Source of the DNA: Minisyncoccota bacterium
Lineage (GTDB): Bacteria > Patescibacteriota > Minisyncoccia > Phycocordibacterales > UBA9973
Length of the DNA: 64,000 bases
Direction of reading: 5' to 3'
Assembly (NCBI GenBank): GCA_039915165.1
Contig: JBDSNU010000018.1
Location: 166,617-230,616 of the forward strand
The translations under genes were made by a program, and so were the position numbers. Numbering within the stretch: the first letter of the stretch is position 1; every line of letters begins with the position of its first letter. Of the stretch, positions 1-64,000 are shown piece by piece. The notes under the pieces were generated by a model. It was not told where the DNA came from and did no database searches. It saw only the letters and a list, made by a program, of their open reading frames with translations.

Positions 1-97
1 GGGAATATGTTACCACTTTGGTTTAAGCAACCATTTAGTTGCATATGTATCTTACATATGTTTTACTAGAGATACATTAGTAATAATAAAAATATTT

Positions 98-535
98 ATG
101 CAAGAAATCATTCAACGAGAAGTTACAATTAAGGCGACAAAAGAAAAAGTATATGACGCAATCACCAATCCTGAGAAAGTAGTATTGTGGTTTCCCGATA
201 CTATAGAAGGGGAATATGTCGTAGGTGAACAGCCTGTACTAGGTTTTGGTAAAGATGGCAGAACACAAATTTATGTTGTAGCAGCAAAACCGTATGATTA
301 TTTTTCATATCGTTGGGTGCCAGGCAGTGAACACTTTATCGGTGATGTTACCACTGTTGCTACAACACTAGTTGAATTTGCCATTGAGGAAAAAGACGGT
401 GTATGTAAGGTGACTCTTACTGAATCAGGATTTGCCGCACTGGCTCCTGAGCTTGCAGAAAAAGCATTTGGACAAAACTCAGGCGGATGGGATTTCATGC
501 TTGGTCGTCTAGGAAAATATTTTGGACAAGAATAA
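98..535 (+). CDS. SRPBCC / AHSA1 (Aha1-like) domain protein
   Basis: 145 aa; composition and length typical of AHSA1/SRPBCC small-ligand binding fold; immediately upstream of an ArsR regulator (common pairing). Confidence 0.55.
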   Translation: MQEIIQREVTIKATKEKVYDAITNPEKVVLWFPDTIEGEYVVGEQPVLGFGKDGRTQIYVVAAKPYDYFSYRWVPGSEHFIGDVTTVATTLVEFAIEEKDGVCKVTLTESGFAALAPELAEKAFGQNSGGWDFMLGRLGKYFGQE

Positions 536-537
536 AA

Positions 538-846
538 ATGGAAGCTCAGATTTTTAAAGCGCTTGGCGATCCATTGCGATTGAAAATCGTTAAGCGACTT
601 TCACATGGGTCAGACTATACAATAACTACTCTTACAAAAGATCTAGGCATTTCGAGGCAGGGCGCACGGAAACAATTACAAGTACTTGCTACAGCAAAAG
701 TTCTTCGACTCAAACCAGTAGGTCGTGAGGTGAATGTGATATTGAATCCAGCAGCATTGGAATCATGTCGTCGATTTATTATTTCACTAGAACAACAGTG
801 GGATACTCGCCTGAATGCATTGAAAGATGTTGTTGAGAGAGGGTAG
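538..846 (+). CDS. ArsR/SmtB-family transcriptional regulator
   Basis: ATG 3 nt after upstream stop; winged HTH signature 'LGDPLRLKIVKRL...TITTLTKDLGISRQGARKQLQVL'. Confidence 0.7.
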   Translation: MEAQIFKALGDPLRLKIVKRLSHGSDYTITTLTKDLGISRQGARKQLQVLATAKVLRLKPVGREVNVILNPAALESCRRFIISLEQQWDTRLNALKDVVERG

Positions 847-875
847 GGTGAGTGGTATATACTGTAGGAACTATT

Positions 876-1475
876 ATGCAAAAACCTACAGAAATAATCG
901 GATTTGATTTTGATGATGTATTGTTTGATTTCATGCCGACACTGAATCGTTGGCACAATCAGACGTATAATACCGCGCATACAATTGAAGAGTATATTAC
1001 TTTTGAATTGCATGAAGTCTGGGGATGTCTCCCGCATGAAGCAGTAGGGCGAGTATCAGCTTTTTACCAATCAGATGAATGCAATAATGCTTTGCCATTA
1101 CGCGATGCCAAAGAAGCGTTGACTATACTAAAAGAAAAATACAAGCTTGTTATTATTACTGCGCGCCCAGAGTCAATGGAAAAAGTCGTACAAGAATGGC
1201 TTGCTCAACATTGTGGAGGAATTTTTGATGAAGTGATATTTACCAATCATTATTTCGATACAGCATTGAAGCGAACTAAGTCTTCTGTATGTGTAGAGCT
1301 CGGAGTGAAGGTTTTTATTGACGATGCATTACACAATGCAGAAGACGTTGCGGCTGCCGGTATTCCCGTATTGCTTTTCGATACACCATGGAATAGAACA
1401 GACGTTTCTCCATTGATAACACGCGTTTCATCGTGGAGAGAAGTGTTAGAAAAAATACAGCGAGCGATTCACTAA
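876..1475 (+). CDS. HAD-superfamily 5'(3')-deoxyribonucleotidase-like hydrolase
   Basis: N-terminal HAD motif I 'GFDFDDVLFDF'; ATG at 876 preceded by AGGA; ORF frame extends to GTG at 852. Confidence 0.55.
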   Translation: MQKPTEIIGFDFDDVLFDFMPTLNRWHNQTYNTAHTIEEYITFELHEVWGCLPHEAVGRVSAFYQSDECNNALPLRDAKEALTILKEKYKLVIITARPESMEKVVQEWLAQHCGGIFDEVIFTNHYFDTALKRTKSSVCVELGVKVFIDDALHNAEDVAAAGIPVLLFDTPWNRTDVSPLITRVSSWREVLEKIQRAIH

Positions 1476-1505
1476 AGAATGAGCGATGATTATCGTAAGC
1501 ACCGA

Positions 1506-1964
1506 TTAATTGGTACTCACTTCTTTAAAAATCCCATCCTTTTGGGATAGTTCAAAATTTCCCAATCTTGCCCATGAAGTAGTAATTTTTATAAACATAA
1601 TCTCACTATCGCCTATTTTATCAATAGGGGGAACCGCGTCATTTTTTGTGGCATATTCAACAACAGTAGCAAAGAGTCTTGTTTGTTCAGTTGGATCAGA
1701 AATAGTACTTGCAACTCCTTCGATTTGAACTGTTTGATAGGTAGTTTCATCGTAGACAACAAATGCTACTGTAGGAGTCTGTACTAGGTTTTTGTACTTA
1801 CGACTATTTTTTCTAGTGGTGAAGAAAATATTGAGAGAGTCATCATGAGAAAAATACACCACAGCAGATTCTGGGTGCCCAGTAGTGTTGACAGTACTAA
1901 TTATTCCAAGATGAGTGTTGAAATTTTTAACAGCAGCAGTAAGAGCTTCAATTGAATTGTTCAT
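1506..1964 (-). CDS. pyridoxamine 5'-phosphate oxidase-like FMN-binding split-barrel protein (general stress protein 26-like)
   Basis: ~150 aa, PNPOx-family-like pattern; start chosen at internal ATG (MNNSIEAL). Confidence 0.45.
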   Translation of the reverse strand: MNNSIEALTAAVKNFNTHLGIISTVNTTGHPESAVVYFSHDDSLNIFFTTRKNSRKYKNLVQTPTVAFVVYDETTYQTVQIEGVASTISDPTEQTRLFATVVEYATKNDAVPPIDKIGDSEIMFIKITTSWARLGNFELSQKDGIFKEVSTN

Positions 1965-2080
1965 ATAACAAGTGTAGTTCTTTTTACACACAAACCCTAA
2001 TGTAGTTATTTCACATAACGGATATTTATTTAAAGCGTGATATAGTTATATTATTATAATAGTTCGCATATAAATATTTT

Positions 2081-2500
2081 ATGGTCTCAATACATTTTTT
2101 CGTAATTTTACTCGCTGCCCTTGCTGCATTTATTTTAGGATTTATGGCTCATGGTCCACTCTTGGGAAAGGTGTGGATGAAGTTGGCTGATATTCATCCA
2201 ACTGGCAATGAAAAACTTTCTGATATGGTTCCTCAAATGGCATGGAACTTTGTGGCAAATATTGTATGTGCAACAGGATTAGCTATTGTGTACCTTTTTG
2301 CTGCTCACTCAGGATTGCTGACTGGAAGTACTGCATTGAACGGTATTATTTGCGGCCTCATTGTTTGGCTCGGCTTCACTGTTAGTAGTAGTTCAATAGG
2401 TGTAATCTGGATGGGGCAGTCTGCCAAGCTTTGGTTATTTGAATCTGCTTGTTCAATGGTAGTGTTCGCTGTAATGGGTGTGATTATCGCGACTATATAG
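2081..2500 (+). CDS. DUF1761-like small membrane protein
   Basis: 139 aa, 4 predicted TM helices, 'HGPLLGKVWMKL' motif. Confidence 0.45.
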   Translation: MVSIHFFVILLAALAAFILGFMAHGPLLGKVWMKLADIHPTGNEKLSDMVPQMAWNFVANIVCATGLAIVYLFAAHSGLLTGSTALNGIICGLIVWLGFTVSSSSIGVIWMGQSAKLWLFESACSMVVFAVMGVIIATI

Positions 2501-2513
2501 CAGTCGACGTGAA

Positions 2514-2543
2514 AGAGCCTGGCATATGCCAGGCTCTTTTTTG
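2514..2543 (+). terminator. rho-independent terminator
   Basis: perfect hairpin agagcctggcatatgccaggctct followed by TTTTTT. Confidence 0.75.
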
Positions 2544-2693
2544 TATATAAGCACAAAACCGCCTACCCCTTGAAATATTGACGAATATGTACTATGGTGT
2601 TGATAACAGCCCAATTTCTGTAATGGCAGAATCTCTAAAATGTAAGATTTGGGTGGGTAAATCGTAATAATAAGTAGGTTAATCAAAGAATAT

Positions 2694-3905
2694 ATGAAGA
2701 ATTTTAGTTTTAAATCAATTTTGGCCCCAGTGCTAGCTATCGTTATGGCGGTGGTTTTTGCGACCCAAGTGTCTGCAATGACCCCAACTTTAACCCTAGT
2801 TTCAAATGGCAACGGGACAATTCAAACAACAGTCTATGCTGATGCTAATGCAAGTGTGATCTTGGATTATTATTCAGGCGGACAATTAATGGGAGCTGGC
2901 GTAGTAGGTACTACTAACTATAGTGGATACTTCAACGGCACTATTAATACTTATCAGTACAACATCCCAAGTGGTGCCCCTGTATTGGTAGTAGTTAATG
3001 GACAGCAGTCTGCTACTACAACATGGCCAACAACCGGCTATAACAATGGCGGATATAATTACAACAATAATACCGTTACTCCATTGCTTAGTCAGAGTAG
3101 TCTCAATATGACAGTAGGGCAGAATGGCAGTGTGACTATCAGTGGTAATGGCTACAGTAATAATGGTCAGTACTACATCGCCAACAGTTCAAACAATGTT
3201 GCGAATGCAACTATCAGCGGTAATACAGTAAGTGTGTATGCGGTGAATACTGGTACAACAACAATCAGTATTTGTTCAAACAGTTTAGTAAATACAATTA
3301 GTTATGGCCTTGGTAATTACACAGGCTCATGTGCTTCATTGTATGTAACTGTTACAGGTAGTTATTACAACCCACCAGTTGTATATACTCCTCCTGTATA
3401 TAACTACCCAACGTATCCTACCTACCCTACATATCCAACTTACCCGACATATCCATATAACAACAATAATAATTACAATAACTATAATTCTAATTACAAC
3501 TACTCTTCACCAATCAGTGTAAGTAATAGTACTGTACAAGTTACAGTTGGAAATACAGGTACAGTAAATTTGTTCGGAGGTGATACTAACAATTACAACA
3601 ACAATGTATATCCATACAATAGTGGGTATAACACTGGCTACAATACAAGTAGTTATTATGTAACTACTAACAACAACTCAGTTGCTACTGCCACAGTAAA
3701 CGGCAATATACTAACTATCTACGGTACAAATGCTGGTAACACTACTGTTACAGTGTGTGGAACAAATGGCAGTCAGTGTGCAACAGTAAACATTACTGTG
3801 ATCGCACCAACTTACTATGTGAACAATGGCGGATATAACAATTACCAAAATCAAAATGGTAACTGGTACTACTCTGAATCCAAGCATTGTTGGATGCACC
3901 GATAA
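2694..3905 (+). CDS. secreted N/T/Y-rich cell-surface protein with Big-like repeats and a (PTY)5 tandem repeat
   Basis: signal peptide MKNFSFKSILAPVLAIVMAVVFA; three repeated beta-rich segments ending '...TVTVCGTNGSQCATVNITV'; PTYPTYPTYPTYPTYP. Confidence 0.5.
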   Translation: MKNFSFKSILAPVLAIVMAVVFATQVSAMTPTLTLVSNGNGTIQTTVYADANASVILDYYSGGQLMGAGVVGTTNYSGYFNGTINTYQYNIPSGAPVLVVVNGQQSATTTWPTTGYNNGGYNYNNNTVTPLLSQSSLNMTVGQNGSVTISGNGYSNNGQYYIANSSNNVANATISGNTVSVYAVNTGTTTISICSNSLVNTISYGLGNYTGSCASLYVTVTGSYYNPPVVYTPPVYNYPTYPTYPTYPTYPTYPYNNNNNYNNYNSNYNYSSPISVSNSTVQVTVGNTGTVNLFGGDTNNYNNNVYPYNSGYNTGYNTSSYYVTTNNNSVATATVNGNILTIYGTNAGNTTVTVCGTNGSQCATVNITVIAPTYYVNNGGYNNYQNQNGNWYYSESKHCWMHR

Positions 3906-3953
3906 TCCTACTTCGCCTAAAGGCTACGCGGGACACGTTTACAAAAAGAAAAA

Positions 3954-3992
3954 ACCACCCTTCGACTACGCTCAGGGTGGTTTTTTCTTTTT
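3954..3992. terminator. bidirectional terminator between convergent genes
   Basis: hairpin accaccc-N14-gggtggt with A-tract on the left and T-tract on the right. Confidence 0.65.
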
Positions 3993-3994
3993 AA

Positions 3995-4441
3995 CTAGTA
4001 CGTATGTTGTTGTTCGTTAGTAATAATATATTTTGCTAATGAGTATCGTCCTGGCCCTAGGATCAGAATAGGGATAAGAGCAGCGATCAATGCAAGGTTC
4101 AATTCATAGCCAGTAGCAGTTTGAGTACTGATGAGTGGCATGCCGAAATGCACTATTACTAAAATTGAAACAAACATCGTAATGATCAATAGTAATGAAA
4201 CAATACGAGTTGCAACACCGAGAATGAGGGCTAGCCCACCAAATGTTTCAACAAGTGTTACGATCCATGCAAAGAGCAGTGCTGCCGGAATGTTTGCTTG
4301 AGTGAAAAAGTCAGCAGTCATATTAATACCCATGTTAAACTTCATGATACCGTGTAAGAAGAAAATTACACCGACAATAAGTCGCATGAATAATAATCCC
4401 ATGTTAATTCTTGATGCGAAGAACGATTCTATTTTTGTCAT
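3995..4441 (-). CDS. DoxX-family membrane protein
   Basis: 4 TM helices; 'GLLFMRLIVGVIFFLHGIMK' DoxX-like N-terminus; start at internal ATG (MTKIESFF). Confidence 0.55.
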   Translation of the reverse strand: MTKIESFFASRINMGLLFMRLIVGVIFFLHGIMKFNMGINMTADFFTQANIPAALLFAWIVTLVETFGGLALILGVATRIVSLLLIITMFVSILVIVHFGMPLISTQTATGYELNLALIAALIPILILGPGRYSLAKYIITNEQQHTY

Positions 4442-4521
4442 AATCAAAGTATACACTGATTGACTTTTAGTACAATAGTGGTAATGTGTGAATAAACACA
4501 TTAATTTAAAAACTTTACAAC

Positions 4522-4935
4522 ATGGAAAAACTCTTTAGCCCGCGTGCAAAGCTCATTGTAGCTGTTGCAACATTTGTTTTACTCGCTATTGTTTATCACC
4601 TAAATATTGTTGATTGGGTTACCACCGGCGTATTGGTTACTGTGATATTACTGATATGTAATTTCGCCGCAGATAAGGCTGTTGAGTTTTATGCGGAGAC
4701 TAAGTGGATAGGGTTCATATTGTTCGCAGTTTCGTTCGCAGGTGCATACGGCATAATAATTTTTTATACCGTTGCAATATACTTTAAGCGTGAAGGATAT
4801 CAAACAGATGAAATAGAGCAGTACCTACATTTTTTCTGCTATTTTCTGTTTTTAAATGTTACTTTTATTGTTATATGTTCTGCCTGGAACAAATTTGCAA
4901 CAAGTCGATTAAATAAATCGCTTGATTATCGCTAA
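4522..4935 (+). CDS. hypothetical polytopic membrane protein
   Basis: 137 aa, 4 hydrophobic segments; followed by hairpin+T-tract at 4947-4980. Confidence 0.4.
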   Translation: MEKLFSPRAKLIVAVATFVLLAIVYHLNIVDWVTTGVLVTVILLICNFAADKAVEFYAETKWIGFILFAVSFAGAYGIIIFYTVAIYFKREGYQTDEIEQYLHFFCYFLFLNVTFIVICSAWNKFATSRLNKSLDYR

Positions 4936-4979
4936 CTATGGTTCCAAAAATCCTCGAGTATAACTCGGGGATTTTTATT

Positions 4980-5066
4980 TGCGGAGACGGCGAGATTCGA
5001 ACTCGCGGGGCTTTGACACCCACTTCCTTAGCAAGGAAGCACAATAGACCACTCTGACACGTCTCC
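4980..5066 (-). tRNA. tRNA-Ser (anticodon GCT), long variable arm
   Basis: reverse strand GGAGACG...CGTCTCC acceptor, anticodon stem CTTCC/GGAAG with loop TTGCTAA, T-arm GCGAG-TTCGAAT-CTCGC, ~16-nt variable arm. Confidence 0.75.
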
Positions 5067-5140
5067 AATGTTTATATATACAGCAGTATGCTGTGCCGTT
5101 ACTTTAGCACAAAATATTCAGAGGTTAAACTGGTAAAATA

Positions 5141-5173
5141 AAAAACTCCCCGGCCTTGTTCGGGGAGTTTTTT
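5141..5173 (-). terminator. rho-independent terminator (minus-strand gene 5188-5532)
   Basis: hairpin aactccccggccttgttcggggagtt flanked by A-tract (T-tract on minus) and T-tract. Confidence 0.7.
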
Positions 5174-5187
5174 AATGTAATTGAGAA

Positions 5188-5532
5188 CTATGGACGAGCA
5201 GGAGTAGTTGGTGCTGGTGTTGGAGCAACAGGCATAGCAGGTACTACAACAGTAGTAGTTGTACCTGAATATCCAGTCTGGTCATCCATCATCATTGTCT
5301 GGCCCCAGCCTGAACGCATGCGGTCACCGTGCCCTTCCATCATTCCTGACATCTGACCATATTGACCATGTACTAATACATTTAATTCTCCTAGGTGATA
5401 TCCAGCTGAGAAAATAAATAGTCCGATTACGATTGCAATAATAAGACGTGCCCATCGGTATTTCTTTCCAGTTTCATTGCCGCACCAGTCACACATCTTG
5501 TGGTCATGGTCGTGATTCATTTCTTTTTCCAT
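5188..5532 (-). CDS. His/Met-rich single-TM membrane protein, possible metal-binding
   Basis: N-term 'NHDHDHKMCDWCGNETG', one TM, then 'MSGMMEGHGDRMRSGWGQTMMMDD' and a Thr/Pro-rich tail. Confidence 0.4.
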   Translation of the reverse strand: MEKEMNHDHDHKMCDWCGNETGKKYRWARLIIAIVIGLFIFSAGYHLGELNVLVHGQYGQMSGMMEGHGDRMRSGWGQTMMMDDQTGYSGTTTTVVVPAMPVAPTPAPTTPARP

Positions 5533-5592
5533 AAAGTTATTTATATTTAAAGTGAGTAATGCTATAAGTATATCATGCATCATGTAGCAATA

Positions 5593-6015
5593 ATGAAACC
5601 AGTCTTGAATATGATCCCTAAAATTCTTTCAGGTCAGAAGACGATTGAGTCTCGTTGGTATCAAACAAAACGCGCACCATGGGACCAGATCAAAAAAGGG
5701 GACACAGTATTTTTTAAAGATAGTGGCAAAAAAGTAACAATACGCGGACAGGCCTCGACGGTTTTACAGTTTGAAATAAAAGACCATGAGCAGGCTCAAG
5801 CTATATTAGATAAGTACGGAAAGCAAATTGGTTTTACTGAAGATCAATTAAACATAAAGAAATGGGGTCAGACCCCAAAATATTGCATACTAATTTTCTT
5901 AGAAAAAGTTCAAAAGATTGAGGAGCCGTTTATGATAAATAAAAAAGGGTTCGGTGCACCGGCCGCATGGTTAGTCGTGAAGGATATAGAAGATATCAAA
6001 GTCAATTCTTTCTAA
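5593..6015 (+). CDS. ASCH-domain (PUA-like) protein
   Basis: 'ILSGQKTIESR' ASCH N-terminal signature; ~140 aa. Confidence 0.5.
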   Translation: MKPVLNMIPKILSGQKTIESRWYQTKRAPWDQIKKGDTVFFKDSGKKVTIRGQASTVLQFEIKDHEQAQAILDKYGKQIGFTEDQLNIKKWGQTPKYCILIFLEKVQKIEEPFMINKKGFGAPAAWLVVKDIEDIKVNSF

Positions 6016-6082
6016 AGAAAAAGGGGTATTTATCCTCTTTTTATGCAAAATACGGCGGGCTAAGGTGTGCTACACTTTAGCT

Positions 6083-6832
6083 ATGACTACCTCATACAAG
6101 ATTGTTGCGAGCGATTTTATGATTGACGACATCCTGCCGCAGGAGATAAGTAGCAAGCGCTACTCGTTCACCATAAAGGATATGCCTTCTGAGGACACCC
6201 CTCGTGAGAAGCTTATTAATTATGGTCCGGAGTCCCTTTCTGTACAGGAACTAATGGCTGTGTTACTCAATACCGGTACTAAAAAGGAGGATGTGTTGGC
6301 AATGTCTGCACGCATTATCAAAGACTATGGACCGAGAGCACTGGCTGGTCAGAGAAAAGCTCAAAAGCTCGCAACAGATTTAGATATCCCATTAATAAAA
6401 GCAACTCAAATTATTGCCTGTACAGAGCTGGGCCGCAGGTTTTTTGAAAAAAGTACAGATGGTCCACAAACTATTCGTACAGCAAAAGATGTCTATGAAT
6501 ATCTGTATGACATGCGCGCACTCCCTAAAGAACATTTACGGGGTATTTATCTCAATACTCATCATCGCATTATTCATGATGAAGTAATCTCCATCGGTAC
6601 AATCAACGGCAATCTTATTCACCCGCGCGAAGTATTCAAGCCAGCAATTGAACATGGTGCTGCCGCAATAATTTTGGCGCACAACCATCCTTCAGGCGTA
6701 GTTACACCAAGTCAGGCTGACATCGATATTACTAACCACATTATTTCAGTAGGGAAGATCATCGGCATTCCTTTAGTGGATCATGTGGTGATCGGACGAG
6801 ATTCTTTTATTAGTATAGAAGCAGAGTATTAA
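6083..6832 (+). CDS. radC: RadC-family JAB/MPN domain protein
   Basis: JAMM motif 'ILAHNHPSGVVTPSQADIDIT'; N-terminal 'PREKL' RadC-type HhH region. Confidence 0.8.
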   Translation: MTTSYKIVASDFMIDDILPQEISSKRYSFTIKDMPSEDTPREKLINYGPESLSVQELMAVLLNTGTKKEDVLAMSARIIKDYGPRALAGQRKAQKLATDLDIPLIKATQIIACTELGRRFFEKSTDGPQTIRTAKDVYEYLYDMRALPKEHLRGIYLNTHHRIIHDEVISIGTINGNLIHPREVFKPAIEHGAAAIILAHNHPSGVVTPSQADIDITNHIISVGKIIGIPLVDHVVIGRDSFISIEAEY

Positions 6833-6835
6833 TAT

Positions 6836-7111
6836 ATGGCAATTAACAAAAAATATCGTACTCCAGTTGTTCCAGGGTATTTCACTAACCTTTCATCAAT
6901 AGAAAATTTAGCTGTATTACAAGATGGCCCAGTTGATAGTGAGCAAGCAGAATTAGTACTGTACTTCAATGATCTCTATCAGGTTTTTATTCATCGCTTC
7001 TCACATTTTGCATTTGCTGACACTATCTCTAAAGAAGAGGAAGCACAGCTCATGGCAATGTTGACTGAACTAATAAAAGTAAAGCACTCAATTCGTCAGG
7101 AACCAGCATAA
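6836..7111 (+). CDS. hypothetical protein
   Basis: 91-aa ORF tightly coupled to radC; no recognisable motif. Confidence 0.3.
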   Translation: MAINKKYRTPVVPGYFTNLSSIENLAVLQDGPVDSEQAELVLYFNDLYQVFIHRFSHFAFADTISKEEEAQLMAMLTELIKVKHSIRQEPA

Positions 7112-7755
7112 CCGTGTGCCAATGCAATTGCACATATATGTTTTACCCCAGCCGCGCGTAATGCGCGGCTGGCTTCGTTTGTTGTACTACCTGTAGTGAT
7201 TACATCATCGATTATTATATACAGTGCATCGGCATATACTGGTTGCAAAGAATGTTTTACCGACATGCTATTTTTCATATTATCTTGTCGCTGCTTTTTG
7301 TTCACAGTATGGGCCTGTGACAATGTTGTTTTTGTTTTTCGTAAAAGCGGAGAGACTATAGACCCTGGAATAATTTTTTGTACCCATCGTGCCAACTCTG
7401 TGCTTTGATTGAATCCTCTTTGAAAGGTTTTGGTGAAGTGTTGAGGAATAGGCACCAGGATCACTTTTGTTTGAGTTGTTGTTTGCAGTAGCTCATGGAG
7501 GAAAGTCATTATGTCTTCTCCATGATATTGAATCATCGACTTGGCTACACTGCTACGACGATAGTATTTAAGGTGCCATATTGCTTGACGCACAGTCGGA
7601 TTTGTATAGTTATATAATGCGTACGAAATAACCTCTCCCATAATGGGTTGTGCTGAGGGAAGGGTATCGCAGCATGTTCTACAAAGCGCAGATCCAGGTG
7701 TATTACATACAGTACATCGTTCGGGGAATAACAATTGCAGTAAGGTGTCAATCAT
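7096..7755 (-). CDS. comFC: ComF-family competence protein (ComFC), phosphoribosyltransferase domain
   Basis: N-terminal CxxC...CxxC zinc finger; C-terminal PRTase motif 'YIIIDDVITTGST'; divergent from pilM. Confidence 0.8.
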   Translation of the reverse strand: MIDTLLQLLFPERCTVCNTPGSALCRTCCDTLPSAQPIMGEVISYALYNYTNPTVRQAIWHLKYYRRSSVAKSMIQYHGEDIMTFLHELLQTTTQTKVILVPIPQHFTKTFQRGFNQSTELARWVQKIIPGSIVSPLLRKTKTTLSQAHTVNKKQRQDNMKNSMSVKHSLQPVYADALYIIIDDVITTGSTTNEASRALRAAGVKHICAIALAHGYAGS

Positions 7756-7791
7756 AGGAATTCTGAATTTATGCGTTATACTATCAAATAT

Positions 7792-8919
7792 ATGGACAGT
7801 ATACTCGCTAGCATAAAAAGTGTCTTCTCTGGATTTGGAGGTACAAAAGATAACCGCGTAGTTGGTATCGATATCGGCACCTCATCAATCAAAGTTGTTG
7901 AGCTCAAAAAAGAAGGTGGCCGTGTGGTGCTTGATACCTATGGTGCATTGGCGCTAGGTCAATACAATGAAGGTGGTCATATTGGGCAAGTAACCAACCT
8001 CAGTCCAGAAATTCTAACAAAAGCATTGATCGATGTACTCAAAGAAACAAAAATTACTAGTACAAATGTTGTTCTGGGTATTCCTTCTGTTTCTTGTATT
8101 ATTTTTATACTACAGCTGCCTAGTGAAATTGAAGAAAAAGATCTCGGTACTGTTATCCCTGGTGAATCAAAAAAGTTTATCCCCGTACCATTGGCAGATG
8201 TTTCTCTCGACTGGTATGTACTCCCACGACGTGAAGATTCTGGGACTGAATTGCGGGCTCTTGCTGAAACAGGCAATGCGGCAACAATGTCAGTGCTTGT
8301 AGTAGCGACACTTAATGACACATTAACAAAATATGTTGATGTTGCTCAAAAAGCAGGATTGCCAGTAGATAGTTTAGAGATTGAAGTGTTCAGTCATATT
8401 CGCTCTGTTATGACTCGCGAATTGTACCCGGTAATGATTGTTGATATTGGGGCTTCAAAAACAAAGCTTACTATTGTTGAACACGGTATCGTTGAAACAT
8501 TTCGTTTGGTAAACAAAGGCTCACAAGATATGACATTGGCTATCAGTCGCAGTTTAGAGCTGTCCTTTGAACAGGCAGAAAATCTTAAAAAAGAGCATGG
8601 ACTGATATCTCCTCCAGAATATCCTCGACTTGCAGAGCCAATCAAAATACAGCTCGCAGATATTTTTCAAGAAACAAATGCTGCCATTCTTGGATATGAA
8701 AAGCGTTATAACAAAAATATTGGCAAAATCATTTTCACCGGCGGCGGGGCAATGACTCACGGTTTACTTGATTATGCTAAACAAAGCTTTGCGTCTGAGC
8801 TAGCGATTGCAGATCCTTTCGTAAAAGTAGAAGCACCAGTGTTTCTTGCAGGTGTATTGAAAAAAACTGGACCAGAATTTTCTATTGCAATCGGTTTGGC
8901 GTTAAGAAAAATTCAGTAA
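7792..8919 (+). CDS. pilM: type IV pilus assembly protein PilM (actin-like ATPase fold)
   Basis: 'VVGIDIGTSSIKVVEL' PilM/FtsA-like start; first gene of pil operon. Confidence 0.8.
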   Translation: MDSILASIKSVFSGFGGTKDNRVVGIDIGTSSIKVVELKKEGGRVVLDTYGALALGQYNEGGHIGQVTNLSPEILTKALIDVLKETKITSTNVVLGIPSVSCIIFILQLPSEIEEKDLGTVIPGESKKFIPVPLADVSLDWYVLPRREDSGTELRALAETGNAATMSVLVVATLNDTLTKYVDVAQKAGLPVDSLEIEVFSHIRSVMTRELYPVMIVDIGASKTKLTIVEHGIVETFRLVNKGSQDMTLAISRSLELSFEQAENLKKEHGLISPPEYPRLAEPIKIQLADIFQETNAAILGYEKRYNKNIGKIIFTGGGAMTHGLLDYAKQSFASELAIADPFVKVEAPVFLAGVLKKTGPEFSIAIGLALRKIQ

Positions 8920-8958
8920 TCCACCTGATTGTGATAAAAATTTGCACAATATATATGT

Positions 8959-9627
8959 GTGCATGCTATACTTTCAGTACTAATGGAACCTATCGTATCA
9001 ACTTCGTTCATTCCTAAGCGTCCAGTTTCATCGGAGCCTATTTCTCAGTCGCGTACTACTGGCGGATCTGTTGGTGTATTGTCACTGCTTACTTTCGTAA
9101 TTATTTTAGCAACAGGCCTTTCATTTGCTGGTGTCTATTTGTATAAACAAGCACTCGAAAAACAAAAAGCAGATTTGCAAGTTAAAATCACCCAAGCACA
9201 AGAGGGGCTTGGTACCAGTTTTGTTACCGATATGAAGCAGCTCAGTCAGCGTATCAATGGTGTGAAGACGCTTATCGCAAACCATGTTGTAGTGTCGCCA
9301 ATTTTTGCAGCATTACAGGCAACTACTTTGCAAACTGTTCAATATCAGAACTTTACCTATGATTTCACGACTGATCCTGGTACAAATGCCAAGATGGTAC
9401 AGGTGACTATTACTGGTGTTGCAAAAAACTACGCAACACTTGCATTGCAATCTGATGCGTATGCAAAGAGTAATCTCATCAACAATCCAATATTCTCCAA
9501 TCTAACTGTTGATGACAAGACACAGCAGGTAGGATTTAAGCTACTATTTACTGTTGACCCAAATAATTTGTCATATCAAACATTTATTCAAACCATGGGT
9601 AATGCACCAATAACAACTACACAATAA
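8959..9627 (+). CDS. PilN-like pilus assembly protein (single TM, coiled coil)
   Basis: TM 'VGVLSLLTFVIILATGLSFAGVYLY' then coiled coil; position after pilM. Confidence 0.5.
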   Translation: MHAILSVLMEPIVSTSFIPKRPVSSEPISQSRTTGGSVGVLSLLTFVIILATGLSFAGVYLYKQALEKQKADLQVKITQAQEGLGTSFVTDMKQLSQRINGVKTLIANHVVVSPIFAALQATTLQTVQYQNFTYDFTTDPGTNAKMVQVTITGVAKNYATLALQSDAYAKSNLINNPIFSNLTVDDKTQQVGFKLLFTVDPNNLSYQTFIQTMGNAPITTTQ

Positions 9628-9628
9628 T

Positions 9629-10219
9629 ATGAGATATGTTTTCTTACTACTTCTAATAGCTGCTTCAATCGGAATATTTGTTACGGTTATTATTCCACGA
9701 TATGGTGTGATCAAGGGTGATCGCGCCGATGTTGCTGCATATCAAGCAAACTTAGTAACTGCAAACGAACTACAACAGTCCCGTAATGCGTTGATTGCTC
9801 AATATAATAATATTCCCAAAACTGATTTGGATAATATTAAAACATTGCTCCCCGATAGTGTTGATAATATTCGCTTGATTATTCAACTCGATTCACTTGC
9901 AACAAAAAATGGATTGTCATCATTGAGAAATGTTGATTACAATCCGAGCCAAGCAACCACAACAGCTCCAGGGGCTACGTCACGTACTACAGATGCAAAA
10001 GCTGACCAGCGTCCATACGGGGAATTCGTTATCGCATTTCAGACAACGGGGCAGTATTCCAATTTACTATCATTTATCTCTGATCTTGAGCAAAATCTTC
10101 GCTTAGTTGATGTAACAAATGTACAATTTACTCCAATTCTTTCAAGTACAGGCACACAAACAGCAGCAAGTGGTATTACCTATAAAGTAACCCTTAAAAC
10201 CTATTGGTTAAAAAAATAA
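9629..10219 (+). CDS. PilO-like pilus assembly protein
   Basis: N-terminal TM, coiled coil, position between pilN-like and pilB. Confidence 0.5.
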   Translation: MRYVFLLLLIAASIGIFVTVIIPRYGVIKGDRADVAAYQANLVTANELQQSRNALIAQYNNIPKTDLDNIKTLLPDSVDNIRLIIQLDSLATKNGLSSLRNVDYNPSQATTTAPGATSRTTDAKADQRPYGEFVIAFQTTGQYSNLLSFISDLEQNLRLVDVTNVQFTPILSSTGTQTAASGITYKVTLKTYWLKK

Positions 10220-10220
10220 T

Positions 10221-10880
10221 ATGAGTAAAAAAGTCAAAATCTTCATTATTGTAATCGGAATCATCGCAGTGTTGATTTTTGCCTTTAATTTTTTTGGAAA
10301 TAATACACCTGCTTCAACTACTACAGCGGGCATCGCTAGTAATGTAAGTACTTCTACCTCGCCAAGTGCCACTGGTGCGACTGGCACTTCGGCATCAAGT
10401 AGTAGTTTCACTGCACTACTTTCAAGTATTAGTGGCATTACACTTGATACCTCTATTTTTTCAAATCCAGGATATAAGGCCTTACGCGACTACCCACTTT
10501 CACTTGGCACTGCAGTTATTGGTCGTCAAAATCCTTTCGCACCTTTAGGGGTAGATAGTACTGGCACTTCAATTGCTACAGCAGTTCAAGTACAAACACT
10601 TGCACCAGGTAAAATTCTTAGCACTACGGCTGAACTAGGAGCACTTGTTACTGCTGCAAATACCAGTCCAAGTACTGTAGTATTTCAATATGGGACAACG
10701 GATACAGTAACTTCTTCATCTGCTCCAATTAAGGTTACACAAAATGGTACTGCGTTATATACTCTTACTGGACTTACACCAGCCACTACGTACTATGTTG
10801 AAGCTGTTGCAGTACAAGGTTCGACTACTGCTACTGGTACCATTATGTCATTCACTACTGCTCCAAAGCAGAAACAATAA
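10221..10880 (+). CDS. hypothetical S/T-rich membrane-anchored protein in pilus operon
   Basis: signal/TM then poly-Ser/Thr linker and beta-rich C-terminal domain; 1-nt spacing to pilB. Confidence 0.4.
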   Translation: MSKKVKIFIIVIGIIAVLIFAFNFFGNNTPASTTTAGIASNVSTSTSPSATGATGTSASSSSFTALLSSISGITLDTSIFSNPGYKALRDYPLSLGTAVIGRQNPFAPLGVDSTGTSIATAVQVQTLAPGKILSTTAELGALVTAANTSPSTVVFQYGTTDTVTSSSAPIKVTQNGTALYTLTGLTPATTYYVEAVAVQGSTTATGTIMSFTTAPKQKQ

Positions 10881-12607
10881 TGTTTCTTGATTTCCTACTT
10901 TCTCAAAATGTAATAACCGAACTGCAATACAATCGTGTTATGGCAGAACTGAACCATGAATATCATGGTGATACTACTGCTGCGCTAATTGCATTAGGGT
11001 TAACTGAAGACGCAGTAACTCAATCAAAGGCAATGTTTTATCGCTTGCCTTATGTAAAGATAGGGAAAATTTTTACTGAAGCCGCAAAATATATTCCAGA
11101 AGAGGCTGCTCGTCAGTATAGATTTGTGCCAATTGCATTTACTGATGAAGTATTGTCGATCGGAGTAACAGAGCCAGAAAACCTTGAAGCAATGAATGCC
11201 TTGCAGTTCATGTCGGTGAAGCTCGGCATTCCTTTTAAGGTATTTCTCATTTCTCCGTCTGATTTTAATAAAATGATTGATGGATACAAGGCTGGTACGC
11301 AAGAAGTAGACACTGAAGTGGATGAATTAAATAATGAGCTCAAGCTTGCGGATACTCCAGATGTAAAAGTAAGTTCGTCATTGGCAAAAAAACAATTACT
11401 CAATCCTTCATTACAAGAAAAGATTGTTGAAGACGCACCTATAATCAAAATCGTAGCTGTGGTTATTGAACATGCTGTTGAAGGGGGAGCTTCTGATATC
11501 CACATTGAAAACAGTGGTACTTCTGTGAAGGTTCGCTATCGTGTTGATGGAACATTGCATACGACATTAGTATTGCCGATCACTACATTTGATGCCATTG
11601 TTGCGCGTATCAAAATTTTGGCAAAATTGCGATTGGATGAAAAACGTAAACCCCAAGATGGTAGTTTTTCTACGGAAGTATCGGGAAGAAAAATTGAATT
11701 TCGTGTTTCGACATTCCCAGCATATTACGGTGAAAAGGTAGTGATGCGTATCTTAGACTCAGAGCATGGAGTGAAATCAATTGAAGATCTTGATTTGTCA
11801 CCAGCCAATCTTAAAACAGTAGAAGCAGGATTGCGTAAACCATACGGCCTCATTCTTATTTCTGGACCAACAGGATCTGGTAAGAGTACAACATTGTACT
11901 CTATGTTGTCAGCAGTTGATCGCGAGGGAAGCAACGTTGTTTCACTTGAAGATCCAGTTGAATATCAAATCCCAGGGGTAACACAGTCCCAAGTTATGCC
12001 AGAGATAGGCTACACATTTGCATCAGGGTTGCGTTCAATTTTGCGTCAGGATCCGAATATTATCATGGTGGGAGAAATCCGTGACAAAGAAACAGCGCAG
12101 CTAGCCATTCAGGCCGCGCTAACTGGTCACTTAGTGCTTTCAACAATTCACACCAATAGTGCGATTGGTATTATTCCTCGCTTGGTAGATATGGGAGTTG
12201 ATCCGTATTTGATCGCGCCGACATTAGTATTGGCTATTGCGCAGCGTTTGGTACGTCGCGTACACCCTAGTGCTCGTCATGAGGTGCCAATGGATGCTGT
12301 AACAAAAGAATTCATCAGTAAAGAGTTTATTGATTTGTCTCCAGAGGAAATTACTCGACTCAATATTTCTGACAAAATGTACGAAGTACGCCCTTCATCC
12401 GAAGCACCTTCTGGAACCAGTGGACGTATTGCTGTATTTGAAATGTTTAGTGTGGATAAAGAAATTCAGCAAGTTATTTTGAAAACTCCAACAGAACCAG
12501 AACTGTACAAAATCACTCGAGCAAAAGGAATGCTCACTATGCGTGAAGATGCATTACTTAAAGCATTGGATGGACAGGTTACCATGCAAGAAGTCTTTGG
12601 ATTGTAA
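10880..12607 (+). CDS. pilB: type IV pilus assembly ATPase PilB (GspE family)
   Basis: Walker A 'GPTGSGKST'; Asp box and His box; N-terminal GspII_E N-domain. Confidence 0.9.
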   Translation: MFLDFLLSQNVITELQYNRVMAELNHEYHGDTTAALIALGLTEDAVTQSKAMFYRLPYVKIGKIFTEAAKYIPEEAARQYRFVPIAFTDEVLSIGVTEPENLEAMNALQFMSVKLGIPFKVFLISPSDFNKMIDGYKAGTQEVDTEVDELNNELKLADTPDVKVSSSLAKKQLLNPSLQEKIVEDAPIIKIVAVVIEHAVEGGASDIHIENSGTSVKVRYRVDGTLHTTLVLPITTFDAIVARIKILAKLRLDEKRKPQDGSFSTEVSGRKIEFRVSTFPAYYGEKVVMRILDSEHGVKSIEDLDLSPANLKTVEAGLRKPYGLILISGPTGSGKSTTLYSMLSAVDREGSNVVSLEDPVEYQIPGVTQSQVMPEIGYTFASGLRSILRQDPNIIMVGEIRDKETAQLAIQAALTGHLVLSTIHTNSAIGIIPRLVDMGVDPYLIAPTLVLAIAQRLVRRVHPSARHEVPMDAVTKEFISKEFIDLSPEEITRLNISDKMYEVRPSSEAPSGTSGRIAVFEMFSVDKEIQQVILKTPTEPELYKITRAKGMLTMREDALLKALDGQVTMQEVFGL

Positions 12608-12633
12608 TTCATTTAAGATATACTATAACCATT

Positions 12634-13692
12634 ATGGATTACAAAAAATCTTTTGATGAACTACTTGATGTATTGGTAAGAGAAAACGGTTCTGATCTAC
12701 ACATTTCATCTGGTCGTTACCCAGCATTGCGCGTAAACGGCGAATTGATTTTTTTGCTTAATCATTCGGTGCTGACACAAGAAGATATTTCAGGCATGCT
12801 CAAAGCAGTGTTGTCAGAAGATCACTATAAGCACTTCATTGAAGTAGAAGAATTAGATTTTTCATATCAGTATCAGCCACAAATGAGACTACGTGGCAAT
12901 GCATTTATTCAACAAGGGAATCTTGGTGTTGTTTTGCGTTTGATTCCAGAAGTAAAAAATTTCGAAGAGCTTAACCTCCCGCCAATTTTGACTGAATTCG
13001 CTCGCAAGCGACAAGGGTTCTTTCTAGTCGTTGGTCCAGTAGGGCAAGGTAAGTCTGCAACAATGGCAGCGATGGTTCGTTTGATTAATGAAGAGCGTGC
13101 CGCTCATATTTTAACTATTGAAGATCCTGTTGAGTACACATATCCACAAGGCAAATCTATTATCGATCAGCGTGAAGTTGGTATTGATACTGCAGATTTT
13201 CCTATTGCCCTCAAGTCAGCATTTCGCCAAGATGTAAATGTTATTTTGATTGGTGAGATGCGCACCGCTGAAACAATTTCAACAGCAGTTACTGCTGCAG
13301 AAACCGGACACCTGGTATTATCTACACTGCACACCAACAATGCATCACAAAGTATTGACCGTATTATCGACTCATTTCCTGCAGGACAGCAGGATCAGAT
13401 CCGAACTCAGCTCGCAGGCTCATTGCTCGGTATTTTTTCACAGCGTCTGATCCCACGTATTGCCGGTGGACGTATCCCTGCATATGAACTACTCATTAAC
13501 AACAATGCTGTTTCCAACCTTATCCGTGAAAAGCGAACACATGAAATAGATATGGTTATCGAAACTAGTTCAGAGCTTGGTATGATCGATATGAATCGGT
13601 CATTGATCGATCTTGTTCGTCGCGGTGAGATCACTATTGAAAATGCGTATGCATACTCAAACAATCCTAAGAACTTAGAGCGACTTCTATAA
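12634..13692 (+). CDS. pilT: twitching-motility retraction ATPase PilT
   Basis: Walker A 'GPVGQGKSAT'; PilT-length (352 aa). Confidence 0.88.
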   Translation: MDYKKSFDELLDVLVRENGSDLHISSGRYPALRVNGELIFLLNHSVLTQEDISGMLKAVLSEDHYKHFIEVEELDFSYQYQPQMRLRGNAFIQQGNLGVVLRLIPEVKNFEELNLPPILTEFARKRQGFFLVVGPVGQGKSATMAAMVRLINEERAAHILTIEDPVEYTYPQGKSIIDQREVGIDTADFPIALKSAFRQDVNVILIGEMRTAETISTAVTAAETGHLVLSTLHTNNASQSIDRIIDSFPAGQQDQIRTQLAGSLLGIFSQRLIPRIAGGRIPAYELLINNNAVSNLIREKRTHEIDMVIETSSELGMIDMNRSLIDLVRRGEITIENAYAYSNNPKNLERLL

Positions 13693-13696
13693 CCAT

Positions 13697-14902
13697 ATGA
13701 ATTACGTTTACACTGCTGTTACAGATAAAGGCGAAAAGAGAGAAGGGGTTATTGAAGCCGTTAATCAAGAGTTGGCGATAGCTGGTCTACAGCGACGTGG
13801 ATTGATTGTTACTACTATCAAGAACGAAGAAGCTGCAAAGAAGTGGTTTGAAATCACATTATTTGAACGCGTACCACTGAAAGATGTAGTGATTTTATCA
13901 CGTCAGATGTCGACATTATTTGAAGCACAGGTTTCTGCCCTTAAAGCATTCACATTGCTATCAGAAAATACTGAAAACAAAGTATTGGGACGCAAGCTTA
14001 CTACTATTGTATCTGATTTGCAGGCAGGATCATCCATTGCTGGTGCATTAGCAAAACAAAGTGATGTTTTTTCTGACTTTTATGTAAACATGGTGAAGGC
14101 AGGCGAAGAGTCAGGTAAGCTCACTCAGGTATTTGCGTTCCTAGCTGATTATTTAGATCGTCAGTATGCACTTACTACAAAAACAAAAAATGCATTAGTA
14201 TACCCAGCATTCGTGATCGGAGTGTTTTTTGTGGTGATGATTTTGATGTTCACGGTTATCGTACCGAAGTTGTCTGCGATTATTACAGAATCCGGACAAG
14301 ATATTCCTATTTATACTAAGGTAGTGTTTGCTATAAGTACTATCTTTGTGAATTACGGTATATTTATGTTAATTTTTGTGGCTATATTTGTTGCATATGT
14401 TATTTACCTTGCTCGTACTGTAAAAGGAAAGCAGCTTATTGATGATATTAAATTCGGCTTGCCTGTATTTGGTAACCTATATCGCAAACTCTATCTTGCT
14501 CGTATTGCCGATAACATGGACACTATGCTTTCTTCAGGTATTCCAATTGTGCGCGCGATTGAGATCACTGGACAGGTAGTTGGCAATAAGCGTTATGAGG
14601 CAGTGATGCGTACGACAATGGAAAGTGTAAAAGCCGGCAAGGCATTTTCACAAGCACTAGGAGAGCATGCTGAAATCCCAAAACTCATGTCTCAAATTAT
14701 CCGCGTTGGTGAAGAAACCGGCTCTGTGGGGTCTATTTTGAAAATGTTGGCGAAGTTTTATAACCGTGAAGTTGACCAGGCTATTGATACATTAGTTGGT
14801 CTGATCGAGCCTTTTATGATCGTTTTCCTTGGTCTAGGTGTTGGTATTTTATTGGTTTCAGTACTTGTACCCATTTACAACATTGCTGGAGGCATTCAAT
14901 AA
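13697..14902 (+). CDS. pilC: type IV pilus platform protein PilC (GspF family)
   Basis: 401 aa, 3 TM, duplicated GspF domain. Confidence 0.85.
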   Translation: MNYVYTAVTDKGEKREGVIEAVNQELAIAGLQRRGLIVTTIKNEEAAKKWFEITLFERVPLKDVVILSRQMSTLFEAQVSALKAFTLLSENTENKVLGRKLTTIVSDLQAGSSIAGALAKQSDVFSDFYVNMVKAGEESGKLTQVFAFLADYLDRQYALTTKTKNALVYPAFVIGVFFVVMILMFTVIVPKLSAIITESGQDIPIYTKVVFAISTIFVNYGIFMLIFVAIFVAYVIYLARTVKGKQLIDDIKFGLPVFGNLYRKLYLARIADNMDTMLSSGIPIVRAIEITGQVVGNKRYEAVMRTTMESVKAGKAFSQALGEHAEIPKLMSQIIRVGEETGSVGSILKMLAKFYNREVDQAIDTLVGLIEPFMIVFLGLGVGILLVSVLVPIYNIAGGIQ

Positions 14903-14903
14903 A

Positions 14904-14912
14904 TGCTATAAT
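14904..14912 (+). promoter_or_regulatory. candidate extended -10 element (TGcTATAAT) for pilin gene
   Basis: TGnTATAAT about 65 nt upstream of pilin ATG. Confidence 0.3.
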
Positions 14913-14979
14913 TTCGGCATTACAAAGTCATTGTAATAATCGATTATTATTTATTAATTCGTTCTCAAGAAAAATTTGT

Positions 14980-15438
14980 ATGAAGAAAAATCTTAACAAA
15001 GGTTTCACATTGATCGAACTTTTGGTTGTTATTGCAATCATCGGTATCCTCGCATCTGTGATCCTCGCATCTCTAAATACTGCACGTGCAAAAGGTGCTG
15101 ATGCTGCTAGTAAGTCTGATTTGTCTAATGCTCGCGCACAGGCAGAAATCTTTTATGATAATGCTACTCCAAACTCATATGCTGGTGTATGTGTTGCATC
15201 AACAGCAACAAACGGTATCATCGCTATGATTGCGGACGCTGCTGCAAAGTCTGGTACAACTGTAGCTGCAACTACAGCTGCAAGTGATACTACTCACACA
15301 GCATGTCACGATACTGCAACTGCATGGGCTGCTTCTGTTCCTACTAAGTCAGTAACTGGATACTTCTGTGTAGACAGTACTGGTACAAGTAAGCAGACTA
15401 CAAGTCCTCTTGCTGCAAGCGCTACTATTTGTAGTTAA
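14980..15438 (+). CDS. pilA: type IV major pilin (prepilin with class III signal)
   Basis: 'KGFTLIELLVVIAIIGILASV' prepilin cleavage/methylation motif; Cys pair near C-terminus. Confidence 0.85.
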   Translation: MKKNLNKGFTLIELLVVIAIIGILASVILASLNTARAKGADAASKSDLSNARAQAEIFYDNATPNSYAGVCVASTATNGIIAMIADAAAKSGTTVAATTAASDTTHTACHDTATAWAASVPTKSVTGYFCVDSTGTSKQTTSPLAASATICS

Positions 15439-15524
15439 TCTATAAACTAATAGTTATTCACAAAACATCCCGAGCATCGTCGAGGGGTGTTTTGTTTATG
15501 CCCGATAGTTGGTACAATAGAGAC

Positions 15525-16316
15525 ATGATATTACTTCCAATTTTTATATTTATTTTCGGACTAATTATTGGAAGTTTTTTAAACGTAGTGATCTTGCGTT
15601 TAAACACTGGTCGCAGTCCAGCTCAAGGACGTTCAAAATGTGCACGATGCAATACGCCGCTCTCATGGTATGAACTCATTCCAGTATTTTCTTATATCGG
15701 ATTGAAAGGGAAGTGTAAAACATGTAATACACACATCTCATTTCAATATCCTATAGTTGAATTATTAACAGCGATTGTATTTACTATTATCTACACTACA
15801 GCGTTGGCGACATATGGTTTCACTACGATGACCGCTATAGTATTTGTATTCTCAACAATTATTGCCGCTCTGCTTATCATCATTTTTGTATATGATATTC
15901 GCCACACCATTATTCCAGATACTATAGTCTACCTGTTTATCATTATGGCGCTGCTCTCAATATTGTGGAGTACATTTACTGTGTCAGGATTCAGTGCTGG
16001 TATTGCGATATTCAATGGCGTATTCGTGGCATTGCCTTTCTTCTTGTTGTGGGCATTATCAAAAGGCCGCTTCATGGGGTTTGGTGATGTGAAGCTCGCA
16101 CTTGGTATCGGTTGGTTACTTGGGTTAACAGGCGGCTTCAGTGCATTATTATTCTCTTTTTGGATTGGCGGTATTGTCGGACTCTTTATGTTGGCACTCT
16201 CTCGTAAATACCATATGCGCTCAGAGATCCCATTTGCTCCGTTCTTGATCATGGGAACATTTATTGTTGGCGTATGGGGAGTAACTATTTTCTCGCTATT
16301 ACAATTATGGCAATAA
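15525..16316 (+). CDS. pilD: prepilin peptidase PilD (A24 family)
   Basis: zinc-binding 'CARCNTPLSWYELIPVFSY...CKTCN'; 8 TM; alternative upstream start at 15492. Confidence 0.85.
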   Translation: MILLPIFIFIFGLIIGSFLNVVILRLNTGRSPAQGRSKCARCNTPLSWYELIPVFSYIGLKGKCKTCNTHISFQYPIVELLTAIVFTIIYTTALATYGFTTMTAIVFVFSTIIAALLIIIFVYDIRHTIIPDTIVYLFIIMALLSILWSTFTVSGFSAGIAIFNGVFVALPFFLLWALSKGRFMGFGDVKLALGIGWLLGLTGGFSALLFSFWIGGIVGLFMLALSRKYHMRSEIPFAPFLIMGTFIVGVWGVTIFSLLQLWQ

Positions 16317-16978
16317 TTAATAAACAGGCGGGATTTACTCTTATTGAAATGCTGGTCGTGGTCGGCATTTTTGCTGTAGTAGCAACAACCTTACTTTTTA
16401 ATTATTCAAGCTTCAGTACTAGTGTCGGGGTACGCAATCTCTCAGAACAGATCGGTATCAGTATTCGTAAGGCACAAAGTTATGCAACAAGTGTGCGCAG
16501 TATTTCTGGATCCGGCGGATTGATGAGTGATACATTTCCTGCATACGGTATTGCCTTTTCAGAAGGATATCCTTCACAAAATCTCTACGATCCGACTGAC
16601 AGCAGTTTCACACTGTTCACGGATGTATCTCCACAAAATAATACAATAACGAATAATATTTTTGATAATAATGGTTCATGTGGTGCACCAGGACAAGATC
16701 AAGAATGTGTAGAAAATTTCAGCATTACTAATGGTAATAAAATTGTATCACTCTGTACTGATAGTCCATCTGCTGGGACTTGTTTCACTGCTGAACATCC
16801 AGGAAAGGTAAATATTGTTTTTCACCGCCCAAACCCCGACGCCATAATCTGTATAGTTGACCAGTCTGGTAACTGTAGTAGCCAGCTTTCTTCATACGTG
16901 AAAATCACTGTGCAGTCATTGAAGGGAATTAATCGTATAATAACTATCTGGAGTACTGGCCAGATCAGTGTGAATTAA
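16307..16978 (+). CDS. minor pseudopilin with prepilin-type N-terminal domain
   Basis: 'QAGFTLIEMLVVVGIFAVVATT'. Confidence 0.75.
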   Translation: MAIINKQAGFTLIEMLVVVGIFAVVATTLLFNYSSFSTSVGVRNLSEQIGISIRKAQSYATSVRSISGSGGLMSDTFPAYGIAFSEGYPSQNLYDPTDSSFTLFTDVSPQNNTITNNIFDNNGSCGAPGQDQECVENFSITNGNKIVSLCTDSPSAGTCFTAEHPGKVNIVFHRPNPDAIICIVDQSGNCSSQLSSYVKITVQSLKGINRIITIWSTGQISVN

Positions 16979-16979
16979 T

Positions 16980-17612
16980 ATGCAATATAGAAAACTATCC
17001 ACCTTCATACACTACGGCGCGACGAGGCAGTCCGGCTTTACACTAGTTGAAGTGCTTGTTTCACTAGCGCTCTTTACTGTTGTTGTAGTAGCAGCGATCG
17101 GCTCTCTCTATACAGTGAACCAGGCTTCAACTCGGGTGAATGCTATGCGAACAGTGCTTGATAACCTTACTTTTGCAACAGAATCAATGAGTCGTACTAT
17201 TCGTACTAGTCAGCATATTGTGTGTGGTGGCGTAGCAAATAACAGTGGGCTCTCACAAAACTGCCCACTCGGTAATGTTAACGGTGGAGGCAATGCAATT
17301 TCAATGAATAGTACCATCGATGGTACCGCTATTGAATATGTAATTGGTAACAATATTCAAACAGGACTCGGAGAAATCGATAAGTGCATATTGGTAAATG
17401 GTCAGGTCACTTCAACGAGTTGTGTTGCGATCACTGCACCAGAAGTAAATATCAATATTACAAAAACTAAGTTCTATGTCGACGGCGCAGATCTTTCTGA
17501 CTCCAAGCAGCCAAGTGTTATGATGGTAATAGAGGGTGAAGCGAATGCTGGTGCTGGCAATACTGCTCCATTTGCCATTCAAACATTAATCTCTCAACGA
17601 GCCGTAGAATAA
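16980..17612 (+). CDS. minor pseudopilin with prepilin-type N-terminal domain
   Basis: 'SGFTLVEVLVSLALFTVVVVAAIGS'. Confidence 0.75.
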   Translation: MQYRKLSTFIHYGATRQSGFTLVEVLVSLALFTVVVVAAIGSLYTVNQASTRVNAMRTVLDNLTFATESMSRTIRTSQHIVCGGVANNSGLSQNCPLGNVNGGGNAISMNSTIDGTAIEYVIGNNIQTGLGEIDKCILVNGQVTSTSCVAITAPEVNINITKTKFYVDGADLSDSKQPSVMMVIEGEANAGAGNTAPFAIQTLISQRAVE

Positions 17613-17613
17613 T

Positions 17614-18201
17614 ATGAAACAACAACAAGGTTTTACTTTAATAGAAACATTGATCGCCATCTTTTTACTGACGCTCACTGTTGGCGGCTTGCTTGAACTT
17701 GCAGCTGGAGGATTTTATTCTGTGCGGTATGCTCGCAACCAGCTTGTTGCAGATGCACTGCTTCAAGAGTCATTAGAATATTTCCACAACAGTCGTGATA
17801 CCGCAGTACAAAACACTATTGATTGGCCAACATGGCTTGCGAGTTTCAATGTTGATTCAAGTGGTACCCAAATACAAGGCTCAGCTGGACAAGGATGTTT
17901 TTCAAGCAACGGTTGTATTGTAGATCCGTATGCTACCAATCAAAAAGTAAAAGCATGTAGTAGTACTTGTGCACCAATTGTTTTTTATACCAGTAATGAT
18001 TTGTATGGCTATACGAGTTCCACATATCCATCACAAAATGGTCAGACACTTAATACTGCTTCTCCTACAACATATGTGCGTACCATTACTCTTCAGCAAT
18101 CATCTCCAGACCAGGTGACAATAGTTTCCAAAGTGCAATGGTTGAATGGCTCAGCGCAGAAAAGTACTTCTCAATCTATTCTTTTAACGAGATGGCAATA
18201 A
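17614..18201 (+). CDS. minor pseudopilin with prepilin-type N-terminal domain
   Basis: 'QGFTLIETLIAIFLLTLTVGG'. Confidence 0.75.
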   Translation: MKQQQGFTLIETLIAIFLLTLTVGGLLELAAGGFYSVRYARNQLVADALLQESLEYFHNSRDTAVQNTIDWPTWLASFNVDSSGTQIQGSAGQGCFSSNGCIVDPYATNQKVKACSSTCAPIVFYTSNDLYGYTSSTYPSQNGQTLNTASPTTYVRTITLQQSSPDQVTIVSKVQWLNGSAQKSTSQSILLTRWQ

Positions 18202-18202
18202 T

Positions 18203-20774
<2,572 letters not shown>

Positions 20775-20781
20775 TGTTTAT

Positions 20782-21069
20782 ATGACAACAGAAATGACTG
20801 GTGACGAGATCAAAAGACTAGCAAATCTGGCGCGTTTGAGTGTGCCAGAGGCTGAATTAGAAACAGTAGGCAAAGATGTGGCCAATATTTTGGGCTTTGT
20901 TGACGCTATTCAAGCAGTGCAGTTGGATGGTCAGATTACACAAACTTCTGATAAGACCAATGTCTTCCGTGAAGATATTGTTGCTCCTATTACACCAGCA
21001 CATGACCTTATCGAAGCAGCTCCACTGCATCAGGATCACTTTGTTAAAGTACCAAAAGTTTTAGAATAA
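20782..21069 (+). CDS. gatC: Asp-tRNA(Asn)/Glu-tRNA(Gln) amidotransferase subunit GatC
   Basis: 95 aa; 'IKRLANLARLS' GatC start; directly precedes gatA. Confidence 0.8.
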   Translation: MTTEMTGDEIKRLANLARLSVPEAELETVGKDVANILGFVDAIQAVQLDGQITQTSDKTNVFREDIVAPITPAHDLIEAAPLHQDHFVKVPKVLE

Positions 21070-21070
21070 T

Positions 21071-22471
21071 ATGGAATACCCAACTATTGAACAATTACAT
21101 AAGAAAATTATTGCCAAAGAAATTACTATCAGTGATCTTGTGAAAGAATATTATGATCGTGCACAAGCAAGCGACTTGAATGCATATCGTGAATTATTTT
21201 CTGCAGAAGACATTGCTGCACAAGTTGCTATTGCAGAAGCAATGGTACAAGCGGGAACAGCGACACTGTTAACTGGTATGCCAATCGCTATCAAAGATAA
21301 TATTTTATTTGCGGGGCATATTGTAAGTGGCAGTTCAAAAATGCTTGAACACTATACTGCTTCATATGATGCAACGGTGATTGAAAAAATGAAGGCACAA
21401 GGCGCAGTGATCATCGGCCGTACAAACATGGACGAATTCGCTATGGGGTCATCAACTGAAAACTCAGCCTATGGTCCAACAAAAAACCCCTGCGATACCA
21501 CAAAAGTTCCTGGTGGTTCTTCAGGGGGATCTGCTGCAGCTGTTGCTGCTGGTTTGTGTGTAGCAGCATTTGGTTCAGATACCGGAGGTTCTATTAGACA
21601 GCCAGCTGCCTACTGCGGTATTGTCGGACTGCTTCCAACATATGGTTCTGTTTCTCGTCACGGCTTAATGGCAATGGGTTCTTCTCTCGATGTAATTGGT
21701 CCGATGACTCATTCCGTTGCAGATGCTGAAGTTTTTTATAATGCCTTCAAGGGTGATGACAAATATGATGGTACCAGTCTTGCCCAAACAGCTGATAGTC
21801 AGCCTTTAAAAAAGCGCCTGGCTATTCCAAAAGGAATTTTTGATGGCGGCGGCTTTGATCCTGAGCTTGAAAAGAATTTTAATGATACCGTAGCGAAATT
21901 GAAAACAGAAGGATTCGTTATTGATGAAATTGATTTACCGCACTTCGCTGATTCATTGGCAGTATATTATATTTTGATGCCAGCTGAAGTATCTTCAAAC
22001 CTCGCTCGACTTGATGGTATTCGTTATGGCGACCGTGCTGAGAGTAAATCTATCAATGATGTATATGGAGACACTCGTGGCGCATTGTTTGGTCTCGAAG
22101 TTCGTCGAAGAATTTTGCTCGGCACCTATGTGCTTTCTCATGGGTATTACGATGCTTATTACAATAAGGCAATTGCATTGCGTGCAACTATTCGCAAAGA
22201 ACTTGAAGCTGTATTAGAAAAGTATGATGCTATCTTTACTCCCACAACGCCGACACCTGCATTTGGTATTGGTGAGAAAGTCGATGATCCAGTAAGTATG
22301 TATCTTTCTGACTTGTTTACTGTACCTGCAAACATCGCTCAACATCCTGGTTTGTCAGTTCCATCAGGCAAGAGTAGTGCAGGTTTGCCATTTGGTGTGC
22401 AGTTCATCGGTGCGCGATTTGCTGAAGATATTTTGTTTGAGCTTGGCAAGACCATAGAGAATATACGATAA
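21071..22471 (+). CDS. gatA: Glu-tRNA(Gln) amidotransferase subunit GatA (amidase)
   Basis: amidase signature 'GGSSGGSAAAVAAG', Ser-cisSer-Lys triad context. Confidence 0.9.
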   Translation: MEYPTIEQLHKKIIAKEITISDLVKEYYDRAQASDLNAYRELFSAEDIAAQVAIAEAMVQAGTATLLTGMPIAIKDNILFAGHIVSGSSKMLEHYTASYDATVIEKMKAQGAVIIGRTNMDEFAMGSSTENSAYGPTKNPCDTTKVPGGSSGGSAAAVAAGLCVAAFGSDTGGSIRQPAAYCGIVGLLPTYGSVSRHGLMAMGSSLDVIGPMTHSVADAEVFYNAFKGDDKYDGTSLAQTADSQPLKKRLAIPKGIFDGGGFDPELEKNFNDTVAKLKTEGFVIDEIDLPHFADSLAVYYILMPAEVSSNLARLDGIRYGDRAESKSINDVYGDTRGALFGLEVRRRILLGTYVLSHGYYDAYYNKAIALRATIRKELEAVLEKYDAIFTPTTPTPAFGIGEKVDDPVSMYLSDLFTVPANIAQHPGLSVPSGKSSAGLPFGVQFIGARFAEDILFELGKTIENIR

Positions 22472-22478
22472 TACAGTT

Positions 22479-23078
22479 GTGCAAAACGTCGCTCAAAGTT
22501 CAATCAGTTTCGATTCAGTTATCAACTCCGCACAAGGAGTGACGAGAGGTATTTTTTCTACCACACTGCTTACAATTATTTATGTTGTATTGGCAATACT
22601 CGTTGTTGGCCTTATCACCTTGATCTTATTTCTTATTGTTCGCATGTATGAATTACATCGCGAGGCTGAGTTAAAAAAGAAACCTATTGTTGTTCCAGCG
22701 GCAATGCCTACTGTAAGTCAAAGTAGTAATGCAATTGATGCCATCCCATTACCAATGGCAAAAGATAATCCAACGTGGAAACATATTCGCGAACGATTAC
22801 TATCTGAAAATACTAGTGACTGGAAGTTAGCTGTTATTGAAGGTGATATTTATATGGATAAGCTATTGGATGACAATGGCTTTCATGGCGACACTACTGG
22901 AGATAAATTGAAGCAAGTCACTCCTGATAGGCTGCCCTCAATTCAAATTGCCTGGGAAGTACACAAGATTCGTAATCGCATCGCCCATGATGGCGCCGAC
23001 TTTGTACTGACAATGCCCGAGGCCCGCCGATTGATTTCATATTACGAAATTATTTATACTGATCTCAAGGCATTATAA
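22479..23078 (+). CDS. membrane-anchored protein with C-terminal HEPN-like R-x4-H motif
   Basis: N-terminal TM 'LLTIIYVVLAILVVGLITLILFLIV'; C-terminal 'HKIRNRIAHDG' (RNxxAH, DUF4145/HEPN-like). Confidence 0.35.
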   Translation: MQNVAQSSISFDSVINSAQGVTRGIFSTTLLTIIYVVLAILVVGLITLILFLIVRMYELHREAELKKKPIVVPAAMPTVSQSSNAIDAIPLPMAKDNPTWKHIRERLLSENTSDWKLAVIEGDIYMDKLLDDNGFHGDTTGDKLKQVTPDRLPSIQIAWEVHKIRNRIAHDGADFVLTMPEARRLISYYEIIYTDLKAL

Positions 23079-23093
23079 GAGGGAAGCGTAAAA

Positions 23094-23125
23094 CAAAAAC
23101 CAGACAGTGCTGTCTGGTTTTTGTT
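23094..23125 (+). terminator. rho-independent terminator
   Basis: hairpin ccagacagtgctgtctgg + TTTTTGTT. Confidence 0.75.
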
Positions 23126-23131
23126 ATTGTT

Positions 23132-23210
23132 GCGGGGCCAGGAATCGAACCTGGGCCTTAAGGTTATGAGCCTTACGAGATACCACTTCTCTACCCCGCG
23201 ATAGGGTATT
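23132..23210 (-). tRNA. tRNA-Met (CAT), initiator-like (C1:A72 mismatch)
   Basis: CGCGGGG...CCCCGCA acceptor with unpaired C1/A72, anticodon loop CTCATAA, T-arm CCAGG-TTCGATT-CCTGG; architecture parallels bacterial tRNA-fMet. Confidence 0.75.
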
Positions 23211-23333
23211 AGGTTTGGATTGTACAATTCTACGAGGATTATTGCAAGCCATCCTTATTTCTTCTTGAAATATAGCCCAAATATGCTATAGTCTTTTGGC
23301 ACTGATGCACGCCTGTAAATTGGTGTAAAAATT

Positions 23334-23410
23334 GTCGATGTAGCTCAGTTGGTTAGAGCGTAGCACTCATAAAGCTAAGGTCGGAGGATCGTTCCCTCCC
23401 ATCGACACCA
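23334..23410 (+). tRNA. tRNA with CAT anticodon (elongator Met or Ile2), CCA encoded, atypical T-loop
   Basis: acceptor GTCGATG/CATCGAC, D-arm AGCTCAGTTGGTTAGAGC, anticodon loop CTCATAA, T-arm GGAGG-ATCGTTC-CCTCC (A at position 54), 3' CCA. Confidence 0.7.
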
Positions 23411-23564
23411 TACCAGGGTTTCCTGGTATAATTAAAAAAGTACACTGCAGCAATGCATTCGTACCGTCCTCAATATGCGGTCGTACCCGCCCGAACGTAT
23501 CGATTTAAATGATCAATTCAATATTCGGTACGGGCGGGGCTCTGCTGGTTAGAGCGATCAATAT

Positions 23565-23804
23565 ATGTATACTGTCTACGTCTTACAAGATGACAAAGGT
23601 AATTTCTATAAAGGATTCACCAATGATCTTGCTAGACGTTTCAGTGAGCATGTAACTGGTCAAACCAAAACAACCAGAAAGATGTCTGGATTAAAAATTG
23701 TATACACTGAAGAATACGAGACATTACAAGAAGCTCGTACCAGAGAAGTTTATTTTAAAACTTCTGCTGGTCGAAGATTCTTGAAAGAAAAATTGCGGTC
23801 GTAG
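23565..23804 (+). CDS. small GIY-YIG nuclease-domain protein
   Basis: 'VYVLQDDKGNFYKGFTNDLARRFSEH' GIY-YIG core; 79 aa; stop abuts tRNA-Asp. Confidence 0.7.
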   Translation: MYTVYVLQDDKGNFYKGFTNDLARRFSEHVTGQTKTTRKMSGLKIVYTEEYETLQEARTREVYFKTSAGRRFLKEKLRS

Positions 23805-23878
23805 CTCAGCTGGTTAGAGCGCCCGCCTGTCACGCGGGAGGTCGGCGGTTCAAGTCCGCTCGATCGCGCAGAACTGGA
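23805..23878 (+). tRNA. tRNA-Asp (GTC)
   Basis: acceptor GCGGTCG/CGATCGC, anticodon stem CCCGC/GCGGG with loop CTGTCAC, T-loop TTCAAGT. Confidence 0.85.
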
Positions 23879-25479
23879 CAAAGCACCCCTAAACGGGTGT
23901 TTTGTCCTTTTATGGCAAAGGTTTTTCTCAGTTCCGACCGATTTATTTCCTTCTCAACGGCCTTACGCTTCTTATTGATCGGTTCTAGCCATATACACGG
24001 TAAAATAAAGAGTTCTTCGTCCTTTATGGTGTGGTTCCAACCAAGATCCATAAGTATGCTTTTCTTCTCCTCTAGGGATGTTTCAGGGTTATCAAATTTG
24101 GCTTTGGCGGTATGAGCAAAGTTAAAGACCTTTTCAGTGTGCTGTAGCCAGTTACGGCCAGAATCCTGTGTTTCGCCAGCCTTTTGCTTTAAGACTGCCA
24201 TTCGGTCAGTCAAAGCCTTCTTTCTCGTGGCATATTGCTCATCATTGATAAGCTCACGCATTCGCATCGTTATAAGGCTGTCCAGCTCCCTCTGGGAGGT
24301 TTCTATGGCACTTATTTGTGATTGGTACACTGCTTCTCGTTCCTCTGCTTCCTCGGAGTATTCTTCCTGTAAAATGCGTAAAGCCCAGTCTCGGAATTTC
24401 TCTGAAATGGTGTACTTATCTATTTCTGTTTTAATCATCGTTTCTACATCTCCCACGGGCATGTATTTTCTCTGGGTGCAGTCCTGGGCTCCTTTCTTGC
24501 GGTGGGAACAATAATAGAACGTATAATCTTTGAGCTCATTGGTAGTTTTTACAAGCTTGGTTTTTTCACAAGCAGTAATGCTACTACCACACTCACCACA
24601 AAGCATGGCTCCTGTATAAGCAAACTCATGCGTTTTAGCCCGAGGTTTTCCATATCGTCCCAGAAGTTTTTGGACCTTATCAAATTCCGCAGTTGTTACC
24701 ATTGGTTCATGCTCACCGTTACTGAGCTCGCCTCTGTATAAAAACATACCCGTAAAAAAGATATTCGTAAAAATACCGTACATCGTACTTTTGTTAATTG
24801 GATTACCGCCGCGATGTCGTGTTTGTCGTGTTCTCATGCCCCAATCGTCATTCATTATTTTCAAAAGCTTGGGAATAGTGTATTCACCAGTCAGCATTAA
24901 CTGCCAGGCTTTCTTAACCAATTCAAAACGCTCTGGGTCATTGATGATATAGTTTTCTCCACGGACCTCATGTTTTGTATTTAAGTATCCGAGTGGTGCA
25001 AGAATAGGAGCATGACCCTTTGCGACTTTACTGTTTATTCCTCGGCGAACGCCCACTTTCATATCCAAAATAAACTGGTTAGCACTGCCACTTTCCACAC
25101 TGAAAATAATGGCATTGTCATTGGGCTTATATTCTCGGCTCGGCGTAAGAATTGATTGTATCAATCCCTGTTGGAGCATCCATTGGAGCTTGCCACTGTC
25201 GACTGGGTTTCTTGAGAGACGATTTAAGTTATAACAAATTATGCCGTTTGCTTCACCGTTGGTAACACGCTCAAGCATGGCATCGAAGATTGGTCGTTTG
25301 TTTGGTTCTTTTGCCGAACCTTCTTCAGTCAAAACATCTACTGGTTTTATACCGTAGCGTTTTGCAACCGCTTCGTCTTCTCGGAGCTGGTCCGGGATAG
25401 ATTGAGCCTGTTTTTCATCTCCTTCTTGCGACTTGCGAGCATAAATGAAGTATTTAATTTTTGAATAATCATTAGTCAT
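23830..25479 (-). CDS. large serine recombinase (resolvase-type catalytic domain + recombinase domain + zinc ribbon)
   Basis: N-terminal 'YARKSQEGDEKQAQSIPDQ' (catalytic Ser/Arg region), C-terminal 'CGECGSS...YYCSHRKKGAQDC'; 549 aa; 3' end overlaps tRNA-Asp antisense. Confidence 0.75.
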   Translation of the reverse strand: MTNDYSKIKYFIYARKSQEGDEKQAQSIPDQLREDEAVAKRYGIKPVDVLTEEGSAKEPNKRPIFDAMLERVTNGEANGIICYNLNRLSRNPVDSGKLQWMLQQGLIQSILTPSREYKPNDNAIIFSVESGSANQFILDMKVGVRRGINSKVAKGHAPILAPLGYLNTKHEVRGENYIINDPERFELVKKAWQLMLTGEYTIPKLLKIMNDDWGMRTRQTRHRGGNPINKSTMYGIFTNIFFTGMFLYRGELSNGEHEPMVTTAEFDKVQKLLGRYGKPRAKTHEFAYTGAMLCGECGSSITACEKTKLVKTTNELKDYTFYYCSHRKKGAQDCTQRKYMPVGDVETMIKTEIDKYTISEKFRDWALRILQEEYSEEAEEREAVYQSQISAIETSQRELDSLITMRMRELINDEQYATRKKALTDRMAVLKQKAGETQDSGRNWLQHTEKVFNFAHTAKAKFDNPETSLEEKKSILMDLGWNHTIKDEELFILPCIWLEPINKKRKAVEKEINRSELRKTFAIKGQNTRLGVLCPVLRDRADLNRRPPA

Positions 25480-25480
25480 A

Positions 25481-25654
25481 TTACTTGTTACTTGCCTTCT
25501 TCAAGGAGGCATCAAAATCCTTTTTCTCAATGCGGAACTCTTTGCCGAGCTTATAGGCCTTGAGCTTCTTTGCGCCAATCCATCGATAGATCGTCATAAC
25601 ATTCATCCCTAGTTTGTCGGCCAAATCTTTGGCGGTATAAAAGTCTTTTTCCAT
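25481..25654 (-). CDS. small HTH DNA-binding protein (excisionase/AlpA/MerR-like)
   Basis: 57-aa ORF (below ORF-track cutoff) 'MEKDFYTAKDLADKLGMNVMTIYRWIGAKKLKAYKLGKEFRIEKKDF...'; 2 nt upstream of recombinase start. Confidence 0.5.
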   Translation of the reverse strand: MEKDFYTAKDLADKLGMNVMTIYRWIGAKKLKAYKLGKEFRIEKKDFDASLKKASNK

Positions 25655-25691
25655 ATCTTAATAATACTTTACTATTCTTTACATTGCAAGT

Positions 25692-26807
25692 CTATGAAAT
25701 ACGCTTCATTAACTTCTCCAAAATAGCTTTTTCTTGTTCTGAGAGCATAAGGCTATTGCTTGCGCCTTCCTGGACATCTTTCAATTTCTGAACGATTTTA
25801 ACGGCACTTTCACTGTTCATACTGCCGTAGCCATATGATCCAAAAGTGGTACCGACATTCTCATGTCCTAGATTCATACTGATTGCTCGCTTTTCCTCCT
25901 CAGTCAGTCGCTTCTTGCTCAGAATGTTTACGACCAAGTGGCGGAATGAGTGCGGATGGAAATAGGGCAGGGATACGTTCTTGCATCGTTTCTCAAAAAC
26001 CTTGCGTGCTGCTCCTGTGGCCACCCAAGCATTTTGCCCGACTGTTTGTTTACTGTAGCTGTGTTCTCCATCGACAAAAGCTCCTTCTGTTATCGGAAAG
26101 ATTGGGTCATCAGACTGAAAGTCCTTGGACTCAAGGTATTCATACCATTCCATAAAATACTTTTCTGGATCGTCCCAGCCAATAGGGAAGAAAGTAGTGA
26201 GTATTCTTTTTGAGTTCTTTGTTTTTACTCCGTCACCTGGGTTCTGATCTATTTGCTTCAGTTCCTTATCAAAGGATTTCATTTTCAGTGAAATGATGGC
26301 AGAAATACGAGCACCAGTGATGAGAGCGAAGGAGATAAGAGCTCGATCGCGCATTTCAATTTCTGACTTCCCATTAATACCTTCAATTATTTTTCTGACA
26401 TCATCAAATGTGGGCATTTTCTTTGTGGTCCCTGATCGTGCTATTTGAGCATCAGCTTTTGAGAGACGTAAATAGTCCACATCGCTTTTGAGTATCTTGC
26501 TCTTGTAGCCTGGTTGTTCTGATAGCCATATAAAAAACTTCTTTACACGGCGCAGGTAGTTGGACTGAGTAACAAGCGATATTTTCCCTGACTTTGTTTT
26601 TGAAGGTCGAGTATTGATCCAGTCTGCAAATCCAATTGCCCTGGACTTATCGTAAGCGGAAAAGTCTTCATTTTTGGTGAAAGTTTCCCATTGGTTAATT
26701 GCATCAGCATGGGTAATCACGGAACTTTTGGCAAAACCACGAGCTCCTTTTAACTGTTCAAAGAACTCTCTTTTTATGCGCTCATTTTCATAGGTTGTTT
26801 TTGTCAT
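25692..26807 (-). CDS. tyrosine-type site-specific recombinase/integrase
   Basis: box I 'ALITGARISAI', box II 'HPHSFRHLVVN', catalytic Tyr region 'LGHENVGTTFGSYGY'; N-terminal SAM-like domain. Confidence 0.8.
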   Translation of the reverse strand: MTKTTYENERIKREFFEQLKGARGFAKSSVITHADAINQWETFTKNEDFSAYDKSRAIGFADWINTRPSKTKSGKISLVTQSNYLRRVKKFFIWLSEQPGYKSKILKSDVDYLRLSKADAQIARSGTTKKMPTFDDVRKIIEGINGKSEIEMRDRALISFALITGARISAIISLKMKSFDKELKQIDQNPGDGVKTKNSKRILTTFFPIGWDDPEKYFMEWYEYLESKDFQSDDPIFPITEGAFVDGEHSYSKQTVGQNAWVATGAARKVFEKRCKNVSLPYFHPHSFRHLVVNILSKKRLTEEEKRAISMNLGHENVGTTFGSYGYGSMNSESAVKIVQKLKDVQEGASNSLMLSEQEKAILEKLMKRIS

Positions 26808-27046
26808 AGAGGTTTATTGAAGGGTAAGGGAGTTGGCTTAAATGGTTTCAACGCACTTACCATGTTTTCGAGTAATGTAATGCCAGGCAGTAAATCATTT
26901 GCCGCCTGAAGCTGTTTTTTCTTGATACAGGCTTTCTGTATTTTTTTCAGATGTTCTATTTCTGACTCCAGTGCTGACGTAACAAATGGGACATTTTTAG
27001 GACTGATATTGAGAGGTATTTTTTCCTCAATGGGTGTTATTTCCAT
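26804..27046 (-). CDS. hypothetical small protein upstream of integrase
   Basis: 80-aa ORF overlapping integrase start by 4 nt. Confidence 0.3.
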   Translation of the reverse strand: MEITPIEEKIPLNISPKNVPFVTSALESEIEHLKKIQKACIKKKQLQAANDLLPGITLLENMVSALKPFKPTPLPFNKPL

Positions 27047-27163
27047 AAATTATTTTGGATTATTTTAGTAAGGTATTTTGTCATCGTAATAAGATGCATG
27101 ATTAGTGGTTATAGAGGACATTTAAGTGGGAAGGGAGAATATCATATAGTCCTTTTGGGAGAG

Positions 27164-27508
27164 TTAGATTGTCCGACTCATTCTTCCGTTACAGACACGA
27201 CATAGGGCCATTTTTTGTTTCTGCAGCTTTCTGAGTGAGCCCCGTTTCGCACTTCTTGCGGCTTTGCAGGTAAGACAATAAAACTCACTCCGCTTCAGTT
27301 TGGTTTTCTTTTTCAAGTCCTTTTTTCTTAGAAACTCCTTTATGTCCGAGCCAAGTATGAGGATCCGCTTTTTACCGTTAGTGATGATTGGGAGGCCGTT
27401 TTCTATCCAGCGATGGCAAGTCTTTTCACTGACCTCCAAGCTCTCTGACATTTGTTTAATCGTATAGCTCATTGAGCCATAGATTTTTTGACGGTTAATC
27501 CTTGTCAT
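27164..27508 (-). CDS. HTH + C-terminal zinc-ribbon DNA-binding protein
   Basis: 'YTIKQMSESLEVSEKTCHRWIENG' HTH; 'CLTCKAA...CRVCNG' Cys4. Confidence 0.4.
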   Translation of the reverse strand: MTRINRQKIYGSMSYTIKQMSESLEVSEKTCHRWIENGLPIITNGKKRILILGSDIKEFLRKKDLKKKTKLKRSEFYCLTCKAARSAKRGSLRKLQKQKMALCRVCNGRMSRTI

Positions 27509-27695
27509 CGGATTATTTGCGAGGAATAATAATCGTTCGGTCTTTCTTTTGAGCCGTCGGACGATATATCAAAGAAATCAAATGCAAAAGCTTCGTGCCA
27601 TTTTCATAGGCATCTTCTTTGCTGATTTCTACTCCAAAGTGTTCTTTGTACAACTGTTGGAACTCTTTGATATGTTCGTCTGAAAGGACCACGAG

Positions 27696-27977
27696 TTACT
27701 CGCTGTACAGCTTGTTCTTAAGGGCTTTCAGATGGTCAAAGTATGATCTGGCTTTGACTTCCAATTTGTCGCTGAAATATTTATTGGCTACTTCTTCAAT
27801 GCCAGCTTCTTTCTTAAACACAAACAGTGCTTTGCGTGGGTCACTTTTTTGGACCGTGAGAAGCTCAAAATCCGCACAGAGGAGTGCGGCTGATACACCG
27901 AGGTCGTAGGTAGTCCATACAAACGATGGGTCATCGAGCGGTATATTGCTCGATGACGATACTTTATTACTTTTCAT
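27696..27977 (-). CDS. DUF5659-like small protein (often integrase-associated)
   Basis: 'TTYDLGVSAALLCADFELLTVQK...ALFVFKKE' pattern; 93 aa. Confidence 0.3.
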   Translation of the reverse strand: MKSNKVSSSSNIPLDDPSFVWTTYDLGVSAALLCADFELLTVQKSDPRKALFVFKKEAGIEEVANKYFSDKLEVKARSYFDHLKALKNKLYSE

Positions 27978-28154
27978 ATAGTAATGTTGTTAGGGATTTG
28001 TAATAGGGTGCATAACGACTATGCACTGTATTAATCTTGGTCTTCTAACAATGTTCTGCGTATTTCTTGTGATTTCTGGAAATAAAAAAACACCCTTGTT
28101 ATTCAAGAGTGTTTTATGGAAGCAATAGAGATTTTTTCAAGAAAAGTCACTGCA

Positions 28155-28180
28155 ATAAAAAAAGAGCCCGAAGGCTCTTG
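28155..28180 (-). terminator. rho-independent terminator (minus strand)
   Basis: hairpin agagcccgaaggctct preceded by A9 (T-tract on minus). Confidence 0.7.
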
Positions 28181-28189
28181 AGTGGTGAT

Positions 28190-29086
28190 TTAATTTGGTA
28201 ACTTTAGCTCACACTCCTTTAGCAGGATAAACTTGCTCACAAGCCCATACTTTAGGGCGAGTGTCTTAAAGTCATCAAGATGGTCTGCCCCATAGAGGAC
28301 AACGGCTTTTTTCTTGCGGCCTTTCTTCAAAAGCTCTTCTGCCGTTCTTGCAAGGGCGATTTCGTTCCTGCATCTAATCAGAAGCGGAACGAACTGGTTG
28401 ATAATCTTGGACCGAGTACTACTCGAAACGCTGTTTTCGTCCATCTTAAGGATTTCTGATTCAGCGAAGTTTATCCAATACGGGTTAGTGCCAATAACAT
28501 AGGGCTTTTGCTGGTTTTTCATAAGCCTGTCTACAACGTAGTCATACTTACGAAATCGCTCAAACACTGCAACCGCACGCTGGGCTGGGATGATCGTATC
28601 GATTCCGTACCTGAGCTTCGCGTCCTTACTTACGTCTGCAACAGTTTCCTGTACAAGGTTCTGGTATCTAATCCTGCCGTGAGCGGTAGAGTGCTCGGCC
28701 CCGATAAACAGATACTTGCTTGTATCAATAAGGTTGCCTATAGCGCATTGGCATTTGCCAATAACGGTGTCACTAACAGGCTGCTGCATACCAAATGAGC
28801 TATGAAGCATACCAATGAAATCAATCTTTACTCCCTTAATTGAGTCAAGCACTTTTGTTTCTGCTACTAAGTGCGGATAATCTGCCTTAATAGAGTCGAG
28901 CAGGGTAGCAAGTACTGGTTCTGAAAAAGCACCGAACCATTGGGGTAATTCTCCAATCGCACCTTCCGCAGCTATGGTTGCGTGCGGGGAATTTTGAAAG
29001 TCGTTTGATTGCTGTTGCTCATGGTTTTCATGGCAAGAGAAAAGGCTAAATAACAAGCCAGAGAGAAGAATAAAGACTTTTTTCAT
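28190..29086 (-). CDS. lipoprotein, TraB/GumN-family-like
   Basis: lipobox 'LLSGLLFSLFSC'; 'IDFIGMLHSSFG' and 'VLYGADHLDD' resemble the two conserved TraB/GumN motifs. Confidence 0.35.
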   Translation of the reverse strand: MKKVFILLSGLLFSLFSCHENHEQQQSNDFQNSPHATIAAEGAIGELPQWFGAFSEPVLATLLDSIKADYPHLVAETKVLDSIKGVKIDFIGMLHSSFGMQQPVSDTVIGKCQCAIGNLIDTSKYLFIGAEHSTAHGRIRYQNLVQETVADVSKDAKLRYGIDTIIPAQRAVAVFERFRKYDYVVDRLMKNQQKPYVIGTNPYWINFAESEILKMDENSVSSSTRSKIINQFVPLLIRCRNEIALARTAEELLKKGRKKKAVVLYGADHLDDFKTLALKYGLVSKFILLKECELKLPN

Positions 29087-29177
29087 ATCTTTTATTTTAT
29101 GGTTTAAGTAACTATTGTTTTCATCACAATAGCATATTTATTAAAAAAGTCAAATATAGTGCAATGAAATAAAAAGA

Positions 29178-29214
29178 AACCCCTGCTATGAAGCAAGGGG
29201 CTTTTTGTTTTTTT
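29178..29214. terminator. bidirectional terminator
   Basis: hairpin cccctgc-N7-gcaagggg with flanking A- and T-tracts. Confidence 0.6.
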
Positions 29215-29224
29215 GATCTGATTA

Positions 29225-29683
29225 CTAAGGCTGAATGTTGATAAGCTGGGAATACTGACTGGCATACATATACGATGTCGAGGACTTGGTCTGGCTTTGG
29301 TCCTGATATTGAACGATGACGTATATTTGAAATACCTTTCCAAACTGAGTGTATCCGCCAGTATTCTGGTTATCAAACCCAGGCAGCGTAAACGTCTCCG
29401 CGCCATCATCCGCAGTCCCGTCACCATCTGGTGGACCATAAATAGTCTGTGGTACTAACGGGATGTATCCACCATATGTTGTATACATTTCAGCCGTTAC
29501 GGAGCTCCCTTCGGGCATACCAGCCGTCTTCCAGGTAATCGAGATTGCGCCATGCGGATGGTACACAATATCCTTAACGCTAATCGTTATGGAAGGTGTA
29601 ATCGCTGGGTTAATAATCGTTTCTTTCTTACAAGACAGCAGGGTGGTCATTACAACCATTGCGAGTAATAGGGTTCTTTTCAT
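29225..29683 (-). CDS. lipoprotein, hypothetical
   Basis: 'MKRTLLLAMVVMTTLLSC' lipobox. Confidence 0.45.
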   Translation of the reverse strand: MKRTLLLAMVVMTTLLSCKKETIINPAITPSITISVKDIVYHPHGAISITWKTAGMPEGSSVTAEMYTTYGGYIPLVPQTIYGPPDGDGTADDGAETFTLPGFDNQNTGGYTQFGKVFQIYVIVQYQDQSQTKSSTSYMYASQYSQLINIQP

Positions 29684-29774
29684 CTTTATTGTTTTTAAGT
29701 TTGATTTTATATTAACACAATTTATATAAAAAGTCAATAGAACAAAAGCTTATCAAGTTAGCTATACTTTTGGC

Positions 29775-30629
29775 ATGAATAACAAAGTCATTGTGCCCGT
29801 CCTTATCGGTATTATTATCATCGGAGGGATGGCGTACGCTTCCATACTGAGGAAGTCTCCAACAGTAAATTCTCCAACAGCAGAGACTGCTTCTACAATA
29901 TCTCCTGCCTCTACTTCAACAGACCCTAACCAACCACAATCCGTTGCCTCAGCCACAGCTTCATCAAAAGACTGCAGTACTGACATGGGTTGTTTTATTG
30001 CTCAGGCGAATACCTGCGGTCCTGCATCCGTGGAGTTCACCGCTACCATTCTCAAGGGACTAACAGGAACTTCCCATATCGTTATTGGTAAAAGTACAAA
30101 AGCTGGCTCATGTACATTTAACCAGCGGACTGACAAGGTTACAGTGCGTGGACAGAGTGACACCTCTACAGTAGGGACCACAATAGCTTGTCCAGCTATT
30201 CCATCGGCGAAACTTGCCGCAATCCTTACCAATTGGAATGAAAGCACTTTCAGTTCTGAAGACTTCGATGGATATAACTGCAAGACCACTCTTCCAAAGG
30301 CGCTGATTGATGCAATGGCTAAGCAAGACAATACAACACCAGTTGACTCGCAGCCTGACGCCAATACTGCCCACGAGACATTCACGGGATTGGGCGAGGG
30401 CAGTTCTGTCGGTAGAAACGCATACCAGTTTTATGTATCTACAGTAACAAGTAATACAGCTACTATTAAATTGACGGGCCCAGAGGTTAACAATGTGCTT
30501 CCTCCTTCTGTTACTGTCACTCTTACGCTCAATGTTCCTCAATCATACTTAGGCTACAGCTTTACATTGACTGGTGTTAAGTATGACTACGATGAATACA
30601 TCGGAACGATAACCGTAAACCAACTATAA
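29775..30629 (+). CDS. secreted hypothetical protein
   Basis: N-terminal TM/signal, Ser/Thr/Pro linker, Cys-containing globular domain. Confidence 0.4.
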   Translation: MNNKVIVPVLIGIIIIGGMAYASILRKSPTVNSPTAETASTISPASTSTDPNQPQSVASATASSKDCSTDMGCFIAQANTCGPASVEFTATILKGLTGTSHIVIGKSTKAGSCTFNQRTDKVTVRGQSDTSTVGTTIACPAIPSAKLAAILTNWNESTFSSEDFDGYNCKTTLPKALIDAMAKQDNTTPVDSQPDANTAHETFTGLGEGSSVGRNAYQFYVSTVTSNTATIKLTGPEVNNVLPPSVTVTLTLNVPQSYLGYSFTLTGVKYDYDEYIGTITVNQL

Positions 30630-30636
30630 TAACAAT

Positions 30637-31284
30637 ATGAAAATAATAAATCAGACAGTTGATCGGATGGAATTGAAAGATGGAAGCGGAGGAAGGATTT
30701 TCTTCGGGCTCGTATTTGTTATTGCAGGTATCGGCAGTAGCTACGTTGCATATGCAAATCATACTGGCGGCTTCTTCCCATATATATTTTCAGCTGTATT
30801 TGCGGTGATAGGTTTGCTGACAGCGGTTAATGCACCCTTTATAAATGTTTCTATCGATAAGTCTGCTGGAAAAATTGTTATCAAGAAAAAGACCATGATA
30901 AGTGGCAGCAACAGTGAATACGATCTAACAAATGTTCAGACCGTGGAGCTTCGCGAGGGTACATATATCATTCAAAATAACAATGGTCAGCAACAGGGAT
31001 TTTCAATGCAATCAACTGCACAGCAGGGACTTTCGTATCAGACCATACTCGTAATGAAAGATGGAACAGAGGTACCCTTGGAAAACATTAAAAACCCATC
31101 GTCAAATTCCAATACGATAAATATCATGGGCGCAAGCACCCCCGTATTGATGGGTGGCAGGGGAGCAATGTTCGCAATATCAAATCAGGTCGCGCAGTTT
31201 ATCGGCGTTCCTTTTAAGGAAATCATGCCAAATGGTATGGCAGCAAACGCTCCTCTAGTTAATTCTTCTGAAATAGTCAATTAA
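30637..31284 (+). CDS. hypothetical membrane protein (2 TM + beta-rich domain)
   Basis: two N-terminal hydrophobic helices; 8-nt spacing to upstream gene. Confidence 0.4.
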   Translation: MKIINQTVDRMELKDGSGGRIFFGLVFVIAGIGSSYVAYANHTGGFFPYIFSAVFAVIGLLTAVNAPFINVSIDKSAGKIVIKKKTMISGSNSEYDLTNVQTVELREGTYIIQNNNGQQQGFSMQSTAQQGLSYQTILVMKDGTEVPLENIKNPSSNSNTINIMGASTPVLMGGRGAMFAISNQVAQFIGVPFKEIMPNGMAANAPLVNSSEIVN

Positions 31285-31387
31285 GACGCTCAACAACAGT
31301 CTTTGTGTGCATCCTAAGCTAGGGGTATTAAAAACAGCGTAAAGGTGTTAAATTACCCTCATCCAGTAATGGACCATTACAATTACT

Positions 31388-32776
31388 ATGAGCATCATAA
31401 AGGCCTCCGACAAACAAATACTTGAAAAGCTCTTTAAGATGGAAGAGGGATATGTACTTGGCTTTTCAGACAAAAAAATGGCTCAATTCTTTGAGGATGA
31501 GTATAAGATTGCCGTATATGATGAAAAATATAATTTTGATTTTTCTAGCAAGTCAAAGGCAAATCGTCTACGAGGCATATGGAAAAAAGAAGATGATAAA
31601 ACCGTAGGTGCTATTATTTTATCCCTTGTAGGGTGCGCGGAGAGCGACTTGTTAACAAAGGGAGGAGGAATACCGTCTTCTGAGAAAGATCTAATTAACA
31701 AAGCTCGAGACATTGGGCTCACCATGCTGTTCTCTGAATTTTCAGAAGATTCTCGACCAGAAGTTCAGGCAATGAAAAACAAGTCTCAACTCATAAAAGA
31801 GTTCAATGCCACCGATTTCAAGTCATTGGAGACAGATGAAAGAATATATCTACTTAAGGTTTTTTATTCATACTATGAGGCAATAGTTGCCGCCTATTAC
31901 GGCTCTGGTCTATTTTTTGTGAGTTCAGGCATTGATAACCTTAATGATTATTTCAAGATATTAAGAAAAAGACTGTGTGAACTGGTTGATATGGATGACA
32001 CTTTTTCAGAGATAAAAAATGGCCGATTTTATGAAGAGGTAATTGATCCTATGACCAGCCTCTATTCCAGTGCTGAATTTTTAGATGTTACATGGGATAT
32101 TATGTATCCCGCAATCATCAATTTACGAGAAGAAATAGCCGACAAGGATCTATTTGAAAATAATTCTGAAATACATAAAGTTGGTTCGGGGATTTCCAAT
32201 TTTTTGAATGAAATATCAAAAGAAATTGATACCTTAAAAAAGTATTTAAATCAAAAAACCAAGAATTTTTATGAAAAAGAAATGCCGAATACGAAGGAGC
32301 AATTTGATAACTCTTCCAATTCTAAGGATGGACAGGTCGTAAGGCATGAAGTCAAACATTTTTTTGAAAATAGCATTCAGGAAAAACCGATTGACTTACA
32401 TCATAAGCATGACAATGATACTGGTAAGAAGTCATTTTATATTACAAAAAAGGGCGACGATTTTTTCTATAAAGGTCAGTACCTGAGCCTTTCAAAAACA
32501 GCCCTTTACTACACAATCTTTTGCGCTCTTTATGCCAAACTTCCAGAGGGCGGTGAAATTACCTATGATGCCATGGGTAATGAGATCAAGAGCCGCTTGC
32601 CACTAACCAAAGGTAAAAGCTCGGAAGATATGCGGAAGTACATTCAGGACAACCTTACTGGCAATAGTAATGGATTTATGAGATATGCGAAGATACCTGA
32701 AAATGAAGATAATGGAAGACCATTAATAGAAATAGTTCGAGGTAAGGGCATTATATTTAACAACAAAAAAGGATAA
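31388..32776 (+). CDS. hypothetical protein (462 aa, cytoplasmic)
   Basis: long ORF, no recognisable motif; first unit of repeat-delimited array. Confidence 0.4.
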   Translation: MSIIKASDKQILEKLFKMEEGYVLGFSDKKMAQFFEDEYKIAVYDEKYNFDFSSKSKANRLRGIWKKEDDKTVGAIILSLVGCAESDLLTKGGGIPSSEKDLINKARDIGLTMLFSEFSEDSRPEVQAMKNKSQLIKEFNATDFKSLETDERIYLLKVFYSYYEAIVAAYYGSGLFFVSSGIDNLNDYFKILRKRLCELVDMDDTFSEIKNGRFYEEVIDPMTSLYSSAEFLDVTWDIMYPAIINLREEIADKDLFENNSEIHKVGSGISNFLNEISKEIDTLKKYLNQKTKNFYEKEMPNTKEQFDNSSNSKDGQVVRHEVKHFFENSIQEKPIDLHHKHDNDTGKKSFYITKKGDDFFYKGQYLSLSKTALYYTIFCALYAKLPEGGEITYDAMGNEIKSRLPLTKGKSSEDMRKYIQDNLTGNSNGFMRYAKIPENEDNGRPLIEIVRGKGIIFNNKKG

Positions 32777-32834
32777 TTTAGGACAGAGCTCAAGAAACAC
32801 TGGTGTGGTAATCAATAACTGCAGTTCTCACTTC

Positions 32835-32887
32835 GTCCACCAGTCCGCGCAACGAAAAAGAACCCTAGAAATAGGGTTCTTTTTCTG
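32835..32887 (+). repeat. intergenic repeat copy C (diverged) with terminator hairpin gaaccctagaaatagggttc + T-tract
   Basis: 'ccaccagtccgcgcaacgaaaaag' + hairpin matches copies A/B; hairpin identical to copy A except one base. Confidence 0.6.
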
Positions 32888-32923
32888 TAGGTAAAGCGGA
32901 ATTTGAACTGGTATACTGTGCTT

Positions 32924-33478
32924 ATGAAAAAAGTATTTATCATCCACGGTTTCGAAGGCAGTCCAAACGGCGCTTGGCGAGGATGGCTCATGTCTGAGCT
33001 TGAGAAGGATGATGTCTATGCTTGTGCATTACCTATGCCGAATCCTGAGGCACCGATCCAAAAGGAATGGGTTGATGAAATAGCGAGAGTTGTTGAGCAC
33101 AGCAAGGACGATGAATTGTATTTGGTAGGGCATAGCCTTGGATCAACCGCTATTTTGAGATACCTAGAAACAACAAAGATAATGTTTAGTGGAGTCATTC
33201 TTGTCTCTGCTCCTGTGCAAGAAACATTTAATAGAAAGATTGATAATTTCTTTCAAGTTTCATTTGACTATGAAGCTATCAAGACGAAAGTAAAGAAGAA
33301 AGTGGTTATTCACGGAGGTAATGATCCATATGTGCTTATTGAAAAACATGGTGATGTTTTGGTAAAAGAGCTTGATGCAGAATATTTTGTTATAAAAGAG
33401 GGAGGGCACCTTAATGGTTCTGCCGGTTGGCATGCATTGCCCGAGTGTCTAGAAGCTCTTAATAGAATGCTGAAATAG
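32924..33478 (+). CDS. RBBP9/YdeN-family serine hydrolase (alpha/beta fold)
   Basis: 'VFIIHGFEGSPNGAW' and nucleophile elbow 'GHSLGS'. Confidence 0.65.
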   Translation: MKKVFIIHGFEGSPNGAWRGWLMSELEKDDVYACALPMPNPEAPIQKEWVDEIARVVEHSKDDELYLVGHSLGSTAILRYLETTKIMFSGVILVSAPVQETFNRKIDNFFQVSFDYEAIKTKVKKKVVIHGGNDPYVLIEKHGDVLVKELDAEYFVIKEGGHLNGSAGWHALPECLEALNRMLK

Positions 33479-34435
33479 ATGAGTAGTTTCATTGAAAACA
33501 CACAACGATCTGAAGCCATTGCACGCATAGTCAAAACCAAAGGCTTTGATAAAAAAGTCAGCGAACTGTCAATCGCTGTCATTGATCTAAAGAATCCATC
33601 AGAAATTTTTGGAGCAAACCTTGATGCTTTTATGTATCCGGCCAGCGTGTTTAAGATCTTCATTGGGGCTGAAGTACTCAGGCAAGTAGAAGAAGGAAAA
33701 CATACTCTTGCTCAAGAGATACTAGTAAAACTCTTGAACGAAATACCGAAAGAATTGAGGCTTTATCCTGATCCTCGAACAACCCTAAAGACTGGAGACA
33801 AGGTAGCGATTGATAAGTTGCTCTATCTCATGCTTGCCGTCAGCGACAATACCGCCTCGAACTGCCTGTATGAGCTGGTAGGGATGGAAAGTATAATTAA
33901 GAATATTGTTGAGCCGAATGGATGGCAAGGTACCGGGCTTACCCCGTACTTCATCGATCAGGTTAAACAGCATAAACCATATCGCCATACCGAGATGCTG
34001 CAGACGAATGCGCGGCACGTTGCCGAGTTCTTTGCATTGGTGGAGCAGGAAAAATTGATAAGCCCATTTGTTTCAAGAAAGTTGAAGGAATATATGCTTA
34101 AGTTTGACCGCACCTCAAGGCACGGATATTCCTATCCAGAATTTCTGCGCTACAGAAAGGGCGGCTACTTGGAAACAAATCTATATACTTCTTTTTACAG
34201 AAAGAGCGGGTTTGGCTTTGATATGGTAAAAGGATTCGGTGCGCTTGTTAAAAACATTGTTACCAAAGGATGGGCGTTCCAGCGGTACATGCATGATGCG
34301 GGCGTGATAGAAGGGAAGAACTCGAAATACGTTGCTGTAATCTTTACGCTCTCAAGGCAGATGAATCCTAGAAAGTTCTTTCAAATGAATGGGTTGGCAA
34401 AAGAACTATTTGAATATATGGAAGCTCAAAGTTAA
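33479..34435 (+). CDS. class A beta-lactamase-related serine hydrolase
   Basis: SxxK 'ASVFK', SDN 'VSDNTASN'; start codon overlaps upstream stop. Confidence 0.55.
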   Translation: MSSFIENTQRSEAIARIVKTKGFDKKVSELSIAVIDLKNPSEIFGANLDAFMYPASVFKIFIGAEVLRQVEEGKHTLAQEILVKLLNEIPKELRLYPDPRTTLKTGDKVAIDKLLYLMLAVSDNTASNCLYELVGMESIIKNIVEPNGWQGTGLTPYFIDQVKQHKPYRHTEMLQTNARHVAEFFALVEQEKLISPFVSRKLKEYMLKFDRTSRHGYSYPEFLRYRKGGYLETNLYTSFYRKSGFGFDMVKGFGALVKNIVTKGWAFQRYMHDAGVIEGKNSKYVAVIFTLSRQMNPRKFFQMNGLAKELFEYMEAQS

Positions 34436-34437
34436 TT

Positions 34438-34869
34438 ATGAAAACTATTTATAAAATCGCCAACTCAATTCGTCGTATCTATTGGTACATTTTCCGTCCG
34501 CATACCCAAGGCGTTAAATGCCTTATTGAATGCAATGGAGAATATCTATTAATTCAAACAAGTTATTCAGGAAAGTATTGGACGTTGGCCGGAGGGGGTG
34601 TGGGTAGAAACGAGGGTCCTGAAACTGCTGCAATTAGGGAAGTAAATGAGGAACTTGGAATTAAGGTTGGTTCTATAAAGCAGATCGGACAGTATGAAAG
34701 CACTATTGAATATAAGAAAGATACTGTTTATTTATTTCATGCCCAAGTTTCAAGTAAGGACTTTAACTCAAACAGCACGGAGGTTTCTGATGCTCGCTGG
34801 TTTTCTAAAAAAGAATTGCCCGAGAATCGCTCAAGGGCATTGAATGAGTCAATACTTAAACAGACTTAG
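34438..34869 (+). CDS. NUDIX hydrolase
   Basis: Nudix box 'GGGVGRNEGPETAAIREVNEELGI'. Confidence 0.85.
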   Translation: MKTIYKIANSIRRIYWYIFRPHTQGVKCLIECNGEYLLIQTSYSGKYWTLAGGGVGRNEGPETAAIREVNEELGIKVGSIKQIGQYESTIEYKKDTVYLFHAQVSSKDFNSNSTEVSDARWFSKKELPENRSRALNESILKQT

Positions 34870-34887
34870 AACTGATATAATGATCTC

Positions 34888-35430
34888 ATGAAAGAAATAA
34901 TTATTATAGGAACACTTCACCACGAATTTACCCCAAAGGCCGAGCTTGAGGAAATCATCAAGGGAATCAATCCGGACAAGGTTCTTGTCGAACTGTCTCC
35001 GGAGGAGTTGCTTCGGCCTCGAGAGGATTCTATCCGTGACGAGATGTTCTTCGCCCACGACTGGGCCGTTGAAAATGGTAAGCAGGTAGACGTATTCGAT
35101 ATCGAAAACCATACGCTTAAGGATGGCTTTACTGGAAGAGAGGTAGGTTTAATCCAGCTAGGTTCCGAGATGGGGGAATTACTGAAGGTGCATTCATGGA
35201 AAGAGCAGAACAGCGAGAATGCCTGGAAGACTCCAGAATATACTAAAGTAAATGATCTTATAATGGAAAAATACTTTAACAGTGAAAAGCTCGAGGAAAG
35301 GAATCAGACAATGCTGCAAAACATCAAGGACAAGGTCATCGAGGGAAAGAACCTTGTGATTGCAGGCACGGCGCACCTTACGTTTTTCAAGGAGCAGCTG
35401 CCGAACGCTATACTGCCGTTGAGGAAGTAG
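34888..35430 (+). CDS. TraB-family protein (short form)
   Basis: 'IIIGTLHH' and 'LVIAGTAHL' conserved TraB/GumN motifs. Confidence 0.55.
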   Translation: MKEIIIIGTLHHEFTPKAELEEIIKGINPDKVLVELSPEELLRPREDSIRDEMFFAHDWAVENGKQVDVFDIENHTLKDGFTGREVGLIQLGSEMGELLKVHSWKEQNSENAWKTPEYTKVNDLIMEKYFNSEKLEERNQTMLQNIKDKVIEGKNLVIAGTAHLTFFKEQLPNAILPLRK

Positions 35431-35433
35431 TTT

Positions 35434-35587
35434 TTAAATTCGGCACATATACAAACCCCTTATACTCCCGTATCCTAGTTCCAACTGCCTCCGCCAGGGC
35501 GCGCACATTGTCCGCCATAGTCACGTCTGACGTGACGAAGGACGAAGGAGGAACGAAAAAGAACCCTAGGAATAGGGTTCTTTTTCT
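35434..35587 (+). repeat. intergenic repeat copy A (with 44-nt insertion bearing palindrome gtcacgtctgacgtgac) + terminator hairpin gaaccctaggaatagggttc
   Basis: ~65-nt 5' module ~80% identical to copy B; shared 'ccagggcgcgca(a)cgaaaaa'+hairpin+TTTTTC. Confidence 0.7.
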
Positions 35588-35636
35588 ATTGGGTTAAGTA
35601 GACCCTTTTGACTTTCTGCAAAATTACTATAGTGTA

Positions 35637-36218
35637 ATGGAAATAAACAATTTCGTACAATTAAAAAATAATCTAATGACCGAACAAGACGTACTAACGC
35701 TTATTTCAAATGATCCATGGATGATGGAAGTGCTTCGCGCTGCGGAAACACTTCATTTACCACAATGGGCGATCGGTGCAGGATTTGTCCGTAATAAAGT
35801 CTGGAATGAATTATCTAGCTATTCTAATAGAGTTCATTCTACAGATATTGATCTCATCTATTTTGATCCTACAAATACTAACGAGGAAGTAGAAAAGGAT
35901 TATGACCGACTGCTAAGGGATATTATAAACGTAGAATGGTCTACGAAAAACCAAGCACGAATGTATTTAGTTGATAATGAAAAACCCTATTCTTCTACAG
36001 TAGATGCATTAGCTCACTGGCCTGAAACGGCTACCGCTATTGCTGTAACTATTGAAGATGGAACATTAAAACTTATTGCTTCTTATGGAATTCATGATCT
36101 TGTAAATCTTATTGTGCGACCGTGTCCAAAATTTAATAAGGGAATGGAGAGGGTAAAAGAACGAATGGAAAAGAAGAAGTGGCTTGAGCAATGGCCTGGT
36201 CTAACGTTAGAAAATTAA
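35637..36218 (+). CDS. uncharacterised nucleotidyltransferase-family protein (PF06042-like)
   Basis: 'WAIGAGFVRNKVWNELS' and 'DIDLIYFD' motifs. Confidence 0.4.
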   Translation: MEINNFVQLKNNLMTEQDVLTLISNDPWMMEVLRAAETLHLPQWAIGAGFVRNKVWNELSSYSNRVHSTDIDLIYFDPTNTNEEVEKDYDRLLRDIINVEWSTKNQARMYLVDNEKPYSSTVDALAHWPETATAIAVTIEDGTLKLIASYGIHDLVNLIVRPCPKFNKGMERVKERMEKKKWLEQWPGLTLEN

Positions 36219-36245
36219 ATCCTTACAATACTTTGTGAGGATTTT

Positions 36246-36353
36246 TTCAATTCTGGAACATATACAAAACCTCTATATTCCCTTATCCTAGTTCCAACAG
36301 CCTCTACCAGGGCGCGCAACGAAAAACACCCTTCAAATGAAGGGTGTTTTTCT
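36246..36353 (+). repeat. intergenic repeat copy B + terminator hairpin cacccttcaaatgaagggtg
   Basis: 'ttcaattctggaacatatacaaaacctctatattcccttatcctagttccaacagcctctaccagggcgcgcaacgaaaaa' + hairpin + TTTTTC. Confidence 0.7.
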
Positions 36354-36400
36354 ATGGTAAATGTTATAATTTAAGTAATTATTATTTAGCCTTTTATTTT

Positions 36401-37825
36401 ATGACTTCACCAGAAGGTTCCCATTCAGCCCAAGAAAATGCTCTCCCATATTCAGTAGAGAAAATTGAAGATTTGCAGCGTCCTGAAGTTGGGGTTAAAT
36501 CCAATCAGCTGCTCATTAATGGCGAAGTGCTTGGTGGATATAAACATGTGAGTGATGTCAGTCCTCAAAAAAATAATTCAGATTTAGTGTATTTTAATGC
36601 AGTGAAAGAAGGGGAAGAAAGTAGTTATAACACTGGACGTATCATCGACATTAACAACCCCGAAAAAGAATTAGTAACTATTACAGCTTCTGACAATAGA
36701 AACTATAGAGATAGTAAAAAATTTTTTGTTAATGGTAACGAGTGGAATTCATTGCAAGGCAAAAATATATACTTTAGTGGCTATCACGTTGAGCATGATC
36801 CCATTGGTAATAAAACAGTATTTAGAGCACACAAAGATCATGCTATAAACGGTTCCAAAGCAGCAGTAATAGTTAACAACCGTGAATGGAATACTGGCTT
36901 TAGTGAGATTCAAAAAGCCACCAGTGAATATGGTACAGCCTATGCTTTGGCTGATGGCAGATTGGTTATTGAAGATAAAGAATGGTTGTATCCAAAATAT
37001 TCTGAACAGCAGAAAAAAGATAATTACAGTCTCAACTGGAATGGGTTAGACACAATATCTGAGGCCCGAATTGGTAAAAACGGTGAAGTTGCAGCAGCAC
37101 TGTATACCACTCGAGGTGAAGGTCGTGATGGTATTGGTAGCTATATTATCACTGGAGATACACAAGGTGCACGCAACGAATGGAAGCACCCATTACAATT
37201 TGTAAAAGATATTGCTATTGATGAAGTAACAGGAATGGTTGCTGCATATGGTTCAAAATTTGGTGCTCGTAATAAGACAGAAATTATTATTAATGATATT
37301 CCTTATACAGTTGAAGATGCTCCGGAAAAATTAAACTATTTTACATTCAAAGACGGCGCACTTGTTATTGAATATACAGATGCATTAGGTCAAAAGGTCG
37401 CAGAAAAAATTACTCTCAATGAGCAATCTGGTGAATTACAAATAATGAAAGAGGGGAAGGATAGTGAAGAAAAAGCTTTGTATGAATTACGTAAAATGTT
37501 AGCAGAGCAAAACATTCCTATTTCAGAAATCATGTCACGATTGAACACCGCCACTCTTTTGGAAGAACAGCAAAAAAATAATAAAAATTTAGCTAATAAT
37601 TTTGATACCGTACACAGTCAAAAAGCGACCCTAGAAATTGAATTGCAAAAACAACAAGCACTTATTGCTGAAAAAGACGCAAGAATAATAAGCCTAGAAC
37701 AAGATAAGGCAAAAGCTGAAGACAGAATTAATACCATTAAGGCATCAATCAGTGCGGCTGACTCTGCAATGATGGGTGGATATAAGATCTCAAAAGAAGT
37801 AAGAAATAATATTCTGAATACTTAA
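36401..37825 (+). CDS. hypothetical protein with C-terminal coiled coil
   Basis: ORF frame opens with GTG inside upstream terminator; first ATG at 36401; last ~100 aa heptad-rich. Confidence 0.4.
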   Translation: MTSPEGSHSAQENALPYSVEKIEDLQRPEVGVKSNQLLINGEVLGGYKHVSDVSPQKNNSDLVYFNAVKEGEESSYNTGRIIDINNPEKELVTITASDNRNYRDSKKFFVNGNEWNSLQGKNIYFSGYHVEHDPIGNKTVFRAHKDHAINGSKAAVIVNNREWNTGFSEIQKATSEYGTAYALADGRLVIEDKEWLYPKYSEQQKKDNYSLNWNGLDTISEARIGKNGEVAAALYTTRGEGRDGIGSYIITGDTQGARNEWKHPLQFVKDIAIDEVTGMVAAYGSKFGARNKTEIIINDIPYTVEDAPEKLNYFTFKDGALVIEYTDALGQKVAEKITLNEQSGELQIMKEGKDSEEKALYELRKMLAEQNIPISEIMSRLNTATLLEEQQKNNKNLANNFDTVHSQKATLEIELQKQQALIAEKDARIISLEQDKAKAEDRINTIKASISAADSAMMGGYKISKEVRNNILNT

Positions 37826-37873
37826 GGATGCAATAATCCTTCCCAAAACTTTTTAAAAGCGTATAGTTTTCAT

Positions 37874-38599
37874 ATGAATAAAATAATTTTAATCGTACTC
37901 GCTATTCTCATTATCGGAACTGGAGCGTATCTTGTTACAAAAAATGACACCATGGATACAGTACCTGCAGCCACTATTGTAGATACTACGCCAGTACCTG
38001 TTACTCCAATTGAGAATCCTACTCCAGCCACGACCGATACCACGCCTTCAGTGTCTTGGTTAACATACACAAACGCTGATTACGGTTTCAGTTTTCAATA
38101 TCCAAGTACCTGGAAATTATCTGAAGATAAAACAAAGAAAAGTGTAACAATCAAAACTGTAGAATATAGCGCTGCTGTTGAAAAAAATGATATTGATTAC
38201 GAATCAATTACATTCCAAGCAACAACAAAAGCATTCTTCACTCCCCACCTCGGTACAAAGTACGGAGAAATTGCATATGATGACAAGCAGGGAGCAATCG
38301 TAGATGTGTCATCATCTCCAGTTCGTTGTCTCGACACTTCAACATTGTTAAGCGGTCTCCATCAGATTACTACTGCAATCAAAACAATTCCTTATTCAGG
38401 TAGTTTAATGGCAACGCCAGCATATAGTGATGCAGCAATCTTAACAAAGAACGGTAGCATTATTATTGTTACAGAAAATAATGAACCAAGCACAAAGACC
38501 ACTGCCTCAAATCTGATCACTGCAAATGTAAAAACAATTGCGAATTCATTTACATTGCTTGGTGGTAATACGGTAGTAACCCCTGCGTGCTCGAAGTAA
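37874..38599 (+). CDS. secreted hypothetical protein
   Basis: N-terminal TM 'IILIVLAILIIGTGAYLV', Thr/Pro linker. Confidence 0.4.
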   Translation: MNKIILIVLAILIIGTGAYLVTKNDTMDTVPAATIVDTTPVPVTPIENPTPATTDTTPSVSWLTYTNADYGFSFQYPSTWKLSEDKTKKSVTIKTVEYSAAVEKNDIDYESITFQATTKAFFTPHLGTKYGEIAYDDKQGAIVDVSSSPVRCLDTSTLLSGLHQITTAIKTIPYSGSLMATPAYSDAAILTKNGSIIIVTENNEPSTKTTASNLITANVKTIANSFTLLGGNTVVTPACSK

Positions 38600-38637
38600 A
38601 AAGTGATATAATAGAAGTATTAGCAGATAACTAATTA

Positions 38638-38892
38638 ATGTATATGTATTACGGATATTTTGACCTCGTTGATTCTATGTACCACATCTTGGGATGGGTA
38701 TTGTTTATTATGTTTATCGTGTGGATTGTTCGCGGAGCTCGCGGACGTCACCATAGTAGATGGTGTGATGGCACAAGCTGTAACCACCCAGTACATGGCA
38801 ATACTCGTGCTATTGATCTCTTGAAGGAACGCTATGCAAAAGGGGAGATTGATACTAAGGAATTCGAAGAAAAAAAGAAAAATTTGATGTAA
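38638..38892 (+). CDS. SHOCT-domain small membrane protein
   Basis: TM then 'IDLLKERYAKGEIDTKEFEEKKKNL'. Confidence 0.55.
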   Translation: MYMYYGYFDLVDSMYHILGWVLFIMFIVWIVRGARGRHHSRWCDGTSCNHPVHGNTRAIDLLKERYAKGEIDTKEFEEKKKNLM

Positions 38893-38910
38893 TATCAGTT
38901 TTTCTGTAAA

Positions 38911-38945
38911 AAGTCGTCTCAATACTGTGAGGCGGCTTTTTGTTT
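38911..38945 (+). terminator. rho-independent terminator
   Basis: imperfect hairpin gtcgtctca-N6-tgaggcggc + TTTTTGTTTT. Confidence 0.5.
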
Positions 38946-38962
38946 TGAAATCACCAATAAGG

Positions 38963-38991
38963 TTGACAATTAAAAGCAATGGTGTTATCAT
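38963..38991 (+). promoter_or_regulatory. sigma70-like promoter (TTGACA-17-TATCAT) upstream of DEAD-box helicase
   Basis: consensus -35 with 17-nt spacer and near-consensus -10. Confidence 0.45.
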
Positions 38992-39074
38992 AGTGGTATT
39001 ACTATACGTATTGTGTTGATGGACTATTTCTGAAGTCTGAATGACACAGTAATAGAAAATAAATAACAATATAT

Positions 39075-40466
39075 ATGACAACGACTAGCGCTCCTCGGGG
39101 CAATAATTTTTCTCGTTCTGAGGGTTCTTCTTCAGGGCGTCGCAGTGAAGGGGGTTCATTCTCTCCTCGCTCAAACAGTAACGGTGGTGGATTTTCATCA
39201 CGACCTCGCTTCGGTGGAGGTGGCAATAGTGGCGGTAACGGCGGTGGATATCGCGGAGGCAACTCTTCTGGCGGTTTTAATAGAGGAGGTTCGAACACTT
39301 CGCCTCGCCGTAGTTTTAACGGAGGCGGGTCTTTTGGTGGCAACAAGCGTCGCTCATTTAAAGGCGACAACATCGACGAAACACGTTTCGTTAATCGCGC
39401 AGTAGATAACGTAGAAGAAGTTGCACACATTGCAAAACACACATTTGCTGACTTCGGTGTACACGAAATGCTTGCTAAGAACTTAGCAGCAAAAGGCTAT
39501 GTACAACCTTCACCAATTCAAGATCAGGCTATCCCTGTAGCATTGCAGGGTGGTGATGTGATTGGTATTGCAAACACTGGTACTGGTAAAACAGCAGCGT
39601 TTCTTATTCCTATCATCAACAAATTGGTAAGTGATAAGAACCACAAAGTAATGGTACTTACTCCTACTCGTGAACTAGCACAACAGATCGAAACAGAATT
39701 TCGTTCTATGACTGTTGGTATGCGTCTATGGTCAGTATCTGCAGTTGGTGGACTTCCTATCATGCGCCAGATCCGTTCATTGGAAATGGGTGTGCATATC
39801 GTGATCGGTACACCTGGACGTGTGAAAGATCTTATTGCTCGCAATAAAATCAACATGGCTCAGTACAGTACTATCGTTCTTGATGAAGCTGACCGTATGA
39901 TGGATATGGGATTCATTGATGACATGCGCATGATCCTTGGTGGTATGCCAAAAGATCGTCAGAGTCTTTTCTTCTCTGCAACATTCTCTCCAGAAATCCG
40001 TACTCTTTGTAATGACTTTTTGAATAATCCTACAACTGTAGCAATCAAGACTCGTGATACTGCTTCAAACGTTGATCAGGATATCATCCGTGCTCACCCA
40101 GCTGATCGTGTTGAAAAACTTCATGACTTGCTTACTTTGCCAGAATTTACAAAAGTATTGATCTTCCGCGAAACAAAGCATCACACAGATGAACTTGCTC
40201 GTGAATTGAAAGATCGTGGGTTTGCAGTTTCTGCATTGCACGGCGACATGCGTTCTCGTGAACGTTCTCGTGCTGTGGAAGCATTGTCAAAAGGACAGAT
40301 CCAAGCAGTGATCGCAACTGACGTTGCAGCTCGTGGTATTGATATCCCAGATATCTCTCACGTGATCAACTTCGATACACCTTCAACATACGACACCTAT
40401 GTTCACCGAATCGGCCGTACTGGTCGTGGTAACAAAAAGGGTATTGCGCTAACATTCGTTCGCTAA
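39075..40466 (+). CDS. DEAD-box ATP-dependent RNA helicase with N-terminal Gly/Ser/Arg-rich tail
   Basis: Q-motif, 'ANTGTGKTAAF', 'VLDEADRM', 'SAT', 'HRIGRTGRG'. Confidence 0.9.
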   Translation: MTTTSAPRGNNFSRSEGSSSGRRSEGGSFSPRSNSNGGGFSSRPRFGGGGNSGGNGGGYRGGNSSGGFNRGGSNTSPRRSFNGGGSFGGNKRRSFKGDNIDETRFVNRAVDNVEEVAHIAKHTFADFGVHEMLAKNLAAKGYVQPSPIQDQAIPVALQGGDVIGIANTGTGKTAAFLIPIINKLVSDKNHKVMVLTPTRELAQQIETEFRSMTVGMRLWSVSAVGGLPIMRQIRSLEMGVHIVIGTPGRVKDLIARNKINMAQYSTIVLDEADRMMDMGFIDDMRMILGGMPKDRQSLFFSATFSPEIRTLCNDFLNNPTTVAIKTRDTASNVDQDIIRAHPADRVEKLHDLLTLPEFTKVLIFRETKHHTDELARELKDRGFAVSALHGDMRSRERSRAVEALSKGQIQAVIATDVAARGIDIPDISHVINFDTPSTYDTYVHRIGRTGRGNKKGIALTFVR

Positions 40467-40475
40467 TACAAATAG

Positions 40476-40508
40476 AAAACACTCCGGATACTGTCCGGGG
40501 TGTTTTTG
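40476..40508 (+). terminator. rho-independent terminator
   Basis: hairpin cactccgga-tactg-tccggggtg + TTTTTGT. Confidence 0.7.
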
Positions 40509-40519
40509 TATGGAACAAT

Positions 40520-40543
40520 TGTGCGTTACTAAGCAAAGCACAT
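40520..40543 (+). repeat. REP-like palindromic repeat L1 (tgtgcgttactaagcaaagcacat)
   Basis: near-identical to copy at 41251 and inverted relative to 40588 copy. Confidence 0.7.
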
Positions 40544-40587
40544 TTATAAAATATTCATATATATTTGATGGGTAGTTTTCTACAATA

Positions 40588-40612
40588 ATGTGCTTTGCTT
40601 AGCAACGCACAT
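40588..40612 (-). repeat. REP-like repeat L2 (inverted copy, atgtgctttgcttagcaacgcacat)
   Basis: reverse complement of L1 with 1 mismatch; abuts transposase ATG. Confidence 0.7.
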
Positions 40613-41251
40613 ATGAGAAAAGAAAAAATAACAACAGGAGAGTATTATCATATTTATAATAGAGGTATACATAAACAAACGATATTTCATGATCGTTCGG
40701 ATTATGCACGCTTTCTTTTTCTTGTGCTCTATTTTCAATCAGAAGTAATTTTAAAGAATGTCTCGAGGATGATTATTGGATATTTGAAAAATATGTACTT
40801 TTCTATACAAAATAAAGATTTACAAGAAATACTTCATCATAAAACAATTGAAATAATTGCATTTTGTATTATGCCAAATCATTTTCACATTCTGATTAAA
40901 CAATTAAAAGATGACGGTACTTCATCATATATGCACCGCGTACTGGGAGGGTATTCAAGATACTATAACAATAAATATGGTACAACTGGGCATATATTTC
41001 AAGCAACATACAAATCTGTACTCGTAAAAAATAATATTCAACTGCTCTACCTAACAGCATATATTCATAGAAATCCTCGCTCGCTATCTCTTTGGTATGG
41101 AAAAGAATTGCAGTATGAATGGTCTAGTTATCAAGATTATTGTGGAACTAATCGGTTTGGCGAGCTTGTATTATTCTCTGTTATCCTCAATCAATTTCAT
41201 CTTAAAAGCGCATACTATTCATTTGTTGAATCAAGTCCCGCAAAAGAGTAA
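40613..41251 (+). CDS. IS200/IS605-type Y1 (HUH) transposase, REP-associated (RAYT-like)
   Basis: HUH 'MPNHFHILI'; catalytic Tyr context 'AYIHRNP'; flanked by REP-like repeats. Confidence 0.65.
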   Translation: MRKEKITTGEYYHIYNRGIHKQTIFHDRSDYARFLFLVLYFQSEVILKNVSRMIIGYLKNMYFSIQNKDLQEILHHKTIEIIAFCIMPNHFHILIKQLKDDGTSSYMHRVLGGYSRYYNNKYGTTGHIFQATYKSVLVKNNIQLLYLTAYIHRNPRSLSLWYGKELQYEWSSYQDYCGTNRFGELVLFSVILNQFHLKSAYYSFVESSPAKE

Positions 41252-41275
41252 TGTGCGTTGCTAAGCAAAGCACAT
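41251..41275 (+). repeat. REP-like repeat R1 (atgtgcgttgctaagcaaagcacat)
   Basis: same orientation as L1, 1 mismatch; begins at the transposase stop. Confidence 0.7.
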
Positions 41276-41347
41276 CCTATGGAGGTTTTTGTTTTCTTGA
41301 CTAAAAAACTGACAATGGTAAGGTGAAGAAAACAAAAAATTACCACT

Positions 41348-41701
41348 ATGGCAGACTTGAAAAAAGTAGTACTGAAAGAATACTCTGATCGGATTATAAA
41401 ATTTGTTCCTTCGGATGAAATCAATGGATGTAGTGAAATCATCCCAGATCAAAAAACAAAAGTTGTTGTACACGAAAAAACGTACCGAGGTGAATCTATA
41501 TATGATCCTGGGTTGGAAGATAGTGTAAAAGTCAGAAATATTACCGCAGCAGACGTTGCTGCTATTCTGGCAAACAATGGAGAATGTTTTGTCCAAGTTA
41601 ATCACAATGGAGAATTACGAATGCCTAGTAATGGTTCTGGTCGCAAAATGCTGGTGATACATTTAACCAAGGAAGTAGTTACTGAAGGTCTTGCTAGTTA
41701 A
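41348..41701 (+). CDS. hypothetical protein
   Basis: 117-aa ORF with terminator-like hairpin downstream. Confidence 0.35.
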   Translation: MADLKKVVLKEYSDRIIKFVPSDEINGCSEIIPDQKTKVVVHEKTYRGESIYDPGLEDSVKVRNITAADVAAILANNGECFVQVNHNGELRMPSNGSGRKMLVIHLTKEVVTEGLAS

Positions 41702-41746
41702 CTGTGTACTAAACCCTCGCTATTCGTAGTGGGGGTTTTATTATTG

Positions 41747-41819
41747 AGCCGTTGATCGGGATTGAACCGATGACCTCATTCTTACCATGAATGTGCTCTA
41801 CCAACTGAGCTACAACGGC
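41747..41819 (-). tRNA. tRNA-Thr (GGT)
   Basis: acceptor GCCGTTG/CAACGGC, anticodon stem CATTC/GAATG loop ATGGTAA, T-arm ATCGG-TTCAATC-CCGAT. Confidence 0.8.
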
Positions 41820-41935
41820 GAGCGAAAGATATTCAGGAGCTTGCTCATGGAATATCAGAGCGAAGCCGTTGCAGTGATAGCTACAACGGCAGACTAATAC
41901 TACCTACTTCCTCGCTCCTAAAAGATACCACGACT

Positions 41936-41980
41936 AATAAAAAACGCCACTTATTTTTAATAAGTGGCGTTGTCTGTTTT
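41936..41980 (-). terminator. rho-independent terminator (for minus gene 41991-42566; also hairpin+T on plus)
   Basis: hairpin acgccacttatt-ttt-aataagtggcgt between A7 and T-rich tract. Confidence 0.7.
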
Positions 41981-41990
41981 AGCTAACGAT

Positions 41991-42566
41991 TTAATAATCG
42001 ATAGCAAAGGACTTTGCGGCCTGAAACACTGAATACTTTCGCCGTTGTAAAAGTTTCCGGTCTTTTAGAAAAACTTTTACTAACGCAAATGCTTCATATA
42101 CCACAGAGCGCCAATACTTTCTAGTCGGTGCCCCAACAAAGTGGATAGTAAATCCACCAATCAGTGACCAAATGTACTCAATCCTTATTTGATGTGTTTT
42201 TGAGGAAACAACAAATAATTCATCCACATTGAGCTCTTCCAGGAATAGGGCAGTAGCAAGGCTTTCATTTGAGGTGTTCCACACATCAGGTCCGATTAGA
42301 GTGATAGTAGGAATGTAACTAATACTGCCATTGTTGTACAGTGCCGTCAGATCAGATTGTAGTCGATCTCCCGTTAGTGCTTTCAATTGAGGATAACTGG
42401 CGTAAATAGGATGACTGCCCGCAGCAAGCAAAATTTCGAATCGATACTCAGTATGAGTAGTGATGAAACCCCGTAGCTCTTTTTTGCGGAATAAACTTTC
42501 GAGACCCAAACGGGTTCCTTTATAGCAGGTATCCCCGCCATAAAGAAGAATATAGGTTTTTTTCAA
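41991..42566 (-). CDS. YdcF/DUF218-family protein
   Basis: 'ILLYGGD' and 'FVVSSKTHQIR' DUF218-like motifs. Confidence 0.45.
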   Translation of the reverse strand: MKKTYILLYGGDTCYKGTRLGLESLFRKKELRGFITTHTEYRFEILLAAGSHPIYASYPQLKALTGDRLQSDLTALYNNGSISYIPTITLIGPDVWNTSNESLATALFLEELNVDELFVVSSKTHQIRIEYIWSLIGGFTIHFVGAPTRKYWRSVVYEAFALVKVFLKDRKLLQRRKYSVFQAAKSFAIDY

Positions 42567-42665
42567 GCGGTAATTTTTTCTTAAGATTACAACATTTTAC
42601 GTTATTGTCAATAAAATTTGTCAGATAGCATTGATCACGGTAAAGTTAAGAAAAATATAATAATT

Positions 42666-43037
42666 ATGAGTAGTGTACAAACTGTAAGTAGGTTGCCCGG
42701 TTCAAGTAAAACCACAGCGGAGCTCAAATCTTTTTTGTTGAAATTTTATTCGACATATAAACGATTTAACAATGCTGGTAATGCAGCACAGCAAAAAAAG
42801 TTTAATGAAATTGTTGTTGTGCTCAATCGTGTAGCAAAAAATGCCAAGCTTGATGAGATTGATTCCATTTACTGGAATGAAGAGTCCTTATTGGTATCTG
42901 AGGTTTTTATGTCATCAGGGGATGCACGGACTGCTGTCATTGGTTTTTATCGCGTTTACAGGATTACCTCTTGGGGTGATGAAAACGATGCCATTTTGCT
43001 CGATGACTTGTTGCAATCACCGCTACTGAAACTGTAA
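42666..43037 (+). CDS. hypothetical protein
   Basis: ORF-track start is TTG at 42618; first ATG 42666. Confidence 0.35.
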   Translation: MSSVQTVSRLPGSSKTTAELKSFLLKFYSTYKRFNNAGNAAQQKKFNEIVVVLNRVAKNAKLDEIDSIYWNEESLLVSEVFMSSGDARTAVIGFYRVYRITSWGDENDAILLDDLLQSPLLKL

Positions 43038-43046
43038 ATGTAAAAT

Positions 43047-43070
43047 GGGCCCCGTAAAAGGGGCTTTTTA
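43047..43070 (+). terminator. rho-independent terminator
   Basis: gcccc-gtaaaa-ggggc + TTTTT. Confidence 0.65.
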
Positions 43071-43119
43071 CTACATGGGCTTTATTTTTTTCAAATTTCA
43101 TGTATAATTGCGGTTCATT

Positions 43120-44922
43120 ATGGAAATCAGAAACATTGCAATTATTGCGCACGTTGACCACGGCAAAACAACATTAACTGACAAAATGCTCGCATTTTGT
43201 GGTGAAATCTTGGATGGCGGATCAATGGACTCAAACCAAATTGAACGTGAACGCGGCATTACTATTTATGCAAAAAACACCGCTGTAACGTACAAGGGAA
43301 CAAAAATTAATATTGTGGACACACCAGGACACGCCGACTTCGGTTCAGAAGTTGAACGTGTGCTTCGATCTATCGACTCTGTGTTGTTGATCGTGGATGC
43401 CCAAGAAGGCCCAATGCCTCAAACACGCTTCGTATTGAAGAAATCACTCGAACTCGGTCTTAAGCCAATCGTAGTGATCAACAAAATCGACAAGCCAGGT
43501 TCAGACACTGCTGCTACTCATGATGCAGTATTTGAATTGTTCATGGAACTTGGTGCGAACGACGAACAGCTCGACTTCACTACTGTGTATGCTATCGGTC
43601 GCGATGGTGTTGCAATGATCAAGCCAGAAGACGAACGCAAAGACCTTAGTCCTTTGTTCGATACTATTCTTGAAAAAGTTACTGTTGCTGCAAATGATAC
43701 CTCAAAGGCATTCCGTATGCAGGCATTTAACCTTGCATATGATAACTTCCTCGGACGTTTGGCTGTTGGCCGCGTGTACGAAGGCATCGTGAAGGCTGGA
43801 GACACTGTATACATCCAAAGTGAAGGCGCAGAAACTCGTACTGCAAAAATTACAAAATTGTTTACATTCCACGGCTTTACTCGTGAAGAAGGAACACAAG
43901 CAGAAGCGGGCGACATTGTTATGCTTGCTGGTATTCCAGACATCTTTATTGGTGAAACTATCAGTACTATAAAAGAAATGGAATTGCTTCCAGCGATTAC
44001 TATCGATGAACCTACTATCGTATTGGACTTCTTGGTTAACAACTCTCCATTTGCTGGTAAAGAAGGGAAGTTCGTTACTTCTCGTCAGATCCGCGAACGT
44101 CTAGAACGCGAGCTTGAAGTGAACGTTGGCTTGAAGGTTGATTTCTCTTCAGATGAAAACCGTATTGCTGAAGGGTTCAAAGTATTTGGACGTGGCGAAA
44201 TGCACATCGCCGTATTGCTTGAAACAATGCGTCGTGAAGGATATGAAATCCAGATCTCACAGCCACAGGTTATTATCAAAGATATCGATGGTGTGAAGAG
44301 TGAACCGTTTGAAGAAGTTACTATCGATGCTCCCGCTGACCACCAAGGAGTGATCATTGAAAAGCTTGGTATGCGCGGATTCATCATGGCTGACATGAAC
44401 CTCAAGAACTCAACAGTTCGTATGGTATTCACTGGTCCTACTCGTGGATTGCTCGGTTACCGTAACCAGTTCCTCGTGGACACAAAGGGTGAAGGTATCA
44501 TGTCATCACGTGTTCTTGGCTTCAAGAAATACGCTGGTGAAATTACTCGTCGTCAGGTTGGTTCTATGATTTCAATGGAATCAGGTAAGGCATTGGCCTT
44601 CGCACTCTGGGGTCTTCAGGATCGCGGCGTACTGTACATCACTCCTACAACAGAAGTGTATGAAGGTATGGTGATCGGTAACACTTCTAAGGGTGAAGAA
44701 ATGAAAGTGAACCCAACTAAGGGTAAGCAGCTTACTAACATGCGTGCATCAGGTTCTGATGAAGCGGTGACTATCATTCCACCATGGATCATGACTATCG
44801 AACGCGGACTTGAAGTAATGATGGATGATGAATTCCTAGAAGTTACTCCATTGTCAGTTCGTCTCCGTAAACAATTCTTGAACGATACAGAGCGCACAAA
44901 AGCTCGCCGTCCAAAACAATAA
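43120..44922 (+). CDS. typA: translational GTPase TypA/BipA
   Basis: G1 '[10 protein letters not shown]', G3 'DTPGH', G4 'NKID'; 600-aa EF-G-like architecture. Confidence 0.9.
44898..44922 (+). repeat. direct repeat copy 1 (aaagctcgccgtccaaaacaataag; last 8 codons + stop of typA)
   Basis: identical 25-mer recurs at 45467-45491. Confidence 0.85.
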
Positions 44923-45004
44923 GGTTGACGTTTCGTCGCAGAGGAAATATACTCTCAACGTACTACACCTTCGGGTTTGCCCTGACAACATCAGGGAGAA
45001 TTAT

Positions 45005-45043
45005 AAAAAAGCTGTTAGAATAAATTTCTAACAGCTTTTTTTA
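45005..45043. terminator. bidirectional terminator inside inserted segment
   Basis: hairpin agctgttaga-ataaatt-tctaacagct between A6 and T7. Confidence 0.7.
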
Positions 45044-45401
45044 TTACCTCAAAAGTAACTTTATCTAGCATTGTTATTTTGTTGGTAAATCGTTTTGCAT
45101 CAATGAGACGAATTTGAGATATAGCAGCATATGTTTCTTTTCTATCAATAATCCCAATTGAGATGCGGTAAAAGCTCTCATTCCCAGCCGTTGTAAGAGG
45201 GACTACAAAACACATATCGGGCCCAAACTTTTTAATGATTAAAACAGGTCTCTCATAGTTACTACCCTTACCGTCTATTTCGATTCCGATATTAATGCCA
45301 AGTGATGTCCACCAAATGTCGCGGAGATGATAAAATTTAGTTTTTCTAGAATTAATATATTTCTTCTTTTTATTCCAAGAATCAAAATCCTTTTCGGTCA
45401 T
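45015..45401 (-). CDS. MazF/PemK-family endoribonuclease toxin-like protein (no adjacent antitoxin)
   Basis: 'WWTSLGINIGIEIDGKGSNYERPVLIIKKF' and 'CFVVPLTT' match PemK/MazF core. Confidence 0.6.
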   Translation of the reverse strand: MTEKDFDSWNKKKKYINSRKTKFYHLRDIWWTSLGINIGIEIDGKGSNYERPVLIIKKFGPDMCFVVPLTTAGNESFYRISIGIIDRKETYAAISQIRLIDAKRFTNKITMLDKVTFEVIKKAVRNLF

Positions 45402-45466
45402 TTTAAGATTGTATCTCTTCGCTCATTAAGAATAATAAAAGAGAAGATAAAGTACATCTTTAATTT

Positions 45467-45491
45467 AAAGCTCGCCGTCCAAAACAATAAG
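45467..45491 (+). repeat. direct repeat copy 2 (aaagctcgccgtccaaaacaataag)
   Basis: perfect 25/25 match to typA 3' end; followed by a strong terminator. Confidence 0.85.
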
Positions 45492-45522
45492 AAAAAGGCC
45501 GACAGATGTCGGCCTTTTGTGT
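45491..45522. terminator. bidirectional terminator (probable ancestral typA terminator)
   Basis: hairpin aggccgacagatgtcggcct + TTTTGTGTG; A-tract upstream. Confidence 0.7.
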
Positions 45523-45534
45523 GGGTGAGAAACA

Positions 45535-45861
45535 TTACATAAGATAGTGATCTTCTGTACTGCGTTGCCAGCGGTCTTTAATTTTTTTAAAAAAGTAATC
45601 CTTTTTGTTTATTTGTAATTTAACAGCCGGGATGAACGGATGAACACATACTATATACGAATGTTTATTATAGCCGTGTTTTATAATGAGAGCTTCCACT
45701 GCTGATGCGGCATGGTCATTATCTACATTATTAAGGCAATAAGGAACCCATATACCAATGAATACATCTAGGGTTACAGCGGTACGAAATGATCGAATAG
45801 TAATATAGAGCACTATGCCTACTATAAGTACTGCAATACTAATCCAACGTAATATTTCCAT
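45535..45861 (-). CDS. hypothetical membrane protein
   Basis: N-terminal TM 'WISIAVLIVGIVLYITI'. Confidence 0.35.
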   Translation of the reverse strand: MEILRWISIAVLIVGIVLYITIRSFRTAVTLDVFIGIWVPYCLNNVDNDHAASAVEALIIKHGYNKHSYIVCVHPFIPAVKLQINKKDYFFKKIKDRWQRSTEDHYLM

Positions 45862-45913
45862 ATTTTTTCTTTTTTGCAACATTACAATTTTTCTGCTAGT
45901 ATGTCAACTGATT

Positions 45914-46621
45914 ATGAACGAGAAGCGACTCAAAGAATTTTGGAATAGAGAATATAGAGACCCGGAATTTTTCGCATTGTCGGAAGAAGCTAGTTCTGAT
46001 TTGCAGAAGTTTACTCGTTGGGCGATGAAAGAATATGGGAGAGATGTGTTGCGCCCTGAGATTACCGTGCTTGATGCTGGTTGTGGTAATGGTCGCAATT
46101 TGCTGTGGATGAATAAAATGTTCCACATGAAGGGTACTGGCTTTGATATCTCTGAAGTAGCGATCGCACAGGCAGCAAAGAATGCTGAGCTTCAGCAGTT
46201 TGGCAACAAGCTCATTTTTAAGGTGCACTCTATTGCACTAGATATTCCATTGCCAGATGAGTCTGTAGACTTCGTGCTCGATATGATGACCTCTCACTTT
46301 TTAAAAGAAAAAGAACGCGCGATTTATTTCAAAGAAGTTGCTCGCGTATTGAAACCACAAGGTGTGTTATTTTTTAAATCATTCTTTATGGAGGGTGATC
46401 AACATGCCAAGGACTTGGTAAAAAATGAAAGTGCTGGCGAACATAATGCCTACATCCACCCACGTTTGAAAGTGTACGAATATGTTTGGACTGATGAAGC
46501 ATTGCACGAAACATTTGGTGATCAATTCATCATGATGCACCGCGAACTTTCTCATAAACACAATATTCGCGGCAAGCCAAATAAGCGTCGATCAGTAGTG
46601 TGTTATTTCGAAAAGAAATAA
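45914..46621 (+). CDS. class I SAM-dependent methyltransferase
   Basis: motif I 'VLDAGCGNGRN'. Confidence 0.75.
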   Translation: MNEKRLKEFWNREYRDPEFFALSEEASSDLQKFTRWAMKEYGRDVLRPEITVLDAGCGNGRNLLWMNKMFHMKGTGFDISEVAIAQAAKNAELQQFGNKLIFKVHSIALDIPLPDESVDFVLDMMTSHFLKEKERAIYFKEVARVLKPQGVLFFKSFFMEGDQHAKDLVKNESAGEHNAYIHPRLKVYEYVWTDEALHETFGDQFIMMHRELSHKHNIRGKPNKRRSVVCYFEKK

Positions 46622-46645
46622 AAAGCCTCGTGGTATACTAATCAC

Positions 46646-47149
46646 ATGAAAAACAGTCGCGGCTTCACTCTCATTGAGCTATTGGTAGTTATTGCTATTA
46701 TCGGTATCTTGGCATCGGTAGTCTTGAGCTCTCTTAGTACAGCGCGCATCAAGGGGCGAGATGCCAGAAGGCTCTCAGATATGCATCAACTACAGATAGC
46801 ACTTGAAATGTATTATAGTCAATATGGTGTATATCCAGTCGGTAATGCGGGCAGTGATCGATCAGAATGGATCAACAGTAATGGATACGGCGCGCTCAAT
46901 CCACTCGGTGCTTTGATAGACAATTCAATGATTCCTAAACTTCCGTATGACCCGGGTACTAATGGATACAAAGGACCTAGTGGTTGTGGCGGTGCGCAAT
47001 TTTATTCTTATTGGTCTGATGGTACCAATTATTTACTTGGTGCAGTGCAAGAAATGAAAGATCATTCAGGATGTACACAAATTGGTAACTGGAATGGGCC
47101 TGCAGATGCAAACTACACCTATCAATACTACATCCGCGTAGGCGTATAA
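46646..47149 (+). CDS. type IV pilin (second, orphan prepilin)
   Basis: 'RGFTLIELLVVIAIIGILASVVLSSL' prepilin signal. Confidence 0.8.
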   Translation: MKNSRGFTLIELLVVIAIIGILASVVLSSLSTARIKGRDARRLSDMHQLQIALEMYYSQYGVYPVGNAGSDRSEWINSNGYGALNPLGALIDNSMIPKLPYDPGTNGYKGPSGCGGAQFYSYWSDGTNYLLGAVQEMKDHSGCTQIGNWNGPADANYTYQYYIRVGV

Positions 47150-47152
47150 ATA

Positions 47153-47185
47153 AAAATCCTCCCAATTACGGGAGGTGTTTTTTTG
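47153..47185 (+). terminator. rho-independent terminator
   Basis: cctccc-aattac-gggagg + TGTTTTTTTG. Confidence 0.75.
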
Positions 47186-47190
47186 TGTTC

Positions 47191-47418
47191 TCATACCAAT
47201 CTTTTTTTAAGTAAGGAAAGGTACATTCGCCATTTTCTAACAAAATCTAACAGGTCGATTTCTTGATTGGTGATAATGACTACACCGGACTCAGGGCATC
47301 CTTCGCAGGCTACCGGCTCTGTGGTGCCATTAACAATCTCGATACCGGCGAGAAATAATGTTTTTAAAAATTTCCGGTTTTTAAGTAATCCTCGGTCGCG
47401 AAATGAATATATTCTCAT
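47191..47418 (-). CDS. hypothetical small protein
   Basis: 75-aa ORF, 'CEGCPESG'. Confidence 0.3.
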   Translation of the reverse strand: MRIYSFRDRGLLKNRKFLKTLFLAGIEIVNGTTEPVACEGCPESGVVIITNQEIDLLDFVRKWRMYLSLLKKRLV

Positions 47419-47460
47419 GATGGTTAAGTTTTCTTTACTATAACGAACTATTAAATAAAG

Positions 47461-47503
47461 TCAACAAATGAAAAGCCCCTAACCACATTGTATGGTTAAG
47501 GGA
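47461..47503 (-). terminator. terminator for minus-strand gene 47515-48072
   Basis: cccctaacca-cattgta-tggttaaggg, T-rich 3' on minus strand. Confidence 0.5.
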
Positions 47504-47514
47504 AGGAGGTACGG

Positions 47515-48072
47515 TCATGCAGCCTGTTTGCTCTGTACTACAATCGGTAGTTGCAAAATTTGAGCAAGGTGGGGAAATTTTGCAACCAACATATGCAACT
47601 TAAGCAACATCTTTTTTTGCAGAGAAAGAATTTCTCTCCCTTCGAGAAATGCCAGGCCTTTTTTAGTAAGAAAAGTCTTGTTACTAAAATAGCCAAGCTG
47701 AGATTGATGTGGAGAGATAATTAATTCTAACTCCTGTTTGCCGTTGAAGTAGATCCTCCGTTTTACCAAAAGATGTACATAGGAAAACTTAGACTGTTGC
47801 GCTTCAATCAAAAGGTTTTCAGGAATGTTTTTCATTTGATGTAGTCGATGGTCGACAACCAATTTGTTAGAAAGATCTTTTCTTAACAGAAAAAAGCGTG
47901 ATGGGCACACCCTCATGTGCGCAACTTTAATTATTGCCGTACATGGATAATCAACATATGGCTGGCTCTTGTCATATTCAAAGATTGAATCGACCATGCT
48001 TACCGTTTTGAGAATGGTTTCTGAAGAAAAAGCGATGTTTGTTTTCTCGTAATCTAAATAGTTTTTTCTCAT
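47515..48072 (-). CDS. hypothetical protein
   Basis: ~185-aa ORF, no recognisable motif. Confidence 0.35.
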   Translation of the reverse strand: MRKNYLDYEKTNIAFSSETILKTVSMVDSIFEYDKSQPYVDYPCTAIIKVAHMRVCPSRFFLLRKDLSNKLVVDHRLHQMKNIPENLLIEAQQSKFSYVHLLVKRRIYFNGKQELELIISPHQSQLGYFSNKTFLTKKGLAFLEGREILSLQKKMLLKLHMLVAKFPHLAQILQLPIVVQSKQAA

Positions 48073-48156
48073 GATTAAGGAATTTTTTACCAGTATGCAA
48101 CAGAACAGTTTCAAAGTAAAGAACTCCAGCGGTGATTTATTTGGTACAGTATTGAG

Positions 48157-49038
48157 GTGAATAAAGAGGCTATAAATGAACGGATTGAGACAATTGAAAC
48201 TGCTATGGCCGGCGGAGATTTTTGGAATGACAAAAATGCTGCTCAGGCTATGATCAAAGAGTTACAAGAACTAAAGGATTCTTTGGAAGGGTTAGGTAAG
48301 TACGACAAAGGTAATGCAGTCATAAATATTTATGCCGGTGCAGGCGGCGATGACTCTGAAGATTTTGTTGGTATGTTGTTTACGATGTACATGCGGTATG
48401 CAGAAAAAAAGGGCTGGCACATTGCCTCAATGGAACAACATGCCAATGATCAAGGAGGGTATCGCAATATGACTTTTGCTGTTGAAGGAAAACGAGCGTA
48501 CGGTACGCTGAAAAATGAATCAGGAGTACATCGACTGATTCGCATTTCACCGTTTAATGCAAACGGTAAACGCCAGACATCCTTTGCAATGGTGGAAGTG
48601 ATTCCTGAATTTTCAAAAGCTGATACGGAAATAATTATTCCGGCTGATGACTTAGAATTTTCATTTGCTCGTTCAGGTGGACCCGGTGGACAAAATGTTA
48701 ACAAGCGAGAAACAGCCGTGCGTATTGTACACAAACCAACAGGGCTCTCTGTTCATACTACAAGCGAACGCAGTCAGGAACAAAATAAAGAAAAAGCAAT
48801 GGATTTATTGAAAGGTAAATTGTATAAGCGACAAGAAGAAATCCGTAAGGCTTCAGAACAAGGTATGCAGATTTCTAAAACCACAGAAAATGAATGGGGT
48901 AGTCAGATCCGCACCTACACACTGCATCCTGATAAGCGAGTGAAGGACCACCGTACTGGTGTCGAAATAAATAATGCAGAAGCAGTGCTTGAACGTGGGG
49001 ATATTGATGAGTTTATCGAAGCGGAATCCTTCCTTTAG
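48157..49038 (+). CDS. prfB: peptide chain release factor 2 (compact form, GTG start, no frameshift site evident)
   Basis: 'SPF' tripeptide (RF2-specific) and '[10 protein letters not shown]' GGQ motif; in-frame stop 24 nt upstream of GTG. Confidence 0.8.
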
Positions 49039-49076
49039 TGTTCAGGATCTTATGAGCCGTGCTATAATGAAAACTC

Positions 49077-49757
49077 ATGATTAAGTTTGTAAACGTATCA
49101 AAGGCATATCCCAACGGCTCAGTAGCATTGGAAAATGTAAATCTTGAAATCGGCAAAGGCGAGTTCGTTACTATTGTTGGACCTTCTGGTGCCGGAAAAA
49201 CCACATTGAACAAATTGATGTTGGCTGAAGAAGAACCAACTGAAGGCTCTATCTTATTTGAGAATGACGATATCAATACTTTTAATAGTGGACAAATCAC
49301 ACGCCTACGACGTCGCATTGGTACAGTTTTCCAGGAATTCCGCTTATTGCCCAATAAAACTGCATATGAAAATATTGCATTCGCTATGGAGGCAGCAGGT
49401 AAGAGTGATGAAGAAATTGTTTCTGATGTTCCTCATGTGTTACAGCTCGTTGATCTTCAAGATCGTATGTTCCATTTCCCAGGACAGTTATCCGGTGGTG
49501 AGAAACAACGCCTGGCTATTGCTCGCGCTATTATCAATCAACCAGAGGTGTTGATTGCTGACGAACCAACAGGTAACCTCGACTCTCGCAATACTGCAGA
49601 GGTGATTGAGATTTTGAAAAAGATTAACGATTTAGGAACTACCGTTGTGCTTACTACTCATGATCCACAATTGATTAAAGCAGTAGGGCAGCGTATTATC
49701 AGTATGGAGCGAGGGCGTGTAGTTGGGGATGACTCAAAGGCACAAACTACTATATAA
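49077..49757 (+). CDS. ftsE: cell-division ABC ATPase FtsE
   Basis: Walker A 'GPSGAGKTT', signature 'LSGGEKQR', Walker B 'LIADEPTGNLD'. Confidence 0.85.
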   Translation: MIKFVNVSKAYPNGSVALENVNLEIGKGEFVTIVGPSGAGKTTLNKLMLAEEEPTEGSILFENDDINTFNSGQITRLRRRIGTVFQEFRLLPNKTAYENIAFAMEAAGKSDEEIVSDVPHVLQLVDLQDRMFHFPGQLSGGEKQRLAIARAIINQPEVLIADEPTGNLDSRNTAEVIEILKKINDLGTTVVLTTHDPQLIKAVGQRIISMERGRVVGDDSKAQTTI

Positions 49758-49768
49758 TACCTATACAT

Positions 49769-50692
49769 ATGTTTTGGATCAGACTAAAAAGAGTAATAAA
49801 AGCAGGATGGATTAATTTCCGTCGTAACAGCGTAGTGTCGTATGCTGCAATTTTGGTAACAACTATTACGCTTACTGTGGTTACTGCACTATTTTTATTC
49901 CAAGCAATTTTGAATGCATCTATTGCAAATATTCAAAGCAAAGTTGATATCGCTGTTTATTTCACTATCAATGCTCCTGAAGATCAGATTCTTAACCTAG
50001 AAGCCACATTACAAAACCTTCCTGAAGTTGCTTCAGTGAATTATGTTTCTGCTGATCAGCAAGTATTGGCATTCCGTGATCGTCACAACAATGACTATTT
50101 AACACTGCAGGCACTCGACGAGTTGGGAGATAATCCTTTTGGTGGATTGCTGCAAATCACAGCCAAGGATTCAAGTCAGTATGAGTCAATTGCTCAGGTA
50201 CTCGAAGGTACTACTGATATTGCAAAAGAAAATTCTCAGATCATTTCACGTATCAACTATTCTCAAAACAAGCAGGTGATTGATCGTTTGAACTCACTTA
50301 TTTTCAATGCACGTCGCGTAGGATTGATCCTTACACTAGTATTATCTCTTGTCTCGATCATTATCATGTTTACTACTATTCGCTTGGCTATCTATATGGC
50401 TCGTGAAGAAATCGGTATCATGAAACTTGTGGGTGCAAGTGGTGCATATGTACGCGCACCATTCCTTGTTCAAGGGTTACTCTACGGTGCATTTGCCTGG
50501 GTAGTAACGAACATTATTTTCTTCCCATTAACCTACCTAGCAAGCGTGAAGCTCAGCGGCCTAATCGGCATCGACCTTTATGCCTACTATGTCAGTCACT
50601 TCTTCTCAGTAAGTGGTCTAGTTCTCGTGATTGGATTGCTACTCGGATTGATTTCTAGTCTGCTCTCAGTAAGACGTTACCTGAATGTGTAA
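49769..50692 (+). CDS. ftsX: cell-division permease FtsX
   Basis: 4-TM FtsX topology after ftsE. Confidence 0.8.
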   Translation: MFWIRLKRVIKAGWINFRRNSVVSYAAILVTTITLTVVTALFLFQAILNASIANIQSKVDIAVYFTINAPEDQILNLEATLQNLPEVASVNYVSADQQVLAFRDRHNNDYLTLQALDELGDNPFGGLLQITAKDSSQYESIAQVLEGTTDIAKENSQIISRINYSQNKQVIDRLNSLIFNARRVGLILTLVLSLVSIIIMFTTIRLAIYMAREEIGIMKLVGASGAYVRAPFLVQGLLYGAFAWVVTNIIFFPLTYLASVKLSGLIGIDLYAYYVSHFFSVSGLVLVIGLLLGLISSLLSVRRYLNV

Positions 50693-50693
50693 T

Positions 50694-50723
50694 TAAAAAG
50701 ACCTCACTATGAGGTCTTTTTAA
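50694..50723 (+). terminator. rho-independent terminator
   Basis: gacctca-cta-tgaggtc + TTTTT. Confidence 0.75.
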
Positions 50724-50848
50724 TTACTGCAGTGTTGCTGAGGCTGCTGGATCACATTAGACCCAGACGACCTGACTGATTGAAGAATTCTGGAACTTCG
50801 CTGTTGACAGGATGTAGATAAAACGTAGTATGAAGAAAAAACATCAAT

Positions 50849-51244
50849 ATGGAAAATCTTTTAAAGGAATACGAGGAGTACTCCTCTTATTGCGAGAGCC
50901 TTATTATCAAGCCCTTCTCGTCGCTCGTGGAAGTGTATGAGCTACTTCACCAGAACGATTTTATGTACAGAGTCTCGTATGATGACAAGTTCCTTATATT
51001 TGTAAGGAAAAAACTTTTAAGGGTTCCCGATAAAGATCATAACTACATTGATTTCAAGGTATTCATTGCGGGGCAGGGAAATGCAAGACTAAAAGTCATT
51101 GCCGAGCAGGTGCTGCTGACCTATTTCGCGGAACATCTTACCTGGTCGGAACTCGAAAGAATAAGCAAGGGAGATGATGTGTACAACGTTATGGCCGCCT
51201 ATCTCATAAACTTGAAATGTAGTAGCGAGCAAACAGTCGCCTAG
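50849..51244 (+). CDS. hypothetical protein
   Basis: 131-aa ORF with own terminator. Confidence 0.35.
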   Translation: MENLLKEYEEYSSYCESLIIKPFSSLVEVYELLHQNDFMYRVSYDDKFLIFVRKKLLRVPDKDHNYIDFKVFIAGQGNARLKVIAEQVLLTYFAEHLTWSELERISKGDDVYNVMAAYLINLKCSSEQTVA

Positions 51245-51254
51245 ACTAAACTAC

Positions 51255-51286
51255 AGCCAGGCAAAATCATTGCCTGGCTTTTTTGC
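51255..51286 (+). terminator. rho-independent terminator
   Basis: agccaggcaa-aatcat-tgcctggct + TTTTTT. Confidence 0.75.
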
Positions 51287-51365
51287 TGACCACTTGGGAC
51301 GAAGTGGGTACCTTAATACGTTTAATATTGACAATAATCAATAATAAGGTAAAGTAAATAAAAAA

Positions 51366-51893
51366 TTGAAAATGAAAGTAATCAAACTTACACCGCAGAA
51401 CAACGCTTCAGTTGCTGGACTCATGAGAAAAATTTTTAGCAGGTATCAGGAAGACTTGGGAGCTGAAATGGGATACCATTGCGGCCCCCACCTTAGAAAA
51501 AACAATAGGCTGCCGCGCACTAACGACAACACTCGACAACAAGGTTTTTTTCCTGGAATTGCAGAAGCCAAAAAATCCGGTATTCGAATAACATCTGAAG
51601 CTTTAGATTATGAAGGGAAACTGAAATGCTGGCTGCATTTTGGAGACACCGTCATAATCAATGACAGAAAGATTTTCGTAATCTTGAAAAACATTGATAG
51701 TCCTGGTAGGATCTTTTATGCATTTGTTCCCGACTGGGAAGATCAGATGCGTCAACGCGAAATCATGAGAAATTTTGACTTCACAATGCGACCTGAAAAC
51801 AAAACAGAAATAATCGCTTTTCCTCCTAATGGTGACGGGGGCCACATTGTCCACGATCACGGCATGATAGAATGCCTGCCAGACATGATTTAA
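51366..51893 (+). CDS. hypothetical protein
   Basis: 175-aa ORF with own terminator. Confidence 0.35.
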   Translation: MKMKVIKLTPQNNASVAGLMRKIFSRYQEDLGAEMGYHCGPHLRKNNRLPRTNDNTRQQGFFPGIAEAKKSGIRITSEALDYEGKLKCWLHFGDTVIINDRKIFVILKNIDSPGRIFYAFVPDWEDQMRQREIMRNFDFTMRPENKTEIIAFPPNGDGGHIVHDHGMIECLPDMI

Positions 51894-51908
51894 TGAATAA
51901 TAAAAATC

Positions 51909-51940
51909 TTAAGACCGCTTACCAAGTGGTCTTTTTTATT
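51909..51940 (+). terminator. rho-independent terminator
   Basis: agaccgc-ttaccaa-gtggtct + TTTTTTATTT. Confidence 0.65.
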
Positions 51941-52039
51941 TGCTGTGGTACTCGAGCTAGAACCCTGGTCAGGCAAGCCCTGCAAGGTTGGTTTCAAATG
52001 GGTCTCGCATTCAAAACGACGCAACTCGAGCGCAGTTAT

Positions 52040-52648
52040 TTACGGTCTCGGTACACCAGTCACACTAAAGGCTTTGTCTGTTCCTATCTCAACATTCTTG
52101 ATACCTGGGAACTGCAGAAGAGTCTGTTTGATTATTGGTGTTACGGCATCTATTGAATATGAAACTCCAGCCCATCCATCTACATTAATATTGAGGACTA
52201 CATACGCAGTACTTCCAACAACCTTAAAGCCGATAGTCTTGATAACTGTCTGACTTTGGACTGTTGCTGCAGCCGCATCTGCACTTGCCTGCTCAATACC
52301 ATATGATGAAGTCGTAGTAACAGCTACTTGCTGTGTCTTAAAGTCAGCAGCTGTTAAAGATGTAGTATCAGGCTTAGTGCCAGCTTCACCGTTGTCTACC
52401 ATCTGATTATACGCAGTTTCGTTTTTTGGTATATAAATTGTTGTCTGAACTTGCTGTCCAGAAGTTTGTGACACAGGAGTTTTTACGGGTTGTGACGTTG
52501 TTGTAGTAGGAGTAGTGACAGGAACAGGGATTTGTTCAAACACCGTCTGTGGCTTCTTTATAAAAGCGAAATAAACCACCGTTACTGCTAGTATCACTAC
52601 TAAGATAATAAGAAGTGCGTTCGCAGAGCCTTTTTGGTTATTATTCAT
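52040..52648 (-). CDS. secreted/membrane-anchored hypothetical protein with Thr/Pro/Gln linker
   Basis: TM 'ALLIILVVILAVTVVYFAFI'; start at internal ATG (MNNNQKG). Confidence 0.4.
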   Translation of the reverse strand: MNNNQKGSANALLIILVVILAVTVVYFAFIKKPQTVFEQIPVPVTTPTTTTSQPVKTPVSQTSGQQVQTTIYIPKNETAYNQMVDNGEAGTKPDTTSLTAADFKTQQVAVTTTSSYGIEQASADAAAATVQSQTVIKTIGFKVVGSTAYVVLNINVDGWAGVSYSIDAVTPIIKQTLLQFPGIKNVEIGTDKAFSVTGVPRP

Positions 52649-52911
52649 ATGTTGAAATTGTATCACAGTGCGAGTAAAAACCACTGTAATGAAGCGTCTC
52701 GAGCACGCTCGAATTGGCTGACACTAACGAAATAAGTAAAAACAACGTCTCAAGCCACCCCTCGCCTCACTCCGAGCAATACGTCTTTGAAACAATGGAG
52801 TTTTGGGAGGAAATTGCGGATGAATTGGAGGAGCTACAGTTTAAAATATCGGGGCGATAAAAAAGCGCTCCTAGGAGATGCTTTTTGTCTTTATCTGGTA
52901 GGATAGTTCCC

Positions 52912-53292
52912 ATGCCCAACAAACCATATCCCAACAGATTAAAATTTTTTAGAATAAAACTAAAACTCACCCAACAACGAGTCGCGGACTATCTGGATCA
53001 TGCCAGTGCCAATCGCCTCTCAACATGGGAGAACGGAACCGCAACCCCTTCCATTCAGAACCTCATCAAACTGGCAAAGCTGTACAATACCTCTATCGAC
53101 AAGCTAGTGGCGCCATTGAAGCAAAAGATGAGAAAGGTCAAACAACGAGGTTCCGTATCGAATCCGATGCGGCAATCTGGTCCCAGGGAACCGGACACAG
53201 ACATTTTATTAAATGAGCTATCAGAACTCATTATAGAAGCTTATTTCGTGCAAAAAGAAGAAAATAAAAAACGCCCTAAGTCTTACACTTAA
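52912..53292 (+). CDS. XRE-family helix-turn-helix transcriptional regulator
   Basis: 'LKLTQQRVADYLDHASANRLSTWENGTATPSIQNLIKLAKLYNTSIDKL'. Confidence 0.7.
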   Translation: MPNKPYPNRLKFFRIKLKLTQQRVADYLDHASANRLSTWENGTATPSIQNLIKLAKLYNTSIDKLVAPLKQKMRKVKQRGSVSNPMRQSGPREPDTDILLNELSELIIEAYFVQKEENKKRPKSYT

Positions 53293-53305
53293 GGCGCATA
53301 GTAGA

Positions 53306-53950
53306 TTAATTTATCCGGATGTAATAATACACGGAAATGTTTTTAGGGCGGGTTTCTTTTCCATTATTTTCCTTAATGGTAATAGTTGGATTTATAGGTG
53401 CAGTCTGGTCACCACTATCGCCGCTTCCTGCACCTTTAGTTCTAATTACTACCGAGGTGTTTATAGTTGCTAAGTGTGTATGTGCTCCAACCATGTCTTT
53501 TTGAACCGAAAATTTTGTTGACGGCTCATCAGGATTTTGACTGCTTTCGGTAACACCGCTCGTCTTCTCATCCATAGCAAATTTGTTTAGGCCTCTTAGG
53601 AATAGTCCTCTTAAATCAGGAAGCTTGGAACCAAGATTACCAGACCAGTAAATTTGATACTTAGAGCCAACTACATTTCTTCCATCACACGGTGCCCACT
53701 TACTTTTAATAGGTGAAAAAATTCTTAATGTTCCAAAATTTTTCGTTTTTGCACTGAATGTTTCAAAGTCTACAACCGAAGCGATAACAGTACCTATTGG
53801 AGTAGTGCTAAAACCTTCTTGATCGTCAAATTCTGAGTTTGCAGATGCCGACAAGAGGTCGCTACTGTTTATGGTTACTTGTACTTCAGCTCCGGGTTTT
53901 CTGATTGCACTGAATCGCATTTCATCTGGGAGGATCGCGCCAACTTTCAA
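53306..53950 (-). CDS. phage tail-collar domain protein (MdpB-like)
   Basis: 'WAPCDGRNV...YQIYWSGNLGSKLPDLRGLFLRG' matches Phage_Collar consensus. Confidence 0.6.
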   Translation of the reverse strand: MKVGAILPDEMRFSAIRKPGAEVQVTINSSDLLSASANSEFDDQEGFSTTPIGTVIASVVDFETFSAKTKNFGTLRIFSPIKSKWAPCDGRNVVGSKYQIYWSGNLGSKLPDLRGLFLRGLNKFAMDEKTSGVTESSQNPDEPSTKFSVQKDMVGAHTHLATINTSVVIRTKGAGSGDSGDQTAPINPTITIKENNGKETRPKNISVYYYIRIN

Positions 53951-54292
53951 CCGTCCGTTAAGAAGGGCTTCAGTCTGTTTATCATCAATACCAATTAAAT
54001 CAACTGAAGTGATATGAGGGTTTTGACTATTCCCAAGATGCTTGTATTTAATGGTAACGGTAGTCGTTCCTCTTTGATTGTTTTAGCCATAGATACAGTC
54101 ATATTCGGATGATATCCGAAAACCGCCATAAGTGTGTGCACATTACCCTCATAATCAATGACTAATATTTTTAAGTAGATTTTTAAAAATGTAAGACTTC
54201 CTAGAAGTGGGAAGTTCTTGATGCGAATTTTATACATATAGCATAAGGTTATCCACCTCAAGAGTGGATGAAAACACGCATTTACTTTACTG

Positions 54293-54363
54293 CTGTGGAA
54301 CCTGGACTCGAACCAAGATAAACGGTACCAGAAACCGTTGTCCTACCATTAGACGATTCCACA
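54293..54363 (-). tRNA. tRNA-Gln (CTG)
   Basis: acceptor TGTGGAA/TTCCACA, anticodon stem ACGGT/ACCGT loop TTCTGGT, T-arm CTTGG-TTCGAGT-CCAGG. Confidence 0.7.
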
Positions 54364-54457
54364 ATATGACCTATTAAGGCTCAAGTAGAATAGCGTTTTT
54401 TGAGCAAAAAATCAACCGAGGGTGGCGATTTAAAATAGACAGGTTTTGAGAGAAAAC

Positions 54458-54466
54458 TGATATAAT
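54458..54466 (+). promoter_or_regulatory. candidate extended -10 (TGaTATAAT) giving a near-leaderless transcript
   Basis: -10 ends 6 nt before ATG of 54473 gene. Confidence 0.3.
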
Positions 54467-54472
54467 CACTTT

Positions 54473-55240
54473 ATGTATAAACAACTCAACGCCAATCATT
54501 TTCGCACTCGTTTCGGATTTCCAGAAAATTATGAAGTCGAAGCAGTAATAATATATGGGGCATTGGGAGGGCAAGTGTATGCCGATAAATTTATCCTTTC
54601 GCTAGATGCCCTTGGTATCAAGGGTGAGTTGGTAAGAACAGGACTGTTGGGAAATGTTTTTGAGTTCAAATACAATGACAAGAACTACTGGTTTATTGTC
54701 GCATACGGAACAACAGTCTTATCTGAAAACCTTCATGTCGCCTCAATGCTTGGCTCGAAAAAGAACATTCATATCGGAAGTTGTGGTGGTTTGAACAAAG
54801 AGGCAAATGCTGGCGACCTTATCATTGCTACGTTTAGTTATGGCAACGAAAGTACTACAAGAATGTACGAGAGAGAAAATCCGGATCACAGACATTTTCC
54901 AAATGATGCATTAGGTGAAAGCTTAAAAAATAGAGCAGGCAGCTCTTTTGTAATACGCAAAGGCCCAATCATGACTGTTCAAGCAATGCTCGCAGAGACT
55001 GCTGAAGACGTTCAAGATTGGGCAGATGAAGGATACTACGGCGTCGAGATGGAAACTGCAACCATTTTTGCGATATCAAATCATTTCAATATTCCTTCAG
55101 CAGGATTAGTATACGTTCATGACAACCTGATCAAGGGTCAAATAGTTGGAGATGAACAACATGTTAAAGAAAAAGATTTAAGAGAAAAAGTAAAAGACGA
55201 AATGTTTCGGATTACTATTTCAGAATTGCTGAGTCTATAA
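54473..55240 (+). CDS. PNP/UDP-family nucleoside phosphorylase/nucleosidase
   Basis: 'IGSCGGL' and 'VEMETATIFAIS' family motifs. Confidence 0.6.
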   Translation: MYKQLNANHFRTRFGFPENYEVEAVIIYGALGGQVYADKFILSLDALGIKGELVRTGLLGNVFEFKYNDKNYWFIVAYGTTVLSENLHVASMLGSKKNIHIGSCGGLNKEANAGDLIIATFSYGNESTTRMYERENPDHRHFPNDALGESLKNRAGSSFVIRKGPIMTVQAMLAETAEDVQDWADEGYYGVEMETATIFAISNHFNIPSAGLVYVHDNLIKGQIVGDEQHVKEKDLREKVKDEMFRITISELLSL

Positions 55241-55335
55241 ATCAGCACCTCCAGTTCTAATATGATCCAGCAGCCCAGCAAAATTTAGCTTTTTACATGC
55301 GAAGCGATCAAAATTAGAACTGGTATAATAAAATC

Positions 55336-56127
55336 ATGAATGACCTACTAAAGAATACTTTTAATGAACAGGCTGAGTTATATAATGAAGTTCGTCCACG
55401 ATACCCCGAAGAGCTATTTGATACCTTAGTAAAAACAACCGCGCTTTCAAAAGATGCACAGTTGCTTGAGATCGGTGCAGGGACAGGTCAGGCCACTAAA
55501 CCATTGGCACAAAAAGGTTACAACATTACTGCTGTGGAGCTTGGTGATGAAATGGCAACGATTGCGAGAAGGGAATTGGCAGAATTTAATAGTGTAAAAG
55601 TTATTACTAGTTCTTTTGAGGAGGTCGCGTTGCCAGAAAATTCTTTTGATTTAATTTTTTGTGCCACAGCCTTTCATTGGATTAATCCAGAAGTGAAATT
55701 TACCAAGACTCACGCCTTGCTTAAGGATGAAGGATATCTAGCGATTATCTACACTCTCTATGTTTCAGATGAGAGCCATGATGTATTTTTCAAAGAAGCT
55801 CACAATATTTTTGAAAAGCATGACAAAAATAAAACGGTTGTTAATGGAAAGTCGCCGATACTACCCTCAGATGAGGTGAAGGAAATACCTCTCGACACTG
55901 AGCTCTTTGAACCAGTTCTTTTTAAGACATTTCCTGAAGTATTGCAGTACACCATAGACGATTACATTAAACTCATTTGCACCTTTTCTTTTATCATTGC
56001 AATGGATCCAATTGACAAAGAGAATTTTTTAAAGGAAACACGAGACTTGGCCAATAAAGAATATGATGGGATGGTAACAATCAATCTTGTCATGTCTTTA
56101 ACTTTGGGTAGGAAGATTGCAAAATAA
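55336..56127 (+). CDS. class I SAM-dependent methyltransferase
   Basis: motif I 'LLEIGAGTGQATKPLA'. Confidence 0.75.
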   Translation: MNDLLKNTFNEQAELYNEVRPRYPEELFDTLVKTTALSKDAQLLEIGAGTGQATKPLAQKGYNITAVELGDEMATIARRELAEFNSVKVITSSFEEVALPENSFDLIFCATAFHWINPEVKFTKTHALLKDEGYLAIIYTLYVSDESHDVFFKEAHNIFEKHDKNKTVVNGKSPILPSDEVKEIPLDTELFEPVLFKTFPEVLQYTIDDYIKLICTFSFIIAMDPIDKENFLKETRDLANKEYDGMVTINLVMSLTLGRKIAK

Positions 56128-56163
56128 AAAAGAGTGCCAGCTTTCGCTAGACACTCCTCATGG

Positions 56164-56769
56164 TTATGCTTTTTGATAAAGTGCATATAACTTTTTTGCA
56201 ATTTCCGCAGTGTTTTCCCACGGAGCCTTTTCATCGGCATAGATTAATTCCTCTTCTGTTTCTGCAGCATCGATCTCTCTTAAGGAAAGAACGATCCACT
56301 TCTCCTGAATCAGTGTCTGTACAGAAGGGAATTCTTCGGCGGTATCATATAGGTTTTCCATATTTTCCACGTCATTTTCTAATTCCACCCAGCGCATCAA
56401 TGCCACATATTGTTCCTCAGAACTGTCAGCGTTATTGAATGCATCCTCAGCCTCATCAGTGTCTTCAGCGGTACATTTTTCCAGGATTGGAATACCTAAC
56501 ATCAGTTTAACTTCTGCTGTATTGGTATTTAATGTATCCGCTACCTGTTCAATGGGGTCTGTTATTTCAGCTTCCATGTCACGTTTTGCAATTACTATTG
56601 GTCCCTTCGATGTATCGGGAGATTTGTAAGTAAGAGGGAAGGCCGACTCTGCTTTTTGGGCAGAATTTCTTTTTACAATGACTACGATAATGATTATTAC
56701 AATGACAATAATTACTGCGATTGCAATCCAAACGGTAGGAGATATTCCTAAATTTTTAACAAAGTTCAT
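56164..56769 (-). CDS. hypothetical single-TM acidic protein
   Basis: TM 'VWIAIAVIIVIVIIIIVVIV' then Asp/Glu-rich domain. Confidence 0.4.
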   Translation of the reverse strand: MNFVKNLGISPTVWIAIAVIIVIVIIIIVVIVKRNSAQKAESAFPLTYKSPDTSKGPIVIAKRDMEAEITDPIEQVADTLNTNTAEVKLMLGIPILEKCTAEDTDEAEDAFNNADSSEEQYVALMRWVELENDVENMENLYDTAEEFPSVQTLIQEKWIVLSLREIDAAETEEELIYADEKAPWENTAEIAKKLYALYQKA

Positions 56770-56872
56770 ATTTATGGGTTTTAAGTTTGTTTACATTATA
56801 CACTTTTATTAAGAAAAGTCAATAGATATAGAATATACTTGACCCTTCCTCAAAAATAACTACTATTTATAT

Positions 56873-58114
56873 ATGCATAAAAAATCTTCAACCATCTGGA
56901 TCGTATTCTTCACTATTCTTGTAGACATGTTGGGTGTCGGAATTTTGATCCCAGTTATTCCACTACTGCTCACAGATCCTGCCTATGCATACCACTTACC
57001 AATTGCTGTACGCAGTGGGTATATCGTTCTCGGTTTCCTGACAGCGATTTTCCCATTGATGCAGTTCATCGCTACGCCTATTCTCGGACAGCTTTCTGAT
57101 CATGTCGGTCGCAAGAAAGTATTGGCATTTTCATTGGGAGGCACCGCGCTTTCGTATGTGGTATTTGCTATCGGTATTATTTTTAAAAACATTCCATTGC
57201 TCTTTGCATCTCGCGCACTTGATGGTATCACCGGAGGGAACATTGCTGTAGCGCAAGCTGCTATCGCCGATGAGTCAGAACCACAAGATCGTGCCAGAAA
57301 CTTTGGATTGATCGGCGCTGCCTTCGGTATCGGCTTTATCATTGGACCATTTCTTGGTGGCGAACTTTCAAATCCACACCTGGTGTCATGGTTCAATGCG
57401 ACGACACCGTTTTGGTTTGCAGCCGGGCTTAGTTTCTTGAATATGCTTTCTGTTATTTTCTTCTTCAACGAAACACTGAAAGAAAAGACCAAGGCAAAAA
57501 TTCGCGCATTGCAGTCATTGATAAATATTCAGGCGGCACTGGTATCAGAAAAGTTCCGACGATTTTTCATTACTTCGTTTCTTTACACTGCCGGATTTAC
57601 CTTCTTCACAACATTCTTTGGAGTATTCCTGATTCAACGTTTTGGGTATGATCAAGGAGATATCGGGCTGTACTTCGCTTTTGTTGGTATTTGTATTGCA
57701 TTGACTCAAGGAATACTGACAGGATTTATCGGCAAGCATTTTTCTTCATTAAAAATTATTCCTGTTGCATTATTTATTTTCTCATTAACATTGTTGGCAC
57801 TTGGTCTCAATACTATTCCATGGTTGATGTATGTGATCACTATCCCGCAATGTATTAGTATTGGATTGGTGATGGCTAACCTTACAGCGGTAGTAAGCAA
57901 TCAGTCTGCTGACAATGAACAAGGGAAGATATTAGGAATAACTGCTAGTGTACAAGCGTTGGGACAAGCAATCCCTCCAATCATTTCAGGATATTTAGCA
58001 GCAACTCTCAGTGCTCGTGCCCCTGTACTAACTGCTGCTGCATTGGTATTGATATCAGCATTCATGTTTTTGTTCCTAGTGGTTCCTGCATTTAATAAAA
58101 AGGAGGCGAAGTAA
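56873..58114 (+). CDS. MFS transporter (DHA-type)
   Basis: 12 TM; 'LGQLSDHVGRKKVL' MFS motif A. Confidence 0.8.
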   Translation: MHKKSSTIWIVFFTILVDMLGVGILIPVIPLLLTDPAYAYHLPIAVRSGYIVLGFLTAIFPLMQFIATPILGQLSDHVGRKKVLAFSLGGTALSYVVFAIGIIFKNIPLLFASRALDGITGGNIAVAQAAIADESEPQDRARNFGLIGAAFGIGFIIGPFLGGELSNPHLVSWFNATTPFWFAAGLSFLNMLSVIFFFNETLKEKTKAKIRALQSLINIQAALVSEKFRRFFITSFLYTAGFTFFTTFFGVFLIQRFGYDQGDIGLYFAFVGICIALTQGILTGFIGKHFSSLKIIPVALFIFSLTLLALGLNTIPWLMYVITIPQCISIGLVMANLTAVVSNQSADNEQGKILGITASVQALGQAIPPIISGYLAATLSARAPVLTAAALVLISAFMFLFLVVPAFNKKEAK

Positions 58115-58156
58115 ATTGTGTTATTTTATCTCATTTATATATGGTAAAATACCCCT

Positions 58157-58909
58157 ATGAAATTGATCACACTAAATACATGGGCGGGGAGACAAAAGGA
58201 AGAATTTGATGCTTTTGTTAAGGCTCATATGGCAGAAACAGATATTTTTTGTTTCCAGGAAATTTTTAATAACTATGATGGGATGACTGGCGACTATATC
58301 AACCACGATGAAGGTAACCGCAACCTGCTCCAAGAGGTAACAGATATACTTGTTGATTTCGATCAGTACTTTTGTCCAATCGCAGAAAATGTTTATGGTA
58401 TTGCCATCTTTTTGAAAAAAGGGATTAACCTGATTGCTAGTGGAGAAGTCATGCTGTATGAAAATCCTGACTACGATAAGCATGATGATAACAATGACCA
58501 CGACCGTAAGATGCAGTGGATGCATATTCAGTCCGGTCGCAAAGATGTCATTATCATGAACGTACATGGGCACTGGGATATGCGCGGCAGAGATGATACG
58601 CCCAATCGTTTGGAGCAATCACGTCGCATCAATGAATTTATTGATTCAGTTGGGATGACACCGAAGATCATGGTGGGGGATTTCAATCTTAATGCACAAA
58701 CAGAAAGTATTAAGTTGTTAGAAAAAAACTTTACAAACTTGATCACCAAGCATGGCATCACTTCTACTCGTACTGTGCTCTATACTGGAGATGATCAGCA
58801 CTCTGACTATGTATTCGTTTCGCCTGAAGTACTTGTTGAAGAGTTCAAAGTGATGCCAGATGTTGTTTCTGATCACGCGCCACTTTCCTTACAATTCGAC
58901 GTTTTCTAA
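58157..58909 (+). CDS. endonuclease/exonuclease/phosphatase (EEP) family protein
   Basis: 'ITLNTW', 'FCFQEI', 'GDFNL', 'SDHAPL' EEP motifs. Confidence 0.7.
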   Translation: MKLITLNTWAGRQKEEFDAFVKAHMAETDIFCFQEIFNNYDGMTGDYINHDEGNRNLLQEVTDILVDFDQYFCPIAENVYGIAIFLKKGINLIASGEVMLYENPDYDKHDDNNDHDRKMQWMHIQSGRKDVIIMNVHGHWDMRGRDDTPNRLEQSRRINEFIDSVGMTPKIMVGDFNLNAQTESIKLLEKNFTNLITKHGITSTRTVLYTGDDQHSDYVFVSPEVLVEEFKVMPDVVSDHAPLSLQFDVF

Positions 58910-58916
58910 ATTTTTT

Positions 58917-59168
58917 ATGTACTACGCCTATATTCTTAAGTGTAATGACGATACATTATATGTCGGTAGCACCAATGATTTGGAGCGCAGAGTGCACCAA
59001 CACAATACTGCCAAAAATGGAGCGCACTATACGAAAATTCGTCGTCCAGTTGTACTGATGTATAACGAAACGTTTGAAACATATGCTGAAGTACGTAAGC
59101 GTGAGGGAGAGTTGAAGAGATTGAAACGACAAGACAAGATCGCATTAGTAAATAAAGGTATACTATAG
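58917..59168 (+). CDS. small GIY-YIG nuclease-domain protein (second copy)
   Basis: 'YYAYILKCNDDTLYVGSTNDLERRVHQHN'. Confidence 0.7.
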   Translation: MYYAYILKCNDDTLYVGSTNDLERRVHQHNTAKNGAHYTKIRRPVVLMYNETFETYAEVRKREGELKRLKRQDKIALVNKGIL

Positions 59169-59170
59169 CT

Positions 59171-59881
59171 ATGCATATTTCACCGGCACTTGTTGTCATT
59201 GTCGTTATTGTCGGATATCTTATCTATTTATTTTTTCCAATTTACCACTCTGTACAAATTTCTAAAAAATTAATTGCAGCAGCAATCCCGTATGAGCAAC
59301 ACCCAACTCATCCCAATAAAACTATTTTGATTGCAGGGGATAGTACTGCTGTTGGTGTTGGTGCGATTGATAACACTGACAGTACAGCGGGAAGATTGGG
59401 TAAGCAATTTCCCAACGCTGATATTATAAATATTGCAGTCAGTGGTGCTCGCTTACAAGATGCGATAGTGCAATTACAATCACAACAAGGTAAGCGCTAC
59501 GACCTGATCTTGTTGCAGGTTGGTGCCAACGATGTAACTCATCTTATTTCTCGCACAACAGCTACGAATGAAATACAAAAAACGTTTGAGTTAGCAACAG
59601 CAATAAGTGCAAAAACTATCGTCCTAACTGCAGGTGATATGGGGATTTCTAATTTATTTCACTGGCCAATCACGATTGCATTGCATAATGGTTCTCTGAT
59701 GTTGAGAGAGGTGTTTATGACAACGGTCACGCAGTTTCCAACAGTTTCATATATTGATTTATTTAAAAGTAAGAAAGATGATCCATTTCAGCATAAGCCA
59801 GAGTTTTATGCGCCCGACAATTTCCACCTTACTGGAGCGGGGTACGGTATCTGGTATGGTGAAATACAAAAGCATCTTTAG
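59171..59881 (+). CDS. SGNH/GDSL hydrolase
   Basis: block I 'LIAGDSTAVGVGA', block V 'DNFHLT'. Confidence 0.7.
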   Translation: MHISPALVVIVVIVGYLIYLFFPIYHSVQISKKLIAAAIPYEQHPTHPNKTILIAGDSTAVGVGAIDNTDSTAGRLGKQFPNADIINIAVSGARLQDAIVQLQSQQGKRYDLILLQVGANDVTHLISRTTATNEIQKTFELATAISAKTIVLTAGDMGISNLFHWPITIALHNGSLMLREVFMTTVTQFPTVSYIDLFKSKKDDPFQHKPEFYAPDNFHLTGAGYGIWYGEIQKHL

Positions 59882-59896
59882 TTGTATACTATACAT

Positions 59897-60511
59897 ATGA
59901 ATACATTAGATGTTTTAGTATTGAACGGATCATTGAAGCACGGAGAAACAATTTCAAGTACAGAAGAAGTAACCGCTATGGTTTTGGAGCACATGAAATC
60001 ATTTGCACCTATTGAAGCAACTACCATACGATTGGCTGACAAAAATATTCCTGTCGGATTAGAATACAACATTGGCGAAGACGATGAGTGGCCAAGCATT
60101 GTGGCTCAGATTCAAAAAGCCGATGTGATAATTTTTGCAACACCGATTTGGTGGGGTAGTAGATCTAGTTTGATACAGCGTGCCATTGAAAGAATGGATG
60201 CATTTGATGAAGGAACCGTTCCGGGCGGTCGTGGTAGTCTGCTGAACAAAGTGGCTGGCATTGTTATTACAGGAAGTGAAGATGGGGCACAAGCTGTTAT
60301 GGCCGGTATGATGGAAGTACTTTCGTTTATGAATTTCACCTTGCCGCCACAATGTTGTACCTATTGGGTTGGAGAAGTGGGGATGGATCCAAAGACTGAT
60401 GCAGAGCGTCGCCGCGCCAATCCTGCAGTAGAACATATGGCACAAAACACAGCAAAAAACCTCGTGTACTACGCTACGCTATTAAAAAATAATCCGCAGA
60501 AAGCAGAGTAA
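59897..60511 (+). CDS. flavodoxin-like fold NAD(P)H-dependent FMN reductase family protein
   Basis: 'VLVLNGSLKHGE' and 'VIIFATPIWWG' patterns; ORF-track TTG start at 59882. Confidence 0.5.
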   Translation: MNTLDVLVLNGSLKHGETISSTEEVTAMVLEHMKSFAPIEATTIRLADKNIPVGLEYNIGEDDEWPSIVAQIQKADVIIFATPIWWGSRSSLIQRAIERMDAFDEGTVPGGRGSLLNKVAGIVITGSEDGAQAVMAGMMEVLSFMNFTLPPQCCTYWVGEVGMDPKTDAERRRANPAVEHMAQNTAKNLVYYATLLKNNPQKAE

Positions 60512-60543
60512 GAATCCATACTCTGAAGCGTCTCTATATAAGT

Positions 60544-61260
60544 ATGAATGAGAATAGTATAAAAAGAACATTGTCCTCTGTACTTATTACCGCATTTGCC
60601 TTTGGGTTTTTTGCGTTACCCGCACAGGCTGCGGTTATCAGTGCCACTCAATATGCAACAACAACTCAGTGTACCAATCTAACTGTTGGATTATCATATG
60701 GAAAGTCCGATGCTGTTAGTTATGGGCAAGTTTCAGCACTGCAAAATTTTCTCCATCTAAATAACTATCTTTCTGTTAATCCAACAGGATATTTCGGACC
60801 ACTTACTCGTGTAGCAGTGAAAGCATTCCAAAGTGAAAATGGATTGCGAGCTGACGGTATTGTTGGTGTACAAACTCGTGCACAAATTTATGCAAAAGGG
60901 TGTGGTGACTATACTCCTCCTGGTACTCTTTCTCAGATCAATGGTATATATCCTGCTATTGCTACTGTCGGTTCATCTGTAACCCTCAACGGCTCTGGTT
61001 TTACCAATAACTCAATTGTTCACTTTTCAATTGGAGCAGTGAATCAAACTATTGTGGGTAACAATGGCACCACACTATCATTTACTATTCCTGATGGCAT
61101 TGGTCCATACTGTAAGCCGACACAAGTGTGTGCACTGTATCTTCAATTAGTAACAAATGGTACCTATCCAGTGTATGTAGAAAACAGTAATGGTACTGTA
61201 AGTAACACTGTGCAGTTGACTGTTACTGGCAATCCTTCTCCTGTACTCAACGCACAATAA
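60544..61260 (+). CDS. secreted protein with peptidoglycan-binding (PG_binding_1-like) and IPT/TIG-like domains
   Basis: signal peptide; 'VSALQNFLHLNNYL...GYFGPLTRVAVKAFQSENGLRADGIVGVQTRAQI'. Confidence 0.55.
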   Translation: MNENSIKRTLSSVLITAFAFGFFALPAQAAVISATQYATTTQCTNLTVGLSYGKSDAVSYGQVSALQNFLHLNNYLSVNPTGYFGPLTRVAVKAFQSENGLRADGIVGVQTRAQIYAKGCGDYTPPGTLSQINGIYPAIATVGSSVTLNGSGFTNNSIVHFSIGAVNQTIVGNNGTTLSFTIPDGIGPYCKPTQVCALYLQLVTNGTYPVYVENSNGTVSNTVQLTVTGNPSPVLNAQ

Positions 61261-61301
61261 TTGCCTTGTTATATCAATTTCCGGGTATATACTGAATAGA
61301 T

Positions 61302-62207
61302 ATGACATTCAAAAAAGTAGTATTTTACATAGCAGTGTTGGTATTGCTCGCTATTGCAGCATATCAATTCACCCATAAGCCAGTAACATCGCAAATCCCA
61401 GTAGTTACTACACCTGTAGTCACAACACCCATCGTAACTTCTACCGCCCAATATTCTTGTAGTATGGGTAAAACAATCGCGGCAAACTTCAGTGACCAGC
61501 TAGCAGCTATTACTCTTTCTGACGGCCGAGCTTTTTCTTTAGCGCAAACAGTTTCTGCTGATGGTGCTCAATATACAAAAGACAACATTTCTTTTATTAC
61601 TAAAGGAAACCAAGCATTTTTACAAGAAAACAATGCGACCACATTTGAAAATTGTGTTGTTGATACTACTACTGGAACAGCCGTAAATGGCTATAAAACA
61701 TATACCGACCAAGGTAAGACATTTATCTTCACCTATCCCGAAGCATTTACACTTGCTGGTGGCGGTATTGGGTATACAGAAAATTGGAAAACAAATACTG
61801 ATGGCACATTAGGATTGGTTCTTATTGCATTGAATTCTCCGGCGGATTATTTACCAAAAACAAATTTTGGTGACGCAAAATTTACTGTTGGAACATCAAG
61901 TGATCCAAAAGCAGTGAAAGGATGTCTTGTTGATACTTCAGGGCAAGGGGTAGTCAAGTCTACTGTTGTTATTAACAAAGTGCCTTATACCAAATTTGTT
62001 TCTGTTGATGCAGGTGCAGGCAATAGATATGAAACTAATAGTTTCCGCGCAATTCAAAATCAGCAATGCTATACGATTGAATATACTATTCACTATGCAG
62101 TACTAGAAAACTACGATCCAAGTTCAGGTATCAAAGCATTTGATCAAAAGAAGGTACATGAAGTACTTGATGGTATCGTAAAAAGTTTCGCCTTTCTCCC
62201 ACAATAA
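61302..62207 (+). CDS. secreted protein with N-terminal MliC-like (lysozyme-inhibitor fold) domain
   Basis: signal/TM; 'YSCSMGKTIAANFSD...LSDGRAFSLAQTVSADGAQY...ITKGNQAFL...CVV'. Confidence 0.4.
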   Translation: MTFKKVVFYIAVLVLLAIAAYQFTHKPVTSQIPVVTTPVVTTPIVTSTAQYSCSMGKTIAANFSDQLAAITLSDGRAFSLAQTVSADGAQYTKDNISFITKGNQAFLQENNATTFENCVVDTTTGTAVNGYKTYTDQGKTFIFTYPEAFTLAGGGIGYTENWKTNTDGTLGLVLIALNSPADYLPKTNFGDAKFTVGTSSDPKAVKGCLVDTSGQGVVKSTVVINKVPYTKFVSVDAGAGNRYETNSFRAIQNQQCYTIEYTIHYAVLENYDPSSGIKAFDQKKVHEVLDGIVKSFAFLPQ

Positions 62208-62211
62208 CACT

Positions 62212-62721
62212 ATGAGTGAGCGCGAAGTTATTGTTAACGATATCATGCAACAAGGGTATCGGTATACTTGTACTGCACCAGTAGGGAAATCATTTGATCC
62301 AGAATTTACACCAGATCTCACCCCCAAAGAAATGCTCGAAATGGGCATTTTTGGCGGTAAATATATGACGGATTGTCGAGATGAATTTCCGTCGACCTGG
62401 TTTACTCATGCCAAGCTCTCACCAACTAAACACAATGCAGATGTAAATTTTTTCGGAGTCAATGCCAGTCAGCCACTCTCTGTGTGGAGAGCAAAAGGAT
62501 GGATATATGCTGACGATCCTCGTGGCTGGTTTCAGTGGTACTGTCGTTACTATATGGGGCGACGTATTCCTCATGAAGACTCGCGACAAATTAAGCGATG
62601 GAAAATGATTCGTCGTCATGTCGGTCAGATTGTTCATAACTGTCGCCGTAATGATATTCATTGTCGACCGCGACAACGTCAAGCATTATTGCATTGGGCA
62701 TATGATAGTAGAAACATATAA
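62212..62721 (+). CDS. hypothetical Trp/Arg-rich protein
   Basis: 169-aa ORF, 'RGWFQWYCRYYMGRR'. Confidence 0.35.
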   Translation: MSEREVIVNDIMQQGYRYTCTAPVGKSFDPEFTPDLTPKEMLEMGIFGGKYMTDCRDEFPSTWFTHAKLSPTKHNADVNFFGVNASQPLSVWRAKGWIYADDPRGWFQWYCRYYMGRRIPHEDSRQIKRWKMIRRHVGQIVHNCRRNDIHCRPRQRQALLHWAYDSRNI

Positions 62722-62743
62722 GTATTGAGGTATACTAATAAGT

Positions 62744-63001
62744 ATGAATTCAATACCACATGCCGACGTTTTCTTCCTCGTCGCAACAATAGGCTTTATT
62801 ATAATTTTCGCGTTATTAGTTGTTGTACTTATCTATATTATTTCTCTCTTTAAAAGCGTTAATCGTATTACTAAAAAAATTGAAAACAATATCGATACTA
62901 TTGGTGACACCGCAAAAGATTTCGTAGTCTCACTGTGGGACAGTAGTGTCTTTTCTTGGATATTTGGTAAAAAGCGCAAAAGCAAAAATGCTAAAGACTA
63001 G
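62744..63001 (+). CDS. small membrane protein
   Basis: 85 aa, one TM. Confidence 0.35.
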   Translation: MNSIPHADVFFLVATIGFIIIFALLVVVLIYIISLFKSVNRITKKIENNIDTIGDTAKDFVVSLWDSSVFSWIFGKKRKSKNAKD

Positions 63002-63072
63002 CAGCGCAGACCTTTGCAAGTAGTATCAGGATGCTATACTTAAAGGGTTATCAGCAATAGTGCAAAAATTTT

Positions 63073-63519
63073 ATGGCAAAACAAACAAAAAAAGATGAAG
63101 GTTCATCAACAGGTACAGTAGTAGCAGTCGGCGCGGGAGTGGTTGCACTTGCTGCAGCTTCGTATTTTTTCTTCGGTCCTGAAGGAAAAAAGAACCGTAA
63201 CAGTCTCAAGGGCTGGATGGTGAAAATGAAAGGTGAAATTATTGAAAAAATGGAAGATGCAAAGGACATGTCTGAAGCAGCGTACGAAAAGATTGTTGAC
63301 GCTGTTGCAGCAAAATATGCAAAAGCAGGCAAGGTAAGTGAGGCAGAGATTCGTTTATTTGCAGGTATCCTTAAACAGCAATGGAAAGGTATCGTAAAAG
63401 CTCACAACAAAACTTCTGCTGTAAAAGGCGCTGTGAAAAAAGTTGTTAGTGCTGCAAAAAAAGAAGTAAAAGGTACTCCAACTTCAGCACGCGCTGCAGC
63501 TAGTAAGTCTAAGAAATAA
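63073..63519 (+). CDS. Lys/Ala-rich membrane-anchored protein (histone H1-like low complexity)
   Basis: TM 'VVAVGAGVVALAAASYFFF' then KA-rich repeats. Confidence 0.4.
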   Translation: MAKQTKKDEGSSTGTVVAVGAGVVALAAASYFFFGPEGKKNRNSLKGWMVKMKGEIIEKMEDAKDMSEAAYEKIVDAVAAKYAKAGKVSEAEIRLFAGILKQQWKGIVKAHNKTSAVKGAVKKVVSAAKKEVKGTPTSARAAASKSKK

Positions 63520-63596
63520 ACTGCTATGTTGGTAGATATTGCAATTTTGCTCTTGATCCTCTGGTTTCTTATTTCTTTAGTGATATACTGTATGCA

Positions 63597-64000
63597 ATGC
63601 GATCGCTATTTATTTATGTAAAAAAACATAATACGTTTTTCTTAGCGATTGGCTTCCTTGCCGTTTTCGCCATCACTGTCGCGTATGCTACTCCTCCTTC
63701 ATCTCCGTACTCAGCAGGCGAGACACTGGATCCTCAGTGTGCACCAGGATCTTCAAACTGTACTGTTCTTATCAGTGCTGGCGCCTCATCTCAATGGGAT
63801 GACGTCACCAACGGCATTAACTACGCTGGTGGTAATGTAGGTATTGGAACGACGACACCACAGAGTGCCTTGGATGTGAATGGAGAAGTGCGGATGAATA
63901 ACCTGAATGTTTTGGGTGTAGGAATAGCTACGGTTGTCGATGCTCCGACCAATTTGCAAGGGAGTGAAAGTAGAGAATCTACTTTCATTAACTCCACGTT
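63597..64000 (+). CDS. secreted protein, 5' partial (runs off window), tail-fibre-like 'GNVGIGTTTP' motif
   Basis: ATG 63597, signal peptide 'FFLAIGFLAVFAITVAYA', open to the window end; absent from ORF track because it has no stop. Confidence 0.5.
   Translation, partial: MRSLFIYVKKHNTFFLAIGFLAVFAITVAYATPPSSPYSAGETLDPQCAPGSSNCTVLISAGASSQWDDVTNGINYAGGNVGIGTTTPQSALDVNGEVRMNNLNVLGVGIATVVDAPTNLQGSESRESTFINST

What the first reader, a model, noticed from the sequence alone, without database searches (positions are those of the whole stretch)
32835..36353. Three copies of a conserved intergenic repeat delimit a same-strand array of unrelated accessory genes
Copies A (35434-35587) and B (36246-36353) share about 80% identity over a ~65-nt module ending 'ccagggcgcgca(a)cgaaaaa', followed by a GC-rich terminator hairpin and TTTTTC. 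Copy C (32835-32887) keeps the 3' third and a near-identical hairpin. Each copy follows a gene or gene block, all on the plus strand: [462-aa unknown] C [hydrolase / beta-lactamase-like / NUDIX / TraB] A [nucleotidyltransferase] B [493-aa unknown]. This resembles cassette boundaries (attC-like sites, MITE scars or shared 3'-UTR/recombination modules) and is not explained by coding or simple termination.
Basis: seen in the sequence. Interest (0 to 1): 0.7.

Follow-up and report, generated by a model that had tools for sequence, protein, structure and literature searches.

The report
Serine-recombinase attachment-site scars at tRNA-Asp
The three repeats are the right-hand junction scars of mobile elements that a large serine recombinase inserted one after another at the end of a tRNA-Asp gene, and their conserved part is the detached, antisense last ~20-35 codons of the recombinase gene itself.

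Summary
All three copies share a 29-nt core (3 hits against 0 expected), and A and B are 83% identical over 75 nt.

The conserved part is not an attC site, a MITE or an RNA. Read on the minus strand, it encodes the C-terminal tail of a large serine recombinase (LSR): R-x-L-V-D-E-V-R-T and onward. An intact LSR lies at 23830-25479 (-). Its last 13 codons are antisense tRNA-Asp.

A syntenic Nomurabacteria MAG has an empty site. Against it, window 23870-32851 (~9 kb) is an insertion exactly at the tRNA-Asp 3' end. The left junction is tRNA|LSR. The right junction is copy C followed by the tRNA's original terminator. So attP lies inside the LSR gene, and integration swaps the protein's tail.

Among 120 homologues, 66 carry the module-type tail and 24 carry a tRNA-antisense tail. 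Seven of seven loci checked overlap tRNA-Asp.

Copies A and B are the same kind of scar, from an older related lineage that lost its recombinase. They leave small accessory-gene cassettes stacked downstream.

The kind is known: tandem accretion, as in the Dehalococcoides ssrA islands and SCCmec. The variant is unusual: an LSR whose own gene spans attP, in CPR bacteria.

The parts
23795..23869 (+). tRNA-Asp (GTC). Its 3' end is the left (B) arm of the chromosomal attachment site.
   Evidence: ARAGORN and Rfam. Empty-site homologues in L034, L044 and L042 end CGCGC followed by an A-rich stretch and a terminator hairpin.
23860..23907 (.). attL junction: tRNA-Asp 3' end ...TCGATC-GC-GCA, then the P' arm GAACTGGACAAAGCACCCC...GGGTGTTTTGTCC. 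The P' arm is a terminator-like hairpin embedded in the LSR codons KGQNTRLGVLCPVL.
   Evidence: Sequence. Hairpin -23.4 kcal/mol, z -5.25. Homology to L034 breaks here.
23830..25479 (-). Large serine recombinase, 549 aa. The last 13 codons (..R|DRADLNRRPPA*) are the antisense of tRNA-Asp.
   Evidence: Resolvase + Recombinase + Zn_ribbon_recom. 43% identical to the L047 LSR. Translation.
25481..25654 (-). HTH_17 excisionase-like protein, 57 aa, abutting the LSR start. Candidate recombination directionality factor.
   Evidence: Pfam HTH_17 1.9e-12 and PHROG excisionase. Homologues sit next to the LSR in L056 and L050.
25692..26807 (-). Tyrosine recombinase, 371 aa, carried as an accessory gene of this element.
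   Evidence: Phage_integrase 2e-14. A homologue is present only in L056 among nine LSR-carrying related loci searched.
26804..32776 (.). The rest of the ~9-kb integrated element: a second HTH_17 (27164-27508), DUF5659 (27696-27977), several unknowns, and + strand cargo at 29775-32776 (284, 215 and 462 aa, no family).
   Evidence: DUF5659 and the 462-aa protein recur in related elements.
32790..32851 (-). Copy C, P arm: the detached LSR tail (L)RGLVDEVRTAVIDYHTSVS*. It is in frame with the LSR at the shared CGC codon.
   Evidence: 2e-7 against the P0093 tail; reconstructed 556-aa LSR.
32852..32933 (+). Copy C, B' arm: ACGAAAAAG, a terminator hairpin, and the promoter-like TTGAACTGGTATACT. This is the original downstream flank of tRNA-Asp.
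   Evidence: Homologous to L034 2585-2677, which lies directly after that MAG's tRNA-Asp. Hairpin.
32924..35430 (+). Cassette block 1: serine hydrolase, class-A beta-lactamase-like, NUDIX and TraB-like genes.
   Evidence: Pfam. The beta-lactamase-like and TraB genes occur in a different order in L034.
35408..35506 (-). Copy A, P arm: the LSR tail remnant VRALAEAVGTRIREYKGFVYVPNLKTTSSTAV*.
   Evidence: (8e-6 against the P0088 C-terminus).
35506..35587 (+). Copy A, right side: a ~46-nt insert with its own hairpin GTCACGtctgaCGTGAC (possibly a P' remnant, not shown), then the B'-type ACGAAAAAG plus hairpin.
   Evidence: 35552-35587 is 94% identical to L034 5607-5642.
35637..36218 (+). Cassette 2: NTP_transf_6 nucleotidyltransferase, a single-gene cassette.
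   Evidence: Pfam 1.7e-51.
36215..36319 (-). Copy B, P arm: the LSR tail remnant (L)RALVEAVGTRIREYRGFVYVPELKKSSQSIVRI*.
   Evidence: (7e-5 against P0088; 5e-4 against P0109).
36319..36353 (+). Copy B, B' arm: ACGAAAAAC plus a terminator hairpin.
   Evidence: It resembles the L034 tRNA-Asp terminator.

Best explanation
The three repeats are attR-type junctions left by integrative elements that a large serine recombinase (LSR) inserts at the 3' end of tRNA-Asp.

In this LSR family the element's attachment site (attP) lies inside the 3' end of the recombinase gene. The crossover is at a palindromic CGCG, just after the conserved codons ..LRP-x-x-R.

What integration does:
- It joins the LSR gene to the tRNA (attL). 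The protein then ends in 11-13 codons read from antisense tRNA-Asp.
- It carries the original tail-coding segment (the P arm) to the far end of the element. There the P arm abuts the tRNA's former terminator (the B' arm).

Shown: copy C is the right junction of the resident ~9-kb element, 23870-32851. That element carries the LSR, an HTH_17 excisionase-like gene, and cargo.

Inferred:
- Excision (attL x attR) would fuse the LSR back to the copy-C tail, giving a 556-aa protein like its free-form homologues.
- Copies A and B are the same kind of junction from earlier insertions by a related LSR lineage with a longer tail. Their recombinase modules are gone. Their cargo (the hydrolase/beta-lactamase-like/NUDIX/TraB block, and the nucleotidyltransferase) remains as recombinase-less cassettes. 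Each begins with a terminator and promoter (B') and ends with a P arm.
- Such cassettes could be moved in cis when an element excises using a more distal attR (accretion and mobilisation).
For: 1. Minus-frame peptides of A, B and C match the extreme C-termini (aa ~530-560) of LSR homologues, with E-values 2e-7 to 7e-5 in a database of the 120 homologues. Plus-frame peptides match nothing below E = 0.79.
2. In L047, L049 and L051 the same core lies inside intact LSR genes.
3. Of 120 homologues, 66 end in x-LVDEVRT-type tails, 24 end in tRNA-antisense tails (RPDLNRQPPA-like), and 13 stop exactly at ..LR[GDES].
4. All seven tRNA-tail loci with DNA overlap tRNA-Asp in antisense: the window, L048, L050, L053, L054, L056 and L057.
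5. Empty-site test: L034 2503-2611 matches window 23782-23893, and L034 2585-2677 matches window 32846-32933. The ~9 kb between them is therefore an insertion at the tRNA 3' end. Unoccupied sites are seen in L034, L044 and L042.
6. Independent elements repeat the layout. L054 has the tail remnant LRGLVDEVGTAIRQHNSYIYIPNLQ 9.4 kb upstream of its tRNA-fused LSR. L056 has two remnants bracketing an MFS gene.
7. Half-site geometry: taking the GC of CGCG as centre, GTTC lies at positions 18-15 in all 4 tRNA (B) arms and at 23-20 in all 5 P arms. GTCC lies at 12-9 in the B, P and P' arms. A zinc-ribbon-domain (ZD) motif shifted 5 bp towards the centre in attB is the published LSR rule (PMC3783163).
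8. Joining the LSR to C, A or B at the shared codon gives uninterrupted ORFs of 556, 568 and 570 aa.
Against: - No recombination was observed. No circular junction or empty site from the same population was available.
- Canonical LSRs do not recombine attP with attL or attR, so how stacks of P|B' junctions accumulate is inferred, not shown.
- L034 has three such junctions downstream of an unoccupied attB with no LSR in the 8 kb held. L049 has an LSR remnant at the tRNA and an intact LSR 4 kb away. These need extra steps: alternate-site excision, deletion or homologous recombination.
- The B' arms show no clear ZD motif.
- The 46-nt insert in copy A is unexplained.
- The element also carries a tyrosine recombinase.
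- The period-3 variation inside the core is partly an artefact of the search pattern I designed.
Confidence: 0.85

Rival explanations
1. The tyrosine recombinase at 25692-26807, not the LSR, integrates the element at tRNA-Asp. On this view the LSR gene merely lies next to the junction.
For: Tyrosine integrases are the usual tRNA-targeting enzymes: 44.5% against 4.9% for serine integrases (PMC7192596). A Phage_integrase gene is present in the element.
Against: A homologue is found only in L056. It is absent from L047, L048, L049, L050, L051, L053, L054 and L058, although L048, L050, L053 and L054 have the same tRNA-Asp|LSR junction. The junction falls at one fixed codon of the LSR in all loci, and LSR tails switch class there. 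The identity block shared by attL and attR is only about 6 nt (CGCGCA). This is short for a tRNA-targeting tyrosine integrase but normal for an LSR.
Confidence: 0.06
2. The repeats are integron-like attC sites (or another cassette-recombination site) that fold as single strands and are recombined cassette by cassette.
For: The array is on one strand and holds unrelated small accessory genes, each followed by a repeat. A tyrosine recombinase lies within 10 kb. L034 and L056 show single-gene units bracketed by repeats.
Against: There are no R'' (RYYYAAC) / R' (GTTRRRY) pairs on either strand. The conserved 29-75 nt has no inverted partner; only the variable terminator folds. The conserved part is homologous to LSR coding sequence.
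Confidence: 0.03
3. The modules are functional in their own right. They could be small antisense ORFs (20-36 aa) or 3'-UTR/sRNA elements that regulate or stabilise the upstream mRNAs, duplicated with their terminators.
For: An NTG codon precedes the conserved Arg in every copy. Copy A has ATG-GCG-GAC-AAT-GTG upstream. The modules lie in 3' UTRs directly before terminators.
Against: On the minus strand, in B and C, the putative start lies about 3-5 nt after a strong bidirectional terminator, leaving no room for a promoter or RBS. The codon before Arg takes all four first bases, including CTG. Homology stops exactly at the LSR crossover. There is no Rfam match and no conserved structure outside the terminator.
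Confidence: 0.04
4. The repeats are only decayed 3' fragments of LSR pseudogenes left by random deletion. They have no relation to a crossover site.
For: L036 and L049 keep additional LSR-coding remnants beyond the core. The insert in copy A may be such a remnant.
Against: Seventeen independent copies end at the same nucleotide (CGCGCA|N). The flank after copy C is the tRNA-Asp downstream flank of the empty site. Random deletion would not give a fixed breakpoint.
Confidence: 0.05

Closest known systems
Dehalococcoides ssrA-specific genomic islands (McMurdie et al. 2011, PMC3146451)
   Same: A ~540-aa CcrB-like large serine recombinase sits on the reverse strand directly next to attL, at the 3' end of a tRNA-like gene. 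Several tandem islands lie downstream, bounded by repeats. A conserved motif upstream of each repeat does not match the target gene (a P arm). Many islands lack an integration module and were interpreted as cis-mobilizable elements.
   Different: The target here is tRNA-Asp in CPR/Paceibacteria. The repeat shared with the target is only ~6 nt instead of 20 bp. The conserved 'motif' is shown to be the recombinase's own C-terminal coding tail. There is no second small serine recombinase. Cassettes can be a single 0.6-kb gene.
SCCmec / SCC composite islands (CcrAB/CcrC at the rlmH 3' end). From my own knowledge, and as summarised in PMC3146451.
   Same: LSR-driven insertion at the 3' end of a conserved gene. 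Tandem cassette arrays are delimited by direct repeats, including recombinase-less pseudo-SCC elements.
   Different: In SCC the repeat restores the end of the target gene (rlmH). Here the repeat encodes the end of the recombinase gene, on the opposite strand from the cargo.
CIMEs and tandem accretion of ICESt1-type elements (Pavlovic et al. 2004, as cited in PMC3146451)
   Same: att-flanked segments that lost their recombination module lie next to an element with an intact integrase at the same tRNA-type site. This gives a route to co-mobilisation.
   Different: Those elements use tyrosine integrases with long identical core repeats. For an LSR the needed site pairings (alternate attR use) are not established.
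Archaeal SSV-type 'suicidal' tyrosine integrases (review PMC8371274)
   Same: The attachment site lies inside the integrase gene, so integration into a tRNA gene partitions the gene. The detached piece is found at the other end of the element.
   Different: Here the enzyme is a serine recombinase and the host is bacterial. Only the last ~20-35 codons are detached, and they are replaced by 11-13 tRNA-antisense codons, so the catalytic and DNA-binding domains stay intact. The review states that self-disrupting recombinases are found exclusively in Archaea.
Integron attC gene cassettes
   Same: A same-strand array of small, unrelated accessory genes, each followed by a recombination-site repeat.
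   Different: There is no attC architecture, no IntI/attI/Pc platform, and the repeat derives from recombinase coding sequence.

Membership tests
Large-serine-recombinase integrative element (attP x attB) | Recombinase with Resolvase catalytic domain + Recombinase domain + zinc ribbon | tested here: met
   Window 23830-25479 hits PF00239, PF07508 and PF13408. 1986 homologues at E<=1e-20.
Large-serine-recombinase integrative element (attP x attB) | Discrete insertion relative to an empty site, with the recombinase gene at one end | tested here: met
   blastn against syntenic L034 places the boundaries at 23869/23870 and 32851/32852. Unoccupied sites in L034, L044 and L042.
Large-serine-recombinase integrative element (attP x attB) | Short att sites with a central dinucleotide, and the ZD motif 5 bp closer to the centre in attB than in attP half-sites (PMC3783163) | tested here: met
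   GTTC lies at positions 18-15 in 4 of 4 B arms and at 23-20 in 5 of 5 P arms. GTCC lies at 12-9 in the B, P and P' arms. The centre is assumed to be the GC of CGCG. The right (B') arms show no clear motif.
Large-serine-recombinase integrative element (attP x attB) | Recombination directionality factor and demonstrated integration/excision | not testable with these tools
   There is an HTH_17 candidate at 25481-25654. No activity data.
Cis-mobilizable element / tandem accretion array | att-bounded segments lacking a recombinase, adjacent to an element with the cognate recombinase at the same target | tested here: met
   Segments 32852-35506 and 35552-36319 hold no recombinase and are bounded by P|B' junctions. 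The LSR element lies directly upstream.
Cis-mobilizable element / tandem accretion array | Co-excision or independent mobilisation of the recombinase-less segments | not testable with these tools
   The P arms of A and B differ from C at 9 and 8 of 29 core positions, so recognition by the resident LSR is uncertain.
Integron gene cassettes (attC) | R''/L''...L'/R' imperfect inverted repeats (RYYYAAC ... GTTRRRY) folding as a hairpin with extrahelical bases | tested here: not met
   No R''/R' pair in any copy on either strand. The conserved region is unpaired in the MFE and centroid folds.
Integron gene cassettes (attC) | IntI integrase with adjacent attI and Pc at the head of the array | tested here: not met
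   The only tyrosine recombinase is 6 kb from copy C, inside the LSR element. It is absent from eight of the nine LSR-carrying related loci searched. The IntI-specific insertion was not examined.
MITE / REP-type dispersed repeat | Terminal inverted repeats, target-site duplication, many dispersed copies in both orientations | tested here: not met
   Three copies in 64 kb, all + strand, all within 13 kb of tRNA-Asp. No inverted arms apart from the terminator.
Known non-coding RNA family (Rfam 15) | Match to a covariance model at or near the gathering score | tested here: not met
   Only tRNAs at gathering threshold. In E-value mode the best hits are 29-32 bits against cut-offs of 49-60, all on the terminator.
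Self-partitioning ('suicidal', SSV-type) integrases | att site inside the integrase's own gene, so integration splits the gene | tested here: met
   Tail classes, the junction and the reconstructed ORF.
Self-partitioning ('suicidal', SSV-type) integrases | [quoted passage not shown] | tested here: not met
   The enzyme is a serine recombinase. Only the post-domain tail is exchanged.

The most novel reading that the evidence does not exclude
The tRNA-Asp locus of these CPR bacteria works as a serine-recombinase cassette platform. On this reading, recombinase-less units (B' terminator/promoter + one or a few genes + P arm) circularise and are captured or released individually, through attL x attR-type reactions with the resident LSR. 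The exchange of the LSR's C-terminal tail (module-encoded against tRNA-antisense-encoded) acts as a built-in sensor of integration state that sets stability or directionality. That would be a functional analogue of an integron built on a serine recombinase, and the first bacterial self-partitioning integrase with a regulatory role.
Probability: 0.15. Interest if true: 0.85.

Novelty: new variant of a known kind. Interest (0 to 1): 0.55.

Why it matters
- **It explains a feature that looks like a novel cassette signal.** The repeat is the footprint of a defined enzyme, and this yields precise attB, attP, attL and attR sequences for an uncharacterised LSR clade.
- **Serine integrases are rarely reported at tRNA genes.** PMC7192596 calls such use previously unreported and in need of proof. 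Here seven independent tRNA-Asp|LSR junctions and an empty site support it.
- **Integrases whose att site lies in their own gene have been described as exclusive to Archaea** (PMC8371274). This is a bacterial, serine-family counterpart, in which only the tail is swapped.
- **It shows how CPR/Paceibacteria stack accessory genes next to one tRNA.** These genomes are tiny and few mobile elements are described for them. The stacked genes include hydrolases, NUDIX, nucleotidyltransferase, NYN, Fic, MFS and restriction-modification systems.
- **The defined LSR/att pairs could become genome-engineering reagents** once tested.

Tried and rejected
- **tRNA or tRNA-like origin of the core.** No T-arm pairing can be drawn in either orientation, and ARAGORN and Rfam find nothing. 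The resemblance to the tRNA-Asp 3' end (CGCGCA, GTCC, GTTC) is better read as half-site mimicry.
- **Read-through or frameshift extension of the upstream + strand genes.** The + frame of the module is in frame with the upstream stop only in copy B. It is out of frame in A and in L034 copy 3 (and direct reading).
- **Plus-strand coding.** The + frame shares third positions with the minus frame, so the period-3 signal cannot choose the strand. blastp does: only minus-frame peptides hit LSR tails.
- **Diversity-generating retroelement template/variable repeats.** A/B differences are not adenine-specific, and no reverse transcriptase lies nearby.
- **Collection scans.** Viral contigs gave 0 hits for both patterns. 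In genome contigs, 34 of 35 hits to the 20-mer were chance matches in GC-rich genomes; only L034 was real. Three of 12 metagenome hits (L041, L043, L046) were a gut-bacterial coding sequence.
- **Exact-protein look-up of the nucleotidyltransferase.** Not on record.
- **attR of L050 and L053.** No core within the 10 kb held.
- **Period-3 entropy analysis of the core.** I treat it as weak, because the invariant positions were fixed by my own search pattern.

Full report
**1. The observation**

The sequence at 32600-36600 and the repeat finder confirm three same-strand copies.
- A 64-nt family lies at 32823-32886, 35524-35587 and 36290-36353.
- A 75-nt pair, 83% identical, lies at 35431-35505 and 36244-36318.

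All three share the core AGTTCNNACNNCNTCNNCCAGNNCGCGCA. It occurs nowhere else in the window even with three mismatches, and shuffles give 0 expected.

Each copy is followed by a strong A-run/stem/T-run hairpin. Copy A has about 46 extra nt between the core and ACGAAAAAG.

Rfam finds only tRNAs in the window, and nothing near threshold in the region.

**2. The repeat elsewhere**

A genome scan with a 20-mer gave one true hit, L034, a Candidatus Nomurabacteria MAG. L034 holds three copies of the core within 2 kb. Each lies directly after the stop codon of an unrelated + strand gene: a 253-aa protein, an NYN protein and a Fic-like protein. Each is followed by a different terminator.

A metagenome scan with the degenerate 29-mer gave nine further true loci. 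Viral contigs gave none.

So the conserved unit is the core and the sequence to its left. It is not the hairpin.

**3. The core is coding sequence on the minus strand**

Variation among copies falls mainly at every third base. I note that my search pattern fixed the other positions.

The minus frame reads [M/L/V]-R-x-L-V-D-E-V-R/G-T. Several copies continue to a second motif, [IV]-Y-[IV]-P-x-L. Window A and B read FVYVP(N/E)LK at that point.

In L047 this frame is the end of a 560-aa ORF with Resolvase, Recombinase and zinc-ribbon domains. That is a large serine recombinase, or LSR.

blastp-short of the minus-frame peptides of A, B and C against 120 LSR homologues hits only their extreme C-termini (2e-7 to 7e-5). 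The plus-frame peptides hit nothing. A tblastn of 66 LSR tails against the window finds exactly these three places.

**4. Two classes of LSR tail, and the junction with tRNA-Asp**

The window has its own LSR at 23830-25479 on the minus strand, 43% identical to that of L047. Its last 13 codons (..CPVLR|DRADLNRRPPA*) are the antisense of the 3' half of tRNA-Asp, 23795-23869.

Among the 120 best homologues the sequence is conserved up to ..LRP-x-x-R and then splits:
- 66 continue with the module-type tail (x-LVDEVRT...). Some are close to A/B, for example P0088, RALRDDVGTAIRDYSDYLHIPDLK.
- 24 continue with tRNA-antisense peptides (RPDLNRQPPA, RRDSNPQPLA).
- 13 end exactly at that point.

Every tRNA-tail locus for which I obtained DNA overlaps tRNA-Asp in antisense: the window, L048, L050, L053, L054, L056 and L057.

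**5. Empty-site test**

L034 is syntenic with the window: gatA, a ~200-aa gene, two tRNA-Met, then tRNA-Asp. There the tRNA-Asp is followed directly by a terminator hairpin and a promoter-like TTGGAACTGGTATACT.

blastn maps L034 2503-2611 to window 23782-23893, and L034 2585-2677 to window 32846-32933. Window 23870-32851 is therefore a ~9-kb insertion exactly at the tRNA 3' end.
- The left junction is tRNA|GAACTGGACAAAG... This is a hairpin of -23.4 kcal/mol lying within the LSR codons KGQNTRLGVLCPVL. It replaces the native tRNA terminator.
- The right junction is the copy C core followed by the original terminator and promoter.

L044 and L042 give two more unoccupied sites.

The insertion carries the following:
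- the LSR;
- an abutting HTH_17 excisionase-like gene;
- a tyrosine recombinase;
- a second HTH_17 gene;
- a DUF5659 gene;
- genes of unknown function;
- three + strand cargo genes.

**6. Site anatomy**

I took the centre to be the GC of the palindromic CGCG shared by all sites. On that assumption:
- GTTC lies at positions 18-15 in all four tRNA (B) arms and at 23-20 in all five P arms.
- GTCC lies at 12-9 in the B, P and P' arms.
- P and the reverse complement of P' share 9-13 of 24 positions.

A zinc-ribbon-domain (ZD) motif lying 5 bp closer to the centre in attB than in attP is the published rule for LSR sites (PMC3783163).

Joining the window LSR to C, A or B at the shared Arg codon gives open frames of 556, 568 and 570 aa. 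The first ends ..CPVLRGLVDEVRTAVIDYHTSVS*. Compare P0089..CPVLRGLVDEVGTAVVLHYMAQGQI.

**7. Independent replicates**

L054 has a tRNA-Asp-fused LSR. 9.4 kb upstream, on the same strand, it has the remnant LRGLVDEVGTAIRQHNSYIYIPNLQ. L056 has two remnants bracketing an MFS gene.

In L049 the tRNA-Asp is followed by a P' arm plus about 70 nt of LSR 3' remnant, then three cargo genes, then core|P' and an intact LSR. That is a tandem arrangement.

**8. Interpretation**

Shown:
- The conserved part of the repeats is the detached C-terminal coding tail of an LSR gene.
- It is cut at a fixed point that coincides with the element/chromosome boundary.
- Copy C is the right junction (attR = P arm + B' arm) of a resident LSR element at tRNA-Asp.

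Inferred:
- The LSR catalyses attP x attB, with attP inside its own gene.
- Excision would restore the long tail.
- A and B are attR-type scars of earlier elements from a related lineage that lost their recombinase modules. The hydrolase block and the nucleotidyltransferase are left as recombinase-less cassettes.
- Stacks arise by accretion. For example, an element excises using a more distal attR, carries the intervening cassette to a new host, and later leaves by its own attR.

This last step is the weakest. Canonical LSRs do not use attL or attR as integration targets, and L034 shows three junctions behind an unoccupied attB.

**9. Rivals**

- **The tyrosine recombinase as the integrase.** This is unlikely. 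Its homologue is present only in L056 among nine LSR-carrying loci searched, while the junction is the same in loci without it.
- **attC sites.** There is no R''/R' pair and no folding of the conserved part.
- **MITE or REP elements.** Copy number, orientation and the absence of inverted arms argue against this.
- **A functional small ORF or sRNA.** On the minus strand there is no room for a promoter or RBS after the terminator, the first base of the preceding codon is variable, and there is no RNA family or conserved structure.
- **Random LSR pseudogene decay.** Seventeen copies end at the same nucleotide.

**10. Comparison with known systems**

The closest described case is the Dehalococcoides ssrA genomic islands (PMC3146451):
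- A CcrB-like LSR on the reverse strand lies next to attL.
- Tandem islands are bounded by repeats.
- A conserved non-target motif lies upstream of each repeat.
- Many islands lack integrases and were read as cis-mobilizable elements.

SCCmec composites and ICESt1 CIMEs follow the same logic.

Four things differ here:
- The P arm is the recombinase's own reading frame, so integration exchanges the protein's tail. Self-partitioning of integrase genes is described for archaeal tyrosine integrases and was stated to be exclusive to Archaea (PMC8371274).
- The target is a tRNA gene. This is rare and called unproven for serine integrases (PMC7192596).
- The hosts are CPR bacteria. No paper in the library combines Patescibacteria, serine recombinase, integrative and tRNA.
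- Cassettes can be a single gene.

**11. Verdict**

The finding is a new variant of a known kind, of moderate interest. The mechanism of cassette stacking and any role of the tail swap remain open.

Noticed in passing
window 23531-23804: A GIY-YIG nuclease ORF (23565-23804, 79 aa, Pfam 5e-11) lies between tRNA-Met and tRNA-Asp. Its stop codon falls inside the first bases of tRNA-Asp. It is preceded by a 26-nt fragment (23531-23556) that resembles the 5' part of tRNA-Asp. The segment is absent from syntenic L034 but present in L044. It may be a homing-endonuclease-type insertion with a duplicated tRNA 5' end.
   Followed up: partly
window 23876-23907 (also L048, L049, L053): The LSR codons KGQNT..G..CP are encoded by a strong terminator-like hairpin plus U-run. 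After integration this lies directly behind tRNA-Asp, replacing the tRNA's native terminator (-23.4 kcal/mol, z -5.25). A protein-coding segment appears to double as a surrogate terminator.
   Followed up: partly
window 32900-32928, 34864-34892, 55312-55340: A repeated promoter-like motif TT/AGAACTGGTATAMT ends about 7 nt before an ATG (repeat finder family D5). This suggests leaderless or very short-leader transcripts for these genes.
   Followed up: no
window 40520-40543, 40589-40612, 41252-41275: Three copies of a 24-nt palindrome, TGTGCGTTACTAAGCAAAGCACAT (83-96% identical), bracket ORF 40595-41251, close to tRNA-Thr at 41746-41819 (family D6). Unexplained.
   Followed up: no
P0053, P0063, P0066, P0072, P0080, P0081, P0104-P0106, P0108, P0116-P0118: Thirteen LSR protein models in the public collection end exactly at the crossover codon (..LRG..LRD..LRE). 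They are probably gene calls cut at contig ends or at the tRNA. This suggests assemblies often break at this junction.
   Followed up: no
L049 5840-5914 and 1660-1772: In this MAG the tRNA-Asp is followed by a P' arm and ~70 nt of LSR 3' remnant. An intact LSR with the long tail lies 4 kb further on, behind HAD/PfkB/SIS cargo. This arrangement needs either attP x attR-type recombination or homologous recombination between LSR 3' ends.
   Followed up: partly
L051 10001-21500: A module-tail LSR (P0109) in a contig that looks like Bacteroidota lies at the edge of a defence island with SMODS/CBASS, Abi_alpha, a SymE toxin and RuvC-like genes. The LVDEVRT tail is therefore not restricted to CPR elements.
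   Followed up: no
L050 4304-6310 / 1764-4301; L053 1-3035; L054 2341-6328: Related tRNA-Asp LSR elements carry type III-like restriction-modification pairs (N6_N4_Mtase + ResIII). One also carries a reverse transcriptase and a Toprim primase. The element family moves defence cargo among CPR genomes.
   Followed up: no
L036, L039, L042, L045: In several metagenome contigs the core lies within about 0.1-1 kb of tRNA-Thr (and, in L045, tRNA-Arg) genes rather than tRNA-Asp. In L045 a complete 31-aa tail (MRGLVDDVRTGFERENDATIYIPDLQPIALV*) lies 84 nt after tRNA-Arg with no cargo gene in between.
   Followed up: no

Follow-up and report, generated by a model that had tools for sequence, protein, structure and literature searches.

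Background

The class-2 TnpA-Y1 proteins, RAYTs and TIRYTs among them, are textbook examples of domesticated bacterial transposases, and for two Y1 enzymes, E. coli TnpAREP and the IS608 TnpA, cleavage and rejoining of ssDNA next to hairpins has been shown. The TIRYTs and their TIRtrons correspond to TnpA-Y1 subclass 2.1 and to Bertels group 1 (PMC3733652, PMC6006769). This subclass, the largest in class 2, was reported to lack hairpin partners (PMC6006769), no REP-like secondary structures being found beside its genes (Quentin et al. 2018, PMC6006769), and is recognised by the signature NH[YF]H, FQ replacing WQ/WE, Y[IV]HxNP and a proximal SS tail (PMC6006769 Table 1). Some of the published TIRs are self-complementary, and the repeats flanking the genes frequently have no amplified copies in other places (PMC3733652, PMC6006769), while canonical REPs are defined by a GT[AG]G foot (PMC6006769). 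The surveys of TIRYTs and TnpA-Y1 proteins have a coverage outside which the Patescibacteria fall (PMC3733652, PMC6006769).

The 64-kb stretch of DNA analysed here (the window) contains one Y1 gene, which the original prediction described as a RAYT inside a REP arrangement. That description was correct but over-read: the window holds a RAYT-like gene with private hairpins and no REP system. We consider it probable, with some room for doubt, that this is a class-2 Y1 HUH module of the REPtron/TIRtron kind, resident in the genome, inherited vertically and enclosed by three cognate hairpins. The features are collected in Table 1.

Table 1. Features of the Y1 locus (positions in the window)
Feature	Position	Strand	Remarks
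L1, distal upstream hairpin	40519-40543	+	2 mismatches to R1, 8/10 stem pairs, same orientation as R1
L1-L2 spacer, 44 nt, AT-rich	40544-40587	+	contains putative promoter motif
L2, proximal upstream hairpin	40588-40612	-	0 mismatches to 25-mer
Y1 HUH endonuclease gene, 212 aa (TnpA-Y1 class-2-like)	40613-41251	+	Pfam, motifs, fold
HUH motif H90-F-H92	40880-40888	+	within P88-N-H90-F-H92
Y150-IHR-NP motif (Y150-I-H-R-N-P155)	41060-41077	+	class-2 Y-x3-NP
W170-S-S-Y motif	41120-41131	+	proximal SS tail
R1, downstream hairpin	41251-41275	+	0 mismatches to 25-mer

The Y1 HUH protein

The protein passed the Pfam model PF01797 (Y1_Tnp), scoring 43.1 bits over residues 70–154 (cut-off 23, E 5.5e-11), which confirms it as a Y1 HUH enzyme, and no other Pfam domain appeared in its 212 aa at E up to 1. 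The NCBIfam equivalog REP_Tyr_transpos was not reached (42.7 bits, cut-off 80), so the claimed RAYT membership fails by this model, and neither was transpos_IS200 (15.9 bits, cut-off 55). An alignment of homologues agreed with the proposed HUH (HFHIL) and the tyrosine in YIHRNP, H90, H92 and Y150 being invariant in 58 aligned sequences. Across 55–58 homologues N16-R17, W170-S-S, the HUH motif and the tyrosine are invariant or nearly so, and the same holds for Y150, N154 and P155 of YIHRNP.

When searching known structures a family profile was needed, since phmmer with the single sequence gave no match in the PDB at E up to 1; the profile found ISDra2 TnpA (E 4e-4) and 4ER8 (E 0.07). An AF2 model of the 212-aa protein (pLDDT 91.9), in which the C-terminal 55 residues form short helices, had as its best PDB match in Foldseek the complex of E. 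coli TnpAREP with a REP hairpin (4ER8; E 4.6e-6, TM 0.66 target-normalised), followed by the TnpA proteins of IS608, ISDra2 and IS200, and all of the top 20 matches were TnpAREP, IS608, ISDra2 or IS200 transposases. The best reading of the enzyme is that of a relative of both RAYT/TnpAREP and the TIRYTs.

Inspecting the motifs in the alignments, rather than applying the authors' HMMs, the protein resembles subclass 2.1 in its NHFH, GHIFQ, YIHRNP and WSSY. It also shares with the TIRYTs a low copy number and dissimilar paralogues within a genome, and the gene is bracketed by inverted repeats (L2 and R1, 25/25) much as TIRYT genes are by terminal ones. It differs from them in its shorter length, 212 aa where their median is 238, and in that Pfam detected no C-terminal HTH of the Bac_DnaA_C, HTH_23 or HTH_28-like types, and the flanks in the window are without the GGGGWSAS carried by many TIRs; in this family the flanks are instead compact perfect hairpins.

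The family is large, with 6,579 clusters (50% identity) found by phmmer at E up to 1e-10, and more than 690 such Patescibacteria proteins are already present in public databases, labelled 'transposase'. The view that finding such a gene in a CPR genome is remarkable holds only weakly; the two classification papers do omit the phylum. A scan of IMG/VR with the family profile found only two distant relatives (24–32% identity) and hence no sign of a phage-borne family. A TTG at 40595, inside L2, was considered as an alternative start and rejected because the close orthologues shown, at least 62% identical, all align from MRK(E/Q)KIT, whatever their annotated start.

Three hairpins at the locus

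The 25-mer ATGTGCGTTGCTAAGCAAAGCACAT is an imperfect palindrome found at exactly three sites in the window when up to three mismatches are allowed, no occurrence being expected by chance (100 dinucleotide shuffles), and the three copies bracket the Y1 ORF. L2 and R1 are perfect reverse complements (25/25), and L1 and R1 are direct copies of which L1 is slightly degenerate. L2 ends one base upstream of the ATG at 40613, and R1 begins on the final A of the TAA stop codon. The arrangement as first described, L1 and R1 direct with L2 inverted and abutting the ATG, is thus accurate apart from the two mismatches in L1.

Folding the repeat as ssDNA had also been proposed as a check. L2 and R1 each form a hairpin of 6 bp, a mismatched pair and 4 bp closed by a 3-nt loop (-7.8 to -8.5 kcal/mol, z ~ -4.5), and L1 alone folds weakly (-3.9 kcal/mol, z -1.7). 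L1, the spacer and L2 fold together into a single long hairpin, with energies between -28 and -30 kcal/mol and z from -8.6 to -9.4; L1 and L2 make up a REPIN-like inverted pair. A search of Rfam with the long hairpin at a permissive E-value returned sub-threshold plant and animal miRNA-precursor models only, which were regarded as spurious.

Hairpins around Patescibacteria homologues

A survey of 15 Patescibacteria Y1 genes revealed that every one has its own locus-specific 23-nt hairpin with a 10-bp stem, a 3-nt loop and a foot that is mostly TGT...ACA, a result that sets them apart from subclass 2.1 as published. In all 15 the upstream hairpin ends 0–24 nt before the annotated start and a downstream hairpin is located up to ~55 nt before or after the stop codon. 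A third copy was found for 13 of the 15 genes. It is located distally upstream in the window and in loci L001, L003 and L013, and in frame inside the ORF (nt 171–193) in L012, L057, L010, L069 and L070; L008 keeps a decayed trace of the in-frame hairpin, and in a second L008 paralogue the third hairpin lies beyond the neighbouring gene. The orientation of the hairpins relative to the gene varies between loci, in contrast to the ends of IS200/IS605 elements, for which the strand is important.

Stem sequences vary among the loci with compensatory changes. For 23 distinct hairpins 94.3% of the cells are paired, a statistic that is partly circular since the hairpins were located by a palindrome search, and double compensatory changes occur in 10/10 pairs; the covariation score is 0.688 compared with 0.20 for shuffled controls and at most 0.12 for slid registers. 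Covariation of this kind is equally expected of a palindrome bound by a dimer as a double-stranded operator. Paralogues of one genome have a different hairpin each (L008, L010). A type A hairpin, TGTGCGTTGC, is shared by the window, L001, L030 and L071 and a type B hairpin, TGTTAGGTAC, by L003 and L013, a distribution that is discordant with the gene tree; the Y1 hairpins of L013 are of type B, yet a lone type A hairpin is also present on L013. Among the hairpins tabulated with their flanks none adjoins a GT[AG]G foot (GTAG or GTGG), and no conserved guide or cleavage tetranucleotide or other motif was found in the 15 nt on each side of them.

E. coli TnpAREP (RAYT, subclass 2.2) is similar in several respects: it has the Y-x3-NP motif, is single-copy and vertically inherited, is flanked by inverted cognate palindromes and shows co-variation of protein and hairpin. 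It is however only ~15% identical to the window protein; the window locus lacks the GTAG guide tetranucleotide, its short hairpins close with a 3-nt loop and lack a long bulged stem, and the DNA sampled here has no dispersed REP/BIME population. In-frame REP copies inside tnpA are known from subclass 2.4 (Quentin et al. 2018) and parallel the internal copies in the clade of L012, L057, L010, L069 and L070, but here the internal copy is located upstream of the HUH motif and no GT[AG]G is found at its foot. Atypical hairpins without GT[AG]G, YIH[QN]NP and the SS tail are shared with subclass 2.6 (Quentin et al. 2018), which differs in having NH[LIV]H and WQ, in belonging to Bacteroidetes and in having copies elsewhere in the genome.

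Position and descent of the Y1 gene

The Y1 gene is vertically inherited, its position and its tree both being congruent with the neighbouring housekeeping genes, DEAD helicase and BipA. The order SHOCT - DEAD helicase - Y1 - ... - BipA is kept in L001 and L003 and the order DEAD - Y1 - BipA also in L013. With Y1 identities of 62–72.5% L001 pairs with L003, as it does from the DEAD helicase (75–92%) and from BipA (94–98%).

These observations bear on the possibility of an active IS200/IS605-type IS of ~757 bp, in which L1 and R1 would be the left- and right-end hairpins and transposition would proceed by peel-and-paste. Such an element would have the size, the single Y1 gene and the direct subterminal hairpins seen here, and like TnpA of subclass 1.1 (IS608, ISDra2) the window protein has the HUH/Y1 fold and presumably a ssDNA substrate, and each end of the ~0.7-kb unit bears a subterminal hairpin. 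The gene is moreover AT-richer than its surroundings (30.5% GC against 40.1% in the rest of the window), and the gyrA/SBP junction of L008 contains a cassette of hairpin - methyltransferase - hairpin - Y1 - hairpin that is missing from the same junction in L057. IS200/IS605 elements differ, however, in having Y-x3-Q in a protein of ~150 aa, strand-specific ends with guide and target tetranucleotides, and multiple near-identical copies in no conserved synteny. Here the IS200 equivalog is missed, the gene is single in 64 kb, its tree follows that of its neighbours and relatives with Y1 proteins only 62–67% identical carry it at the matching position. An identical protein, P0016, occurs on 23 contigs from many samples with the context Pth-CYTH-Y1-S1 in all ten places shown, the paralogues within a genome are 27–50% identical and not near-identical, and the AT-richness is found in 14/14 loci tested despite long residence. 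We therefore regard an active IS as very unlikely.

Copies of the hairpin elsewhere

In the ~63 kb of flanking DNA in the window no further copy of the hairpin was found, either at up to three or at up to five mismatches, and ~226 kb from ten longer loci contained one stray copy. Scanning GTDB species genomes, whose representatives do not include that of the window, with TGTGCNTTNCTNAGCAANGCACA gave three single matches, all in Bacteroidota and at about chance level. Metagenome contigs, which do not include the genomes of the window and L001, gave 42 loci with TGTGCRTTRCNNNGYAAMGCACA; these are mostly unrelated single palindromes on contigs of 33–65% GC, with a Y1 gene at only one of them (L030).

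A genuine REP/RAYT system, in which the hairpin belongs to a high-copy intergenic REP/REPIN family mobilised by the RAYT of the window, is improbable on these data. The REPtron-like arrangement, the inverted pair of L1 and L2, the Y-x3-NP motif and the structural match to TnpAREP are all in its favour, as are lone same-type hairpins on CPR-like contigs (L013 at 5107–5129, its syntenic counterpart L054, L040/L041 and L047). At the density of E. coli, by our own estimate ~1 per 10 kb, 5–8 copies would however be expected in the window, and the scarcity of copies in the flanks and the longer loci, the absent GT[AG]G foot, the score below the RAYT equivalog cut-off and a motif signature of subclass 2.1, in which no REPs were found (PMC6006769), speak against it. 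With 64 kb seen of a genome assumed to be ~0.6–1 Mb, up to ~30–50 dispersed copies would still be compatible at 95%.

Of the original REP/RAYT reading there remain the Y1 HUH enzyme and the REPtron-like cognate palindromes, seen at 15/15 genes; a dispersed REP family is not supported by the DNA sampled, the RAYT cut-off is missed and the GT[AG]G foot is absent. That reading had staked itself on a protein recognised as Y1_Tnp and on a repeat occurring beyond its three sites, of which the first holds and the second, within the window, does not. The hairpins are best read as private substrates belonging neither to an amplified REP family nor to an active IS.

Promoter-like motifs and regulation

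The spacer between L1 and L2 contains a putative promoter, recognised by eye, consisting of TTGATG (40565–40570), a 10-nt gap and TACAAT (40581–40586), and a motif TTGAT[CG]/TTTAAC-N9-10-TAYAMT is common to the window, L001, L003 and L013. A scan with the sigma-70 consensus called no promoter in the spacer and gave promoter counts not above those of shuffles. A terminator scan called neither L2 nor R1, and as R1 is not followed by a T-run it is no canonical intrinsic terminator. In a second clade -35-like and -10-like hexamers either flank the upstream hairpin or are supplied by it, and the ATG follows 6–7 nt downstream of the -10 box.

The palindromes might be purely cis-regulatory, serving as an operator across the promoter, as a terminator or stabiliser at the 3' end of the mRNA and as a translational hairpin, with a protein that would no longer process DNA at them. 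Their position exactly at the start and stop of the gene, the hexamers of the second clade, the absence of other copies in the window and a non-conserved orientation, which fits a symmetric double-stranded site, all suit this explanation. The invariance of HUH and tyrosine in 58/58 homologues, on the other hand, argues for a retained nuclease chemistry. Nor does a purely regulatory role agree with the missing T-run, with the position of L1 upstream of the putative promoter or with the in-frame copy within the ORF, which is hard to explain as operator or terminator, and the replacement of hairpin sets and the gain and loss of the cassette point to activity at the DNA level. We judge it to be quite unlikely.

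Proposed function

The resident module enclosed by its own hairpins, the reading preferred here, would work as follows. When the region becomes single-stranded, at a replication fork or during transcription, hairpins with a 10-bp stem and a 3-nt loop would form and be bound by the protein, as suggested by analogy with distant relatives at 12–15% identity. The HUH-bound metal and Tyr150 may then cleave and rejoin the ssDNA beside the hairpins. Either this activity or selection for cognate recognition could keep the three local copies alike, the enzyme in the former case driving their concerted evolution, with occasional replacement of a hairpin set or movement or deletion of the cassette as an outcome, and the hairpins would not be amplified into a genome-wide REP population. 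Since the proximal hairpin adjoins a promoter-like motif as well as the start codon, binding to L2 would probably also restrain the expression of the Y1 gene itself.

A bolder proposal, rather unlikely in our view, is that throughout the Patescibacteria the gene forms a self-contained inherited module whose own hairpins are the only genomic substrates of the enzyme and act as a ssDNA-hairpin switch. It is suggested by the overlap of the hairpins with promoter, start codon and, in one clade, coding sequence, and the switch would serve autoregulation or a reversible excision and re-insertion of the enzyme's own gene with no spreading of repeats. Replacement of hairpin sets without replacement of the gene could then be a by-product, and so could the AT-richness of the gene, perhaps as a consequence of frequent single-strandedness.

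The family pairs a protein like those of subclass 2.1 with compact covarying hairpins in very small genomes that are nearly repeat-free. This makes it a clean minimal system for testing the specificity between protein and hairpin and for studying how REP families arise or do not arise. It should also improve the annotation of 'transposase' calls in Patescibacteria MAGs, which probably are not mobile IS elements. The gene of the window is itself found on a 292-kb NCBI contig, where it is annotated as a protein of 152 aa (P0002).

The Y1 protein and its relation to RAYTs

The description that fits the element best is that of a class-2 TnpA-Y1 module from Patescibacteria, resembling a REPtron or TIRtron (a RAYT or TIRYT gene together with its own flanking repeats) with hairpins that are private to the gene. 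The original prediction, which had placed a RAYT within a BIME-like arrangement of REPs, is borne out in part; the protein and its flanking cognate hairpins are real, but neither an amplified REP/BIME system nor a canonical RAYT emerged from the analysis.

The gene product, proposed to be an HUH transposase-type protein, passed the threshold of Pfam Y1_Tnp (43.1 bits, cut-off 23) and contains the HUH and Tyr motifs; H90-F-H92, Y150-x3-N154-P155, N16-R17 and W170-S-S show no or almost no variation among 55-58 homologues. It scored below both NCBIfam equivalogs, transpos_IS200 (15.9 vs cut-off 55) and REP_Tyr_transpos (42.7 vs cut-off 80), the latter score speaking against a RAYT in the canonical sense. 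A single-sequence search of PDB sequences with the Y1 protein gave no match, and a family profile retrieved ISDra2 TnpA (E 4e-4) and E. coli TnpAREP, 4ER8 (E 0.07). When the AlphaFold2 model (mean pLDDT 91.9) was compared with the PDB, the best match was 4ER8, TnpAREP with a REP hairpin (E 4.6e-6, TM 0.66 on target), followed by the IS608, ISDra2 and IS200 transposases. The Y1_Tnp score, the motifs, the profile matches and the fold of the model together show a genuine Y1 HUH enzyme, predicted to be nearest to TnpAREP in structure.

In an NCBI MAG of Candidatus Paceibacterota what is apparently the same gene (P0002, 100% identity) is annotated as 152 aa, 72% of the ORF, while the annotations of other homologues, P0001 (248 aa) and P0003 (233 aa) among them, run too far upstream, through the hairpin. 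Start-codon calls are unreliable in the Y1 family.

Hairpins L1, L2 and R1

A 25-mer search allowing ≤3 mismatches found the palindrome ATGTGCGTTGCTAAGCAAAGCACAT at three sites only in the 64-kb window, the sites L1, L2 and R1 proposed around the gene, and nowhere in 100 dinucleotide shuffles. L2 is the perfect reverse complement of R1 and ends one base 5' of the ATG at 40613, as the proposed inverted copy abutting the start codon, and R1 begins with the final base of the TAA stop. L1 does have the orientation of R1 but is a slightly decayed direct copy. The suggested folding as ssDNA gave a hairpin for each of L2 and R1, consisting of 6 bp, a mismatched pair, 4 bp and a 3-nt loop (-7.8 to -8.5 kcal/mol, z ~ -4.5), and a weak fold for L1. 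Together L1, a 44-nt AT-rich spacer and L2 form a single long hairpin (-28 to -30 kcal/mol, z ~ -9) with a REPIN-like geometry. Neither L2 nor R1 resembled an intrinsic terminator when scanned, and Rfam returned nothing real for the locus.

Coordinates of the Y1 gene, its flanking palindromes and in-frame hairpins of related loci
Feature	Sequence	Coordinates	Strand	Remark
Y1 ORF	window	40613-41251	+	212 aa
L1	window	40519-40543	+	2 mismatches
L2	window	40588-40612	-	exact
R1	window	41251-41275	+	exact
In-frame hairpin	L057	6171-6193		
In-frame hairpin	L008	10171-10193		decayed trace

Hairpin layout across related loci

Fifteen Patescibacteria Y1 genes, paralogues included, were inspected at the loci of ten homologues and at L030, a contig from a DNA-pattern scan. 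In all 15 a 23-nt hairpin specific to its locus ends 0-24 nt 5' of the annotated start, and a second one lies no more than ~55 nt before or after the stop. The 10-bp stem closes on a loop of 3 nt, often CGA/TCG, and the foot is in most cases TGT...ACA. A third copy accompanies 13 of the 15 genes. In the clade of the window (with L001, L003 and L013) it is found a further 60-110 nt upstream, and in a second clade (L012, L057, L010, L069, L070, and as a decayed trace L008) it lies in-frame at nt 171-193 of the ORF, 5' of the HUH motif, where it encodes F-V-x-x-R-x-L-[DN], a peptide varying together with the hairpin; the window's Y1 gene has no internal copy. At the second paralogue of L008 the third copy is found past the adjoining methyltransferase gene, and none was seen at the other two L010 paralogues or within the readable flank of the short contigs L030 and L071. 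Paralogues of one genome (L008, L010) each have a different hairpin.

Across 23 distinct hairpins 94.3% of cells are paired, with double compensatory changes at 10/10 stem pairs and a covariation score of 0.688 (shuffles 0.20, slid registers ≤0.12), the pairing being partly circular because the hairpins came from a palindrome search. What is informative is that position, size and foot stay constant as the stem changes. The arrangement is kept across loci while the hairpin sequence is not.

Dispersed copies

Two stem sequences were distinguished, type A (TGTGCGTTGC) in the window, L001, L030 and L071 and type B (TGTTAGGTAC) in L003 and L013. With ≤5 mismatches allowed, cognate hairpins occur only beside their own genes in the window and the loci so searched, with L013 as sole exception: in ten longer loci, together ~226 kb, the single stray is a type-A hairpin at L013 5107-5129, identical to that at the L001 Y1 gene and situated in a tRNA-rich spacer, at the same place as in L054 (1153-1175). 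A metagenome pattern scan added a few lone type-A hairpins on low-GC contigs (L040 1114, L041 1045, L047 1697). These solo hairpins (TGTGCGTTGC..GYAACGCACA) are intergenic, on CPR-like contigs with no Y1 gene nearby, and might mark places where cassettes were lost or represent rare cases of dispersal. For an assumed genome size of 0.6-1 Mb, the lack of further copies in 63 kb limits a dispersed family to ≤ ~30-50 copies and rules out an E. coli-like REP density. As an amplified family, the BIME-like REP system originally proposed finds no support in the DNA sampled, the hairpin keeping to its three gene-flanking sites in the 64-kb window.

Class placement and spread

Atypical hairpins without GT[AG]G are known from subclass 2.6, and none of the hairpins tabulated here has a GT[AG]G foot. 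This foot is the defining mark of canonical REPs (PMC6006769). By motif inspection the window protein appears to fit class 2, closest to subclass 2.1, to which its NHFH, FQ, YIHRNP and SS tail are nearest (Quentin et al. 2018, PMC6006769, Table 1) and which equals Bertels group 1 and the TIRYTs of Di Nocera et al. 2013. Both self-complementary TIRs and a lack of dispersed repeats are on record for TIRtrons (PMC3733652), and REP copies in-frame within tnpA for subclass 2.4 (PMC6006769). Each single feature of the element has a precedent; what is new is their combination in this phylum and the regular hairpin layout. In the literature searched no paper linked CPR/Patescibacteria with RAYT/TnpAREP.

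A word-indexed search gave 690 relatives, nearly all of 210-240 aa and mostly labelled 'transposase'; those with a named source are all from Patescibacteria-type MAGs (Paceibacterota, Nomurabacteria, Zambryskibacteria, Minisyncoccia) or unclassified 'bacterium' MAGs. Among 1.84 billion cluster representatives phmmer found 18,057 matches at E≤1e-3, 6,579 at ≤1e-10 and 85 at ≤1e-30. IMG/VR yielded two distant relatives only. The viral-classified contig L068 (IMGVR_UViG_3300033553_000531) contains a Y1 relative of 24% identity at ~3001-3513. This gene too has a palindrome of its own on its flanks, ATACGATGAC..GTCATCGTAT, and part of a further copy lies upstream, so the layout of gene and private hairpins reaches well past the close family.

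Residence of the gene and changes in the surrounding DNA

Among all ORFs of the window a profile search found a single Y1 gene. L001 and L003 have the order SHOCT - DEAD helicase - Y1 - ... - BipA in common with the window, and L013 has DEAD - Y1 - BipA; Y1 identities are 62-72.5%, with L001/L003 as the closest pair, the same as for the DEAD helicase (75-92%) and BipA (94-98%). In another lineage one and the same protein, P0016, occurs on 23 contigs from many samples and lies between Pth-CYTH and S1 in 10/10 places shown, the context also of its 69%-identical orthologue in L008. Such features are hallmarks of domesticated genes of the RAYT type (Bertels et al. 2017, PMC5581495) and not of IS200, and the Y1 gene is best read as resident, not hopping.

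Hairpin types A and B are not congruent with the gene tree. Between L001 and L003, the closest pair, each of the three copies has changed at four stem pairs, with the inter-copy spacer still alignable, and L013 has type B at its gene and a solo type A elsewhere, which suggests replacement of whole hairpin sets. At the gyrA/SBP junction of L008 (17453-19059) a cassette of hairpin, methyltransferase, hairpin, Y1 paralogue and hairpin is present, where L057 has only a 17-nt spacer (11797-11813). Hairpin-set replacement and the presence or absence of this cassette point indirectly to an enzyme-hairpin pair that may occasionally still act on DNA. In L008 as in L057 the SBP gene opens with the same 9 nt as the hairpin arm ATGTCAAAG (rough chance estimate ~0.01).

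Just 3' of R1, at 41276-43100, the window differs from L001, L003 and L013, and a rearrangement breakpoint adjoins R1. The tRNA-Thr(GGT) at 41746-41819 is inverted together with its conserved upstream motif, and two ORFs of 117 aa (41348-41701) and 139 aa (42618-43037) have no Pfam match and no obvious counterpart among the genes called downstream in those three loci.

Expression context and base composition

No Shine-Dalgarno sequence precedes the Y1 ATG. Directly 5' of L2 the sequence TTGAT[CG]/TTTAAC-N9-10-TAYAMT is common to the window, L001, L003 and L013; in the second clade -35-like and -10-like hexamers flank the upstream hairpin or draw part of their sequence from it, and several of these loci have a TATAAT-like box 6-7 nt before the ATG. 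These motifs near the hairpins might be read as promoters, and a consensus sigma-70 scan made no call at them.

At 14/14 loci tested the Y1 gene is richer in AT than the DNA around it, by 2-15 GC points (in the window 30.5% GC vs 40.1% around, and GC3 22.5% vs 34-40% in neighbouring genes), and this persists despite conserved synteny and vertical descent. The DEAD helicase upstream has a ~100-aa N-terminal extension (39075-39400) rich in Gly/Ser/Arg/Asn and RGG-like, and this low-complexity stretch is also crossed by a long antisense ORF (39002-39442) that is probably spurious.

Follow-up and report, generated by a model that had tools for sequence, protein, structure and literature searches.

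A probable toxin and small-RNA cassette inserted with target duplication at the 3' end of typA in a Minisyncoccota bacterium

Our analysis of a 64-kb stretch of DNA (the window) points toward a self-contained cassette that unites a toxin gene with the gene of a small RNA, that was inserted duplicatively at the end of typA, and in which the RNA serves as the antitoxin; as a whole, we regard this reading as likely. The 543 bp between two copies of a 25-bp direct repeat are an insertion, and the same toxin-RNA cassette is present in hundreds of genomes of ultra-small (CPR) bacteria. Judged by its sequence, the encoded protein is a genuine member of the MazF/PemK family, for which RNase activity and toxicity are predicted. 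The structured RNA matches no Rfam family and, from its pattern of covariation, is assigned to a new, well-supported family; its role as the antitoxin, in a type I/III-like arrangement, is likely. The features of the locus are the following.

43120-44922, plus strand: typA/bipA (translational GTPase; Pfam GTP_EFTU 1e-49, BipA_C 7e-40), intact
44899-44923, plus strand: direct repeat copy 1, final codons of typA, stop codon and 1 base; the functional copy
44924-45466: inserted cassette, 543 bp, 33.5% G+C, with the small-RNA gene and the MazF-like gene under their own promoters
44925-44953, plus strand: sigma-70-type promoter of the small RNA (TTGACG, 17-nt spacer, TATACT; 10/12 consensus)
44957-45048, plus strand: predicted small structured RNA, candidate antitoxin, ~85-90 nt (covariance model R1)
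44967-44976, plus strand: RNA hairpin H1, ACC-UUCG-GGU
44980-44996, plus strand: RNA hairpin H2, CCCUGA-CAACA-UCAGGG
45005-45041: H3, bidirectional terminator hairpin with perfect 16-bp arms
45015-45401, minus strand: predicted MazF/PemK-family endoribonuclease toxin gene, 128 aa (PF02452)
45408-45413, minus strand: -10 box TACAAT of the toxin gene, 6 nt before the ATG, read from the sequence
45467-45491, plus strand: direct repeat copy 2, displaced pseudo 3' end of typA
45493-45518, both strands: apparent original typA terminator behind copy 2, 11 pairs, 6 of them G-C

Exact copies of the 25-mer AAAGCTCGCCGTCCAAAACAATAAG are found at two places, 44899-44923 and 45467-45491 (568 bp from start to start), and the repeat cannot be extended on either side; by chance, no match is expected (100 shuffles, up to 3 mismatches tolerated). 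No other exact direct repeat of at least 20 bp in the 64-kb window has its partner within 3 kb. The preliminary description, which had proposed an exact 25-bp duplication of the typA 3' end that keeps the gene intact, with a terminator behind the second copy, is confirmed on all three points, except that copy 1 starts 1 base later than noted; the insertion stands as well, at a measured length of 543 bp (44924-45466) and not 544 bp. Copy 2 and the hairpin that follows it resemble the displaced original end and terminator of typA. This terminator, at 45493-45518, is bidirectional and also used by a 108-aa minus-strand ORF, and relatives have a hairpin at the equivalent place, immediately 3' of the typA stop codon. 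The neighbouring 108-aa ORF is an ORFan (its homologue search returned none), so no closer relatives were gained from it. Repeat and cassette are arranged identically in two independent assemblies (SRR26386600 and SRR26386601), which rules out an assembly artefact.

Comparison of the typA 3' region in relatives, whose TypA proteins are 66-94% identical to that of the window, revealed the uninterrupted configuration and hence an insertion. The cassette is absent from relatives L003-L015, and in the 14 relatives with typA-methyltransferase synteny either a terminator or the methyltransferase gene comes directly after the typA stop codon; only one of these 14 (L023) has a MazF-like gene in the spacer. 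The spacers of relatives range from 2-3 bp to ~1 kb and contain assorted unrelated small minus-strand ORFs. An exact look-up of the TypA and MazF proteins led back to this one genome, from two samples and filled in both, and to no conspecific strain with an empty site; an empty site at the window locus would read ...CCAAAACAATAAGAAAAAGGCCGACAG... The G+C content of the cassette falls into the lowest 1.8% of 543-bp windows of the 64-kb window. The two genes and their promoters take up the full 543 bp. The RNA promoter has its -35 box 2 bp past copy 1, and copy 2 is located upstream of the toxin gene, 53 bp from its -10 box and 65 bp from its ATG. The cassette contains no transposase or any second protein gene, and no integrase, integrase remnant, att core or terminal repeats were found within it.

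The assignment of the 128-aa ORF to the MazF/PemK family passed the profile check against PF02452 (PemK_toxin; E 5.7e-10), with 39.8 bits at a cut-off of 23.1 and coverage of profile positions 4-109 of 109. The protein also matches phrog_9567, a "MazF-like growth inhibitor" (2e-16); NCBIfam and PADLOC gave no match for it. Its best sequence match in the PDB is EndoA of B. subtilis (E 1e-6), and the Arg and Thr of the two proteins align: R51-P-V-L of the family corresponds to vRPVLV of EndoA (R25) and P68-L-T70-T to A-I-T-A (T48), and R51 and T70 are invariant in the family alignment A1. In the AF2 model (pLDDT 77), the toxin is predicted to adopt the MazF/Kid fold (SH3-like barrel), and the top 50 Foldseek matches in the PDB are all MazF, PemK or MoxT proteins (TM 0.50-0.68). 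The family, which comprises 1712 representatives of 50%-identity clusters (E <= 1e-10), has a conserved 27-residue N-terminal extension, with K4, F6, W9, K13 and Y24 invariant. More distant homologues come from viral contigs and from a PHROG whose annotation is moron or host-takeover gene. The spacing of the toxin -10 box from the ATG implies a leaderless mRNA; across the family loci, a TAnnnT box is most often found 6 nt ahead of the ATG, and only 6 of 76 have a Shine-Dalgarno-like sequence. The toxin of the window departs from the family at five near-invariant positions (C32T, G58K, S72A, T102A and L105F) and the accompanying RNA has atypical H1 and H2 sequences, and therefore, the window copy could be divergent or decaying.

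The toxin has no conserved protein neighbour, the largest cluster of neighbouring ORFs being present in 5 of 71 loci. In nearly all of ~85 loci, a conserved stretch lies 3' of the toxin stop codon, and covariance model R1, built without the window and without L055, places an RNA beside the toxin gene in practically every one of the 80 metagenome loci. R1 scores 69.7 bits (E 1e-13) in the window and 50.3 bits in L055. The RNAs of L023, L033 and the viral homologues are not matched by R1 and appear to be divergent or analogous. The layout of the RNA is a conserved single-stranded 5' UACA motif, two tetraloop hairpins (H1 and H2) and then H3, and the fold of the window RNA has a z of -6.0. Across the family, 93.1% of the cells of the three-hairpin structure are paired compared to 83.2% in shuffles (0 of 500 shuffles reached 93.1%) and 42-59% in controls with the partner slid by 1-3 columns. 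Compensatory changes occur in 16 of the 22 pairs; in H1, for example, 30 sequences have G-C and 28 have C-G as the middle pair. Of the H3 cells, 95.9% are paired, and 11 pairs of this helix are compensatory. H1 is capped by UUCG in 52 of 59 sequences, and H2 by GCAA, UUCG or GAAA in 48 of 59. These loops and the 85 G.U versus 16 A.C pairs of H3 serve as a strand test. Of 76 related loci, 66 have the same promoter layout upstream of the RNA. The opposite-strand promoter, the strand-specific canonical tetraloops and the excess of G.U over A.C argue for a separate antisense transcript. Its core is, at 76% pairwise identity, better conserved than the toxin coding sequence (65%). That the RNA encodes a peptide was considered and rejected: an NTG is fixed in 58 of 59 sequences, yet the ORFs span between 2 and at least 29 codons, the frame is shifted by indels in H2, covarying changes alter residues, and the NTG is missing from the window copy. 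Neither the window nor 31 related loci contain a gathering-level match to Rfam 15, and scans by E value returned chance matches only.

These results bear on two further points of the preliminary description. The bidirectional terminator that it placed between the repeat copies does exist (45005-45041), but together with the preceding 80 nt this hairpin is a conserved small-RNA gene; likewise, the toxin indeed lacks a protein partner, but it is not solitary, since a small RNA accompanies the family almost everywhere. The near-universal co-occurrence, the strong covariation and the lack of a conserved protein partner make this RNA the likely antitoxin. One arm of H3 consists of the sequence after the toxin stop plus the stop codon itself and the other of the toxin codons K-K-A-V-R, and therefore, toxin mRNA and small RNA are complementary over ~40 nt. 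In our model, a weak promoter would drive the toxin gene, yielding a leaderless mRNA, and a strong one the convergent small-RNA gene. The RNA may pair with the 3' end of the toxin mRNA and trigger an RNase III-type decay, as in txpA/RatA and bsrG/SR4; it may also, or instead, bind the toxin protein via its UACA-H1-H2 core in a type III-like manner. The latter route is favoured by a single case, L055, in which the RNA gene lies on the opposite side of the toxin gene with zero overlap and, although detached from the toxin 3' end, retains its own promoter-side motif and terminator. In L128, a second copy of the RNA is located beside a truncated toxin gene; retention of the RNA next to a truncated toxin is the usual decay pattern of toxin-antitoxin systems. 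Pairing of the RNA 5' part with the toxin translation start was no better for cognate than for non-cognate combinations (p = 0.27), and ToxI-like tandem repeats were not found in 44800-45600.

With the type II systems MazEF and PemIK (Kid-Kis), the cassette shares the PF02452 toxin, the predicted MazF fold and the equivalents of R25 and T48 of EndoA. However, it has neither a MazE/PemI-type gene nor a co-transcribed protein antitoxin, its conserved partner is an RNA, its toxin has the extra ~27 residues at the N terminus, and its toxin mRNA is predicted to be leaderless and monocistronic. In its convergent genes with a shared bidirectional terminator, its complementary 3' overlap of ~40 nt and its combination of a strong RNA promoter with a weak toxin promoter, the cassette resembles type I systems (txpA/RatA, bsrG/SR4 and yonT/SR6 of B. 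subtilis; par of E. faecalis), and the gene geometry yields, for the predicted transcripts, the cis-antisense RNA overlapping the toxin mRNA that defines this type. In convergent type I systems, the overlap duplex is cut by RNase III (PMC6562991). Type I toxins, however, are small hydrophobic membrane peptides, whereas the toxin described here is a 128-aa, presumably soluble RNase; furthermore, the non-overlapping part of the RNA (UACA, H1 and H2) is the most conserved one, and L055 has no overlap at all. Type III systems (ToxIN, CptIN and TenpIN) also combine an endoribonuclease toxin with a structured non-coding RNA and have no protein antitoxin, and ToxN has a Kid/MazF-like fold. Binding and inhibition of the toxin by the RNA as in ToxIN is suggested by the conserved UACA-H1-H2 core and by the arrangement in L055. 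In contrast to type III, the cassette has no tandem-repeat array upstream, its RNA is one unit that has a promoter of its own on the opposite strand, and its toxin matches PF02452 and MazF structures, not ToxN. Type III systems are described as often mobile and defence-associated (PMC8860590). The pemK RNA motif of Rfam (RF02913) is likewise a structured RNA associated with pemK-family genes; it found no match in the window region even at E <= 10 and none at gathering level in the 31 loci, and its chance-level score in L134 (16.3 bits versus a gathering threshold of 34.8; E 2.2) fell in a different place. The covariance-model scores thus exclude that the small RNA is this motif.

How does the module reach new sites? 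Exact direct repeats of at least 14 bp flank it in 13 of 72 loci, compared to 0.5% in cross-locus controls and 0 of 72 for inverted repeats; ~80% of the loci have no recognisable flanking repeat. When extended, the repeats reach 18-107 bp with 80-97% identity, and over all loci the duplications range from 14 to 107 bp, with a different sequence at every locus and varying module end-points. They comprise 3' ends of genes (the window, L107 and L023), 5' ends of genes (L130, L159, L117 and L114) and terminators (L087 and L133), and are spaced by 555-640 bp in 7 of the 13 loci and by 708-900 bp in most others. Inspection by eye of the junctions of 14 loci revealed no terminal inverted repeats or conserved cassette ends. 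Since every repeat differs in sequence and the sites are of several types, a duplicative and not a site-specific insertion is indicated. Elements of the IS4 family such as IS1549 have long and variable target duplications, and those that flank the cassette are likewise variable and unusually long; unlike insertion sequences, transposons and MITEs, however, the cassette has no transposase, no terminal inverted repeats, no conserved ends and no fixed duplication length. As a compact, autonomous transcription unit between resident genes it is also reminiscent of phage morons and other promoter-gene-terminator cassettes, although the window copy resides in a bacterial chromosome without prophage context. 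In our model, a toxin-antitoxin-like cassette of ~0.55 kb would have entered between the typA stop codon and its terminator, and duplication of the final 25 bp of the target kept typA intact. Such insertions may proceed by a single crossover or by homology-facilitated illegitimate recombination with DNA that carries the module plus donor flank, or, alternatively, by replication template switching; 25 bp is near the lower limit for a RecA-dependent crossover. In gene-dense genomes, only insertions that duplicate the end of the gene they hit would survive, and by such recombinase-independent duplicative insertion the module may spread as a selfish or defence cassette.

Two rival explanations concern the origin of the insert. 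The site-specific event favoured by the preliminary description would correspond to a solitary MazF gene delivered by an integrase, with the typA 3' end as the attachment site. Such a delivery would explain why the duplication spans a gene 3' end and restores the gene, like attL/attR cores, and it would fit the MazF-like genes near typA in L023, L055 and L033 as well as the degenerate copy of the typA end (53 of 66 positions identical) in L023. It is nevertheless largely refuted and retains hardly any probability: an integrase or remnant of one is missing from 543 bp that two genes and their promoters fill, the toxin gene is not solitary, and elsewhere unrelated repeats of 14-107 bp lie at 5' ends, 3' ends and terminators with variable end-points and no att core, which contradicts site specificity. 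A special association with typA was also rejected, as MazF-like genes near typA were found in 3 of 80 other lineages and three modules per ~640 kb of typA flanks are, by our estimate, about the number expected by chance if there are a few modules per genome. Alternatively, the insert could be the remnant of a larger element (a prophage or island) at the typA 3' end, with the 25-bp repeats as attL/attR and an addictive module that resisted loss. Decaying mobile elements are known to retain toxin-antitoxin modules, and the viral contigs and the moron or host-takeover PHROG with distant homologues, along with a typA-methyltransferase spacer that is a hotspot of variable small genes, are in line with such an origin. 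We consider it very improbable, since the repeats hug the functional module (2 bp to the -35 box, 53 bp to the toxin -10 box), independent decay would not stop repeatedly at the same borders, as their clustered spacing would require, and no further element-derived sequence is left.

The third rival accepts the insertion and denies the RNA its function as the antitoxin: the conserved downstream sequence would be a 3'-UTR/terminator element of the toxin mRNA or another regulatory RNA, and the toxin would be controlled by an unlinked antitoxin or by its N-terminal extension, or would be a non-toxic housekeeping or defence RNase. Indeed, the antitoxin activity is a prediction, H3 terminates in both directions, the 27-residue extension is conserved throughout the family, and the RNA does not pair with the toxin 5' region in a cognate-specific way. 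An mRNA element, however, would not be expected to have a promoter on the opposite strand, strand-specific tetraloops and an excess of G.U over A.C, and an RNA core that is better conserved than the toxin gene, a co-occurrence near 100% with no other conserved partner, the promoter-side motif and terminator kept by the detached RNA of L055 and the RNA copy beside the truncated toxin gene of L128 argue against this explanation, which we regard as unlikely.

A bolder version of the RNA-antitoxin reading can be formulated: a MazF-fold RNase that is curbed by a single, non-repetitive RNA pseudo-substrate (UACA plus two tetraloop hairpins) within an autonomous 0.55-kb mobile unit, independent of recombinases, that spreads through CPR genomes and, in related forms, phages. 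As one joint claim, we put it forward tentatively and would sooner expect it to fail in some part than to hold in full. To our knowledge, MazF proteins are textbook type II toxins that have always been described with a protein antitoxin. If true, a module of a MazF RNase and a structured RNA would be an undescribed class of toxin-antitoxin systems, and a MazF subfamily of ~1,700 clusters (50% identity) with an RNA as the only conserved partner would blur the classification into types I, II and III. The RNA partner would also explain many "orphan" PemK/MazF annotations in Patescibacteria genomes, would add a structured RNA family that is not in Rfam, and would offer, with the toxin, a compact and experimentally tractable RNA-protein pair. 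Duplications of variable length around a 0.55-kb unit without recombinase would point to how selfish or defence cassettes colonise extremely compact genomes, and the target duplications could be natural markers of recombination or transformation in these largely uncultured organisms.

Two minor points concern the sequence around the cassette. The motif GACGTTTCGTC..GGAAA is common to the window and the regions downstream of typA in L033 and L050, and in L033, it adjoins an ordinary terminator. The junction of a circular form of the cassette would read ...CATCTTTAATTT, followed by the 25-mer and GTTGACGTTTCG...

The insert downstream of typA is a compact, apparently mobile cassette that combines a MazF-family toxin gene with a small RNA. 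It is bracketed by two exact copies of the 25-mer AAAGCTCGCCGTCCAAAACAATAAG, as the preliminary description had correctly observed, and the structure comprises the following features (window positions):

43120-44922, plus strand: typA, with matches to GTP_EFTU and BipA_C
44899-44923: repeat copy 1, the typA end plus one base
44925-44953, plus strand: promoter of the small RNA, TTGACG-17-TATACT
44957-45048, plus strand: small RNA
44967-44976, plus strand: its first hairpin, H1
44980-44996, plus strand: its second hairpin, H2
45005-45041: its third hairpin, H3, a bidirectional terminator
45015-45401, minus strand: MazF/PemK-family ORF, 128 aa
45408-45413, minus strand: -10 box of the toxin gene, TACAAT
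45467-45491: repeat copy 2
45493-45518: strong hairpin terminator, beginning one base past repeat copy 2
45535-45861, minus strand: membrane-like 108-aa ORF

The bases flanking the two copies differ on both sides, and the repeat is therefore exactly 25 bp long. No third copy was found with three mismatches allowed (0 in 100 shuffles), and no other exact direct repeat of at least 20 bp in the 64-kb window has its partner within 3 kb. The enclosed 543 bp (44924-45466) have a G+C content of 33.5%, compared to a window mean of 40.0%, which places them in the lowest 1.8% of 543-bp windows. The identical arrangement of repeats and insert is present in two independent assemblies.

A TypA scan with one genome per species yielded 80 loci, all from metagenome-assembled genomes of Patescibacteria (CPR); the nearest relatives (TypA 83 to 94% identical) are annotated as Candidatus Nomurabacteria or Paceibacterota. 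In 14 relatives with typA-methyltransferase synteny, a hairpin terminator or the methyltransferase gene directly follows the typA stop, which bears out the earlier view that a MazF/PemK gene was inserted with typA kept whole. Furthermore, taking out the insert and one repeat copy leaves the order usual among relatives, namely typA stop, A-tract, G+C hairpin, and T-tract, supporting the proposal that copy 2 and its hairpin are the displaced original typA end. The spacer is hypervariable in the clade, from 2 to 3 bp up to 1.46 kb (window 44923-45916 compared with the relatives' loci L003 to L015 and L023), and the long spacers of relatives carry unrelated minus-strand small ORFs of 66 to 205 aa that differ from relative to relative; one spacer (L010) has a GIY-YIG-like ORF of 92 aa. 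The 108-aa ORF of the window is one of these variable spacer ORFs, and a homologue search for it gave no match anywhere.

The 128-aa protein scores above the Pfam PemK_toxin threshold and matches a PHROG annotated "MazF-like growth inhibitor." With the family profile, the closest solved structures are EndoA/YdcE of Bacillus subtilis, MoxT of Bacillus anthracis, and MazF of Staphylococcus aureus; the catalytic Arg and Thr of EndoA correspond in the alignment to the invariant family residues R51 and T70, and the best 50 Foldseek matches of an AlphaFold model (pLDDT 77) are exclusively MazF/PemK structures. Unlike canonical MazF, the family has a conserved N-terminal extension of ~27 residues (K-D-F-D-x-W-N-x-x-K-K ... 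Y). It comprises 1712 representatives of 50%-identity clusters (E ≤ 1e-10), mostly annotated in Patescibacteria. Some representatives have 260 to 400 aa and carry the MazF-like domain C- or N-terminally (e.g., P0140, P0151, P0197, and P0208); they may have arisen by in-frame fusion to a duplicated end of a host gene, as at locus L159 (see below), or may reflect gene-calling artifacts.

The toxin gene is not, as had been thought, solitary. When 80 metagenomic loci encoding family members were fetched and the DNA 3' of the stop codon was compared, ~100 nt past the stop were strikingly conserved in nearly all of them, and the covariance model R1, whose training set did not include the window, locates a small RNA beside the toxin gene in essentially every locus. 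The same model finds the RNA in the window with 69.7 bits (E = 1e-13) and no further significant copy there. A promoter of the form TTGAC(T/A), 16 to 18 nt, TAnnnT lies on the strand opposite the toxin gene in 66 of 76 loci. The RNA begins with a near-invariant single-stranded motif, UACAAnUG (columns 6 to 12 of the RNA alignment), followed by H1, G(G/C)C-UUCG-G(C/G)C; H2, with 5 to 8 bp and a GCAA, UUCG, or GAAA loop; an AGAA(C/A) linker; and the terminator H3 of ~14 bp. H3 has as its 5' arm the sequence immediately past the stop of the toxin gene; the 3' arm is antisense to the final toxin codons (K-A-[IV]-[KR]). The "bidirectional terminator" of the preliminary description corresponds to H3 of this RNA.

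Several lines of evidence make this a well-supported structured RNA family outside Rfam. In an alignment of 59 sequences, 93.1% of the cells in the three helices are paired, compared to 83.2% in column shuffles (none of 500 was as high) and 42 to 59% when the partners were slid by 1 to 3 columns. Compensatory double changes occur at 16 of 22 pairs; for the middle pair of H1, 30 sequences have G-C and 28 have C-G. RNAalifold agrees with the structure. The strand is fixed by the UUCG/GNRA tetraloops, which are canonical on the antisense strand only (H1, 52/59; H2, 48/59), by the excess of G.U over A.C pairs in H3 (85 versus 16), and by the position of the promoter. The RNA core is also more conserved (76% pairwise identity) than the toxin coding sequence (65%) or its upstream region (55%). 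The NUG of the 5' motif reads ATG, GTG, or TTG in 58 of 59 sequences (UACUACACC in the window, 44962-44967), with no conserved ORF; UACAAnUG could be a candidate toxin recognition site. No family in Rfam 15 matches the RNA, the pemK motif (RF02913) being a different one, and no MazF-family toxin paired with such an RNA was described in the literature searched in full text. Nor is there a conserved protein-coding neighbor: the largest cluster of neighboring ORFs covers 5 of 71 loci, from a single lineage.

The duplication in the window is not an isolated case. At each locus, the 400 nt preceding the toxin start were compared with the 900 nt that follow the RNA, which revealed exact direct repeats of at least 14 bp (up to 52 bp) around the module in 13 of 72 distinct loci, compared to 0.5% of cross-locus pairings and none of 72 same-locus searches for inverted repeats. 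With mismatches allowed, the repeats extend over 18 to 107 bp at 80 to 97% identity. The start-to-start spacing is 555 to 640 bp in 7 of the 13 loci and 708 to 900 bp in most others; in the window it is 568 bp. The repeat sequence differs at each locus: it is the 3' end of a convergent gene in the window and at L107 (79/85 identical), the 5' end of a codirectional downstream gene at L130, L117, and L114, terminator hairpins at L087 and L133, and, at L159, a host-gene promoter with ATG and the first four codons, fused in frame to the toxin (MQHK|DFD...). The distance from repeat to module promoter varies from 1 to ~120 nt, and neither terminal inverted repeats nor conserved ends were seen at the module loci compared. 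L114 (1-4249) and L125 are tandem arrays of three or four MazF-like modules, each preceded by the same host-gene 5' segment; this segment of 88 to 117 nt occurs five times, three times before toxin genes and twice before paralogous host genes, and the first two modules, tandem units of 595 bp each, do not differ in sequence. Such arrays would be the product expected of unequal crossing-over between flanking repeats.

A further module, at L023 (TypA 87% identical), lies independently in the same typA-methyltransferase spacer, and its toxin is 45% identical to that of the window. In front of the module, the methyltransferase promoter region is present for a second time (47/49 identical); behind it lies a degenerate duplicate of the typA end (53/66 identical, encoding ...RRPKQ*) that has a terminator of its own and another small ORF. 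A single crossover between the chromosome and a circle or anchored fragment carrying the module and another spacer allele would produce precisely this arrangement.

Site-specific insertion, as proposed before, is incompatible with the different repeat sequences and variable ends of the other loci. Together with the tandem arrays and the L023 layout, these argue for duplicative insertion driven by recombination rather than by a site-specific recombinase or a transposase. It could proceed by a Campbell-type single crossover, by homology-facilitated illegitimate recombination after DNA uptake, or by replication template switching. Decay of a larger integrated element to this cassette is a poor explanation, since the repeats hug the functional module in many independent loci. 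The intergenic spacers of these genomes are often only 3 to 60 bp long, and in such compact genomes only insertions that duplicate the end or promoter of the gene they hit would be viable, which may account for the frequency of duplications around the module.

With regard to expression, the toxin -10 box of related loci is most often 6 nt before the ATG and a Shine-Dalgarno sequence is almost never present, indicating a leaderless toxin mRNA made from a weak promoter. The promoter of the RNA is near consensus, a balance typical of antitoxin excess, and we infer that the RNA acts as the antitoxin. Two modes of action fit the data. Toxin mRNA and RNA share H3 and are complementary over ~40 nt, so that they might pair in a 3' duplex; a common terminator and 3' complementarity are likewise found in txpA/RatA, bsrG/SR4, and yonT/SR6 of B. 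subtilis, in which RNase III cleaves the 3' duplex (PMC6562991). Alternatively, the UACA-H1-H2 core, which is the most conserved part and lies outside the toxin overlap, may act in trans; the simplest way would be for it to bind the RNase, as RNA antitoxins of type III systems do; speculatively, the ACA-containing single strand would be a pseudo-substrate. Action in trans is suggested by L055, another lineage with a MazF-like gene next to typA. There the RNA gene flanks the toxin gene on the opposite end, is read divergently from it, ends in an unrelated terminator of its own, and has no complementarity to the toxin gene. Cognate-specific complementarity of the RNA to the toxin 5' region, ToxI-like repeats, and a conserved peptide within the RNA were not found. 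Toxin-family locus L128 has a second RNA copy (2688-2769, 91% identical) 470 bp downstream of the first, next to a toxin gene that must be truncated. The pattern is the usual decay of toxin-antitoxin loci, and the second RNA is possibly an orphan antitoxin.

The insertion also changes the transcriptional setting. Since typA has lost its own terminator in the window, the geometry implies that its transcripts must run through the RNA sequence in sense orientation up to H3, which would supply extra antitoxin-sense RNA and counter toxin transcription. The former typA terminator now screens the toxin promoter from transcription of the 108-aa ORF.

Some observations concern the surroundings of the cassette. 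Inside the RNA promoter, the stretch separating the -35 from the -10 box (44927-44947) contains GACGTTTCGTC(G)(C)AGA(A)GGAAA, a string that recurs just past the typA stop in two distant lineages (L033, 5795-5818; L050, ~2690); this may be coincidence or a remnant. Approximately 2 kb upstream of typA is a 218-aa Y1_Tnp gene (IS200/IS605-type or REP-associated tyrosine transposase; ~40595-41251, or 3476-4132 of locus L002), adjoining a DEAD/ResIII helicase gene and a tRNA-Thr (41746-41819). Just downstream of the methyltransferase gene, positions 46646-47149 encode a type IV pilin-like protein with an N_methyl motif (FTLIELLVVIAIIGILA), a kind of gene relevant to DNA uptake in CPR.

Distant toxin homologues (29 to 37% identity) are encoded on viral contigs (L163 to L177), at which neither R1 nor Rfam gave a match. 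By eye, these loci have their own conserved, hairpin-rich stretch of ~110 nt past the stop and, beyond it, an opposite-strand -10-like box. This stretch may be an analogous RNA partner, and the architecture of a MazF-like gene plus a convergent 3' RNA may therefore be wider than the family modeled here.
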